37,548 nucleotides of DNA, from NCBI GenBank assembly GCA_964432895.1, contig CAYSPN010000440.1:1-37548 (forward strand), read 5' to 3'. The notes beneath the pieces were generated by a model, which made no database searches, was not told the origin of the DNA, and saw only the letters and a list, made by a program, of their open reading frames with translations. This document shows, piece by piece, positions 1 through 37,548 of this stretch (within the stretch, counting starts at the first letter, position 1; every line of letters begins with the position of its first letter). The position numbers were made by a program, and so were the translations under genes. This stretch comes from an uncultured Candidatus Kuenenia sp. (GTDB lineage: Bacteria > Planctomycetota > Planctomycetia > Pirellulales > UBA1268).

Positions 1-280
1 TGACATCCACGGCGATGACCGTTACCCCCTTGTCCATGTACTGCCGCTGAACCTCGGACAGATGTGGCATCGCATATATGCACGGGCCGCACCACGTCGC
101 CCAGAACTCAATGACGTAGACACGACCACGTTCGAAATGGCTAACTGGCTCGCCCCGAAGCCACTCGCTGACCCGCAGTTCGGGTGCCGCGTCACCAACC
201 TTGGGGCCAGCTTCGTCTGCATCGGCCGGAGCAAGCAGCGCAAGGAGGAGTAGTGCGGAAACGACGCGTACCGAGTTCAT
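1..280 (-). CDS. Secreted thioredoxin-fold thiol:disulfide oxidoreductase (TlpA/ResA/redoxin-like); 3' end lies outside the window
   Basis: Cut by the window edge, so it is absent from the ORF track. Own translation of the minus strand from ATG 280..278 gives MNSVRVVSALLLLALLAPADADEAGPKVGDAAPELRVSEWLRGEPVSHFERGRVYVIEFWATWCGPCIYAMPHLSEVQRQYMDKGVTVIAVDV... This is a signal peptide followed by the WCGPC thioredoxin-fold active site. Confidence 0.85.
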   Translation of the reverse strand, partial: MNSVRVVSALLLLALLAPADADEAGPKVGDAAPELRVSEWLRGEPVSHFERGRVYVIEFWATWCGPCIYAMPHLSEVQRQYMDKGVTVIAVDV

Positions 281-1121
281 TGAGGTGGCTCCTGACGTAC
301 TGTGGAGTAACCGCGGCGACGGGAATCAGCTCCGCGAACGGAAGGCGATCGCTGCAGCTGGGTTGGACCGACAAGGCGTCCCATCTCAAGGGGCCTTTCA
401 CCCCCGCGTTTTGTCTACGGGACCCGCTGGAACTGCGGAATCCACCGAGCCATTGTCGCGAGGTGAATCGATGGCAGAAGCTTTATAGACCCGTGTAACG
501 CCCATCACTTGCTGGGCAGCGCTCCAAAAGTCTCGTCGTCGCATACGTTTCGTTCAACTTCGGTTCCCGCCTGACGTGGCGTTATCCGGCACGTATCGCT
601 GGATTACGCCCCTGCTAATCGTGTGAGGCTGCAGGCTTTGGGTGGCCCATCTGCCCGTCTGATCGTCCCCACGGCCAGCCTTCTCATCCTCCGGTCGGCA
701 CCTCTGGCTACTGGGACTGTTTTCCTTGTTCCGGCCCGCTGCGTGGGCGGCCGGTGTCCCTGTGTTTCCCTGTCCGTGCTCCAACCCCTTTCCATCGAGA
801 TGCTTTTGCATGAGTGCCCCCGAACGGTTCGACGCCGTGGCCCATATCACCGCTGGGGATGCCCACGAGATTCGACGCCGTGGCTTCGTGCTGACCGGCC
901 CCGAGGATTCCGGTGCTGACCTCGACCCGGAGTGCATGCTTGATCTGGTCGACCTCCCGGAAAGTGGGACGGTCGATTGGGACGCGCTCGGCCTTGGCTG
1001 CCGGGAGCCATTTTTCACGAGCACGCTAAAAGCCCGGAAGAAGCCCAAGCCCAGCGTGAAGAAGCAGGCGGCCAGAGCGGCGTGACCTGCTGCTGATCTG
1101 ACGAGAACCGCGATCCCATAA

Positions 1122-1742
1122 GTGACGGGCGTGGAGTGTGGCGGAGGTGCCCAAGCCTTCATGCACCCACGCCCGTCGCTTTTTCCAACCCAGCCAACCA
1201 AAAGGAACCACCCATGCTCAAGCTGCACAGAAACCCGGTCCTCGCTGGATGCTCTCGCCTCGAAGATGCTCGCGGCGTTCCTGAACAGCCCCGCGGCGAG
1301 CGTTCAGGGGCGGGTGTTGGGCGTCGAAGAGGAGATTCGCGGCATGCTGGTTGAGGGCGTGCCGGATTTGTACGGGAGGGTCGACCTGCTCACGGAAGAC
1401 TCGGATTCGCTGGTCATCACGGATATCAAGACTTCACGCGGCAAGTGGAGTCAGGAGCAGGTCGAGGATTCAGGGGAGCAGTTATTGCTGTATTCCCACC
1501 TCGCCTCGGAGATCAGCCCGGGGAAGAGGATCGCGACTCGGTTCTTGGTCCTGACGAAGACCAAGGAGCCCGTCATCAAGGAGCACGTTCGCGAGGTCAG
1601 TCCAGCCGCCGTGAAACGCACCTTGGCCGGCGTGGAGAAGGTCTGGCGGGCGATTGAGAGAGGAAACTTCTATCCGGCGCCGTCCTCTGTTGGCTGCGCT
1701 GGGTGTGGGTATCGGGCGGCTTGTCGGGCGTGGATGGGATAG
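1122..1742 (+). CDS. PD-(D/E)XK nuclease superfamily protein (Cas4/RecB/AddB-nuclease-like), apparently N-terminally truncated
   Basis: ORF track, 206 aa. The C-terminal ~150 aa carry the core GRVDLL...LVITDIKTS (D...D/E-x-K), QLLLY, and a terminal Cys cluster CAGCGYRAAC as in Cas4-type domains. The usual N-terminal part with the first Cys is not recognisable. The ORF start at 1122 is GTG; the first ATG is 1266 (MLAAFLNSP...). Confidence 0.55.
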   Translation: MTGVECGGGAQAFMHPRPSLFPTQPTKRNHPCSSCTETRSSLDALASKMLAAFLNSPAASVQGRVLGVEEEIRGMLVEGVPDLYGRVDLLTEDSDSLVITDIKTSRGKWSQEQVEDSGEQLLLYSHLASEISPGKRIATRFLVLTKTKEPVIKEHVREVSPAAVKRTLAGVEKVWRAIERGNFYPAPSSVGCAGCGYRAACRAWMG

Positions 1743-1799
1743 TCCACAGAGAGAGTGGCACGGGTTCCAAAACCAGTGCCGCTTTTTCTTTGCTATCAG

Positions 1800-1945
1800 A
1801 GTCGGCTCGAGCGGCTCGCCGAGATGCATGAGGATCTTCCAAATCGGCCCTGGCTCCGTGATGAAGGCACTGAGCCGGATGTCGCCCCCGCACGCTGGGC
1901 ACTCCAGCGGAAACTCCTCTCCCAACCTAACGGCGAGCACCCTGC
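1800..1945 (-). mobile_element. IS91-family (HUH/Y2 rolling-circle) transposase internal fragment
   Basis: Minus-strand translation LAVRLGEEFPLECPACGGDIRLSAFITEPGPIWKILMHLGEPLEP matches MARVGEEFPLQCPGCGGDIRLIAFITEPGPIRKSLTHPGEPLEP of the larger relic at 6643-7895. Homology breaks on both sides. Confidence 0.7.
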
Positions 1946-2083
1946 CGGTCGAGAGCGTGATCGTGGAGCCGAACAGGGCCTCCGACTAGAAGCTGCCTCG
2001 GATTGGTGCCGGGACGCACGGTGCATGAATTGCTCCAGGTGGCTCTTCGAGGCGTCCAGAAACTCATGCTGAACGAAGGTGCA

Positions 2084-2492
2084 ACGCACCTGGGCGAACC
2101 GCTCGAGCCTCCACCCGTGTCGCCGCCCGCCCGGAGGCCGCCGACCGACTGTGGTGAGCTCGTCCAGGTCCATGACGACCGCGACGTTTTTCCAAGCGTC
2201 GTCTGACGAGCTACCGGTGATCGACACCCACTTGCTGTGAGCGCCGCAACCAGCCTCCTGTTGGGTGAGTTCGGTGTAGATCTGCGCCGACCACGAAAAA
2301 CTGCTCGCGTAGGAGTGGTTTCGCGGGTTGTTTTGTGGTTGCCAAACAGCCAGCGGTGCCGAGCAATGGCCAGGGCCACACGCCGTCGACCGCTGGTCAC
2401 CCGTCAAATGCCTGAGGAAGTGTTTTTGGCCGTCCTATCCTTTTTCTGACCAATCGACGGTTGCCGAAGCGGCGTTGGCCACTTTATCCTTT
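2084..2492 (+). mobile_element. 3' end piece of an IS91-family element (transposase tail with frameshift, plus conserved non-coding end)
   Basis: Plus strand reads THLGEPLEPPPVSPPARRPPTDCGELVQVHDDRDVF, then after a frameshift near 2195 QASSDELPVIDTHLL* (stop 2238-2240). Compare ...PGEPLEPAPVSPARGPLTDWGELVQVDDDRAIFQASPDELPVIDIHSL* ending at 6643. The downstream blocks 2267-2304 and 2448-2492 are shared with the other transposase 3' ends. Confidence 0.6.
2448..2492 (-). repeat. F2 repeat copy (diverged, reverse orientation), with a weaker tandem neighbour at 2401-2444
   Basis: The reverse complement aaaggataaagtggccaacgccgcttcggcaaccgtcgattggtc aligns with 6428-6473, about two thirds identical by eye. 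Confidence 0.45.
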
Positions 2493-2567
2493 GCAGGAGT
2501 AAATGTTCTCCAAGGCGTGGCTCGCTACCACGCACTCGCGTGTGAGAAGGCTGGGCCCCAGAAGACC

Positions 2568-3998
2568 ATGCGCACAACCATCGACCTCCCCTTAACGCTC
2601 GTGCTGACCTGCGCCGCGATGATTGCGTTGATCCCCGCCAGCCTCTTCGCTGAAACAGGCAGGCCGAACATCGTCTTCATTCTCACCGATAATCTTGGTT
2701 ATGGCGAAATCGGCGCCTATGGCGGTGGCCTCACGCGGGGAGCACCGACTCCACGCATCGACTCGCTTGCCAAGCAAGGCATGCGTTTTCTGAACTTCAA
2801 TATGGAAACGCAGTGCACGCCAAGCCGGTCGAGCCTGATGACCGGTCGCTGGGCGATTCGCTGCGGCACTCACTCGGTGCCGTTTGGGGGCGTTGCCGAC
2901 GGCTTGACGCAGTGGGAGGTGACCATCGGCGAAGCGATGTCCGACGCCGGATATGCGACCGGCTACTTCGGCAAGTGGCATCTCGGCAGCCACGACGGTC
3001 GCCTGCCCAACGATCAGGGGTTTGACGAATGGTTCGGCATTCCCCGGACGACCGACGAGGCGCTCTGGCCGTCTTCGCCGGGCTGGTCCGAGGACGTCAT
3101 GCCCGCGGAGCAATTGATGGAGGGACGCAAGGGCGAGAAGAGCCGCGAACTGGCGGTCTACGATGTGACGCAACGGCGTGTGATCGACGCGGAGATCACC
3201 CGCAGGGCCGTTTCGTTCATTGGCGCACAGGCTCGCTCCGGCGACCGGTTCTTCGCATACGTGGCGCTGACGCAGCCCCACTTGCCCACAGAACCACACC
3301 CTGCGTTCAAGGGTCGGACGGGTAACGGCGATTGGGCGGACGTGCTCACCGAGATGGATGCCAACGTCGGGCAGATCATCGACGCGGTGGACCAGGCTGG
3401 CGTCCGCGACAATACGATCGTCATCTTTACGAGCGATAATGGCCCTGAATACATCCGCCCCTGGGACGGGTGGGCTGGTCCATGGCGCGGTCAGTACTTC
3501 ACCGCACTGGAGGGGGGCATTCGTGTGCCTTTCATGATTCGCTGGCCCGGGCGGATTGCTGCCGGTCGCGAGAGCAACGAGATCGTTCACGGTGTGGACA
3601 TGTTCGCCACGCTGGCCCGATTCGCCGGCGCGAAGGTGCCCGCCGACAGGCCAATCGACAGCATCGACCAGGCAGACTTCTTCCTCGGCAAGAGCGAGAA
3701 GTCGGCGCGGGAAGGCTTCCCGATCTGGTGCGCCGACCGACTCATGGCGGCCAAGTGGCGTAACTGGAAACTGCACTTTCAACGGCAGGACACGATGTTC
3801 GATCCGCCGGTCAAGAATCCGGTGCCGATGATCCACAACCTCTACACCGATCCGCGCGAGGAGAAGGCGACGCCCGACTCCTGGGTCGTCGGCCCGGTGC
3901 TGAAGATCGTGGACGATTTCGAGCGGAGCGTGAAGCAACACCCGCTCATTCCGATGGGCACGCCGGATCCCTATCGCCCGGGCACCACCGCCCCGTGA
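2568..3998 (+). CDS. Sulfatase (Cys-type, formylglycine-dependent), secreted
   Basis: Frame of ORF 2328..3998. Start chosen at ATG 2568, which gives the signal peptide MRTTIDLPLTLVLTCAAMIALIPASLFA. Motifs: NIVFILTDNLGYGE, QCTPSRSSLMTGR (C-x-P-x-R), GKWHLG, FTSDNG. Confidence 0.9.
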   Translation: MRTTIDLPLTLVLTCAAMIALIPASLFAETGRPNIVFILTDNLGYGEIGAYGGGLTRGAPTPRIDSLAKQGMRFLNFNMETQCTPSRSSLMTGRWAIRCGTHSVPFGGVADGLTQWEVTIGEAMSDAGYATGYFGKWHLGSHDGRLPNDQGFDEWFGIPRTTDEALWPSSPGWSEDVMPAEQLMEGRKGEKSRELAVYDVTQRRVIDAEITRRAVSFIGAQARSGDRFFAYVALTQPHLPTEPHPAFKGRTGNGDWADVLTEMDANVGQIIDAVDQAGVRDNTIVIFTSDNGPEYIRPWDGWAGPWRGQYFTALEGGIRVPFMIRWPGRIAAGRESNEIVHGVDMFATLARFAGAKVPADRPIDSIDQADFFLGKSEKSAREGFPIWCADRLMAAKWRNWKLHFQRQDTMFDPPVKNPVPMIHNLYTDPREEKATPDSWVVGPVLKIVDDFERSVKQHPLIPMGTPDPYRPGTTAP

Positions 3999-4010
3999 CG
4001 CGTGGCGTGA

Positions 4011-4034
4011 GCCCGGATGAATGGCTTCCGGGGC
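4011..4034. terminator. Imperfect hairpin between convergent sulfatase and porin genes
   Basis: GCCCGGA-tgaatggct-TCCGGGG followed by CTTTGCT, in the 75-nt gap. The stem is short and imperfect. Confidence 0.25.
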
Positions 4035-4073
4035 TTTGCTCGCCGGAGCCCAGTTCTTTCCATCGGCCACCGG

Positions 4074-5504
4074 TCAGAACAGCAGTTCTATGCGGAATCC
4101 TGGGATGATGACCGTGTCGAACTGCCGGGTGCTGGGGGTGGCGATCTGCAGATCGGTGGTGATGCGGCTGGAGGGGCTGATCGCGTAGTTATAGAAAAGT
4201 TCCACGCCGGATTCGTTTTGCTGAGGCAGGATGGGGGCCGCGAGTTGCTTGTATTCGTCGCTCAGGCCCACGTAAAAAAAGCCAAGGCCCATGCTGTCCA
4301 GCCGACGCCCCCGCATCCCACGGGCCGCTACGCCCACGTTGGTCGTGTAGAGGATGGGGTTGGGATTGCCATCTGACAAGCCAAACTGCCCGAAAATACC
4401 CCAGTTGCGCATGCCGTCGCTCTCGTCCACCCACAGGGATTGGTAGAGATTGGAGTACACGCACCACGAGCCTGTCTCCAGCGGGGTGTTGGCGTCGTCC
4501 AGCAGCAGGGCCGGGGGGATGGCAAGGTAGGCGGCCGGATCGAACGAGCGGTACTTCCTGTTGCTGTACGTGCCGCCGATGTTGACGATACCTGGCTTGT
4601 CGAGCAGGTTTGTGCGCCAGATGAAGTCCGGCACGATCGTCATGCCGTCCGAGAATAGATCCTGCAATCCCGTGGCGGCTCGTTCCTGCGGGTCGAACAC
4701 GGTGAGAGAGAAGACCGGTGCGCCATCCATGAGGATGACACCGCCGGCGCCCGCTCCCGCGTAAGGAACGGTGCGGGCGACGATCGGGTTGAAGACCAGC
4801 GATGTGTTCATGAACCCGCTGAGCCCCGGGCGTTCCATCGGGTTGGGATTGAACATGCCATAGCGAAGCGGGTACTCATCGAGCGTGTTCAGCTTGCCCA
4901 TGAACAAGGCAAAGTCTTCGCTGAGGGCTTGGACGAGCTTTAGCCCGGTGATGGCAGTGATGTTGCTATCGGGCTCCGGGAACATCATCACGATGTTGCT
5001 GGGCGTCAGCAGGCCGTCGATGTTGTTCACCGAGGTGCCGAACCGGGTTTCGGCGTGCATGTTGACGAAGAAGCCCTGCTGGAGCCCCAGCTTTCCGCCG
5101 TCTACGTTGCCTAGATAATCAACCTTGCCACCATATTCCCAGGCCTGCTCGCGGCCACCCGAGGCGACACCTTGGTAGAACTGCGTGGCCAACACGTCGA
5201 GGCTGAGTCCGCGTTCGGCCAGGTCGGTGCGGGCACCGCGCCAGTCGCCCGAAATGTATTGCCGCGTCTGGAGGTCGCCGCTGAAGGGATTCTCCTCGGC
5301 GGACAATGGAGAGGTTTCCAGAGGTCGTTCCAAGCCGGCCGCGTTGGTAGGAGTTGCCCCGAGCGCCGTTGCGACTGGCGCCGCCTCAGGGGCGGCCGGG
5401 ATACCGATTGAAGGCTCGTCCTGGGCGAACAGTCCCAGCTGCGGCTCACCAGATTGTGACGCCGCCACTGCGAGGATCAGCAGAGCTATGAGAGACGAAA
5501 ACAT
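4074..5504 (-). CDS. OprB-family carbohydrate-selective outer-membrane porin
   Basis: Frame of ORF 4074..5720. ATG 5504 gives the signal peptide MFSSLIALLILAVAASQ. ISGDWRGARTDLAERGLSLDVLATQFYQGVASGG resembles the GDWGGxRxxL N-terminal signature of OprB porins. The protein ends in an aromatic residue (..FRIELLF), as beta-barrels do. Confidence 0.75.
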   Translation of the reverse strand: MFSSLIALLILAVAASQSGEPQLGLFAQDEPSIGIPAAPEAAPVATALGATPTNAAGLERPLETSPLSAEENPFSGDLQTRQYISGDWRGARTDLAERGLSLDVLATQFYQGVASGGREQAWEYGGKVDYLGNVDGGKLGLQQGFFVNMHAETRFGTSVNNIDGLLTPSNIVMMFPEPDSNITAITGLKLVQALSEDFALFMGKLNTLDEYPLRYGMFNPNPMERPGLSGFMNTSLVFNPIVARTVPYAGAGAGGVILMDGAPVFSLTVFDPQERAATGLQDLFSDGMTIVPDFIWRTNLLDKPGIVNIGGTYSNRKYRSFDPAAYLAIPPALLLDDANTPLETGSWCVYSNLYQSLWVDESDGMRNWGIFGQFGLSDGNPNPILYTTNVGVAARGMRGRRLDSMGLGFFYVGLSDEYKQLAAPILPQQNESGVELFYNYAISPSSRITTDLQIATPSTRQFDTVIIPGFRIELLF

Positions 5505-5716
5505 GCCAAACCGATTCGCGGGCTGATGCCTCGAGCACCTGTTGGAACGAGTGGAATGATCGTCCATTTCCGACCGGCAATTTCGGCAATTCCAGTGTTT
5601 AGCGTTGCATCCGCGAACAAGAAGCGAATTCGCGACAATTCCCGAAGAGACCAGCAAGACTGGGAAGACTGGGTTCTTTCCGCACCGCGTCGTGGGCGGC
5701 CTCGCGGAACTGTGGC

Positions 5717-6100
5717 TCACTTGTCGCGCAGAAATCGGAACGGCCCGGCTGGACGGAACTCACGGGGCTGATTGCCGCCCCGGTCGGGCTCGCCGTCGCG
5801 TGGGAGCTTCCGCATGCCGGAGGCGGGCCCGCAGTCGCGGTCGGCGAAATCCACCGAATGGACACTCGGCGAAAACTTGCTGTCGTAGTAGTACACCCGC
5901 TGCTTCTGGTCGGCGACGGTTCGCCAGATCGTCTAGGAAATGCTGGGCTTGTCGGGCGTCGTGATGCCCCTGGTCACGCCCACGTTGCGCATCACCTTCA
6001 AGACGTCAGCCACCGCCTCCCGCGGGTCCGCCGACTGTCGGCAGGCCTTGATATAGCTTGATATAGAACGAAGGTCTCGCGAAGCGGTCAGCCGCCCGAA
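5717..6100 (-). pseudogene. Relic of a linear amide C-N hydrolase (choloylglycine hydrolase / penicillin V acylase family): C-terminal third only
   Basis: Minus strand reads ..AADRFARPSFYIK[10-bp tandem duplication]ACRQSADPREAVADVLKVMRNVGVTRGITTPDKPSIS-TAG(5933-5935)-TIWRTVADQKQRVYYYDSKFSPSVHSVDFADRD..., with the stop at 5717-5719. The pattern SRFxR...V(L/M)xNVxVxxG...TxWxxVxDxxxxxYYY is typical of the family's C terminus. The 5' part is replaced by an IS91 fragment. Confidence 0.6.
6046..6065. repeat. Perfect 10-bp tandem duplication CTTGATATAG x2
   Basis: 6046-6055 and 6056-6065 are identical. Deleting one copy joins ..DRFARPSFYIK to ACRQSADPRE.. in one frame of the hydrolase relic. Confidence 0.9.
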
Positions 6101-6103
6101 GGG

Positions 6104-6287
6104 ATTCCATGACGCCCAAGCGGTCGCCGACATGCTCCCCTTGGAAAACAGCGGGCTTTCGATGGATGCGAGCGTGCGGATCGCGCTCATCGATCGCGAC
6201 GTGCCCAGCTATTTTCGAGGCATCGAACATCTCCTGCGGTATTGCGCCCGGCCTCCGTTCGCTCTGGAGCGGCTCTCCGTGAGCGAG
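6104..6287 (+). mobile_element. IS91-family transposase internal fragment A
   Basis: Plus-strand translation FHDAQAVADMLPLENSGLSMDASVRIALIDRDVPSYFRGIEHLLRYCARPPFALERLSV parallels AADAAADMRD.ENSGFSVDACVRMTLV..LKHLLRYCARPPFSLERLSV of the 6643-7895 copy. Confidence 0.7.
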
Positions 6288-6412
6288 CACCTGCTGCGCT
6301 ACTGTGCCCGGCCGCCCTTCGCGCTGGAGCAGCTCTCTGTCCTTGGTGAAGATAGCCGCATCACTCGCGTCCGCTACGTGCTTCCGCGACACAAGGCAGC
6401 CAACTGGGGCTG
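6288..6412 (+). mobile_element. IS91-family transposase internal fragment B, overlapping fragment A in protein coordinates
   Basis: HLLRYCARPPFALEQLSVLGEDSRITRVRYVLPRHKAANW repeats the last 18 codons of fragment A, with about 10 synonymous differences, then continues. Homology ends near 6412. Confidence 0.7.
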
Positions 6413-6427
6413 CCCGGGCCGCTCGGG

Positions 6428-6473
6428 AAGGATCGGTCGGCCAACGGACCTTCGGCAAGCGTCGGCCGAGCGG
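6428..6473 (+). repeat. F2 repeat copy 1
   Basis: aaggatcggtcggccaacggaccttcggcaagcgtcggccgagcgg is 40/46 identical, by my count, to 13657-13702. Confidence 0.7.
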
Positions 6474-6642
6474 GGCGGATCGTGAGGAGCAACAGCCGGA
6501 GCTGGTCGGGCTTGATACGGCCCGATCGTGGAGGTTCCGAGGAGCTTCCTATCCACGCTCAAGGCCGGATTTTCTCGTTGGCGCAGACCGGCCTTGAAAC
6601 CGCTCTTCTCGCGGGCCGTCCGCACCGTGACATGGGATCCCT

Positions 6643-7895
6643 TCAGAGGCTGTGGATGTCGATCACGGGCAGCTCGTCGGGCGACGCCTGAAAGATTGCC
6701 CGGTCGTCATCGACCTGCACGAGCTCTCCCCAGTCGGTCAGCGGGCCGCGGGCGGGAGAGACGGGCGCTGGTTCAAGCGGTTCGCCGGGGTGTGTAAGAC
6801 TTTTCCGGATCGGCCCTGGCTCCGTGATGAACGCGATCAGCCGGATGTCGCCGCCACACCCCGGACATTGCAGCGGAAACTCCTCCCCCACCCGCGCCAT
6901 CAGTTTCGCCCACGCAATACGCGACGTATCGTGCGAGCGGGCCTTTTGATTCACGTCACAGCAGCCTCCCGTGGCGTGGTCGTCGCGCGCATGCTCGCCC
7001 GTCGCGACATCGCCCCGCTTGCCGACATTCCCGATGGCGAGTGCCGTCACGGCCCGCCTGAGCTTGTGATTCGGTGCAAACACCCCGTGATACCGGTGCC
7101 GGTGCTTCCGCGGCGGGGGCACGAGGTCAGCGAGCCGGTCGAGGAACTCAAATGGGGAGAGCTCGACGACGCCGTTGGCGCCCGATTGGGTGGACTTCCG
7201 CCCGCGCCCCGGGTCGACCCAATTGGCCGCTTTGTGCCGCGGCAGCACGTAGCGGACGCGAGCGATGCGGCCATCTTCACGGCGCCTCACGGAGAGCCGT
7301 TCCAGCGAGAAGGGCGGCCGGGCGCAGTATCTCAGCAGGTGCTTGAGGGGCTGACACTCGACACGCAGATGGGGACGAACGAGCGTCATCCGGACGCATG
7401 CGTCCACCGAAAACCCACTGTTCTCTCAATCGCGCATGTCGGCGGCCGCATCGGCGGCGAGGAGCCGCTGCATGCGGAACCACCGCACGACACGACGGCG
7501 CACCTTCCCGGTGAGCGCGGCCAGATCCGCCTGGGTGATCGCCCGAGTCGGCAACTGTCTGAGGCCGGCGGCTTCGCCATCGCGCCGCGGGCGGAGAGAA
7601 TCCGGCGGCCCGTCAACGGTCGGCAGGAAGACGCCGTCGGTCGCTTGAGGCTCGCATGTGCACGTGGTGATTGATCGCCGATCCGAAGCGGTGCAGAAAG
7701 GACACGGCACCGAGTCGCGGGCGAGCCGTGCTCGGCCTTTCACCGTCTCGGGTCAAGCCCGCCGCAATACAACGCAGCCGCTCTACTCCAGAGATGAAGC
7801 CCCTCGTGAGGGCTGCGACCACGCTTTGGCGGTCAGCGAGAAAGTAGCGTAACCGCTTAGGGGGGGGCCACGTGCCGACAGGGCAGCGGAACGAC
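6643..7895 (-). pseudogene. IS91-family transposase pseudogene
   Basis: Recognisable pieces: ..PVGTWPPPKRLRYFLADRQSVVAALTRGF..GAVSFLHRFGSAINHHVH (HUH motif), then a frameshift near 7655. It continues ..ATDGVFLP..RLLAADAAADMRD-TGA(7426-7428)-ENSGFSVDACVRM..HLLRYCARPPFSLERL..RKHRHRYHGVFAPN..EEFPLQCPGCGGDIRLIAFITE..VIDIHSL*. ORFs 7426..7743 and 6643..7407 share one frame. The N-terminal zinc-binding region is absent. A G8 run lies at 7860-7867. Confidence 0.8.
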
Positions 7896-7936
7896 CTGTG
7901 TCGCAGTTCCCAGGGCGAGAGTGACGGAGAGCCGCC

Positions 7937-9235
7937 TCATGCGCACAATTCCTCGAGGATTCCAGCAGAGTCGCCGTGTTTCTCAACCTCGACGCCCGAC
8001 CGCTTGAGGATCGTGAGCCAGGCATTGCACAGCGGCGTGTTTTTGGCCGCGACGATGTTGTGGCCGAGCTTCAGGCCGGCCCCGCCACCGGCGAGGAGCG
8101 TCGGGCAGTTGTGAAGCCCGTGGCCGGTGCGGATGTTACTGCCGTAGGCGAGCGTGACGTTGTCGAAGAGCCGGGTGCCGTCGGCTTCCTTCGTGGCTTT
8201 GAGTTTGTCGAGGAAGCCGGCAAGGAGTTCGCTCTGACCGATATCGCGGCGCTGCGAGGCGTCGAGCTTTTCGCCGCCGGCCATGTGATAGTGGCTCATG
8301 TCGTGCGGAAAGACGTTGATGTCGAGGCTGGTGAGCAGGCTCACGACGGGCTGACGATAGGTGAACACGCGAGAACTGTCGGTCTGCATCGCGGCGATCA
8401 TGATGTCGTATATGACCGCGATCTCGCCACGACCGGCGAGGCCGGGCTTGGGCTCCGCGAAAGGCGCCGCAGGCTGCGGGACGCCGATCCATTGCTCGTC
8501 TTTGCTCAGGCGTGTCTCGATGTCGCGGACACTCTGGAAGTATTCCTCGACCTTTGCGGAGTCGGCACTGCTCAAGCCGCGCTGGACCGACTTGGCGTTT
8601 TCGAGCACAGCGTCAAGGACGCTGCGCTTTTCGGCAAGCAGCGCTCGCTGCTGCTCGATCGGCGTGTTGTCTGCGGCAAACAGGCGATGGTAGGCGGCCA
8701 GCGGTCCGTTGAGGCCAGCAACCGGCCTGCCGCTCACGTCCCATGCGAGCGAAAGGCCCGGCCCGTGGCCGGACTGCCCCATGTCGCCCTCGGTTCCGTT
8801 GAAGTGTAACGATGAAAATCGGGTGTGAAGTCCGAACTTCTGCGCCGCGACCTGATCCGCGCTGATGCTGTTGGTGAAACTCTGGCCCGGCTGCGCGTAA
8901 CGGTTGGCGCCGGTCAGCCACATGGTGCTGCCCCAATGGCCTTCGTTGGAATACCTGTGCGAAAGCCCCTGGACGATGCTGAAATCGGCCTTGTGCCGCG
9001 CCAGCGGGCCGAGCCCCTTGGGCAGTTCATAGTCTGCCCCGGGCGTGTCGATGTTGGGAAACCACGTCGCCTCGGTAACGCCCCAGCCGAAGCCGAGGAA
9101 AATCAGCCGCTTTGGTGCAGCCTCTGCGGTGCTTGCCGAGGCGAAGCGGCGAAAGCCGAGCGACTCGAGCACGGGCAGTGCGACGATCGCGCTGGAGGAT
9201 TGGAGGCAATGACGGCGGGAAACGCGTGTGTTCAT
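7937..9235 (-). CDS. DUF1552 domain protein with a twin-arginine-like signal
   Basis: ORF track, 432 aa. The N terminus is MNTRVSRRHCLQSSSAIVALPVL. Motifs such as LIFLGFGWG and FPHDMSHYH fit DUF1552. So does the position directly downstream of a DUF1592-type gene, since the two families normally pair in planctomycetes. Confidence 0.8.
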   Translation of the reverse strand: MNTRVSRRHCLQSSSAIVALPVLESLGFRRFASASTAEAAPKRLIFLGFGWGVTEATWFPNIDTPGADYELPKGLGPLARHKADFSIVQGLSHRYSNEGHWGSTMWLTGANRYAQPGQSFTNSISADQVAAQKFGLHTRFSSLHFNGTEGDMGQSGHGPGLSLAWDVSGRPVAGLNGPLAAYHRLFAADNTPIEQQRALLAEKRSVLDAVLENAKSVQRGLSSADSAKVEEYFQSVRDIETRLSKDEQWIGVPQPAAPFAEPKPGLAGRGEIAVIYDIMIAAMQTDSSRVFTYRQPVVSLLTSLDINVFPHDMSHYHMAGGEKLDASQRRDIGQSELLAGFLDKLKATKEADGTRLFDNVTLAYGSNIRTGHGLHNCPTLLAGGGAGLKLGHNIVAAKNTPLCNAWLTILKRSGVEVEKHGDSAGILEELCA

Positions 9236-9260
9236 GGGTGTGTGCTCGAATGCCCTTAGG

Positions 9261-12002
9261 TCACTTCGTGTGAAACTCTTTGCTCGCGACGAGTGCGTGA
9301 ATGAACTCGCGGATGGCGAGATTCTTGTCCTTCGCCCGGGAAAGCATCTCGTCCGCGAGCGTGTGGTCGGCGAGGCCGGCGGGGCGGCCGAGGCCGTATT
9401 CGATCAGCGCCATGCTGAAGCCCCGCGCGAAGGCGTCGGCCCGTGAGGTAATGATGTCTCGCAGCTCGAAGTAGTCTTTGAAGGCGGGCCCTCGATGGAT
9501 CTGCCCGGCGGCATCGATCTCCCAGGTTTTGCTCGCTCCTTTCACCGGCTTGCCCGTCTCGTCCATGACCTGATAGGTGTCTTCGGTTCGCCATTGACCG
9601 ACGGCGTCGAAGTTCTCCAAGCCGAAACCCAAGGGGTCGATTTTCCGATGGCAGTTCGCGCACTGGGCATCCTGCTGATGTGCGGTGAGGCGTTCGCGAG
9701 TCGTCAGCACCTGACCGGCAAGTCGCGTGATCTGCGGAATGTTGGCCGGTGCCGGCGGCGGCGGGTCGTTGAGGAGCTTGCGCAGCACCCAGGCGCCGCG
9801 CTCGACGGGGCTGGTGTCCGAGCCGTTTCCACCCATGGCCATCACAGCAGCCATGCCGAGCAAACCGCCGCGGACGGAGTCCTTTGGCAGTGACACCCTT
9901 TGAAACGCGTCGACCTGAAAGACGTCGCCCTCCACGCCCGCGATGCCGTAATAATCCGCGAGCAGCGGACTGATGATCGCGTAGTCGGACTTCAAAAGGT
10001 CTCGTACGCTCGCGTTCTCGTGGAGAATGTGCTCGAAAGTTGCGAAGATTTCCTGCCGCGCGGCGAGCTTGGTGCTCTTGTCGAACCGCGGGAACAGCTC
10101 GCGATTGAACTCGAAAAAATCCAGCCGGTCGAGCTGGAGCCACTGGTGCACAAAGGGCCGCGTGAAGCCCTGGCTGCGCGGGCTATCGAGCAGTCGCGTC
10201 GTCTGCTCGGCCAGCACCTCGGGCTTCATCAATTCCCCGCGGGCGGCGAGGTCGCGGAGCGTTGCGTCCGGCGGCCCACCCCAGAGGAAATACGAGAGCC
10301 GAGCGGCGAACTCCGCCGCACTCAGCGGCCTGCGTTCGTGATCCTGGACCGGCTCCGCGAGATACAGGAACTGCGGCGATGCGAGCGCTACCGAGATCGC
10401 TCGCTTGAGCGCTGCGGTGTGCTTGTCGCCCGCCTCACGGCGGGTGTCGTAGAGGCGAGTGAGCTTGTCGAGATAGGCCGAGTCGGGCTTCGCGCCACGA
10501 AACGCTTCGACACAGAATCGCTCGATCGCCCCTCGCACGTCCGCGGACGCAGGCGCCGCCTTGTCATCGAGCGGAATCCCCAGCGCGGCGATGCCGGGAG
10601 CCTCGCCCTTGCGCGAGTAGGGGAGCCGCTCCAACTCGATCCAGTCGACCCAGATCGCGAACTCGGGCCCGATGCCGTTTTTCGTTTTGGCAGCACCAAA
10701 TATCGCCTTCGCCTGCGAATAGTGATCGCGGATGCCCTTCTCGCGGATGAAGAGGGTGCGGTTGTCGCGCTCGGCGTGACGCCGCGTCAGGGTGATCGGA
10801 ATCTCGATGATCTGCGGGTTGTCCATGGTGCCGGTGACGCGATGCGTGCTGAGAAACGGACTCTCAGTGTGCTTCGGAGCGACACCGAACTCGATGAACT
10901 TCCGCTCCGGCGTCGCCTTGTCGGTTGCGGCAAGTCGCACACGAAACATGTAGTCGCCCGGGATCGTCTTCCACGCAAAAGGCAAAACGAGTGTGATGTG
11001 GTCATGCAAGAGCATCTCGGTATTGCCACCGATGGTGAGATAGGCGCCCCTGTCCAAATCCGGCATGTCCAGATACGCCTCGCGATACGCACGCATGTAA
11101 CCTTTGGCGGCCGGAGTGCCAAAACTGAGGTGGTAGTGTGCCAGGTCAGCCGAATTCTGCTTGGTGACGAACCCAAAGTCCTCCGGCGCGGGAGCACCTT
11201 GGATCTTCCGCCACTGAAGGCGGACGGCATCGTCGTTCTTCGCGTCCTTCCGCAGTTCCGCCACAACGGCAGCATTCTCCGGCTTGGCCATGGCCGCCTC
11301 CACCGCCGCCACCCAGTTTCTGGCACGCTCCAACGCGTCGAGTTCGTCTTCGTATTTTTTTCGTACGAGGCTCGAAGCCTCCTCGGCCTCGACGCGGATC
11401 TTTTGCTCCAGGCCCATCGCCGCCTGCCACTCGAAGGCCTCATCGAGCGCCGTGCGACCGAGTGCGAGGTATTGCTCGACCTGGCTCTCGGACATGAAGA
11501 GATTGGCACCGACCGTGTCGAACGCCCCGTTGCTCGTGTCGGCGGGGAGTTCCGCGACATTGATCTCGACGCCGAGCAGTTCCCGAAGGGTGTTCGAGTA
11601 TTCCCGGCGATTGAGCCGCCGAATGACGCCCCTGCCGCCGGCATCTGCCAGGCTTTGTCGGGCGACCACCATGACGTTTGACAAGGCATCGAGAAAGTCG
11701 GTTTTAGCCGCAGTGTCAGGCTGGGGCTCGGCTTCCGGCGGCATCTCTCCGGCGTTGAGCACATTGAGTACCTTCTGCCACCGCTCGGCCGTCTGGATGT
11801 CGGCAATCGAAAGTGGCAGGTTATCGAGCCGAACACTGCCTTCCTGCGTCTCGGCATTGTGGCAGCCGAAGCAGTGCTGCTCGAGCAGCAGGCGATGGCT
11901 GGCAGCCATCTCGGCACGCGGAACGTTCACCGCCGAGGCGGCCTGCGTCAGGAGTGCGACCACCGTCGCACTCCAGGCAAGCTGAGTCAGGCGGCTCTTC
12001 AT
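9261..12002 (-). CDS. DUF1587/DUF1592/DUF1595/DUF1588/DUF1585-type planctomycete cytochrome-motif protein
   Basis: Frame of ORF 9261..12203. The start is ATG 12002 (ATGA overlap with the upstream stop) or ATG 12020. Signal peptide MKSRLTQLAWSATVVALLTQAASA. Motifs: CFGCHN, CANCHRKIDPLGFGLENFDAVGQWR, VERGAWVLRKLLNDPPPPAPANIP. Confidence 0.85.
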   Translation of the reverse strand: MKSRLTQLAWSATVVALLTQAASAVNVPRAEMAASHRLLLEQHCFGCHNAETQEGSVRLDNLPLSIADIQTAERWQKVLNVLNAGEMPPEAEPQPDTAAKTDFLDALSNVMVVARQSLADAGGRGVIRRLNRREYSNTLRELLGVEINVAELPADTSNGAFDTVGANLFMSESQVEQYLALGRTALDEAFEWQAAMGLEQKIRVEAEEASSLVRKKYEDELDALERARNWVAAVEAAMAKPENAAVVAELRKDAKNDDAVRLQWRKIQGAPAPEDFGFVTKQNSADLAHYHLSFGTPAAKGYMRAYREAYLDMPDLDRGAYLTIGGNTEMLLHDHITLVLPFAWKTIPGDYMFRVRLAATDKATPERKFIEFGVAPKHTESPFLSTHRVTGTMDNPQIIEIPITLTRRHAERDNRTLFIREKGIRDHYSQAKAIFGAAKTKNGIGPEFAIWVDWIELERLPYSRKGEAPGIAALGIPLDDKAAPASADVRGAIERFCVEAFRGAKPDSAYLDKLTRLYDTRREAGDKHTAALKRAISVALASPQFLYLAEPVQDHERRPLSAAEFAARLSYFLWGGPPDATLRDLAARGELMKPEVLAEQTTRLLDSPRSQGFTRPFVHQWLQLDRLDFFEFNRELFPRFDKSTKLAARQEIFATFEHILHENASVRDLLKSDYAIISPLLADYYGIAGVEGDVFQVDAFQRVSLPKDSVRGGLLGMAAVMAMGGNGSDTSPVERGAWVLRKLLNDPPPPAPANIPQITRLAGQVLTTRERLTAHQQDAQCANCHRKIDPLGFGLENFDAVGQWRTEDTYQVMDETGKPVKGASKTWEIDAAGQIHRGPAFKDYFELRDIITSRADAFARGFSMALIEYGLGRPAGLADHTLADEMLSRAKDKNLAIREFIHALVASKEFHTK

Positions 12003-12976
12003 GGAGAGGATTCCCGGCATCGTCGAATGACCTCCTTGAGCGACACGACCACATCGTCGAGGTAATGCCCTGGAAACGTTGCCCGCCGCTGCTGCTCCGG
12101 CCCATGGGTCGCACCGATCTGAATCAGCAGAAAGTCTGCGTCGAAGGGCAGCTGGAGCTCGCAATCGATCGGCAGCCACCCCGCCGGATCGCGGTCGAAG
12201 CAAGCCCGCCGCCGATGCGTCATCGCAAGCGACTCCCGGGCCAGATCACTGTCGGGAACATCGTCAAGACGGTCAAACGTGGCCTCATCAAAGGCGTACA
12301 TGCAGATTGATCCTGTGTATTTCTCTTCTGGCGGATACTCGGCCGCATTGCAACGCGCCGTCGCCCTCGCGACCACGCAGCCGCCCCCTATCAGATCGCG
12401 GTAGGGCCGCAGGTCGATGACGCGATACACATCGGAGATGTAGCCGTCCCGCTCCGGCTTGCCGGGGTAGTCGGCCTGGAGCAGCCGCAGCATCCGGCGG
12501 CCTTCGGCCGGCGCGACGCCCTGATCGGCCGGCACCACTTGGCACACGTCGCCGCTCCAGCCACCAAGCCGGCCGACGAGGCCGCGGCACTCCGGAGCGG
12601 GCCCTGATTCAAAACCGTCGGCGAAGATCACCACCGGCCGCGACAGCATTGGCACGACATAGCCGAAGGCCAGCCCCGCTCCACCGAGGCCCACAAGCAG
12701 GCCGACCGCCGCTGCAGCCAACGGCACGCGGAGCGACGTCGGCTGCACCGACCGCGTGGTCACCGCCGGGCCGGGATCGTCGCCACCACGGCCAGCCGGT
12801 TCTTGCCAGAGAGACTCGTCGATGGCCAGGCAGGCATGCAGATCGGCCAGGCAGAGATAGCGATCACGGACCGCCGGGTCTGATGCCAAAGCTTCCTCGA
12901 GTCGTATCAGTTCGTCATCGGTGGCACGGCCATCGAGGCAGGCGTGAATCAGGGCGTCGAGTTCGGAAGGATTCAT
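11999..12976 (-). CDS. Anti-sigma factor, single-pass membrane protein with an unassigned periplasmic domain
   Basis: Frame of ORF 11999..12982 (TTG); the first ATG is 12976. The N terminus MNPSELDALIHACLDGRATDDELIRLEEALASDPAVRDRYLCLADLHACL is typical of planctomycete anti-sigma factors. One TM helix (PLAAAAVGLLVGLGGAGLAFGYVV). It lies immediately downstream of the ECF sigma gene. Confidence 0.7.
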   Translation of the reverse strand: MNPSELDALIHACLDGRATDDELIRLEEALASDPAVRDRYLCLADLHACLAIDESLWQEPAGRGGDDPGPAVTTRSVQPTSLRVPLAAAAVGLLVGLGGAGLAFGYVVPMLSRPVVIFADGFESGPAPECRGLVGRLGGWSGDVCQVVPADQGVAPAEGRRMLRLLQADYPGKPERDGYISDVYRVIDLRPYRDLIGGGCVVARATARCNAAEYPPEEKYTGSICMYAFDEATFDRLDDVPDSDLARESLAMTHRRRACFDRDPAGWLPIDCELQLPFDADFLLIQIGATHGPEQQRRATFPGHYLDDVVVSLKEVIRRCRESSP

Positions 12977-13014
12977 GGTCAAAGCCGTCTATCGAGAAAC
13001 GTTGTGGATGGTGC

Positions 13015-13548
13015 TCATGAGGTGGAACCGCTGGCCGACAGCCGCTCCTTGCGGCCGATGCAGGCCTCGAGGACGTACCGGATCCGCTGCAGCGATTTGT
13101 AGACCGCCTCGACGGTGCGGCTGAGCCGTTCGGCAATGGCCGGCACGGACTCATCGTCGAAGTAGTAGCCGCGGACAAGGCTTTGCTGGTCGGCCGGTAA
13201 CTGGTCGAGGCACTCGCGAAGGTGCTCCCGCCGCGCGTCGAGCTGCGGCGCGATCTCGATTCGCCGGGCCTCGAGCATTGCCACGAGATCTTCACGGATA
13301 AACCGCTTCCGCCGCCCCTCGGTGCGGAGGAACATCCGGGCCTCGTTGAGGGCAAACCGGCAGGCCCACGGGACGAACGGCCGATCGGGGTCGTATTGGT
13401 CGATCGCCTTCCAAAGGGACAGCGCCGTCTCCTGGAGGATGTCGCGGGCGTCGGCCACGTTCGGCACGATCGCCATCGCGTAGCGGAGGATCTCTTGCTC
13501 CGACTGGAGAAACAGCCGCATGAACTGCTCATGCGAGAGGGGAGACAT
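13015..13548 (-). CDS. ECF-type RNA polymerase sigma-70 factor
   Basis: Frame of ORF 13015..13632; start at ATG 13548. Region 2 is ..ILRYAMAIVPNVADARDILQETALSLWKAIDQYDPDRPFVPWACRFALNEARMF. Region 4 is ..LDQLPADQQSLVRGYYFDDESVPAIAERLSRTVEAVYKSLQRIR. Confidence 0.9.
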   Translation of the reverse strand: MSPLSHEQFMRLFLQSEQEILRYAMAIVPNVADARDILQETALSLWKAIDQYDPDRPFVPWACRFALNEARMFLRTEGRRKRFIREDLVAMLEARRIEIAPQLDARREHLRECLDQLPADQQSLVRGYYFDDESVPAIAERLSRTVEAVYKSLQRIRYVLEACIGRKERLSASGSTS

Positions 13549-13578
13549 GCGGGTTTTTTCCTGGAAAGCGGTCACGAA

Positions 13579-13628
13579 GGTACTATGCCGTCGATCGGTC
13601 GGATTGGACGTTTCTGGCGGGAACGGCC
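13579..13628 (-). promoter_or_regulatory. F1 module copy A (promoter-shaped) upstream of the ECF sigma gene
   Basis: The coding strand reads GGCCGTTCCCGCCAGAAACGTCCAATCCG-accgatcga-CGGCATAGTACC. The TAGTAC hexamer lies 31 nt upstream of ATG 13548. The module aligns without gaps with copies B, C and D. Confidence 0.5.
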
Positions 13629-13656
13629 GCATCCCGACCGTATTTGGGCTACCTTA

Positions 13657-13702
13657 AAGGATAGGTCGCCCAATGGCACTTCGGCAGGCGTCGGCCGAGC
13701 GG
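13657..13702 (+). repeat. F2 repeat copy 2 (solo, just upstream of F1-A)
   Basis: aaggataggtcgcccaatggcacttcggcaggcgtcggccgagcgg is 40/46 identical to 6428-6473, in the same orientation. Confidence 0.7.
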
Positions 13703-13723
13703 AGGGACGACGGCCATTGAGGG

Positions 13724-14037
13724 TCAGCGATTGTCGGCGGCCTTCTTCTCCGGCAGGGCGGCGGTGATCTGGGCGGCCACCTGCGCGGCCAGTTTGTCGT
13801 AGCCGGCTCCTTGATAACGGACGTCGCCCGGCTTGACGAAAAGTTCGATCTTGAGCTCCGGCCCAGGGGTCGAGCGGCCGCGTTCGACGTAGCATTGCAA
13901 CAGGGAGCGTAGCTCTTTCACCTTGCCGGGGAATTGCGCCTACAGGTTGTTTTTCTCGGCCGGGTCCTCGGCGAGATTGTAGAGCTGGACCGGCGGCTGG
14001 GTTGAGACTCGGCCTGAGGTGGACCCCGAGCCAGCCC
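13724..14037 (-). pseudogene. Sulfatase relic: C-terminal ~90 codons only, with an in-frame TAG
   Basis: Own minus-strand translation: ..QPPVQLYNLAEDPAEKNNL-TAG(13940-13942)-AQFPGKVKELRSLLQCYVERGRSTPG...AADNR*. The LYNLxEDPxExxNL...P.KVKEL pattern is the usual sulfatase C terminus. Everything upstream is missing, because the neighbouring gene's stop is at 14038. Confidence 0.7.
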
Positions 14038-14454
14038 CTATTTCGGGATATCGATCGTGAGCCGGCGGCTGGAGGCGTCGATGGTGTATTCGAGGCCCGA
14101 CGCTCGAGGGTCGGCGTAACGCTTGGCGACCCGGAGTTTTGCCAGTTCAACAGCATCGAGACCGGCCGGGGAGACACCGCCCTCGACCGATTCGATGGCA
14201 ACTCGATACACACCCGGCTTCAGAAAGATCGAGAACCTGCCCCCGTGATCGATACGGCTGACCCCACGATCGAGGCCATCTTCAACCGATTCAAAGGTGA
14301 TTTGCCCATCCGGAAGTGGCGAGCCGGCCACCGTCACCCGACCGCTTGTCGTGACCCGTCCCGGTGGCGCACTGTTCCAGCAGCCGCTGAGGCCTGCGAT
14401 CGTGAGGCCGAGAAGGCAAGCCTGAAAACTGAATGTTTGAAAATCCGCCCTCAT
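14038..14454 (-). CDS. Lipoprotein with a carboxypeptidase-regulatory-like (Ig-like) domain; partner of the DUF1559 gene
   Basis: Frame of ORF 14038..14481. ATG 14454 overlaps the upstream stop (ATGA). Lipobox in MRADFQTFSFQACLLGLTIAGLSGC. Also GRVTVAGSPLPDGQITFES..GRFSIFLKPGVYRV. Confidence 0.6.
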   Translation of the reverse strand: MRADFQTFSFQACLLGLTIAGLSGCWNSAPPGRVTTSGRVTVAGSPLPDGQITFESVEDGLDRGVSRIDHGGRFSIFLKPGVYRVAIESVEGGVSPAGLDAVELAKLRVAKRYADPRASGLEYTIDASSRRLTIDIPK

Positions 14455-15512
14455 GGCAACGTGCCATCTCCACTCGCACATTGTCCCAGACTTCGCAGGA
14501 CGGTCGGCGTGACGTCATCCCTGAGAAAGTGCACGGAGCCATCCGCCATCACAAACTGCGCACCGCCGAAGTGGAAGCTGCCAAAGCCGTACGAAAAGGT
14601 GAGCCCGTTGAAGCAATTGTCCGTCACCGGATCGCATGACACATTCAAGGAATTCGTCGCGACCGCGGCATTCGCGAGTCCGCCATTTCCACTGGTTAAG
14701 GCTGAAGCCCAGGTGAATTCCCCGGCCCCACCCCCCCCGCCGGTCCAGTTCCACCCTGATGCCAGCTGTGAGTACCGGGTCTCCCCGAGGAGAAAAGCTT
14801 TGCTTGAGCCGTCAGTGATGTGGGCCAAACGGGTCTTGGAATTGAGGAACATCACGCCACCGGCGGATAAGGGCTTAAACCCGCGGCCGCGGCAGGGTTT
14901 GTCGTTGTTCGGTGTTACGGGGCCCCAGGCGGCCAGATCATCGCTGAAGCCCGGGCAGTTCAGAGTTGTTCCAGGGTTTGGCCCTCCCCCCATCACGGCT
15001 ATATAGTTCGTTCCCGCATAGGGGCCATCCAGGCCGAGTGTGCCTGAAGTCAGCGAGAAATGCGGACTTGACGGACAGAGAAAGCTATCGTTTCGTCTTT
15101 TCTGTGGCCCGGCATTCGCACCGGCTCGCCCCGCTTCGGTGTTGAATGCTCCGGCGAATGTTCCAGAGAGCGTAAACGAATCATAACGAGCCTGATCCTC
15201 AAGATGCGGCAGGATCAGGACCTGCCACGGTGGTCCATCAGGCTGCTTAAAGTAGGCATAGGCTCCCGGTGTTCCCGAGGCGGGGCGGGTGACGACAGCA
15301 GGGGGAAATGTGCGTTTCCCATCGACATAGTTGAGCACCGCGAGAGAAAGCTGCTTGAGCTTGTTGGTGCACGCCACTCGTCTTGCCGACTCCCGAGCCG
15401 ATTGCACCGCTGGAAGCAGAAGACCGACCAACACCCCGATGATCGCAATCACCACGAGCAGCTCAACGAGGGTGAAGCCACGAGCCCGCTGAAATCGATA
15501 TGCGGTAACCAT
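14451..15512 (-). CDS. DUF1559 protein with a prepilin-type N-terminal cleavage/methylation domain
   Basis: ORF track, 353 aa. Motifs: RGFTLVELLVVIAIIGVLVGLLLPAVQSARESARR..C.NKLKQLSLAVLNY, and C-terminal FGSFHFGGAQFVMADGSVHFL. Confidence 0.9.
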   Translation of the reverse strand: MVTAYRFQRARGFTLVELLVVIAIIGVLVGLLLPAVQSARESARRVACTNKLKQLSLAVLNYVDGKRTFPPAVVTRPASGTPGAYAYFKQPDGPPWQVLILPHLEDQARYDSFTLSGTFAGAFNTEAGRAGANAGPQKRRNDSFLCPSSPHFSLTSGTLGLDGPYAGTNYIAVMGGGPNPGTTLNCPGFSDDLAAWGPVTPNNDKPCRGRGFKPLSAGGVMFLNSKTRLAHITDGSSKAFLLGETRYSQLASGWNWTGGGGGAGEFTWASALTSGNGGLANAAVATNSLNVSCDPVTDNCFNGLTFSYGFGSFHFGGAQFVMADGSVHFLRDDVTPTVLRSLGQCASGDGTLP

Positions 15513-15562
15513 GATTGCCCTCCCGAGGGATCACCGTCTGGGTAGATGTGAAGACCTCAACG

Positions 15563-15613
15563 GAGTTCTATGCCGGTCCTACGATCGTTTGGACAACTTT
15601 TTTTAGAAAGCCC
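15563..15613 (-). promoter_or_regulatory. F1 module copy D (most diverged) upstream of the DUF1559 gene
   Basis: Plus strand reads agttCTATGCCGgtcctacgatcGtTTGGACaacttttttt.. On the coding strand TCCAAA-n17-TAGAAC, with the hexamer 52 nt upstream of ATG 15512. Confidence 0.4.
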
Positions 15614-15729
15614 ACCCCCAGCAGCACCGGACCCGGAAAAACTCCAGAAATCACGGGGTTTCGGCTTTACCGCACCGCCCACACCCGACTATCCCCGATA
15701 TCCATGGCCACATCCCAGTTGCGGGCGGG

Positions 15730-17394
15730 CTACGGCTTCTGCGCCGCGTCGGGCTGCCGTCGTTTCGCCGGGGCCGCCTCCGGCTGCGCCGCCGGAGGCC
15801 GCGGATACCGCACGACCTCGACGTCGTTCTGCTGCGGCGGGCCCGGCCGGCTGCGGCCCGTCGTGATGAGCTGCTCGAGGAGCGCCTGCATCTCGGCGAC
15901 CCGCTCGGGCTGCTCGCCGGCGAGGTTCTTCCGCTCGCCGAGGTCGGAGGCGAGGTCGTAGAGCTGCACGTTCTGCGCCGGGTCGTCTCCCCCCGTCCAG
16001 CCCCCGGACCCGGGGGCGGCGATGTACTTCCAGGAGCCGAGCCGCACGCCCGGCACACCCCGCATCGAGCAGCTCACGGCATGCTCGCGGACGGGCGTCA
16101 TGCTCCCCTTCAGGAGCGGCACGAGGCTGAAGCTGTCTTCGCCGGCATCGTCGGGGAGCGGCGTGCCGAGGATCTCGGCGCAGGTCGCCATGAGATCGGC
16201 CTGGTGCACGAGCTGATCGCAGACGCTTTCGGGCTTCACAACGCCGGGCCAGCGGGCGATGAACGCGACGCGATGCCCTCCCTCCCAGACGTCCGACTTG
16301 TAGCCCCGCAGCGGGCCGCTCGGGTAGTGGCCGCGGGCCTCGAGTTTCTTGGCCCCGACGTAGGGGGCAAAGCCGTTGTCACTCGTGAATACGACGAGCG
16401 TGTCGTCGGCGACGCCGGCGGCATCGAGGGCCGCGAGCACGTCACCGACGACCGCGTCGGTCTCCATGATGAGGTCGGCGCAGGCGTTGTCGAGGCCGCT
16501 CTTTCCCCGCCACGGCTCGTTCACCGCCAGGGGCGTGTGCGGCGAGGTAAGCGGCATGTAGAGGAGGAACGGCTGCTTCGCGCGACCGCGGTCGGCGATG
16601 AACTCGACCGCCCGGTCGCGGAGCGTCGGCAGGACGGCCTCCAGCTTCCAGTCGGGCAGCGCCGGCCCCTGGGCGCTTGCGCGATGATCTTGCAAGTCGG
16701 CCGCGGGCAGGAACTCCGAGGGGATGCCCACCGTGCGATCGTCGGCGATGAAGCAGTACGGAGGCCAGTTGGGCACGTCGGTGCCGAAGTAGACATCGAA
16801 GCCTCGGGTCGTCGGCCCGCCGGCGATCGGGCGTGAAAAGATCCGTTGCCAGGCGGCCTGCTGCTCGGCCGTGGCGGTCGGGCCGGCGGCATCGGCGGCA
16901 ACACCCTTCGGCTGCGCGACGGCCTGGGTCGACCGTCTCTCATCGGGCGTGAGGGACCAGTCCCAGCCGAGATGCCACTTGCCGATGCAGGCTGTGCGGT
17001 AGCCGTGCTGGCGGGCGAGCGTGCCGAGCGTGACGCGGTCGGCAGCGATGAGGGGATCGCCCCACGTGCCGACGATGCCGCTCTGGAGCCGCGTCCGCCA
17101 GTGGTAGCGGCCGGTGAGCAACGCGTAGCGGGAGGGCGAGCAGACACCCGAGGAGGAGTGGGCGTCGCTGAACCGCATCCCCTGCGCGGCGAGCCGGTCG
17201 AGGTGCGGCGTGGGGATCTTGCCGCGGTCAGGGTTGTAACAGTGCACGTCGCCGTAGCCGAGGTCGTCGGCGTAGATCACGACGATGTTCGGAGTCGCGG
17301 CCGCCGCAGACGGGGCGTGCAGCCCCGCCGCGAACGCGAGAAGCCAAGTCAGCGGGTACAGGCGGAGGCAGGCGTTTTGCATGAGATTTCGCAT
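15730..17394 (-). CDS. Sulfatase (Cys-type), secreted
   Basis: ORF track, 554 aa. Signal peptide, then NIVVIYADDLGYGD, VCSPSRYALLTGR, GKWHLG, FTSDNG. Confidence 0.9.
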   Translation of the reverse strand: MRNLMQNACLRLYPLTWLLAFAAGLHAPSAAAATPNIVVIYADDLGYGDVHCYNPDRGKIPTPHLDRLAAQGMRFSDAHSSSGVCSPSRYALLTGRYHWRTRLQSGIVGTWGDPLIAADRVTLGTLARQHGYRTACIGKWHLGWDWSLTPDERRSTQAVAQPKGVAADAAGPTATAEQQAAWQRIFSRPIAGGPTTRGFDVYFGTDVPNWPPYCFIADDRTVGIPSEFLPAADLQDHRASAQGPALPDWKLEAVLPTLRDRAVEFIADRGRAKQPFLLYMPLTSPHTPLAVNEPWRGKSGLDNACADLIMETDAVVGDVLAALDAAGVADDTLVVFTSDNGFAPYVGAKKLEARGHYPSGPLRGYKSDVWEGGHRVAFIARWPGVVKPESVCDQLVHQADLMATCAEILGTPLPDDAGEDSFSLVPLLKGSMTPVREHAVSCSMRGVPGVRLGSWKYIAAPGSGGWTGGDDPAQNVQLYDLASDLGERKNLAGEQPERVAEMQALLEQLITTGRSRPGPPQQNDVEVVRYPRPPAAQPEAAPAKRRQPDAAQKP

Positions 17395-17407
17395 GGGCCA
17401 GTGGTTG

Positions 17408-19009
17408 CTACTTGCCAGGTTTCTTCGCCGGGCCGGCGGTGCGCAGCTGCACGGAGTGCGCTTTCATATAGTCGGCGCGGCGCTGATTGATGGCGATTGA
17501 ATTGGCCGCGGTTTTCGTGCGCAACTCGTCCAGGATGGCGGTGTGTGTCGGATCGGTGGCAAGGTTGTGTTGCTCAGCGGGATAGGCCTCGAGGTCGAAA
17601 AGCATCTCGAACTCGGCATTGCGACCTTGGAAATCGACGTCTGTTTCCTTGAAGCTCATCACGCCGTCATACATCCGAATGTATTTCCAGCGACTGGTCC
17701 GCATGCCTTCCTGAAAAGGATTGTCCCGCATGGTGAAGAGGCTTTCAAGGAAGAGCTCATCGCGCCAGGAGGTCTCTTTGCCTTCCACGAGCGGACGCAG
17801 ACTGTGCCCTTCCATTTCCGCGGGAGCCTCAATGCCGGCGTAGTCGAGAATGGTGCGGGTGTAGTCAAGGCTGGAGACGATCTGATCAAGCTGGCGACCG
17901 CGTTGCTCCTGCGGGGTTCGCGGATCGTGGATGATGCAGGGGATCTTCGTCGCGAGGTCGAGCAACAAGCCTTTTCCGCCCATCCCATATTCGCCCATGA
18001 GCAGCCCGTGGTCGCTGCCGAAAAGGATGACGGTGTTTTGATCGAGGCCGCGTCTCTTCAGGTCCGCGAGCAGGCCGCCGATGACGTGATCCAGGCCGGT
18101 GATCGTCTGGTAGTAGCGGACGTGATGCTCGCGACAGGCAGAAAGATCATAGTTGTAGCTGTAGGTCTGCCGCCGCCCCTTGTCCTGGTCCAACATGAAC
18201 TTCGGGATGAAGCGGTAGGGGTCGGTGCAGGTATCGGCTGGCAGGGAAATGTCGAGATCGCGATAGAGCGTGTCGTAGAAAGGGCTGCCTTTGAGCTTGG
18301 GGTTCTCGTTGGCCGGGCGAGTCATCCCAATCCACTGGGGATAGGCGGTAAACATGGATGTCGTCTGCGAGCCATGCGGCACATTGAAGCTGACGGAGAG
18401 GCAGAAGGGCTTCTCTTTCGGCGCGGTGTCGAGGAACTGTGCCATTCCCTCGCCCATGATGAAGGTGACGACGTCCTCCTTGGCGCCGTGATAGGGCGTG
18501 GTGCTGGGTGAGTCGTGATCCTTGGGCAGAAACTTGGTCCAGCCATCGTGCCCATACCAAAAGTCAAACTTATCCTGCGCCCGGCCCTTGAAGGTGTAGT
18601 ACTCAACGCCAAACTTCCCGATGAAGCCTGTGTGGTACCCGGCTTTGCGGAGCAGTGCGGGATAGGTCTGCTCCCACTGCGGCTCCGTGAGGGTGTACGA
18701 CGAACTGAAGCCCACGCCATGCACCCGCTCCGGCATTCCGGTAAAAAACGACACCCGGCTCGGCGCACACACCGGCGTGGCGATGTAAGCGTTTGTGAAA
18801 CGCACCGAATCGCGCATCAGCGAATCGAGGTTGGGTGTTTTCACAGAGGGATGCCCCATGGCGCCGAGCGTGTTGTCTCGCTGGTCGTCGGTGAGGAGGA
18901 AGATGATGTTCGGCCGGGGTGAAGATTCCGCTGCGTCGGCAAGACGGGCGCCGGCCAGCAGTGCCAGCGATACTGCAGAAAGCAAGCAGGAGCGGAAGCG
19001 GTTTTTCAT
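17408..19009 (-). CDS. Sulfatase (Cys-type), secreted
   Basis: Frame of ORF 17408..19087 (GTG). ATG 19009 gives MKNRFRSCLLSAVSLALLAGARLADA. Motifs: NIIFLLTDDQ, VCAPSRVSFFTG, GSDHG. Confidence 0.9.
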   Translation of the reverse strand: MKNRFRSCLLSAVSLALLAGARLADAAESSPRPNIIFLLTDDQRDNTLGAMGHPSVKTPNLDSLMRDSVRFTNAYIATPVCAPSRVSFFTGMPERVHGVGFSSSYTLTEPQWEQTYPALLRKAGYHTGFIGKFGVEYYTFKGRAQDKFDFWYGHDGWTKFLPKDHDSPSTTPYHGAKEDVVTFIMGEGMAQFLDTAPKEKPFCLSVSFNVPHGSQTTSMFTAYPQWIGMTRPANENPKLKGSPFYDTLYRDLDISLPADTCTDPYRFIPKFMLDQDKGRRQTYSYNYDLSACREHHVRYYQTITGLDHVIGGLLADLKRRGLDQNTVILFGSDHGLLMGEYGMGGKGLLLDLATKIPCIIHDPRTPQEQRGRQLDQIVSSLDYTRTILDYAGIEAPAEMEGHSLRPLVEGKETSWRDELFLESLFTMRDNPFQEGMRTSRWKYIRMYDGVMSFKETDVDFQGRNAEFEMLFDLEAYPAEQHNLATDPTHTAILDELRTKTAANSIAINQRRADYMKAHSVQLRTAGPAKKPGK

Positions 19010-19088
19010 ATTCCGGTCCATCCGGGATTTCCGTGGGGAGAGCCGTAATTTGCCTGGCGTTGTACGAAAGCCTTGCTTACGAGTCACC

Positions 19089-20966
19089 TCATGGCTTCTT
19101 CGGTGCCGTGATCTTGTCCCAAGGCTCTACGTTCGTGCGGGCTGCATAGGCATCCCACATGGCAGTCATCCGCTTGACGCGGCCGGGCTCGAGTCCGCTG
19201 AGATCATTCTGCTCCGAACGGTCCTTCGATAGGTCGTAGAGTTCCCAGCGGTCGCCGTGGACGGCCACGAGTTTCCAATCGCCCTCCCGAACGGCCTTGT
19301 TGCCCTCGTGTTCCCAGTAGATCGCCTCGCGGTCGATCGCGCCGCCTGTAAAGAGCGGGGCCAAGCTTTTTCCTTCGAGCGGCGTCTTGTCGGCGGGATA
19401 CGACGCGCCGGCCAGATCAACGGCTGTGGCCATGATGTCGATGAGGTGGCCAGGCGTTCGTTCGAGCCGGCCGGGCTCCCTGATGCCACGAGGCCAGTGG
19501 ACGATGAGTGGCGTCGCGATACCCCCTTCATGGACCCAGTGCTTGTACATGCGGAACGGCGTGTTCGACACGGTCGCCCAGGCGGGGCCATACGCGACAA
19601 ACGTGTCGGCCGGGCCGGCCATCACGCCCTTGCCTTCCCGCAGCGGATAGCCGTCGCGGGTCTGCTTCTGTCGCACCTTCACGCCGATGAAGTCTGCGGG
19701 GAGTGGCTGCAGGCTTGGCATGTCGGCGCGAGCAGGGCCGATCCCGCCGCGACCGATCGTCTCGGCACAGCCGCCGTTGTCTTGCAGGTAGCAGACGAGC
19801 GTGTTGTCGGCCTGGCCAGCATCCTCGACCGCCTTCATGATCCTGCCGATGCCCTGGTCCATGCTATCGACCATCGCGGCATAGACCTCCATGTTTCGCT
19901 GGTCCCAGGCCAACCACTCGTCTTCTTCGCCGAGTTTCGGCGGCCACGGCCAGAGCGTCGTCTCGGCCGCGGTCACCACGCCTTCGGTCAGCATTTTCGC
20001 ATAGCGAGCCTTGCGGATGGCCTCGTACCCGGCGGCGTAGCGGCCTGCGTATTTCACGATGTCGCGGTCGCGGGCGTGCATCGGCCAGTGGGCGGCCGTG
20101 TAGGCCACGTACAGAAAGAAGGGCTTCGTCGCGTCGTGCTCCGTGATGAACCGCACGGCGTGGTCGCTGATCGCGTCGGTGTAGTAGTAGTCGGCCGCCG
20201 GATAATCGGGGTCGGCGAAGGCCGACATCATTCGGTTGTCGCGGACAAGCGTGGCGGGGTCAAAGAAGTTGCCGCCGCCGATGATCGTGCCGTAGAAACG
20301 CATGAAGCCCCGCTGCAGCGGCCAGTTGCGTTTCTCCGCGTCGCTCTTGGGCCTGATCGCCCCCGTGACGTGCCACTTGCCCACGGCATAGCTCGCGTAG
20401 CCGGCCGGCGCGACCACCTCGGCGATCGTGGCACAGCGGTCGTTGAGGTCACCGCGGTAGCCGGGAAATTCCCGATCGGTCTCCATGTGGCCGACGCCCG
20501 CTTGGTGAGGATAAAGTCCCGTCAGCAGGCTCGCCCGAGTCGGGCAGCAGCGAGCGGTGTTGTAAAACTGCGTGAACTGCAGGCCGCCCCGCGCCAGCCG
20601 GTCGAGGTTCGGCGTCTCGATCTCGCTGCCATAGCAGCCGACATCGGAAAACCCCATGTCGTCGGAAAGGATAACGACGATGTTGGGGCGGGACGGAGCG
20701 GCCGGCTCCGCCGCGATCGACCTCGCAGGGCCCGCGAACAGCCCGATGATGACGCCAGCCCCATGGAGCGACCACCGTGCCCAGGCTGAATCGTTCATGC
20801 GAAACCCCATGCACGTACTCCCAGGGAGCACTTTTCGGACAATCGCCAAGGTTTGCACGACAACAACAGCCACAAGCGCGATCACCAACGCGCAGCAACA
20901 CGGGCTCGAGAGCGTATCTCGCAGTCCTGATGGAGGCTGTGGTGGCTGACGAAGTGTCGTTGCCAT
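19089..20966 (-). CDS. Arylsulfatase (Cys-type); start uncertain (ATG 20966, or ATG 20798 giving a paralog-like signal peptide)
   Basis: ORF track, 625 aa. Motifs: NIVVILSDDMGFSDVGCYG, CCPTRASLLTGLYPHQAGVGHM, GKWH. The C terminus WELYDLSKDRSEQNDL..NVEPWD ends 10 aa later. The F1-B hexamer lies 66 nt upstream of ATG 20966. Confidence 0.9.
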   Translation of the reverse strand: MATTLRQPPQPPSGLRDTLSSPCCCALVIALVAVVVVQTLAIVRKVLPGSTCMGFRMNDSAWARWSLHGAGVIIGLFAGPARSIAAEPAAPSRPNIVVILSDDMGFSDVGCYGSEIETPNLDRLARGGLQFTQFYNTARCCPTRASLLTGLYPHQAGVGHMETDREFPGYRGDLNDRCATIAEVVAPAGYASYAVGKWHVTGAIRPKSDAEKRNWPLQRGFMRFYGTIIGGGNFFDPATLVRDNRMMSAFADPDYPAADYYYTDAISDHAVRFITEHDATKPFFLYVAYTAAHWPMHARDRDIVKYAGRYAAGYEAIRKARYAKMLTEGVVTAAETTLWPWPPKLGEEDEWLAWDQRNMEVYAAMVDSMDQGIGRIMKAVEDAGQADNTLVCYLQDNGGCAETIGRGGIGPARADMPSLQPLPADFIGVKVRQKQTRDGYPLREGKGVMAGPADTFVAYGPAWATVSNTPFRMYKHWVHEGGIATPLIVHWPRGIREPGRLERTPGHLIDIMATAVDLAGASYPADKTPLEGKSLAPLFTGGAIDREAIYWEHEGNKAVREGDWKLVAVHGDRWELYDLSKDRSEQNDLSGLEPGRVKRMTAMWDAYAARTNVEPWDKITAPKKP

Positions 20967-21030
20967 CTGGTTAGAAACTACTCATTCGAGAGGGGAGAAG
21001 CGCGGGGCTTCTCTTCGATCGAGGTCGCGG

Positions 21031-21081
21031 AGATTCTATGCCGGTGACCTACCGGATTGGACACTTCTGGCGGAAACGGCC
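21031..21081 (-). promoter_or_regulatory. F1 module copy B upstream of the three-sulfatase operon
   Basis: The coding strand reads GGCCGTTTCCGCCAGAAGTGTCCAATCCG-gtaggtcac-CGGCATAGAATC, i.e. TCCAAT-n17-TAGAAT. Confidence 0.5.
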
Positions 21082-21197
21082 CCCTTTGCGACCGCGAACG
21101 GATCGGGATCCATTGTTTGGGGTTCGCGCGCGTCTGAACGGCGGGTTATGCGACGCACAACTGCAGTCCCCGGCGTCCGGGTGCCTGTTCCGGGCCC

Positions 21198-21734
21198 TTA
21201 CGGCCGCGGGGCCGCCCAGCGCGCGGCATTCTCGATCACCGTGAGATTCTCGGGCTGGCGGTAGATCGGATAGGTCTCGTGGCCAGGGCGAAAATAGAAA
21301 ACGCGGCCTTTGCCCACGTTCCAGGTGCAGCCGCTTCGAAACCGCTCGCCCTTGTCCCACCGTTCCTCAAAGACGACGGCATCCGGTGCGGGAACATGAA
21401 ATGGTTCGTCATACATTTCAGTCTTCGGGATGTCCCATTGAGCCGGCAGCCCCTTGGCGATCGGGTGCTCGGGCAAGAGAGTACGGACATGGCTCGGTTC
21501 GCCGTCGGTGGCTCCACCAAACGATTCGTCATCGTTGAAACCTTGTGGAGTCTGTCGAGCGCGTTTTTACCACAGGTCCACAAACATGACCTTGAAAACA
21601 AGCCCTTCAACGGGTGGTTGGTACTTCGAACGGCTGGAGCCCGGCGGGGAGTATAGTCGGTCCAGATCAGCAACGATCACTTCGTTGACGTGCTGGTATT
21701 TGTGTTCAGTTCGATACCCGAGAGGATGAATCAT
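21198..21734 (-). pseudogene. ThuA-like (trehalose-utilisation family) relic: in-frame TAA and a short N terminus
   Basis: The C-terminal 92 aa (ORF 21198..21476) read EHPIAKGLPAQWDIPKTEMYDEPFHVPAPDAVVFEERWDKGERFRSGCTWNVGKGRVFYFRPGHETYPIY..IENAARWAA, which is ThuA-like. The same frame continues upstream through TAA at 21567-21569 to ATG 21734. The total of ~179 codons is shorter than a ThuA domain. Confidence 0.55.
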
Positions 21735-24138
21735 GGTCCGCGCTGTTTGGGGAATCGCTGTTTGGGGAATCTTGCTCGGCTGCGTTTGGTCGGTGCCGCT
21801 GATAGCTGCCGAACGTCCCAACGTCGTCGTGATTCTGGCCGACGACATGGGGTTTGCGGATCTGGGATGCTATGGCGGGGAAATCGAGACGCCCCACGTG
21901 GACCAGTTGGCGGCCGGTGGCCTGCGGTTTACACAGTTCTACAACACGGCTCGCTGCTGCCCCACACGTGCCGCCCTTTTGACAGGCTTGTACTCGCATC
22001 AAGCGGGTATTGGCCACATGACGGTTGATGATGGGATTCCCGCCTACCGGGGATACTTGAATCAGCGCTGCGTGACGATTGCCGAAGCGGTTCGTCCCAC
22101 GGGTTACGCGACATGTGCGGTTGGCAAGTGGCATGTCGGGTCGGCGCCCGGGCATTGGCCGCTGGACCGCGGGTTCGATCGGTTTTGGGGAACGCCGTCT
22201 GGCGGAGGGGTCTACTTCAAAGACACCCTGCAGCTTCGCAAGGAAATCTTCTTTACCAGCGGCAACCAGCGAATTGACCCTCCCGACGATCTCTATGTGA
22301 CCGACACCTTCACCGATCACGCTTTGGAATTCATCGAGGAAGCGGTTACGCAGACGCAACGGCCTTTCTTCCTTTATCTCCCGCATATCGCGCCGCACTG
22401 GCCATTGCAGGCGAAGGCTGCGGATATCGCCAAGTATGAAGGACGTTATCGGCTGGGGTGGGACGCGCTCCGGCAGGCGCGGTTGGACAAGCAGGTTCGG
22501 TTGGGGATCGTGCCTGCTGGCACACAGCTCAGTCCGCGGGACGCGAAAGCCCGCCCATGGGAAGAGGTCGGCGAGCAGGAGCGGGAGGAACTGGCGCGGC
22601 GGATGAGCATCTACGCGGCGCAGATCGACTGCATTGATAAGAATGTAGGCAGACTGGTGGCGAAGTTGAAAGCGCTGGGGGTTCTGGAGAACACGTTGAT
22701 CATGTTCTTGTCCGACAACGGATGTTCCGCGGAAGGAGGGCCCGGGGGATTCAGCCGCGGGACCGAGGGCGCGGAGATTGGTACAGGACTTTCTTATGCC
22801 AGCGCGGGATTAGAGTGGGTCAATGCGTGCAACACACCCTATCGGCGATACAAGAGCGACACGCATAAGGGAGGTGTTCGCACGCCCCTGATCGTGCACT
22901 GGCCGGCAGGAGTCGCGGCGCGAGGCCAGTTGAGGCAGGACGTGGGACATGTGGTCGACCTCATGCCTACGATTGTGCAGGCGACCGGTACCGGTTATCC
23001 GCAAACACGGAATGAAAACGAGGTTCTGCCGCTCGAAGGGATCAGCTTGCTACCAGCGTTTGCCGGAGAATCATTGCCGGAGCGATGGCTGTTCTGGGAG
23101 CACGAAGGGAACAAAGCCGTGCGGCACGGCAACTGGAAGGCGGTGGCGAAGGGGCCGCAACCGTGGCAGCTGTATGATCTCCAGCACGATTCGTCGGAAC
23201 TAGAGAATCTGGCGGCGCTGCAGCCGCAGCGTCTCGCTGGCTTGGTCGAGGGGTGGGCGGAGCGGTGTGGCGTGTGGGAGTGGGACGATGTGCTGGCGCA
23301 CCGCCAGCTTGCCACGTCCCGTGGCAAGCGTCGCGCGACGCATGAGACGGATCCGGGACAATTCTCGCCAGAAGCGTCCAATCCGGCCGGTTCGCGGCAT
23401 AGTACCTGTGTGCTTTCGTTCCCAGAAAGCCAAACATTGATCGCGAAACAGGCAATCATGAAATCCACCGTCGGAATCCTTCTTGTCTTTCTGTCGTCAG
23501 CGGTTCACGCCACTGAGAATTTGCCGGAAATGAAGCCGCTGCTCGGCGAGCGGGGCGACGTTATTTTCTCCGAGTCCTTCGACGGCCCAGACCCAGTTCC
23601 GCTTCGGGTCATCCGGAACACGATGTCCGAGCTCGCCGAGGGCGGGGTGCGTCTGGGGACGAAAATCGAACGACCGGAGTGGGGTCACGGCGGGATCGCG
23701 TTTGTCTACGGGAAGGACCGAGCCGCGCTCGAGGATTTCATTCTTGAAGCGGACTTCCGCTGGGATGTCGGGCAGAGTTTTGGCTTCCAGTTCCCCAGGG
23801 TGCGCGAGGCAGGAGAACCTGTGCACGGGGTTGCCCCCGAGTTCTTCATCCGATTCCGCCGACCCAAGGATGTGACCCAGCCGGGCTCCTGGGATATCAG
23901 AGACAACGCGCCAAAAGCCACCGTAGGCGAACACAAGGCCACCTTCCCGCCGGGCCAGTGGCACCGGGTCATGATCGAGGTGCGGAATGACGAAGTGGCG
24001 GTGCAACTCAGCAACGGCCAGTCCCTGCGAGGGAAGTGCAACAAAGCCAGCGCTCCCAAAATATCTCCACAGATCGGCACGGGCCCAGACGGTAGTGAGG
24101 CCGTCGTGGACACCATAACAATCTCCGCCTTCCGCTGA
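21733..24138 (+). CDS. Arylsulfatase (Cys-type) ORF that continues in frame through an intergenic-looking segment into a DUF1080/LamG-like gene (801-aa ORF)
   Basis: ORF track, 801 aa. The first ~520 aa form a complete sulfatase paralogous to 19089..20966: NVVVILADDMGFADLGCYG, CCPTRAALLTGLYSHQAGIGHM, ..WQLYDLQHDSSELENL..CGVWEWDD. Then come ~40 codons spanning a hairpin and the F1-C module, followed by a signal-peptide-like MKSTVGILLVFLSSAVHA. Confidence 0.8.
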   Translation: MVRAVWGIAVWGILLGCVWSVPLIAAERPNVVVILADDMGFADLGCYGGEIETPHVDQLAAGGLRFTQFYNTARCCPTRAALLTGLYSHQAGIGHMTVDDGIPAYRGYLNQRCVTIAEAVRPTGYATCAVGKWHVGSAPGHWPLDRGFDRFWGTPSGGGVYFKDTLQLRKEIFFTSGNQRIDPPDDLYVTDTFTDHALEFIEEAVTQTQRPFFLYLPHIAPHWPLQAKAADIAKYEGRYRLGWDALRQARLDKQVRLGIVPAGTQLSPRDAKARPWEEVGEQEREELARRMSIYAAQIDCIDKNVGRLVAKLKALGVLENTLIMFLSDNGCSAEGGPGGFSRGTEGAEIGTGLSYASAGLEWVNACNTPYRRYKSDTHKGGVRTPLIVHWPAGVAARGQLRQDVGHVVDLMPTIVQATGTGYPQTRNENEVLPLEGISLLPAFAGESLPERWLFWEHEGNKAVRHGNWKAVAKGPQPWQLYDLQHDSSELENLAALQPQRLAGLVEGWAERCGVWEWDDVLAHRQLATSRGKRRATHETDPGQFSPEASNPAGSRHSTCVLSFPESQTLIAKQAIMKSTVGILLVFLSSAVHATENLPEMKPLLGERGDVIFSESFDGPDPVPLRVIRNTMSELAEGGVRLGTKIERPEWGHGGIAFVYGKDRAALEDFILEADFRWDVGQSFGFQFPRVREAGEPVHGVAPEFFIRFRRPKDVTQPGSWDIRDNAPKATVGEHKATFPPGQWHRVMIEVRNDEVAVQLSNGQSLRGKCNKASAPKISPQIGTGPDGSEAVVDTITISAFR
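21742..21771 (+). repeat. Perfect 15-bp tandem duplication in the sulfatase signal-peptide region
   Basis: gctgtttggggaatc occurs twice in tandem and encodes the repeated AVWGI in MVRAVWGIAVWGILLG. Confidence 0.9.
23307..23329 (+). terminator. Perfect 10-bp stem hairpin just after the conserved sulfatase C terminus
   Basis: GCTTGCCACG-tcc-CGTGGCAAGC, followed by the palindrome GTCGCGCGAC (23330-23339). There is no T tract, so assigning it as a terminator is tentative. Confidence 0.3.
23356..23406 (+). promoter_or_regulatory. F1 module copy C, inside the 801-aa ORF and upstream of the internal ATG 23458
   Basis: Plus strand reads GGACAATTCTCGCCAGAAGCGTCCAATCCG-gccggttcg-CGGCATAGTACC, i.e. 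TCCAAT-n17-TAGTAC. The hexamer lies 52 nt upstream of ATG 23458. Confidence 0.5.
23458..24138 (+). CDS. Secreted concanavalin-A-like (DUF1080/LamG-type) protein, if translated from the internal start
   Basis: MKSTVGILLVFLSSAVHATENL.. is a signal peptide. The body (..DFILEADFRWDVGQSFGFQF..GQWHRVMIEVRNDEVAVQLSNGQSLRG..) has the beta-sandwich pattern of DUF1080-like proteins. It is preceded by F1-C. Confidence 0.5.
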   Translation: MKSTVGILLVFLSSAVHATENLPEMKPLLGERGDVIFSESFDGPDPVPLRVIRNTMSELAEGGVRLGTKIERPEWGHGGIAFVYGKDRAALEDFILEADFRWDVGQSFGFQFPRVREAGEPVHGVAPEFFIRFRRPKDVTQPGSWDIRDNAPKATVGEHKATFPPGQWHRVMIEVRNDEVAVQLSNGQSLRGKCNKASAPKISPQIGTGPDGSEAVVDTITISAFR

Positions 24139-24211
24139 GTATTTTCCGCTGAGTACACTGAGGCGATGATGCATTCGTCGTGACTTTCATTCGCTCCAGG
24201 TCTGCTGCTGC

Positions 24212-27200
24212 ATGTCGAGCCACATCGTGCTACATCGATCGCGGCCGTTACGCACGGTGGTTCTCTCCGCCGCTGCGCTTCTTTTAGGCGGCCCGATTGT
24301 GTCGTGTCCTTCGGCCATCGCCGGCGAATCCCCCGATGCTGTGGCCCTCTTCGAGTCGAAATTACGGCCGCTCCTCGCGCACCGCTGCGCCGGGTGCCAT
24401 GGGGCGGGCACGGTGGAGGGTGAGTTCGACATTTCGAATCGCGAGAAACTGCTCGCAGGCGGGGCCAGCGGCCCCGCCGTCGTGCCCGGCAAGGCGATGG
24501 AAAGCCTGATGTACCGGCTGGCCGCACGGCTCGAGGAACCGCACATGCCGGAGGAGGGAGACGCGCTGACCTCGGAGCAGCTCGGCTGGCTCGCCGAATG
24601 GATCAACGGTGGAGCCCCGTTCGACAAGCCGCTGATCGACGACTCCGACCGCGGGCCATGGACAGATCGCGTGGTGAAGCCGGAGGCCCGGGACTACTGG
24701 GCGTTCCGCCCGCTCGCAGTCGTCAGCCCGCCCGAGCCGGCCGACCCCAACGGCTGGTGTCGCAATCCGATCGACCACTTCATCCTTGCGAAGCTCGAGT
24801 CAGCCGGCCTCGCACCGTCGCCCGAGGCCCCGCCGCAGACGCTCTTCCGCCGGCTCTCGTTTGACCTCACCGGGTTGCCGGCGACGCCACAGGAGATTGC
24901 CGACTTCTGTGATTCGTGTTCAAAGCAGGCCGGCGTCGCGTATGAACAGGCAGTCGACGATCTCCTATCGCGGGCGTCGTTTGGCGAGCGGTGGGCCCAG
25001 CACTGGCTCGATGTCGCCCGCTTCGCCGAGAGCTTCGGCTACGAACAGGACTACGACCGTCCACATGCCCATCACTACCGCGACTTCGTGATCAAGGCCT
25101 TCAACGATGACCTCCCCTACGACACGTTTCTGCGGTGGCAACTCGCCGGCGACGAGTTTGACCCCGACAATCTCGACGCGCAGAAGGCGACAGGCTTCCT
25201 CGCCGCCGGCGCATTCCCGACACAGCTGACGGAGAATGAGTTTGAGAGCGCCCGCTCCACCGAACTCGACGACATGGTCGGCACGGTCGGCACCGCGATG
25301 CTCGGAGCGACGATCGGCTGTGCCCGCTGCCACGACCACAAGTTCGATCCGTTCCCGCAGGCCGACTATTACCGCATGGCGGCGACGTTTACGACGACGA
25401 TCCGCTCAAACGTCGATCTGCCGGTGGATCCCGCCAAGGACCGCGCGATCCTCGCGGCGTGGGAGGCCCGACGGCTCGCGGCCGTGAAGGCCCGGGAAGC
25501 CTACGAGCGTGACGAACTGCCAAAGCGGTTCGACGCGTTCGTGGCTGCGTGGCAGCCAACCGCAAACGACGAGACGCGGCCATGGCGACTGGGCAAGCTC
25601 GTGTCGGCGGAAACCCAGGCGGGCCGAAAGTTCGCCCCGCTTGACGATGGCTCGCTCCTGGCCGTCGGCGTGGCCGCCGATCAAGACAGTTACACCTTCG
25701 TGATCGATGCACCGCTCGAGACGGTCGCCTCGCTGCGCATCGACGCGATTGCCGATGCGTCGTTGCCGCGCGGCGGGCCGGGCCGTGCTGCCAACGGCAA
25801 CTTCGCCCTCTCGAACCTCACCGTCTCCGCCTCGCCCATTCCGTCCAAGGGCAAGCCGGCGGCGGAGCCTTCGTCGATCAAGCTCGTGAATCCGCGGGCG
25901 GATTTCTCGCAGACGTCGCCTTCGCTGCTGGTCGAGCATGCGATCGATGCGAATGGTTCGACGGCCTGGGCGGTCGACCCGCAGTTCGGCGCGTCACATG
26001 CGGCGGTATTCGACTTCGAGAAGCCGGTGCAGCATGGTGGCGGCGTACGGCTGACGGTGAAACTCGAGTTCATGAACAATGCAAAGCATTCGATCGGCCG
26101 GCCGCGGATCTCTTTCGCTGATGCCCCGGGCGAGAAGGCGGAGCCGGTCACTGCGGCTCGCGACCCGGTGGATGCCGATGGGGAGCCGCGGCGCCGCGTG
26201 ACCGAAATCCTCGTAAAACCCGCCGCGCAGCGGACGGATGGGGAGAAGTCAGAACTCGCCGCGCTCCACCGAATGTTTGACGCAGGCTGGCGGGCTCTCG
26301 ACACGGTCGTCAGGCGGCTCGACGCCGAAAAGCCTGCCCCGACGCTCGTGAAGGTGCTTGTGGCCAGTGAGAACGTGCCGAAGATCCCGCACCACGCCGA
26401 CGAGCGCGGCTACCCGCACTTTTACCCCGAGACCCACTTCTTGCGACGTGGTGACGTCAACCAGAAGGAAGGCGTGGCGACGACGGGGTTTCTCCAAGTG
26501 CTCATGCGGCATCCCGACGGGGCGGCCCACTGGATCGAACCTGTTCCCGAGGGGGCGACGACGAGCCACCGCCGCGCCGCGCTGGCCCGCTGGATCACCG
26601 ACGTCGACCATGGAGCCGGCTACGTCGCCGCCCGCGTCATCGTCAATCGGCTCTGGCAGCATCATTTCGGGGAGGGGCTCGTTGCCACACCGAACGATTT
26701 TGGCAGGCAGGCCGATCCGCCGTCGCATCCCGAACTCCTTGATTGGCTCGCCAGCGAGTTGATCCGTAGCGGCTGGAGGCTGAAATCGATCCACCGCCTG
26801 ATGGTGACAAGCGCGGCCTACCGGCAGTCGAGTGCGATCGATCCGGTGAAGGCCGGGGTCGACCCGGGCAACCGTCTCGTGTGGCGGTTCAACCGCCGCC
26901 GCCTGGAAGGGGAAGCGATCCGTGACGCGCTCCTTTCGATGTCAGGCGGGCTCGATCCCGCGCTCTATGGCCGAGCCGGACGCGACGAGGCGAGCCCGAG
27001 GCGGAGCCTCTACCTTGAACGAAAGCGAAGCAAGCTGCCGCTCTTCCTGCGCACGTTCGACTCACCCGACTTCGTGTCGGGCGTGGCGAAGCGGTCGGTG
27101 ACGACGACCGCGCCGCAGGCGCTCGCGATGATGAACTCACCGCAGGCCCGCGTGTGGGCCGAACGGTTGGCCAAGGAACTCATAGCCGAGGCCGGATCGA

Positions 27201-27463
27201 TCCCAGAGGTGCCACCGTTGCCCGGCCAGCCGCAGGATTCCGCTGCAGCCGTCTCCGCCCCGCAGGCGAAGTTGATCCGCGCGGCCTACGCCACGGCGTT
27301 CGGCCGCGTCCCCACGCCGACCGAACTCCACGACGCGACGCTGTTCATCGCGTCACAGCAGGCGGCCTACGCCGCCGCGGGAAGCCACGACAGCCCGACC
27401 GCCGCGGTCACTGACTTTTGCCAGGTGCTCATGGGGCTCAACGAGACGATGCACATCGAGTGA
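24212..27463 (+). CDS. PSCyt1/DUF1549(PSCyt2)/DUF1553(PSD1) planctomycete cytochrome-motif protein
   Basis: ORF track, 1083 aa. Signal peptide. Motifs: LFESKLRPLLAHRCAGCHG, NPIDHFILAKLESAGLAPSPEA..FRRLSFDLTGLPATPQEI, CARCHDHKFDPFPQADYY, C-terminal RRSLYLERKRSKLPLFLRTFDSPD..TTTAPQALAMMN. Confidence 0.9.
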   Translation: MSSHIVLHRSRPLRTVVLSAAALLLGGPIVSCPSAIAGESPDAVALFESKLRPLLAHRCAGCHGAGTVEGEFDISNREKLLAGGASGPAVVPGKAMESLMYRLAARLEEPHMPEEGDALTSEQLGWLAEWINGGAPFDKPLIDDSDRGPWTDRVVKPEARDYWAFRPLAVVSPPEPADPNGWCRNPIDHFILAKLESAGLAPSPEAPPQTLFRRLSFDLTGLPATPQEIADFCDSCSKQAGVAYEQAVDDLLSRASFGERWAQHWLDVARFAESFGYEQDYDRPHAHHYRDFVIKAFNDDLPYDTFLRWQLAGDEFDPDNLDAQKATGFLAAGAFPTQLTENEFESARSTELDDMVGTVGTAMLGATIGCARCHDHKFDPFPQADYYRMAATFTTTIRSNVDLPVDPAKDRAILAAWEARRLAAVKAREAYERDELPKRFDAFVAAWQPTANDETRPWRLGKLVSAETQAGRKFAPLDDGSLLAVGVAADQDSYTFVIDAPLETVASLRIDAIADASLPRGGPGRAANGNFALSNLTVSASPIPSKGKPAAEPSSIKLVNPRADFSQTSPSLLVEHAIDANGSTAWAVDPQFGASHAAVFDFEKPVQHGGGVRLTVKLEFMNNAKHSIGRPRISFADAPGEKAEPVTAARDPVDADGEPRRRVTEILVKPAAQRTDGEKSELAALHRMFDAGWRALDTVVRRLDAEKPAPTLVKVLVASENVPKIPHHADERGYPHFYPETHFLRRGDVNQKEGVATTGFLQVLMRHPDGAAHWIEPVPEGATTSHRRAALARWITDVDHGAGYVAARVIVNRLWQHHFGEGLVATPNDFGRQADPPSHPELLDWLASELIRSGWRLKSIHRLMVTSAAYRQSSAIDPVKAGVDPGNRLVWRFNRRRLEGEAIRDALLSMSGGLDPALYGRAGRDEASPRRSLYLERKRSKLPLFLRTFDSPDFVSGVAKRSVTTTAPQALAMMNSPQARVWAERLAKELIAEAGSIPEVPPLPGQPQDSAAAVSAPQAKLIRAAYATAFGRVPTPTELHDATLFIASQQAAYAAAGSHDSPTAAVTDFCQVLMGLNETMHIE

Positions 27464-27506
27464 GTCGGGCTCGAGCCCCGCCAACAGACACGTACGTGAG
27501 GAACCC

Positions 27507-28991
27507 ATGACAGATCCGAGTACGATCCGCCGACTTATGTCCGACCTGTCGCCCATCCTGCCACGCCGCGAGATGCTCAAGCGGGCCGGAGCCGGGTTCG
27601 GAATTCTGGGACTCGCGGGGCTCCTCCAGAACGAGGCGAGTGCCGCCGCCACGATGCAGGGCGGCGGCGGGCTCGCCGACAATCCACTGGGACCTCGCCC
27701 GAGTCATTTTCCGGGGAAGGCGAAGAGCGTGATCTGGCTCTTCATCAACGGGGGGCCAAGCCACGTCGACACATTCGACTACAAGCCTGAACTCGAGAAG
27801 CGGGACGGTCAGGAACTCCCCGGCTTCGACAAGAACACCGGCTTCTTCGCGGGTGCCGTGGGCGGGCTCATGAAGAGCCCCTTCGCATTCCATCAGCACG
27901 GCCAGAGCGGAGCCTGGGTGTCGAGCCTGTTCCCCCAGATGGCGAAGCACGTCGACAAGATGGCCTTCCTGAAGAGCTGCTGGACCGACTCCAACAACCA
28001 CGCGCCGGCGCTTCTCAAGATCAACACGGGTGTCACGCGGATGGGTTTCCCGTGCACCGGATCGTGGGTCACCTACGGCCTCGGCAGCGAGAATCGCGAT
28101 CTGCCCGGCTTCGTCGTCATGTACGACACGAAGGGCCGCGGGCTCCCCAAGGGCTACGCGCAGAACTGGTCAGCGGGCTTTCTACCGGGCGTTTTCCAGG
28201 GGACAGGCATCGACACGGCCGGCACACCGATCCCCAACCTTATTCGCACACAGGGCATGACCGACGCCCAGCAGCGGGCACAGTTTGACCTCGCTGCCAG
28301 GCTCAACGGCCACCATCTCGCCTCCACCGGGGACGCGTCGCTCCAGGCTCGAATCGAGAGCTTTGAACTCGCCTATCGGATGCAGATGTCGGCACCCGAA
28401 GCGCTCGAACTTACGAGTGAAACGAAGGAAACACATGACCTGTATGGGCTCGACGACCCCACCTGTGGCCACTTCGCCAAACAGTGCCTGATCGCGCGAA
28501 GACTCGTCGAGCGGGGCGTACGATTCATCCAGATCTACTCCGGCGGCGAGGAGAACCAGAAGAGCTGGGACGGCCACTCAGACATCCAGGGCAACCACTC
28601 CGGGTTCGCGGCCGAGACCGACCGGCCGATCGCGGCGCTGCTCGAGGATCTATCCCGCCGTGGCTTGCTCGACGAGACACTCGTCGTCTGGGGAGGCGAG
28701 TTCGGCCGGCTGCCGATCGCGCAGAAGAGCGCGAAGCCGGGCCGCGACCACAACCCGCACGCCTTCACCGTCTGGATGGCGGGCGGCGGCGTGAAGGGGG
28801 GCGTGACCCACGGCGCCACCGACGAGGTTGGCTTCAAGGCCGTCGAGGATCGCGTGAGCGTCAATGACCTGCATGCGACGATCCTGCACCTGCTCGGCAT
28901 GGACCATCGGCAACTGACCTACCGATTCAACGGCCGTGATTTCCGACTGACTGACGTTGCCGGTGTCGTGGTGAACGACATCCTGGTCTGA
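27507..28991 (+). CDS. DUF1501 protein (sulfatase/alkaline-phosphatase-like fold) with a Tat signal
   Basis: ORF track, 494 aa. GAGGAA lies upstream of the ATG. Motifs: RREMLKRAGAGFGILGLAGLL, and GRDHNPHAFTVWMAGGGVKGGVTHGATDEVG. Confidence 0.9.
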   Translation: MTDPSTIRRLMSDLSPILPRREMLKRAGAGFGILGLAGLLQNEASAAATMQGGGGLADNPLGPRPSHFPGKAKSVIWLFINGGPSHVDTFDYKPELEKRDGQELPGFDKNTGFFAGAVGGLMKSPFAFHQHGQSGAWVSSLFPQMAKHVDKMAFLKSCWTDSNNHAPALLKINTGVTRMGFPCTGSWVTYGLGSENRDLPGFVVMYDTKGRGLPKGYAQNWSAGFLPGVFQGTGIDTAGTPIPNLIRTQGMTDAQQRAQFDLAARLNGHHLASTGDASLQARIESFELAYRMQMSAPEALELTSETKETHDLYGLDDPTCGHFAKQCLIARRLVERGVRFIQIYSGGEENQKSWDGHSDIQGNHSGFAAETDRPIAALLEDLSRRGLLDETLVVWGGEFGRLPIAQKSAKPGRDHNPHAFTVWMAGGGVKGGVTHGATDEVGFKAVEDRVSVNDLHATILHLLGMDHRQLTYRFNGRDFRLTDVAGVVVNDILV

Positions 28992-29232
28992 AAAGCCGAC
29001 TCATTCGCGAGCTGGCTCCGGCCCCGTCGTCTCCTTGAAACCGTAATGGAGTGTGATGCCGCTCCATCTCGGCCAGCAGAGCCGCGAGCAAAAGCCCTCA
29101 CGGAGTACACTGCTGATCGCTAGATCAGGATCCTATGACAGGATAGCGTTGTTCGCACATGGAGCGCTCGCCATGCTCGATCTCTCCAAGATCTTCTCGA
29201 TGCTCACGACGATCCCGGGGGAGTTCCTCTTC

Positions 29233-30912
29233 ATGAATGCCGTTCGCGTACTTGTTGTTGTCGTTGGTGTTGCCTTGATCGCAAGTGTGCCGGGCGAAGC
29301 CGCTGAGATTGCCTCGCGGGGGCAGTTGACGAAGGGCATTCTGAATGAAAGTCGCCTGTATCCCGGGGCGACACACGAGTATCAGGTCTATGTGCCGCCG
29401 CAGTTCACCGGAACAACGCCGGCGGCGGTCATGGTGTTTCAGGATGGTGCCTGGTATGCCAAGGCGGATGGGGCCTTCCGGGCGCCGGCGGTGTTTGATG
29501 CGTTGATCGACGCGGGGGCGATGCCGGTAACGATCGCGGTGTTCGTCAACCCAGGCATCGTGCCGCCGACCCGAGACGGGGCGAAGCCGCAGAGTATTCG
29601 ATCTTTCGAATACGATTCGCTCTCTGACCGCTACGCGCGGTTCCTCGTGGAGGATCTGCTTCCAGTCGCGTTGAAGGATTTGAACGTCTCAAGCGACCCG
29701 GCCCGGCGGGCGCTTTGCGGCATGTCTTCAGGGGGCATCTGTGCCTTCACGGCGGCCTGGCAGCGGCCCAATCAATTCGGCAAGGTGATGAGCCATATCG
29801 GCAGCTTTACGAACATCCGCGGCGGTGACATCTATCCGGCGGTCATCCGCAAGACGGAGCCCAAGCCGATCCGCGTGTATCTGGAAGATGCCAGTGGCGA
29901 CCTCGACAACCTCCACGGCAGTTGGCCGCTCGCGAATCAGGAGATGGCGGCTGCGCTCGAGTTCATGGGCTACGACGTGCGGTTCGACTATGCCGAGGGA
30001 TTCGGGCACAACGGCAAGCATGGCGCGGAACTGTTCAGGGATGCGCTCACGTGGCTCTGGCGGAACGAGGCCCACGAAACCGCGTTTGACGTGTCGGCTC
30101 CGCTTGGTGGTGATCGCGCCCTCCGGCGGCAACTGATTCCCGGCGCGGGATGGAGCGTCGTGACCGACGGCCTTGGCTTTGCCGACGCCTCTTGCACCGA
30201 CGCCCATGGACATTTTTATTTCTGCGACATGAAGGCACCGGCGGTCTACCGCGTGTCGGCTGCCGACGGCGCGAGGGAAGCACTCACCGCCGAGGCCGTC
30301 AGCGGCCTCGAGTGTGGGCCCGACGGCCGGCTCTATGGCTGCCAAGGGGGCAAGCAGCGGGTGATCGCGATTGACACGGTGTCGGGGAAGGTTGAGGTGA
30401 TCGCCACGGGCGTCGCCCCCAATGATCTGGCCATCACCCCGGATGGCTTTTTGTTTTTCACCGACACGAAAGCTGGCGAGGTGAAACGAGTCGCGATCGC
30501 GTCCGGCGAGGTCACGGTTGCGGCGCAGGGGCTGGCCGGTCCCAACGGCATCGCACTGACCCGCGACGGCGGGACGCTGGCCGTGTCGGAATACCGTGGC
30601 GAGCATGTCTGGACGTTTCGGCTGAATCCCGACGGAACGCTTGACGCCGGCATGCCGACGATGACTCTGCGACGCGGAGACGGGCCCGAGGCCCGGGGTG
30701 ATGGCATGGCGGTCGATGCGACGGACCGGTATTACGTGACCAGCGCCGTGGGGATCCAGATCTTCGATCCCACCGGCAGGCTCTCCGGCGTCATGGCGAC
30801 GCCGGATCCGGCAAAGCCGCTGACCAGTTGCATCCTTGCCGGCCCCGGCCACGAGTATCTGTACGTCACCAACGGCGACACGATTTTTCGGCGTCGGCTG
30901 AAGATTGACTGA
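29233..30912 (+). CDS. Secreted two-domain protein: esterase (enterochelin/xylan-esterase-like alpha/beta hydrolase) fused to an SMP-30/gluconolactonase/LRE beta-propeller
   Basis: Frame of ORF 29053..30912. ATG 29233 gives the signal peptide MNAVRVLVVVVGVALIASVPGEAAE. N-terminal half: YQVYVPPQF..VMVFQDG..CGMSSGG (GxSxG)..GHNGKHG. C-terminal half: repeated propeller-like blades (..PNDLAITPDGFLFFTD.., ..PNGIALTRDGGTLAVSE.., ..GDGMAVDATDRYYVT..). Confidence 0.8.
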   Translation: MNAVRVLVVVVGVALIASVPGEAAEIASRGQLTKGILNESRLYPGATHEYQVYVPPQFTGTTPAAVMVFQDGAWYAKADGAFRAPAVFDALIDAGAMPVTIAVFVNPGIVPPTRDGAKPQSIRSFEYDSLSDRYARFLVEDLLPVALKDLNVSSDPARRALCGMSSGGICAFTAAWQRPNQFGKVMSHIGSFTNIRGGDIYPAVIRKTEPKPIRVYLEDASGDLDNLHGSWPLANQEMAAALEFMGYDVRFDYAEGFGHNGKHGAELFRDALTWLWRNEAHETAFDVSAPLGGDRALRRQLIPGAGWSVVTDGLGFADASCTDAHGHFYFCDMKAPAVYRVSAADGAREALTAEAVSGLECGPDGRLYGCQGGKQRVIAIDTVSGKVEVIATGVAPNDLAITPDGFLFFTDTKAGEVKRVAIASGEVTVAAQGLAGPNGIALTRDGGTLAVSEYRGEHVWTFRLNPDGTLDAGMPTMTLRRGDGPEARGDGMAVDATDRYYVTSAVGIQIFDPTGRLSGVMATPDPAKPLTSCILAGPGHEYLYVTNGDTIFRRRLKID

Positions 30913-30940
30913 CGACGACTGGGCGAACCACACCCAGTGC

Positions 30941-32527
30941 TCAGTGGCGACCGGAGATGCCCTCCACCATCCGCATGATGCCGAGCGGGTTGCCATCCTT
31001 GAGGGCGTCGGGCAGGAGTGACTGCGGCACGTCCTGGTAGCAGACCGGCCGGATAAACCGCTCGAGGGCCGCGCTGCCGACGCTTGTGAACCGGGCGTCG
31101 CTCGTGGCTGGCCACGGCCCGCCATGCTGCATTGCATGGCAGACCTCGACGCCCGTCGGCCAGGCGTTGACGATCAGCCGGCCGGCGATTGTCGCCAAAA
31201 TGCCGAGCAGGCCAGCCATCGTCGCCAGATCCTCGGTGGTGCCGTGAACGGTCGCCGTGAGCTGGCCATCAAGTCGCCGGGCGAGTGCTTCAAGTTGCTC
31301 GGCTGACTGACACTTCACGACCAGACTAAATGGCCCAAACACTTCCTCGGTGAGTTGAGGTTGGGCGAGGAAGGTCTCTGCATCGGTCTCCATGACGATC
31401 GCCGCCGCCTGGGTTTTCGCGGCGTCGACGGGCACGGTGGAGCGGGTGGCGACCGCCGTGCCCGCCTGCCCGCCGAGCGTGTCGCGGCCATGCTCAAATG
31501 CGCTGAGGATGTCGCGGGACAGCATCGAGGCCGGAGCAGTGCCGGCGATCGCTTCAGCGACTCCGGCGATGAAGGAATCGAGCAGCGGGCCGGCCACCCC
31601 GAAGACGAGCCCCGGCTTGGTGCAAAACTGGCCCACGCCGAGCGTCATCGAGGCGGCGAAGCCTGTGGCAATTTCCCCGGCGCGATCGGCCAACGCCCCG
31701 GGGAGGAGAAACACCGGATTCAGGCTGCTCATCTCGGCGAAGACGGGAATCGGATCGGGCCGGGCGGCCGCGGCATCGAAGAGAGCCCGCCCCGCCGCCC
31801 GCGAGCCGGTAAACCCGACGGCCCGGGCCGCGGGATGCCGCACAAGGGCTGTGCCAATCACGCTGCCTTCGCCGTGCAGCATCGAGAACGTGCCCGCTGG
31901 CAACCCACAGGCCTCGACCGCCCGCTGAATCGCCCCGGCCACGAGTTCCGATGTGCCGGGATGGCCGCGGTGGGCTTTCACGACGACCGGGTTTCCCGTG
32001 CACAGGGCGCTCGCGGTGTCGCCCCCGGCCACCGAGAAAGCGAGCGGAAAATTGCTGCTGCCAAACACGACGACCGGCCCAAGCGGCCGCTTCATGCGTC
32101 GCAGATCAGGCCGCGGGAGTGGCTGCCGCTCGGGCATCCCGCGGTCGATCCGGGCATCGACCCATGAGCCGTCGCGGGCCATCGCGGCAAAAAGCTTCAG
32201 TTGATTAACGGTGCGGCCCCGCTCGCCCGTGAGGCGAGCTGCCGGCAACGCCGTCTCGAGGCCCGCTCGCTCGATGAGGGCATCGCCGAGTCCCACGATC
32301 TCGTCGGCGATCCGCTCGAGGAAGGTCGCTCGGGCCTCACCTGTTGTCTGAGCAAGGGGCGCTGCCGCCGCGGCCGCAGCTCGCATCGCAACCGCGACAT
32401 CTTCGAGCGAGGCCAGGCAGAACGCTCCTGGCAGACCGTTGCCATCAAGCGGGCTGCTGATCCGTTGCACGCGGTCGGCATCGTGCAGGTGCCCGGCAAT
32501 GAAGTTTTTTCCATGGAGTAATGGCAT
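30941..32527 (-). CDS. NAD(P)-dependent aldehyde dehydrogenase, alpha-ketoglutarate semialdehyde (2,5-dioxovalerate) dehydrogenase-like
   Basis: ORF track, 528 aa. PLGPVVVFGSSNFPLAFSVAGGDTASALCTGNPVVVKAHRGHPGTSELV..GFTGSRAAGRALF..PIPVFAEMSSLNPVFLLP matches the KGSADH-like ALDH subfamily pattern. Confidence 0.8.
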   Translation of the reverse strand: MPLLHGKNFIAGHLHDADRVQRISSPLDGNGLPGAFCLASLEDVAVAMRAAAAAAAPLAQTTGEARATFLERIADEIVGLGDALIERAGLETALPAARLTGERGRTVNQLKLFAAMARDGSWVDARIDRGMPERQPLPRPDLRRMKRPLGPVVVFGSSNFPLAFSVAGGDTASALCTGNPVVVKAHRGHPGTSELVAGAIQRAVEACGLPAGTFSMLHGEGSVIGTALVRHPAARAVGFTGSRAAGRALFDAAAARPDPIPVFAEMSSLNPVFLLPGALADRAGEIATGFAASMTLGVGQFCTKPGLVFGVAGPLLDSFIAGVAEAIAGTAPASMLSRDILSAFEHGRDTLGGQAGTAVATRSTVPVDAAKTQAAAIVMETDAETFLAQPQLTEEVFGPFSLVVKCQSAEQLEALARRLDGQLTATVHGTTEDLATMAGLLGILATIAGRLIVNAWPTGVEVCHAMQHGGPWPATSDARFTSVGSAALERFIRPVCYQDVPQSLLPDALKDGNPLGIMRMVEGISGRH

Positions 32528-32549
32528 GATGGCTTCGCGGCGTTGGCGG

Positions 32550-33431
32550 TCAGACGATGGTCACGGCATTTTCCAGGCGACCGATTCCGCTGATGATGAT
32601 CGTGATGTGATCGTGTGGTGCCAGCGTGAAGGAGTCGTCGGGAACGATACCCGTGCCGGTCAGCAAGACGACTCCTCGAGCGAACGCCTGGGACCGCCAC
32701 AGGTAGGCCATCAGGTCGGCAAACGGACGTTTAATCTTGTCGATGCTGGTCTCACCGGCAAACACGACTTTGCCTGACCGGGAGATCGACACGGAAATCG
32801 ACCACTGGCGAATGACCTGTTCATCATCAACCAGCGTGATCCATGGGCCAAGGGAACATGACCGGTCGTAGGTTTTTGCCTGGGGAAGGTAGAGCAGATT
32901 TTCCCCCTCGATGTCGCGGGAACTCATGTCATTGCCGATCGTGCAGCCAATGAGCTTGCCACGTGAATTCATGACAAGTGCAAGCTCCGGTTCAGGCACG
33001 CTCCAGGTGGCGTCGCGACGAATGCCGACCGTGTCTCCCGGCCCGACAACCTTTTCCCCGATGGCCTTGAAGAAGATCTCGGGGCGGGGGGCCTCGTAGA
33101 CGCGATCATAGGCTGTCGCGCTGAAATCCGACTCCTCCATCCGCGCCGTCTTGCTGCGGAGGTAGGTGACACCCGCCGCCCAGACTTCCTGGCGTTCAAC
33201 CGGTGGGAGAAGTACGACCCCAGCAAGCGGATGGACCATCGACGCGCGTTGAACCGCCGCTCTGGCCGCACCGGCCGGGTCATCAGACTCGAGGAGGCTG
33301 GTCAGGGTCGGAGCATCGGCATCAGGCAGTTCGGCGATGCGATTGGCCTCCAACACGAGGCCAATCCGCGGCCGATCCCCCGACGCAGCGTGCCGGAAGC
33401 GGCACAGCCGAATCACATCATCGCGTTTCAT
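32550..33431 (-). CDS. Fumarylacetoacetate-hydrolase-family protein, 2-keto-3-deoxy-pentonate dehydratase-like (XylX/KdaD type)
   Basis: Frame of ORF 32550..33521; start at ATG 33431. [42 protein letters not shown] and the C-terminal GTGIVP..GIGRLEN are FAH-fold motifs. It lies 22 nt upstream of the KGSADH-like gene. Confidence 0.75.
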
Positions 33432-33498
33432 GCGTGAGTCCAGTACCTTAGTCGGGGTTTCTCTCAACGTTGTCTTTGCCGTTACCCTCGCGAAGTTG

Positions 33499-33508
33499 CA
33501 ATATATTG
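33499..33508. promoter_or_regulatory. AT-rich 10-bp perfect palindrome CAATATATTG in the divergent promoter region
   Basis: It lies in the 294-nt, relatively AT-rich gap between the divergent FAH/KGSADH operon and the xylonate-dehydratase-like gene. Confidence 0.25.
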
Positions 33509-33725
33509 GCCGCGCTGTCATCTCTCAAGCGGCACGGCTGCTGATGAAGGATCGGGCAATCTCCAAGGAGCAGATGAATTGGAGTCTTCAGCATCTCACA
33601 AAAAAAATGAAGCGACGGCTGTCTCTCGAGCATCAATCCCCGGCTCAAGGGATCATCAGGATGAGCTCCCGCTGTGACGTGGTTCTTTATCGATCCCTGC
33701 ACCCCGTTGGCTCCGAGGGTCTTCC

Positions 33726-35723
33726 ATGACGCATGAAGGGCATGAAGAACTGTGGAAGACCCTCCTCGCTGATGAGGATCCGGGCATCTTCTCGCTGCAG
33801 TCGGTTGCCGAGGGGCCGACGGGGAGTCTTCCCTTCACCGACCGCATGCTGCGGGAAAGCCCGAGCGGAGATTTGTTCGGGCTCTCGCAGAACGTCGGCA
33901 TGGGATGGTCGCCGGCGGCCGCCGCTGGCAGGCAGTTTTTGATCCTGTCGACCCAGGGGGGCGTGCGGGCACCCGATGGTGCGCCGGTGGCGCTCGGTTA
34001 TCACACCGGCCACTGGGAAATCGGTCTTCTCGTGCAGGCGGCGGCCGACGAGTTTCGTCGCCTGGGCACGGTTCCGTTTGCCGGCTTCTGCTCCGACCCG
34101 TGCGACGGGCGGACCCAGGGAACGACCGGAATGTTCGACAGCCTCCCGTACCGCAATGATGCGGCGATCGTTTTTCGGAGGCTGGCCCGATCGCTGCCGC
34201 AGCGGGCCGGCGTGCTCGGGATCGCAACCTGCGACAAGGGACTGCCGGCGATGCTCATGGCGGTGGCCGGGCTTCTCGATCTGCCGAGTGTGGTTGTGCC
34301 CGGTGGCGTCACGCTGCCGCCCCGCCAGGGCGAGGACGCAGGAACGATCCAGACCATCGGCACGCGATACGTCCACGGGCAGGTGACGCTCGAGGAGGCC
34401 TCCGACCTCGGCTGTCGGGCGTGTGCCTCGCCGGGCGGCGGGTGCCAGTTCCTAGGAACCGCGGCGACCGCGCAGGTGGTCGCCGAAGCCCTCGGCCTGA
34501 CGCTCCCGCACGCGGCGCTCGCGCCGAGTGGCCAGCCGGTTTGGCGTGATCTTGCCGTACGGTCTGCCCGCGCCCTTGTTGCCAATGCGGCGCTCGGAAG
34601 CACGACACGAGACATTCTCACTCCCGCGAGTCTCGCCAACGCCATGGTGGTCCACGCAGCCTTCGGGGGATCGACAAACCTGCTGCTTCATATTCCGGCG
34701 ATCGCCCATGCGGCCGGGCTGCCCATCCCAACCGTCGAAGAATGGATCGCCGTCAACCGTCGCACGCCCCGGATCGTGAGCGTGCTCCCCAACGGACCGA
34801 TTCATCATCCGACCGTCCGGGTCTTTCTGGCCGGGGGCGTTCCCGAGGTGATGCTCCACCTCAACCGACTCGGTTTACTCGATTGCTCGGCCCGTACCAT
34901 CACAGGGTCGACGCTTGCGGAGCAGTTGGCCTGGTGGGAAACAAGCGACCGGCGTCGACGCTTTCGTGAGCTACTCATCTCTCTTGATGCGGTCGATCCG
35001 GATGACGTGATCATGACTCCGCAGCTCGCACAGTCCCGCGGCCTCCGGGGCACGATGGCCTTCGTCCGTGGCACCATCGCTCCCGAGGGGGGCGTGGTGA
35101 AGGCCACGGCGATCGATCCCCGCGTGGTCGATGCCGACGGCGTCTATCGGCATGTCGGCCCGGCTCGGGTATTTGCCAGCGAGCGGGCGGCAATGGCCGC
35201 GATCAAGGCGGGTAGCATTCAGCCAGGGGATGTGCTCGTGTTGGCCGGTATCGGTCCGATGGGCACCGGCATGGAAGAGACCTACCAGGTGACCAGCGCG
35301 ATCAAGCGGCTCCCCTTTGGAAACCGCGTGGCACTCATCACCGATGCCCGCTTCTCGGGCGTCTCCACGGGCGCCTGCATCGGTCATGTGGGCCCGGAGG
35401 GGTTGGCTGGTGGACCGATTGGGAAGCTCATTGATGGCGACGTGATTGCGATCACGATTGACACAAAGGCGGCGACGGGAAGCGTCGATCTGCGGGGACA
35501 TGGAGCAGAACCATATTCCGCGGAGATGGCGACTCACGAATTGGCGGGCCGATCGACCCGCCCCGACCTCGCCGCCGACCCACATCTCCCGCAGGACACC
35601 CAACTCTGGTCGATTCTACAACAAGCCAGTGGCGGCACATGGCGGGGATGTGTGTATGACACCGAGCGAATCCGGAGCGGCTTGCTTTATGGAAGTCTGA
35701 ATGGAGGGAAGTGTCCGCAATGA
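33726..35723 (+). CDS. IlvD/Edd-family dehydratase of the YjhG/YagF (D-xylonate dehydratase) type
   Basis: ORF track, 665 aa. [73 protein letters not shown] and [26 protein letters not shown] follow the E. coli YjhG/YagF sequence as I remember it. The length also agrees (~655 aa). Confidence 0.85.
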
Positions 35724-35834
35724 CCATATGCCGACGTCTGCACAGGCAAGCGACCCGCCTTGCGACCTGCCCTCTTAAACGTCGCCACGTTCAGAGAGAG
35801 AATCTCTGGTGGTGTAAACCAAGGGAGGGCACGA

Positions 35835-36171
35835 GATGCCAAGAAGAGGTACTTTCGCAAGCGATAATTGGGTAACGGTTTGCCGGTGACCGGGAGTTGG
35901 GCCTCCACTCCCCGAAAGTTGGAGACTGACGGGAGCCTGACCGCGCTCCGACGGGCGCTGATGGAGCGGGATTGCGGGGCGGTTTTCAGCCTGCGCGCAG
36001 ACTCGCCTTGAATCCGACCGCGGGACGGAACGTTCAGAGGCTCCGAATGTCTATCACCGGCAGGTCGTCAGACGATGCTTGCAAGATGTCGCGATCGTCG
36101 TGCGCCTGCACGAACTCTTCCCAGTCGGTCGGCGGGCCACGGGCGGGAGAGACGGGAAGCGGAGCCAGCAA
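35835..36171 (-). mobile_element. 3' end fragment of a third IS91-family copy (last 45 codons plus non-coding end)
   Basis: Minus strand reads LLAPLPVSPARGPPTDWEEFVQAHDDRDILQASSDDLPVIDIRSL* (stop 36034-36036). The downstream block 35978-36015 (TTCAAGGCGAGTCTGCGCGCAGGCTGAAAACCGCC) parallels 6561-6600. A weak F2-like stretch lies near 35835-35880. Confidence 0.6.
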
Positions 36172-36253
36172 CCCGCCATAACCCCGCGCCCTCACTCCCT
36201 CAACCCCCGCCCCCTCGCCCACGACCGCGCATCCAAGTCCAGCCTCGCGTGCC

Positions 36254-36552
36254 CTATATAGCCTCAAGGCTCCGCTGGCACTCGTAGATCAGCTCGTTCA
36301 GCACCCTCACGCCTGCATCCAAGTCCGCGTGTCTGATCCCGTCGGCGTGAAGCAGATCGAACTCGAAGGCTGCGGCATCTTCCGGGCGAGTTTCTCCAGC
36401 TTGTCGAGGAACTCCAGATACGGCGAGGCGAACTCCTTCTTCTTGCGGCCCGAGTGGTATTTGGGGTCGCTGAAGTTGTTCCGTCGGGCGTTCCGGAGCA
36501 TGGCCAGAAGTTCCCGGCCTGCTGGATCGTTGAATGAACTTGCGTTCGGCAT
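36254..36552 (-). pseudogene. Small gene of unknown function with a strong Shine-Dalgarno, probably frameshifted near 36385
   Basis: AAGGAGGAtgccATG at 36552. The N terminus MPNASSFNDPAGRELLAMLRNARRNNFSDPKYHSGRKKKEFASPYLEFLDKLEKLA is protein-like. ORF 36307..36552 then degenerates. Another frame continues PEDAAAFEFDLLHADGIRHADLDAGVRVLNELIYECQRSLEAI* (stop 36254-36256). Confidence 0.4.
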
Positions 36553-36824
36553 GGCATCCTCCTTGATGTGTTGGGTGTGCCGGGGCTGCTTTGGCCGCGG
36601 CGAAAATCTGGACTTTCCGGCAATTCGCGTGTTGGCCGACGTCGAAACCCGTGAACTTCCATGAGGTTTTCTACGTCGAGCCAGCCTCTATTTGAGCGCA
36701 TGGTGGTGCCCTTTCTGGCATGGTGTCGTCTCACACGCTCCCTAAACCATAGGGAACCACGGGCCAGACCATGTGTGTTGCGAAATGCTGCGCCCGCAAA
36801 ACATGTACCCACCAAATCGAGGCT

Positions 36825-37280
36825 TCATGGATGGCTGAAAAAGCCTTCCCCACCACCTTCCCCACCACCTTCACGCCGTCTGAGCCACTGGGGCCGCGCT
36901 ACCCGACTGGCTGCCTTCCTTCGGCGTTGCAGCCTTGGGCACGACAGCCGGCACCTGACATGCGGCCATGATCGGCACCTGCGTATCCATGAATGCCAGA
37001 CGGGTTCCTTGTTGAAGTTCAGGACCAGCGTCAGGAACTTGGTCTGCCAGTCGATGTGCTGAAGCCAATACGTTGTATCCACGAGCGTCAGGGAGTCTTC
37101 GAGGAGATACCCACGAGATTCCGCCTGACACAGCAGTTCGACGAGCCTGTGAGTGTTGGTGGCGAGGAACTCGTGGCAGCGAATGAACTCCTGCTTCATC
37201 TGCAACACCTCGGCGATGGCCTCTGCCGCCTTCCGGATGTTGGCTTCGGTGTTGGTGGGTTGTGGTTGCGGCGTGTCCAT
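36825..37280 (-). CDS. Hypothetical protein; only the N-terminal ~95 aa look coding
   Basis: Frame of ORF 36825..37289 (TTG); ATG at 37280. MDTPQPQPTNTEANIRKAAEAIAEVLQMKQEFIRCHEFLATNTHRLVELLCQAESRGYLLEDSLTLVDTTYWLQHIDWQTKFLTLVLNFNKEPVW is followed by an Arg-rich tail running through a 12-bp repeat. No family recognised. Confidence 0.3.
   Translation of the reverse strand: MDTPQPQPTNTEANIRKAAEAIAEVLQMKQEFIRCHEFLATNTHRLVELLCQAESRGYLLEDSLTLVDTTYWLQHIDWQTKFLTLVLNFNKEPVWHSWIRRCRSWPHVRCRLSCPRLQRRRKAASRVARPQWLRRREGGGEGGGEGFFSHP
36845..36874. repeat. 12-bp tandem repeat cttccccaccac x2.5
   Basis: 36845-36856 and 36857-36868 are identical, followed by a partial third unit. Confidence 0.85.
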
Positions 37281-37548
37281 ATGCTCCAAGGTAGCGCGCG
37301 GGCTTCGTCGGCGCTACACTGCACGCATGATTTCCAGTCGTCGTGATTCCGCGCGCATTCTCTGCTGCCACCGCGGAGCCCTGTTGGGGGCCGGCAGTCT
37401 GTTCTCCACGCCTGCCCACTCCTTCGTAAACCGCCCTGGCTGGCGCGAATTTCAGACGGTTTTGGCGGGCCTTCGACGGGAATGCCCCCCAGCCCTCCCT
37501 GTCGTCGTTCGGGCCTCCTGGCTGCCCGAAACGATCCTGGGCCAGTGC

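Follow-up and report, generated by a model that had tools for sequence, protein, structure and literature searches.

A bipartite element conserved upstream of an ECF sigma factor gene of the TIGR02989 family is predicted to mark a small local regulon

The stretch of DNA analyzed here (37,548 nucleotides; hereafter, the window) encodes an ECF sigma factor and its operon together with four copies, denoted A to D, of a short module, GTCCAA-N13-CGGCATAG, each of which is read on the strand of its downstream gene. Listed by position, the relevant features are:

7937-9235, minus strand: DUF1552 (HXXSHH) protein, the gene that closes the conserved sigma operon
9261-12203 as listed, minus strand: PSCyt1/PSD3/PSD5/PSD4/PSCyt3/PSD2 protein, a conserved operon member
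11999-12982, minus strand: putative single-pass membrane anti-sigma factor, 327 amino acids, its position after the sigma gene kept in all orthologous loci
13015-13548, minus strand: ECF sigma factor, 177 amino acids, TIGR02989 (Rhodopirellula/Verrucomicrobium family), with Sigma70_r2 and Sigma70_r4_2
13523-13628, minus strand: extended A unit (upstream flank, -35, -10, leader, and sigma codons 1-8), the source-type sequence of duplicate B
13583-13609, minus strand: copy A, predicted promoter core GTCCAATCCGACCGATCGACGGCATAG, ending 34 nt from the sigma ATG at 13548
14038-14481, minus strand: small CarboxypepD_reg-like protein, downstream of copy D and beside the DUF1559 gene
14451-15512, minus strand: DUF1559/N-methyl protein, downstream of copy D
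15568-15594, minus strand: copy D, predicted promoter core GTCCAAACGATCGTAGGACCGGCATAG, ending 55 nt from the DUF1559 ATG at 15512
15730-20966, minus strand: three sulfatase genes (19089-20966, 17408-19087, and 15730-17394), downstream of copy B
20976-21081, minus strand: copy B unit (core 21036-21062), a sigma promoter duplicate ahead of the three-sulfatase operon
23376-23402, plus strand: copy C, predicted promoter core, ending 55 nt from the ATG at 23458 of the DUF1080-like gene
23458-24138, plus strand: DUF1080-like protein, downstream of copy C
24212-27463, plus strand: PSCyt1/PSCyt2/PSD1 protein, downstream of copy C
27507-28991, plus strand: DUF1501 protein, downstream of copy C

The sigma factor comprised only regions 2 and 4 and scored 149.6 bits against TIGR02989 (curated cut-off of 124.55), which places it among the ECF (group IV) sigma-70 factors of this family. 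The nearest solved structures were those of ECF sigma factors, and the start at 13548 agreed with the alignment of homologs. The putative anti-sigma factor had one hydrophobic segment (approximately residues 85-111) and no match in Pfam or NCBIfam; over its N-terminal 61 residues it shared 38% identity (E-value of 2e-10) with the beginning of a FecR-domain protein, the gene for which follows that of a sigma homolog with 53% identity. The open reading frame listed for the PSCyt/PSD protein overlaps the putative anti-sigma gene, and its real start therefore probably lies near 11990. The operon order (sigma, anti-sigma-like, PSCyt/PSD, and DUF1552) was conserved in every orthologous locus examined. 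A transposase fragment is present at 6643-7407. The start of the first sulfatase gene at 20966 is uncertain, as a signal-peptide-like start is present 52 codons further in.

Screening of the window with the 17-base pattern GTCCAATCC-N10-CGGCATAG, allowing up to three mismatches, returned exactly four sites, which correspond to copies A, B, C, and D (two mismatches in copy D). The chance expectation from shuffled sequence was 0.07 sites, and none of 100 shuffles reached four. All four copies were oriented toward the adjacent gene, with 34-69 nt between the end of the core and the start codon. The initial annotation had described these segments, and its coordinates, strands, and common orientation were reproduced, as were the 17 nt between TCCAA(T/A) and TAGNAN and the distances of 31, 66, 52, and 52 nt from TAGNAN to the ATGs at 13548, 20966, 23458, and 15512. 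Where A, B, and C align without gaps outside of the core, the cause is recent duplication rather than constraint.

A local alignment of A and B extended ungapped over 106 nt (13523-13628 versus 20976-21081) with a score of 82, whereas alignments of shuffled sequence scored 16.5 on average (standard deviation of 2.2, maximum of 26). Copy B also still includes sigma codons 1-8 in decayed form (GCT TCT CCC CTC TCG AAT GAG TAG TT). Judged from this alignment, the sigma promoter was duplicated over 106 nt to give copy B. To the extent that the similarity among A, B, and C results from recent duplication, it is uninformative on function. Copy D, when compared to A, has only the two core blocks in common, and its -35 flank (TTGTCCAAA) is the best match to the family consensus.

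Sister strains that are approximately 93-95% identical differed by whole cassettes with ends near motif copies. The cassette at 13656-15771, which includes copy D, was absent from one sister strain (rel, L012), as was the sequence corresponding to 19089-20966, and this strain carries other motif copies instead. In locus L079, sulfatases are encoded directly upstream of the sigma gene. An orthologous copy C was identified in both sister strains. The association of strain-specific cassettes with motif copies, the origin of B as a segmental duplicate of A, and the transposase fragment are what would be expected if the copies had no transcriptional role and instead marked places where DNA rearranges or has rearranged, be it as cassette boundaries, as a recombination site, or as a small mobile repeat. 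This appears very unlikely, given that the copies have no inverted repeats or foldable structure, that no integrase or recombinase adjoins them among annotated genes, and that copies with unrelated flanks keep both blocks and their spacing exactly while the spacer varies. Moreover, in most other lineages the element is present as a single copy at a fixed position upstream of the sigma gene and without cassettes. It is more plausible that the promoters, once repeated, gave rise to rearrangement between them. An integron attC or other site-specific recombination site was also considered and rejected (no predicted pairs, and no integrase among annotated genes).

Of the 76 homologous loci with enough upstream DNA (47-100% protein identity), 72 had GTCCA[AG] in the 160 nt that precede the sigma gene. 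Nearly all of the 61 distinct sites had a second block of the CGG(C/A)AG type at a fixed distance, either CGGCAGA(G/A/T) or CGGAAGTA, the latter with a spacer that is 1 nt longer. The site orthologous to copy A was kept in sister strains and in sigma orthologs down to 47% identity, and the two blocks were at constant spacing while the spacer sequence varied, including in copies with unrelated flanks. The distance from the end of the -10 block to the sigma ATG was fixed at 9 or 16-18 nt in most lineages. The motif itself varied with the sigma clade (CGGCAGAG, CGGCAGAA, or CGGAAGTA). The initial annotation had proposed a comparison with orthologous planctomycete loci, and this recovered both blocks, equally spaced, ahead of orthologous and homologous sigma genes.

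These alignments refine the definition of the module. Its conserved parts are a -35 block, (TT)GTCCAA(A), and a -10 block, CGGCA(G/T)A(G), as delimited by comparison across relatives. In an information profile of 43 distinct sites, the blocks TTGTCCAAA and CGGCAGA carried 1.2-2.0 bits, when compared to 0.1-0.5 bit for the spacer. The GTCCAA and CGGCA-type blocks are 13 nt apart, which corresponds to approximately 15-17 nt between hexamers depending on the boundaries chosen. An unusual T in the -10 block (CGGCATAG) was present in all 11 copies of the window's lineage, including the unrelated-flank copies D and rel10053, whereas G was usual in the other lineages (36 of 43 sites). TAGNAN, previously taken as the -10 hexamer, does not coincide with the conserved block, which overlaps only its first bases. 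An upstream element, CCGCCAGAA, had likewise been included in the module; within the window it was present only in copies A, B, and C, in a sister strain the counterpart of copy A has the altered form CTCGGGAGAA, and on this comparison it is lineage-specific and outside the conserved core. A short conserved stretch, GTGAC...TTCC(A/C)GGAA, was observed 3' of the -10 block in close copies. Signatures of AAC in the -35 and CGT in the -10 element are common, although not universal, in characterized ECF groups, and both were absent from the blocks GTCCAA and CGGCA(G/T)A. Their absence lowers the likeness to classical groups and does not contradict the class of ECF promoters, the motifs of which are group-specific.

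We then considered how specifically the element associates with the sigma gene. The pattern GTCCAA-N13-CGGCATAG, derived from the window copies alone and allowing up to one mismatch, was used to screen 91 loci outside of the window's lineage. All 18 matches fell on the sigma strand and no more than 170 nt ahead of the sigma gene, with none elsewhere, although this upstream zone accounted for only 1.0% of the 1.5 million strand-bases (about 750 kb of related loci). A position weight matrix (PWM) trained on sigma-upstream sites matched the window only four times, a scan that is circular for the sigma-upstream sites, such that only the test with the window-derived pattern is independent. Second sites were identified at similar genes in other lineages. 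In L107 the gene encodes a DUF1559 protein and has a sulfatase gene as its neighbor, in L142 and L143 the site belongs to a divergent operon that includes two sulfatases, and L153 has a back-to-back divergent site.

Screening of 185,579 species (one genome each) with the strict 17-base motif yielded approximately 74 scattered matches, when compared to approximately 70 expected by chance in a rough estimate, and by their position inside coding sequence of unrelated taxa these mostly look like chance matches. Among all contigs of the metagenome-assembled genome (MAG) of a sister strain, four copies were identified on one 51-kb contig; this genome-wide confinement applies to the strict pattern and to one, possibly incomplete, MAG. 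The initial annotation had offered, as an alternative, that the module is the housekeeping promoter consensus with an upstream element, which the two hexamer-like blocks approximately 17 nt apart, and the TAGAAT at its proposed -10 position in copy B, might suggest. Confinement of the strict motif, together with matches of the window-derived pattern at sigma-upstream sites only, instead indicates that it is not a housekeeping promoter. Furthermore, the PWM matched only four sites despite at least six other transcription-unit starts in the window, none of the four sites passed a sigma-70 consensus scan (TTGACA-N16-18-TATAAT) at 9 of 12 positions, and the TAGNAN positions were unconserved in orthologs (GAGGAT, GAGTCT, and GAGAAT). 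A housekeeping role is therefore contradicted and can be considered extremely improbable.

The second block is purine-rich (GGCAGAG, GGAAGAG) and lies 9-18 nt before the ATG in many lineages, as might be expected of a ribosome-binding signal or of an RNA element in a transcribed 5' leader. In the window's lineage, however, it is 34-69 nt from start codons, which is too far for a ribosome-binding site, and such a signal would leave the invariant GTCCAA 13 nt upstream without a role. RNAalifold applied to 14 diverse copies predicted no pairs and no covariation, and there was no match in Rfam, in agreement with the earlier view that the module is not a structured RNA. We regard an RNA-level function as scarcely credible. 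The Rhodopirellula-1 motif (Weinberg et al., 2010) was compared and is an unrelated hairpin.

Conservation upstream of the sigma gene shows that the element is functional but not which protein reads it. It could be the binding site of another transcription factor, an activator or repressor of the sigma operon and its neighbors, with transcription driven from a different, unrecognized promoter; the GTGAC...TTCC(A/C)GGAA stretch could then be an operator. This is unlikely. The element is asymmetric and bipartite, with two different blocks at a fixed distance, whereas a dimeric regulator would be expected to bind a palindrome or a direct repeat. In most lineages only 9 or 16-18 nt separate it from the sigma ATG, which leaves no room for a separate downstream promoter, and the sigma factor is the only conserved DNA-binding protein in the operon.

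Collectively, these observations suggest that the ECF sigma factor encoded at 13015-13548 most probably has the module as its cognate promoter. Autoregulated ECF promoters are characterized by a conserved bipartite element with a variable spacer that directly precedes the sigma operon and points the same way. Conservation upstream of the sigma gene, the 18 of 18 independent matches, and confinement of the strict motif likewise support the earlier proposal of a local regulon of an autoregulated ECF sigma factor. That the copies depend on this sigma factor, where transcription starts, what signal acts, and that the membrane protein is an anti-sigma factor are inferences. As part of RNA polymerase, region 4 of the sigma factor would read the -35 element (TT)GTCCAA(A/T) and region 2 the -10 element CGGCA(G/T)A(G), and transcription is predicted to start a few nt beyond the latter, a placement to which the fixed distance of the -10 block from the sigma ATG in most lineages lends indirect support. 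Copy A would confer positive autoregulation on the sigma operon, and copies B, C, and D would place three more units under the sigma factor (the three-sulfatase operon, the DUF1080/PSCyt2-PSD1/DUF1501 unit, and DUF1559), forming a compact local regulon. The regulon would be switched on when the putative anti-sigma factor frees the sigma factor in response to an envelope signal, which may relate to sulfated glycans. It would have grown by promoter copying, with B being a copy of the sigma promoter that still holds the start of the sigma gene.

Autoregulated ECF promoters are exemplified by those of RpoE in Escherichia coli and SigW in Bacillus subtilis. Like these, the module is a bipartite -35/-10 element directly upstream of an operon for a sigma factor and a putative anti-sigma factor, has an unconserved spacer of fixed length, and marks a small regulon by copies of the element. 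It differs from many characterized ECF groups in lacking the AAC and CGT signatures. Group-specific target promoter motifs have been predicted from the upstream regions of ECF sigma factors (Casas-Pastor et al., 2021; PMC7826278), and, as in ECF groups, the module co-varies with the sigma clade. The type of regulon would be an ordinary one. The motif is apparently undescribed, as no listing of it was found in the literature searched; the group-level supplements of the ECF classification were outside that search and may hold an earlier prediction.

In Rhodopirellula baltica, the ECF sigma factor RB10049 was proposed to regulate the adjacent PSD1/PSCyt2 protein RB10051 (Studholme et al., 2004, as related in Wecker et al., 2009; PMC2754498). 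As far as that account goes, both cases place an ECF sigma factor beside planctomycete-specific cytochrome/PSD proteins with regulation deduced from gene context, and the R. baltica proposal draws on adjacency only. Here, in contrast, a shared cis-element joins the sigma operon (PSCyt3/PSD type and DUF1552) to separate units, namely the PSCyt2/PSD1 and DUF1501 pair, the sulfatases, and DUF1559.

Some polysaccharide utilization loci of Bacteroidetes are under ECF-sigma/anti-sigma regulation. The window resembles these in that a sigma factor and a putative anti-sigma factor are encoded within, and apparently control, a glycan-processing cluster, here of sulfatases; glycan-processing candidates in other lineages include GH39 and a sugar-acid dehydratase. 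Unlike in Bacteroidetes, no SusC/SusD or TonB-dependent transducer was present among annotated genes, and the conserved partners are PSCyt/PSD and DUF1552 proteins. The likeness is one of analogy and not of membership.

It is conceivable, albeit doubtful, that the TIGR02989 sigma factor, the putative membrane anti-sigma factor, PSCyt/PSD, and DUF1552 constitute a planctomycetal sensor of sulfated or complex glycans. If so, sensing or signal transduction would fall to the PSCyt/PSD and DUF1552 pair. The regulon would then correspond in function to ECF-controlled polysaccharide utilization loci, and genes for sulfatases, for DUF1559 pseudopilin-like proteins, and for PSCyt2/DUF1501 pairs would be drawn into it repeatedly. 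Such a regulon would evolve by the pasting of sigma promoter copies before cassettes that turn over between strains.

The window has a G+C content of ~63% and a gene content typical of planctomycetes. The initial annotation described four ungapped copies (A to D) of a promoter-shaped module, each preceding a transcription unit; the four segments were borne out, and so was its arithmetic, both for the distances to start codons and for the 17 nt separating the two proposed hexamers, TCCAA(T/A) and TAGNAN. When oriented with their downstream genes, all four copies read GTCCAA-N13-CGGCATAG.

Cores of the four copies of the module (each GTCCAA-N13-CGGCATAG) and the genes downstream of them
13583-13609, minus strand, core of copy A
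13015-13548, minus strand, ECF sigma factor of 177 aa (TIGR02989, 149.6 bits; cut-off 124.55), downstream of copy A
11999-12982, 327-aa protein without a family match, downstream of copy A
9261-12203 as ORF, PSCyt1/PSD3/PSD5/PSD4/PSCyt3/PSD2 protein, downstream of copy A
7937-9235, DUF1552 protein, downstream of copy A
21036-21062, minus strand, core of copy B
19089-20966, 17408-19087 and 15730-17394, three sulfatases, downstream of copy B
23376-23402, plus strand, core of copy C
23458-28991, DUF1080-like protein, PSCyt1/PSCyt2/PSD1 protein and DUF1501 protein, downstream of copy C
15568-15594, minus strand, core of copy D
14038-15512, DUF1559/N-methyl protein and small CarboxypepD_reg-like protein, downstream of copy D

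A search of the window with GTCCAATCC-N10-CGGCATAG, allowing up to three mismatches, recovered precisely copies A, B, C, and D, against a chance expectation of 0.07 sites in dinucleotide-preserving shuffles. A PWM scan of the window likewise returned only these copies, despite the presence of at least six other transcription-unit starts. Among 185,579 species, each represented by one genome, the strict 17-base pattern was detected at 78 loci. Three of these loci, contiguous and 8 kb each, hold four matches and belong to a single 51-kb contig (JAPLNR010000006.1) of a Planctomycetia MAG from Lac Pavin, with no strict match on the other contigs of that MAG. The remaining 75 loci (77 matches) were scattered among unrelated taxa in mostly coding-like contexts, and their number is close to the ~70 matches estimated by chance for a 17-base pattern in ~1.2 x 10^12 strand-bases. 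The Lac Pavin contig is 93-96% identical to window positions 8647-29361, which identifies it as part of a sister-strain genome. The four copies there comprise orthologues of A and C and two others, one upstream of the middle-sulfatase orthologue and one upstream of a further sulfatase that is followed by ThuA. The initial annotation had offered a housekeeping promoter as its alternative; this distribution, together with the failure of a sigma-70 consensus scan at all four sites, rules that reading out.

Across the eight copies from the window and the Lac Pavin strain, only GTCCAA.C and CGGCATAG are invariant. The proposed CCGCCAGAA block is already altered in the A copy of the Lac Pavin strain, and the TAGNAN hexamer holds only in part, since it overlaps just the end of the conserved -10 block and its last four positions vary (GAGGAT, GAGTCT, GAGAAT). 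The conserved -10 block is CGGCA(G/T)A(G), with T at position six in all 11 copies of the window's lineage and G in most other lineages (36 of 43 sites). The leader between this block and the start codon is 34-69 nt in the window's lineage. Close copies (window 13549-13582 and 23403-23430; Lac Pavin locus L039 ~4670-4704) also share GTGAC(C) ~8-13 nt downstream of the -10 block and, ~10 nt beyond it, a near-palindrome TTCC(A/C)(G/A)GAA. Distant orthologues do not retain this stretch, which may represent an operator or the region of the start site.

Homologs of the sigma factor numbered 265 at E <= 1e-10, and their loci were obtained by exact-protein look-up and one metagenome scan with a 20-member alignment. 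The operon order of sigma, ~320-aa protein, PSCyt/PSD protein, and DUF1552 is conserved, and the upstream element can be followed as sigma identity declines.

Upstream element by sigma identity
92% sigma identity: GTCCAATCCGACCGATCGACGGCATAG
83% sigma identity: GTCCAATCCGGCCGGCCGGCGGCAGAG
73% sigma identity: GTCCAACACCGTGCGGCTGCGGCAGAG
70% sigma identity: GTCCAAAACCAGGCACCAGCGGCAGAG
63% sigma identity: GTCCAAAAACGGGGCCGAGGGGAAGAG

Upstream sequence of 80 nt or more was available for 76 metagenomic loci, and 72 of them have GTCCA[AG] no more than 160 nt from the sigma gene (61 distinct sites). In an information profile of 43 distinct sites, the blocks TTGTCCAAA and CGGCAGA carry 1.2-2.0 bits, and the 11 positions between them 0.1-0.5 bit. 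The -10 block varies by sigma clade, being CGGCAGAG at 60-100% sigma identity, CGGCAGAA/T at 50-55% (a marine group), and, at 47-53% (a soil group), CGGAAGTA together with one extra spacer nucleotide. As a non-circular test, a pattern derived from the window copies only (GTCCAA-N13-CGGCATAG, up to one mismatch) was applied to 91 loci outside the window's lineage. All 18 of its matches (11 distinct) lay on the sigma strand, no more than 170 nt ahead of the sigma gene, in a zone comprising 1.0% of the 1.5 million strand-bases searched, and none lay elsewhere in these loci. GTCCAA was absent upstream of paralogous sigma genes, but the fetched loci held just two of these (26% identical). Between the -10 block and the sigma ATG lie a fixed 9 nt in most lineages and 16-18 nt in the soil group, and this interval is nearly constant within clades (L096, L098, L113-L140, and L144-L172). 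These short distances suggest that sigma mRNAs in such lineages have very short or absent leaders.

Collectively, these observations describe an asymmetric, two-block element of fixed spacing at the 5' end of the operon of one ECF sigma family, with which it co-varies. ECF sigma factors typically transcribe their own operon and recognize group-specific -35 and -10 elements, which is the basis for predicting their target promoters (PMC7826278). Because of this established behavior, and because of its position, co-variation, and absence elsewhere, the element bears the signature expected of the sigma factor's own autoregulated promoter; its sigma dependence, the start sites, and the inducing signal are all inferred. 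If the element is the sigma factor's own promoter, the extra copies would mark regulon members. The local ECF regulon preferred in the initial annotation is supported, once its hexamers and its reading of the similarity between flanks are corrected. It is conceivable that a separate regulator binds the element, but the sigma operon encodes no other DNA-binding protein and in most lineages the element stands too close to the ATG for a further promoter to fit in between.

Other classes of element were considered and rejected. A structured RNA was not indicated, with no Rfam match and no consensus pairs from RNAalifold on 14 diverse copies, and the Rhodopirellula-1 motif (Weinberg et al., 2010) is an unrelated hairpin (AACAA..GAU..GAAC...CGUU). 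Sigma-54 and classical ECF GGAAC/CGT promoters, sought by eye on the opposite strand of copy A, had wrong spacings and bases unconserved in orthologues. An integron-like cassette site would have neither inverted repeat nor integrase here, and no integrase or recombinase adjoins the copies among the annotated genes.

The 327-aa protein encoded next after the sigma gene is a putative anti-sigma factor. Its N-terminal 61 residues share 38% identity (E 2e-10) with the N-terminus of a FecR-domain protein encoded, in another locus, after a 53%-identical sigma, and it has a single hydrophobic segment at ~residues 85-111.

Copies A and B align without gaps over 106 nt (13523-13628 against 20976-21081), scoring 82 where shuffles average 16.5 (sd 2.2). 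The aligned stretch begins 19 nt ahead of the -35 block and ends with the first eight sigma codons, which are ATG TCT CCC CTC TCG CAT GAG CAG in A and are matched by GCT TCT CCC CTC TCG AAT GAG TAG in B. Because the alignment covers these codons, copy B is a duplicated sigma promoter with a dead sigma-gene stub, now heading the sulfatase operon, and clearly exemplifies how a regulon grows when its promoter is duplicated. Flanks are also common to A and C, and D has only the core in common with the other copies.

Between strains ~93-95% identical, gene content turns over as whole motif-headed cassettes with breakpoints close to promoter copies. Both the DUF1559 cassette with copy D (13656-15771) and the first sulfatase (19089-20966) are missing from the Lac Pavin strain, and in another sister strain (L079) sulfatases lie directly upstream of the sigma gene. 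Relative to the Lac Pavin loci (L012/L039/L068) and L079, the DUF1559 unit and one sulfatase are found only in the window, and a sulfatase and ThuA unit and an AbiEii/AbiEi pair only in these relatives. The sulfatase and ThuA unit is motif-headed in the Lac Pavin strain; the window keeps a ThuA C-terminal fragment alone.

This truncated ThuA (21198-21476, minus strand) lies just upstream of copy B, and its C-terminal 87 residues match positions 123-209 of the PF06283 profile; sister strains have the full-length gene. The sulfatase gene starting at 21733 has lost its stop codon (CAT GAG at 23341-23346 versus GAT TAG in the sister strain), and the plus-strand ORF 21733-24138 continues in frame through copy C into the DUF1080-like gene. 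The resulting 801-aa sulfatase/DUF1080 fusion ORF may reflect genuine read-through, or else a polymorphism of sequencing or strain. Between the DUF1559 cassette and the copy A promoter, a minus-strand stretch at ~13724-14010 resembles a sulfatase C-terminal fragment when judged by eye against the C-terminus of the 19089-20966 sulfatase, with an in-frame TAG between LYNLAEDPAEKNNL and AQFPGKVKELRSLL. A Y2_Tnp-type transposase fragment (6643-7407, minus strand) just past the end of the sigma operon and a PD-(D/E)XK nuclease gene (1122-1742, plus strand) hint at past mobile-element activity in the region.

Second sites were identified close to the sigma gene in other lineages, with downstream genes assigned approximately by a simple downstream-ORF heuristic. 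One precedes a DUF1559 gene next to a sulfatase in L107 (sigma 73% identical). In L142 and L143, a second site stands back to back with the sigma promoter and faces a two-sulfatase operon, which in L143 encodes a 235-aa protein and two sulfatases; in L153, the gene faced by the divergent site encodes a protein that matches the TAT signal weakly. The -35 blocks of the divergent pairs are 6 to ~28 nt apart.

Divergent motif pairs
L142, 4157-4239
L143, 9887-9969
L153, 234-296

Weaker candidate sites precede an ILVD_EDD dehydratase gene (L081) and a GH39 gene (L147), and the doubtful heuristic calls at L102, L116/L119, and L147 are counted only as candidates. These second sites support a putative link between the motif and glycan and sulfate-ester metabolism. 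In L081 (sigma 83% orthologue), the ILVD_EDD start is preceded, at 55 nt, by a motif with one mismatch. Sugar-acid catabolic genes flank the sigma locus in both the window (29053-35723) and L081 (502-8000), sharing SGL/gluconolactonase-like, aldehyde dehydrogenase, and ILVD_EDD dehydratase genes, with an FAA hydrolase in the window; the window's set has no motif site comparable to that of L081.

That an ECF sigma factor drives its own promoter and a small regulon is a textbook principle, and our finding adds a well-delimited new example of this known mechanism, not a system of a new kind. Regulation of a neighboring PSD1/PSCyt2 protein by an R. baltica ECF is an idea of Studholme et al. (2004), as cited in Wecker et al. 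(2009; PMC2754498), and sulfatase genes often neighbor PSCyt genes (He et al., 2017; PMC5615132). The motif is absent from the text of the ECF reclassification paper (PMC7826278), the group-level predictions of which may already include it. Our literature search found no papers that report this promoter motif, mention TIGR02989, or connect GTCCAA with such an ECF promoter.

In planctomycetes, ECF sigma factors number in the dozens, and sulfatase, DUF1559, and PSCyt/PSD/DUF1501/DUF1552 genes in the hundreds. To our knowledge, almost none of these genes has a known regulator or function. The TTGTCCAAA-N10-CGGCAGA consensus and its clade variants, tied to one widespread ECF family, provide a testable handle that predicts co-expressed members among these enigmatic genes and connects sulfatases and DUF1559 proteins with PSCyt/PSD systems. 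The consensus could also serve regulon scans of genomes or orthogonal expression tools.

Follow-up and report, generated by a model that had tools for sequence, protein, structure and literature searches.

In E. coli infB and clpB, a single open reading frame (ORF) gives rise to both a long and a short protein by in-frame internal initiation, and this arrangement is conserved and functional. Autoregulated ECF sigma factor promoters serve a small local regulon, and the textbook ECF consensus is GAAC...CGTC. Polymorphic stop-loss extensions are catalogued in yeast and Drosophila (PMC4494051). We rejected PMC7671302 as a further stop-loss precedent, because its gene fusions arise by deletion. Here we analysed a 37,548-nt stretch of planctomycete DNA (the window), in which ORF 21733..24138 runs for 801 codons without a stop. 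We find that this ORF is the outcome of a stop-loss fusion, a recent and ordinary gene-decay or fusion accident.

The original prediction had described a sulfatase part followed by a DUF1080 part in these 801 stop-free codons, and our ORF scan and Pfam searches agree with it. The Pfam Sulfatase profile (PF00884) matches residues 29-419 of the 801-aa ORF with E = 5e-59 and 200.5 bits (cut-off 25), covering profile positions 1-300 of 301, and SGSH_C matches residues 379-494. The sulfatase maturation motif C/S-x-P-x-R is present as ARCCPTRAALLTG, and a metal-binding DD is found near the N terminus in ILADDMGF. Both align with the arylsulfatases 7all (E 3.7e-107) and 1hdh, the best-matching solved structures. 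Profile match and motifs together place the protein, by prediction, among the S1 (formylglycine-dependent) sulfatases. PF06439 (DUF1080 / 3-keto-disaccharide hydrolase) is matched at residues 664-763 of the long ORF with 24.4 bits, under the cut-off of 26.8. The 226-aa product starting at ATG 23458 alone scores 27.4 bits against the same cut-off, a marginal pass over profile positions 45-146 of 187 that assigns the predicted stand-alone product to DUF1080. As anticipated, ATG 23458 opens a signal peptide, MKSTVGILLVFLSSAVHA, ahead of the DUF1080-type domain, and the ortholog in G081, MCX7411862.1, carries the NCBI name 'DUF1080 domain-containing protein'.

Features of the fused locus and of the linked sigma factor gene (window coordinates).
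Feature	Position	Strand	Remarks
ECF sigma factor gene	13015..13548	-	Pfam Sigma70_r2 and r4_2; F1-A at 13579-13628 upstream
Sulfatase coding part	21733..23343	+	N-terminal signal peptide; Cys-type CCPTR; ends with last codon before old stop; ortholog is P0001 (535 aa)
E379K in sulfatase	22867..22869	+	Derived in window clade; E in 14/14 close homologs
Hairpin, perfect 10-bp stem, 3-nt loop	23307..23329 (arms 23307-23316/23320-23329)	+	In ancestral C-terminal tail coding sequence
Palindrome GTCGCGCGAC	23330..23339	+	Ancestral coding tail; encodes part of RRAT; identical in all haplotypes
Ancestral stop position, now GAG	23344..23346	+	T-to-G change at 23344
Spacer, formerly intergenic, now 37-codon linker	23347..23457	+	Other two frames contain stops
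1-nt deletion in spacer G run	23354..23355	+	Brings sulfatase frame in register with DUF1080 gene; puts TAG 23400-23402 out of frame
F1-C module, promoter-like element of DUF1080 unit	23356..23412	+	Core GTCCAA-N13-CGGCATA at 23376-23401
DUF1080 (PF06439) gene	23458..24138	+	Own ATG; Sec-type signal peptide 23458-23511; now in-frame internal part of 801-codon ORF

We compared the window with orthologous loci from other assemblies. Three of these (L013, L014 and L019/G081) share 93-95% nucleotide identity with the window. In DNA alignments, the equivalent of 23344-23346 reads TAG in L013, L014, L019, L045 and L046, and GAG in the window, L040, L041, L043, L044, L042 and L050. P0001, which is 94% identical to the window sulfatase at the amino acid level, ends in ..RRATD-stop. 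Fourteen outgroup sulfatases, which end 11-22 residues past WEWDD, have basic tails homologous to the ancestral C-terminal tail, ..LAHRQLATSRGKRRAT. The sulfatase has thus lost its stop, as the original prediction proposed; the old stop, however, was located 18 codons past WEWDD and not about 10. The downstream gene is called separately in L013, L014 and L019/G081, and since TAG occupies the homologous position there, the ORF in the window spans two ancestral genes. The same loci display what had been proposed as the main reading, a read-through of former intergenic DNA and a promoter-like module into a separately started gene with its own signal peptide. They equally bear out the suggestion of a chance open frame after stop loss.

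Only 23347-23457 represents former intergenic DNA, and the two ancestral genes were arranged head to tail, 111 nt apart. One additional G follows 23354 in L013, L014 and L019/G081, which puts the DUF1080 gene of these loci in another frame than the sulfatase. L045 and L046 represent an intermediate haplotype, in which the spacer is shorter and the TAG is retained. The 1-nt deletion is thus found without stop loss, whereas stop loss is never found without the deletion. Between the window and L013, every indel in ancestral coding sequence has a length divisible by 3, and 1-nt indels are confined to ancestral intergenic DNA. Substitutions between the same two sequences are even over codon positions in the spacer (3/2/3) compared with 19/9/55 in the sulfatase, and spacer conservation peaks on the DNA motif of F1-C. 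As a 1-nt indel separates the haplotypes, the linker is not conserved as protein. The original prediction had named two observations that would speak against it. One of them, a linker conserved at the protein level, is contradicted by the frame-changing indel and the even distribution of substitutions. The other, orthologs with a continuous sulfatase-linker-DUF1080 architecture, was looked for among 98 homologs (query residues 440-801; length window 0.55-1.75x, 440-1400 aa), none of which combines a sulfatase with PF06439 in one protein, and the nearest orthologs are two genes. Lacking both a shared architecture and a conserved linker, the 801-aa product is unlikely to represent a natural multi-domain sulfatase-DUF1080 protein. 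It should not be taken as such an architecture or be used for domain co-occurrence; because of the fusion, sulfatase, DUF1080 protein and fused protein already fall into one cluster in the database.

The DUF1080 gene appears as an independent unit elsewhere. In contigs of Planctomycetia and Chthoniobacteraceae, stand-alone DUF1080 homologs have the ATG equivalent to 23458 as their start codon, start and signal peptide are unchanged in contigs that have no sulfatase, and the upstream F1 module is retained in lineages without the sulfatase. F1-C had been described as a copy of a module present at three other loci. Indeed, it matches 13578-13623 (85%) and 21036-21072 (84%), both on the opposite strand and hence oriented alike with respect to the genes that follow, and a diverged fourth copy at 15563-15613 retains both conserved blocks. 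The corresponding GTCCAA-N13-CGGCATA sites in the window are 13584-13609(-), 15569-15594(-), 21037-21062(-) and 23376-23401(+). Copies A, B and D sit upstream of other genes, among them the ECF sigma gene. Zero-mismatch sites number four in G000 and five in G081, all of them inside this locus. A genome-wide dispersed repeat was rejected, as nhmmer finds just three strong copies in the entire metagenome-assembled genome (MAG). A pattern search of 121 genomes recovered the module only in G081 and, weakly, in G096, where no sigma gene follows the copy. Among 11 haplotypes, 1 of 47 sites is variable in the F1 core versus 24 of 121 in its flanks, making F1-C the best-conserved part of the spacer.

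The restriction of the motif to this locus and its presence before the ECF sigma gene fit a local promoter, a putative assignment made solely from conservation and placement. As the same motif is found in the same orientation and spacing before the sigma gene and before a target, F1 is a candidate ECF-sigma-dependent promoter; a scan for sigma-70 consensus promoters found nothing. If F1-C acts as an internal promoter, transcripts would be expected to begin near 23405-23415, some 5-10 nt past CGGCATAGTA. The F1 copies have 46-80 nt in common at about 85% identity, and copy B bears a relic of the first codons of the sigma gene. This shared stretch is longer than a promoter needs, which indicates duplication of the whole upstream segment. 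In the variable stretch between the two F1 blocks, reading the alignment of the copies revealed no consistent compensatory pairing, and the idea of a structured 5' RNA was set aside.

The perfect hairpin and the palindrome are present where the original prediction had placed them, but both lie within the coding tail and not in DNA beyond the gene, as it had assumed; the hairpin ends 15 nt upstream of the ancestral stop. From this position upstream of the old stop it follows that they are not a terminator. A Rho-independent terminator was also rejected because no T run follows 23307-23329 and because the stem is imperfect in relatives: by eye on the aligned arms, all 10 pairs form in the window clade alone, against 9/10 in L045, 7/10 in L013 and 6/10 in L019. 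RNA folding of 23290-23460 gave z = -3.5, largely due to the hairpin. A terminator scan returned a single weak candidate, 23393-23410, of a strength expected roughly by chance, and Rfam covariance models had no match up to E = 1 over 12900-24300 on both strands.

The sulfatase has met different fates in sister haplotypes. It is frameshifted in a G run in L042/L050, has lost its 5' part in L045/L046, is absent from L051-L057, and is replaced by IS91 in L059; the DUF1080 gene and its upstream F1 persist throughout these haplotypes. Nonsynonymous and synonymous changes (N/S) amount to 5/3 on the window branch, 9/3 on the L042 branch and 9/19 on the stop-keeping branch (pooled Fisher p = 0.018). 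The window branch on its own is not significant (p = 0.22), so that decay of this particular allele is only weakly supported. Over the whole divergence from L013, the codon-position counts given above reflect purifying selection on the sulfatase. Its frame and the CCPTR motif are intact in all five window-type assemblies, and the enzyme encoded by the window allele may, by prediction, still be functional. The case for E379K being harmful is weakened by the Q at the aligned position of 7all and 1hdh, which leaves the substitution as only weak evidence of damage. With several different forms of loss in sister haplotypes and a raised N/S on the stop-loss branches, the sulfatase looks dispensable.

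We next considered whether a stop or a shift of frame might separate the two genes in the true genome, such that the long ORF exists in the consensus only. The window comes from a fragmented MAG of 910 contigs, with 77% completeness and 5% contamination, and repeated assembly errors have mimicked gene fusion before (PMC4494051). However, GAG and an equal spacer length recur in seven contigs assembled separately by JGI, ENA and Logan pipelines, among which at least three haplotypes can be told apart. Five of the seven carry the intact 801-aa ORF; L040 (JGI) and L041 (Logan) encode the exact protein, and L043 (ENA) and L044 (JGI) a 2-aa variant. A 1.2-kb contig (L015), whose upstream flank resembles Chthoniobacteraceae and whose downstream flank resembles planctomycetes, is probably an assembly chimera and was kept out of the evidence. 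The confinement of all indels that are not multiples of three to ancestral intergenic DNA is also unlike random error. The recurrence of the same allele in seven independent assemblies means that it is no assembly error, which disposes of the sequencing indel raised in the original prediction and makes an artefact very improbable. The stop-loss allele is real and segregates in natural populations. Even less credible is the reverse history, in which the fused gene is ancestral and the relatives were split by gain of a TAG. Only close relatives are available, TAG/GAG parsimony alone gives no direction, and a single in-frame TAG separates the two parts in L045/L046. Yet every outgroup sulfatase terminates with this basic tail, DUF1080 homologs from as far away as another phylum stand alone with start and signal peptide unchanged, F1 precedes DUF1080 where the sulfatase is missing, and the DUF1080 gene is in another frame in L013 and L019.

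A selected new fusion deserves more weight than either of these but is still unlikely. Its product would be a useful enzyme in which a sulfatase is joined to a concanavalin-like DUF1080 module for glycan binding or anchoring, and the allele would be spreading for that reason. At least five assemblies have the allele as their consensus and an intact sulfatase frame, and the spacer frame is open in all of them. The allele also resides on two flanking backgrounds (window type and L042 type); this calls for recombination or recurrence, and could be a sign that it is tolerated or even favoured. One could thus imagine a multi-domain enzyme being born, a working sulfatase with a lectin-like DUF1080 or one tethered to the membrane by the internal signal peptide, rising in freshwater planctomycetes with its intermediates still segregating; we regard this as a long shot. 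The linker is former promoter and leader DNA that is conserved as DNA and not as protein, and an uncleaved signal peptide would sit in the middle of the product. Furthermore, one carrier lineage (L042/L050) has since frameshifted its sulfatase, N/S is raised and not lowered on the stop-loss branches, and no homolog shares the architecture.

We therefore favour a stop loss in two steps across two ancestral genes, as part of the early decay of a dispensable sulfatase, and assign this explanation as a whole a probability of roughly 0.85. The ancestor encoded two secreted proteins, an arylsulfatase whose gene ended in TAG and a DUF1080 protein whose gene had its own F1, start and signal peptide. 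A 1-nt deletion in the spacer G run then probably put the two frames in register, a state surviving in L045/L046, before a T-to-G change at 23344 turned TAG into GAG. Because no in-frame stop is left in the spacer, the sulfatase frame now continues for 266 codons to the DUF1080 stop, to a total of 801. Our alignments establish this ancestry and the likely order, deletion before stop loss. When the transcript is continuous, ribosomes starting on the sulfatase would make a long sulfatase-linker-preDUF1080 protein, and the DUF1080 protein would still be made separately from F1-C and ATG 23458. Two overlapping products are thus the likely, predicted outcome of expression. The event would be neutral to mildly harmful and would probably mark the onset of decay in a dispensable sulfatase, not the birth of a useful fusion. 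It will not surprise specialists, and it provides a population-level example of adjacent secreted-protein genes merged by two small mutations with the intermediate surviving. It also illustrates the loss, by several routes, of one sulfatase paralog from a planctomycete locus rich in sulfatases, while the ECF-linked DUF1080 / PSCyt-DUF1553 / DUF1501 unit is kept.

As in the stop-loss extensions of PMC4494051, a point change in a stop codon makes downstream non-coding DNA coding, the change is recent and polymorphic, and artefacts must be excluded. Unlike the extensions described there, the one found here enters a complete neighbouring gene with its own promoter-like element, start and signal peptide, required a prior 1-nt deletion in the spacer, and comes from an uncultured planctomycete sampled by metagenomes only. 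The frameshift, 5' deletion, loss and IS91 in sister haplotypes, together with the raised N/S, resemble bacterial pseudogene formation in dispensable paralogs. In contrast to that process, however, the sulfatase frame and catalytic motif are intact in the window, and a lost stop makes for a longer product, whereas most inactivating lesions yield a shorter one. Like the internal starts of infB and clpB, ATG 23458 is placed in frame inside a long ORF, and two products could share the DUF1080 sequence; here, however, the juxtaposition is accidental, and the short product would be exported by its own predicted signal peptide, which is internal in the long product. Finally, the F1 copies share more sequence than a promoter needs and their motif is unlike GAAC...CGTC, but as in autoregulated ECF promoters, a two-block motif precedes an ECF sigma gene and three or four neighbouring units, with zero-mismatch sites nowhere else in either genome.

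The predicted 801-codon open frame combining sulfatase and DUF1080 parts is present on the plus strand of the window (21733..24138; 801 codons without a stop upon translation), and the Pfam domains agree with this composition. The 226-aa product of ATG 23458 alone passes the PF06439 cut-off.

Positions of domains, hairpin elements and F1 copies
Feature	Position	Remarks
Sulfatase, complete	residues 29-419 of the 801-aa ORF	Pfam
SGSH_C	to residue 494 of the 801-aa ORF	Pfam
PF06439 (DUF1080 / 3-keto-disaccharide hydrolase)	residues 664-763 of the 801-aa ORF	Pfam
Perfect 10-bp hairpin	23307-23329	15 nt before the old stop
Palindrome GTCGCGCGAC	23330-23339	directly after the hairpin; 5 nt before the old stop
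F1 copies	13578-13623 and 21036-21072	strand opposite to F1-C; ~85% identity
F1 fourth copy, diverged	15563-15613	both conserved blocks and their spacing kept

A homolog search with residues 440-801 as query retrieved a 535-aa arylsulfatase (P0001) that is 94% identical to the window sulfatase over its full length and ends in ..GKRRATD-stop. It is encoded on a JGI contig (L013, 30.7 kb) and a Logan contig (L014), with which positions 21525 to 29037 of the window are collinear at 93% nucleotide identity; here, DUF1080, PSCyt/DUF1553 and DUF1501 follow the sulfatase as separate genes. In DNA alignments, CAT GAG in the window (23341-23346) corresponds to GAT TAG in L013/L014, and their spacer has one additional G after 23354. 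TAG and the extra spacer G are also found in a Planctomycetia MAG from Lac Pavin (locus L019). The sulfatase has thus lost its stop, as originally predicted. All 14 more distant sulfatases terminate 11-22 residues past WEWDD, in a basic tail that shares homology with ..HRQLATSRGKRRAT. It follows from these tail ends and from the position of TAG that the hairpin and the palindrome, which do exist but had been placed past the sulfatase end, lie inside the ancestral coding tail. The hairpin can be ruled out as a terminator: it precedes the stop of its own gene, is imperfect in relatives and is not followed by a T run in the window sequence. 10 of 10 positions pair in the window clade, 9/10 in L045 (a contig of an intermediate haplotype) and 6-7/10 in L019 and L013, the better pairing coming from clustered 5'-arm changes (23309, 23310, 23316). 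If pairing was gained in this order, such a stepwise series is what template-switch 'correction' of a quasi-palindrome would be expected to leave. The hairpin region is a mosaic across haplotypes, with L045 resembling the window and L042 resembling L013, which points to recombination or to one change having recurred.

Beyond TAG, L013 and L019 contain a second TAG 19 codons on (within CGGCATAGTA), and their DUF1080 gene lies in a different frame. The window spacer is one G shorter; the second TAG thereby drops out of the sulfatase frame, and ATG 23458 enters it. Since both contigs of the intermediate haplotype (L045, L046) have the short spacer yet retain TAG, so that one stop codon parts the two frames, the most economical order would be a 1-nt spacer deletion that puts the sulfatase and DUF1080 frames in register, followed by a T-to-G change at 23344 that removes TAG.

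An assembly or sequencing artefact could in principle have produced the ORF, and a sequencing indel had been proposed as one of its possible causes. However, the exact 801-aa protein is also encoded on contigs from JGI sample 3300037041 (L040) and from Logan (L041, SRR11848494), and a variant with two amino-acid differences on ENA ERZ27272074 (L043) and JGI 3300034284 (L044). Over 2.7 kb, these four contigs match the window at 99.7-99.9% identity; all five mutually differ at 3-8 positions and the four are therefore separate consensus sequences. GAG and the short spacer recur in L042 and L050, from two further samples, at 97.5% identity to the window. The indels that separate the window from L013 are also unlike random error: ancestral coding sequence has indels of 15 and 9 nt, multiples of 3, and the 1-nt and 14-nt indels are confined to ancestral intergenic DNA, a distribution that indicates natural divergence. 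We thus regard an artefact as very improbable.

As comparative evidence indicates, the ORF is not one protein by descent. We searched with residues 440-801 for relatives of the same continuous architecture, and PF06439 was found in 0 of 98 homologs within the allowed length range. DUF1080 homologs are stand-alone genes that share this ATG as their start and encode a signal peptide, in line with the separate start predicted at ATG 23458, and occur in close Planctomycetia contigs without an upstream sulfatase (L051-L057) and in Chthoniobacteraceae MAGs. Relative to L013, the sulfatase has 19/9/55 substitutions by codon position and DUF1080 has 14/7/22, whereas the spacer has 3/2/3. The DUF1080 gene (23457-24142) shares 84-90% nucleotide identity with genes of Chthoniobacteraceae (Verrucomicrobiota) MAGs (L016, L017, L020-L024); this homology spans from ATG to stop, with unrelated flanks, and looks like a recent transfer of the single gene between phyla. 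The 1167-nt contig L015 (Ga0164292_10272867) is Chthoniobacteraceae-like upstream, 93% identical to the window in DUF1080 and planctomycete-like downstream, and probably arose as a chimera when the shared gene was assembled. In protein clustering at 90% identity, the 801-aa read-through ORFs fall into the cluster of P0001 along with 535-aa sulfatases and DUF1080 proteins of 226/242 aa, two unrelated families thus being bridged by the fusion.

On a continuous transcript, ribosomes would extend the sulfatase through 37 spacer codons and the entire DUF1080 pre-protein. The former DUF1080 signal peptide, with a hydrophobic core of only ~12 residues, would become internal and would not reach signal peptidase in its normal orientation; it might cross the translocon or serve as a weak stop-transfer segment. 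The sulfatase itself appears dispensable. L042 and L050, two assemblies, have a 1-nt insertion in one of its G runs at 22743, its 5' half is gone in L045/L046, and L051-L057 lack this gene altogether. An IS91 transposase gene takes its place upstream of DUF1080 in L059, and in L059-L063 the stretch homologous to the window does not start until 23382, within F1, so that the module is cut. By parsimony, nonsynonymous/synonymous changes in the sulfatase number 9/19 for the L013+L019 branch, which kept the stop, against 5/3 for the window branch and 9/3 for L042 (stop-loss pooled versus stop-keeping, Fisher p = 0.018; window branch alone, p = 0.22). P211S, at a proline invariant in outgroups, is the sole sulfatase polymorphism within the window clade. 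Window-derived changes affect sites invariant in 14 homologs (Q303K, A363V, E379K, I382V, L520V), and a 9-nt deletion takes out a conserved Trp; none of these is clearly disabling, as solved arylsulfatases have Q at E379. Because of these signs of dispensability, we read the stop-loss allele as a tolerated accident, probably the first step of decay; an adaptive sulfatase-DUF1080 fusion seems unlikely. The window clade, L042 and L050 have AVWGI twice in the signal peptide of the sulfatase (MVRAVWGIAVWGILL) through a 15-nt tandem duplication (21741-21755) that L013 and L019 lack. Upstream, ThuA (21198-21524) is a 92-aa relic in common with L040-L043, L050 and G081 (presumably the MAG of L019); in L013 the gene is complete, at 299 aa, and the region is 565 bases longer.

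The promoter-like F1-C module in the spacer had been claimed to recur at three other loci, and these copies were recovered; being on the opposite strand, they face their respective downstream genes just as F1-C does. Among 11 haplotypes, 1 of 47 sites varies in the F1 core (23366-23412), against 12/57 (tail), 5/19 and 7/45 in its flanks. In L051-L057 the module is truly intergenic, upstream of DUF1080, with CATAAT in place of CATAGT. All four exact matches to GTCCAA-N13-CGGCATA in the 3.75-Mb MAG fall within the window, and all five in G081 are on the syntenic contig; one copy lies upstream of an ECF sigma gene (13015..13548). Two ORFs directly upstream of the DUF1080 homolog in L024 (Chthoniobacteraceae) are read from their N-termini as a putative ECF sigma factor and anti-sigma factor. 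A sigma-70 consensus scan was negative, and an Rfam search gave no match. F1 fits a candidate promoter of a small local ECF regulon, and the DUF1080 unit is therefore likely still expressed independently. The second sulfatase (19089..20966, minus strand) and its F1-B copy form an insertion relative to G081 (19036-21114), where L013 has AbiEii and another gene. F1-B retains a relic of the sigma gene's first codons (20976-21081 versus 13523-13628, 75% identity), and thus a whole sigma upstream segment was duplicated to a place upstream of a sulfatase. Synteny with G081 is lost exactly at 13655/13656 (region 13656-15771), beside a solo 46-nt repeat that also follows an IS91-type transposase relic (repeat, 6428-6473; relic, 6643..7407). 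IS91-type elements seem to land repeatedly beside or within F1 modules.

Over ~30 kb, the window matches contig C28 of G081, a genome that GTDB puts in another genus (g28), at 93-97% identity, but the same-genus genome G004 at only 65-72%. For two other long contigs of the window's MAG, identity is 83-92% with G004 and no more than 68-79% with G081. The window, the longest contig of its MAG, has probably been binned wrongly or else acquired as an island in a recent transfer.

The main relevance of the read-through ORF is for annotation, and it provides a tidy example. Bacterial pseudogenes routinely arise by frameshift, deletion or IS insertion. Loss of a stop codon, by which downstream DNA becomes a C-terminal extension, is well documented and typically polymorphic (PMC4494051). 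Both processes are thus already known. Less common here are an extension that engulfs a complete neighboring gene retaining its own control elements, an intermediate haplotype that is still preserved, and the occurrence of this gene in five or more further states among related populations.
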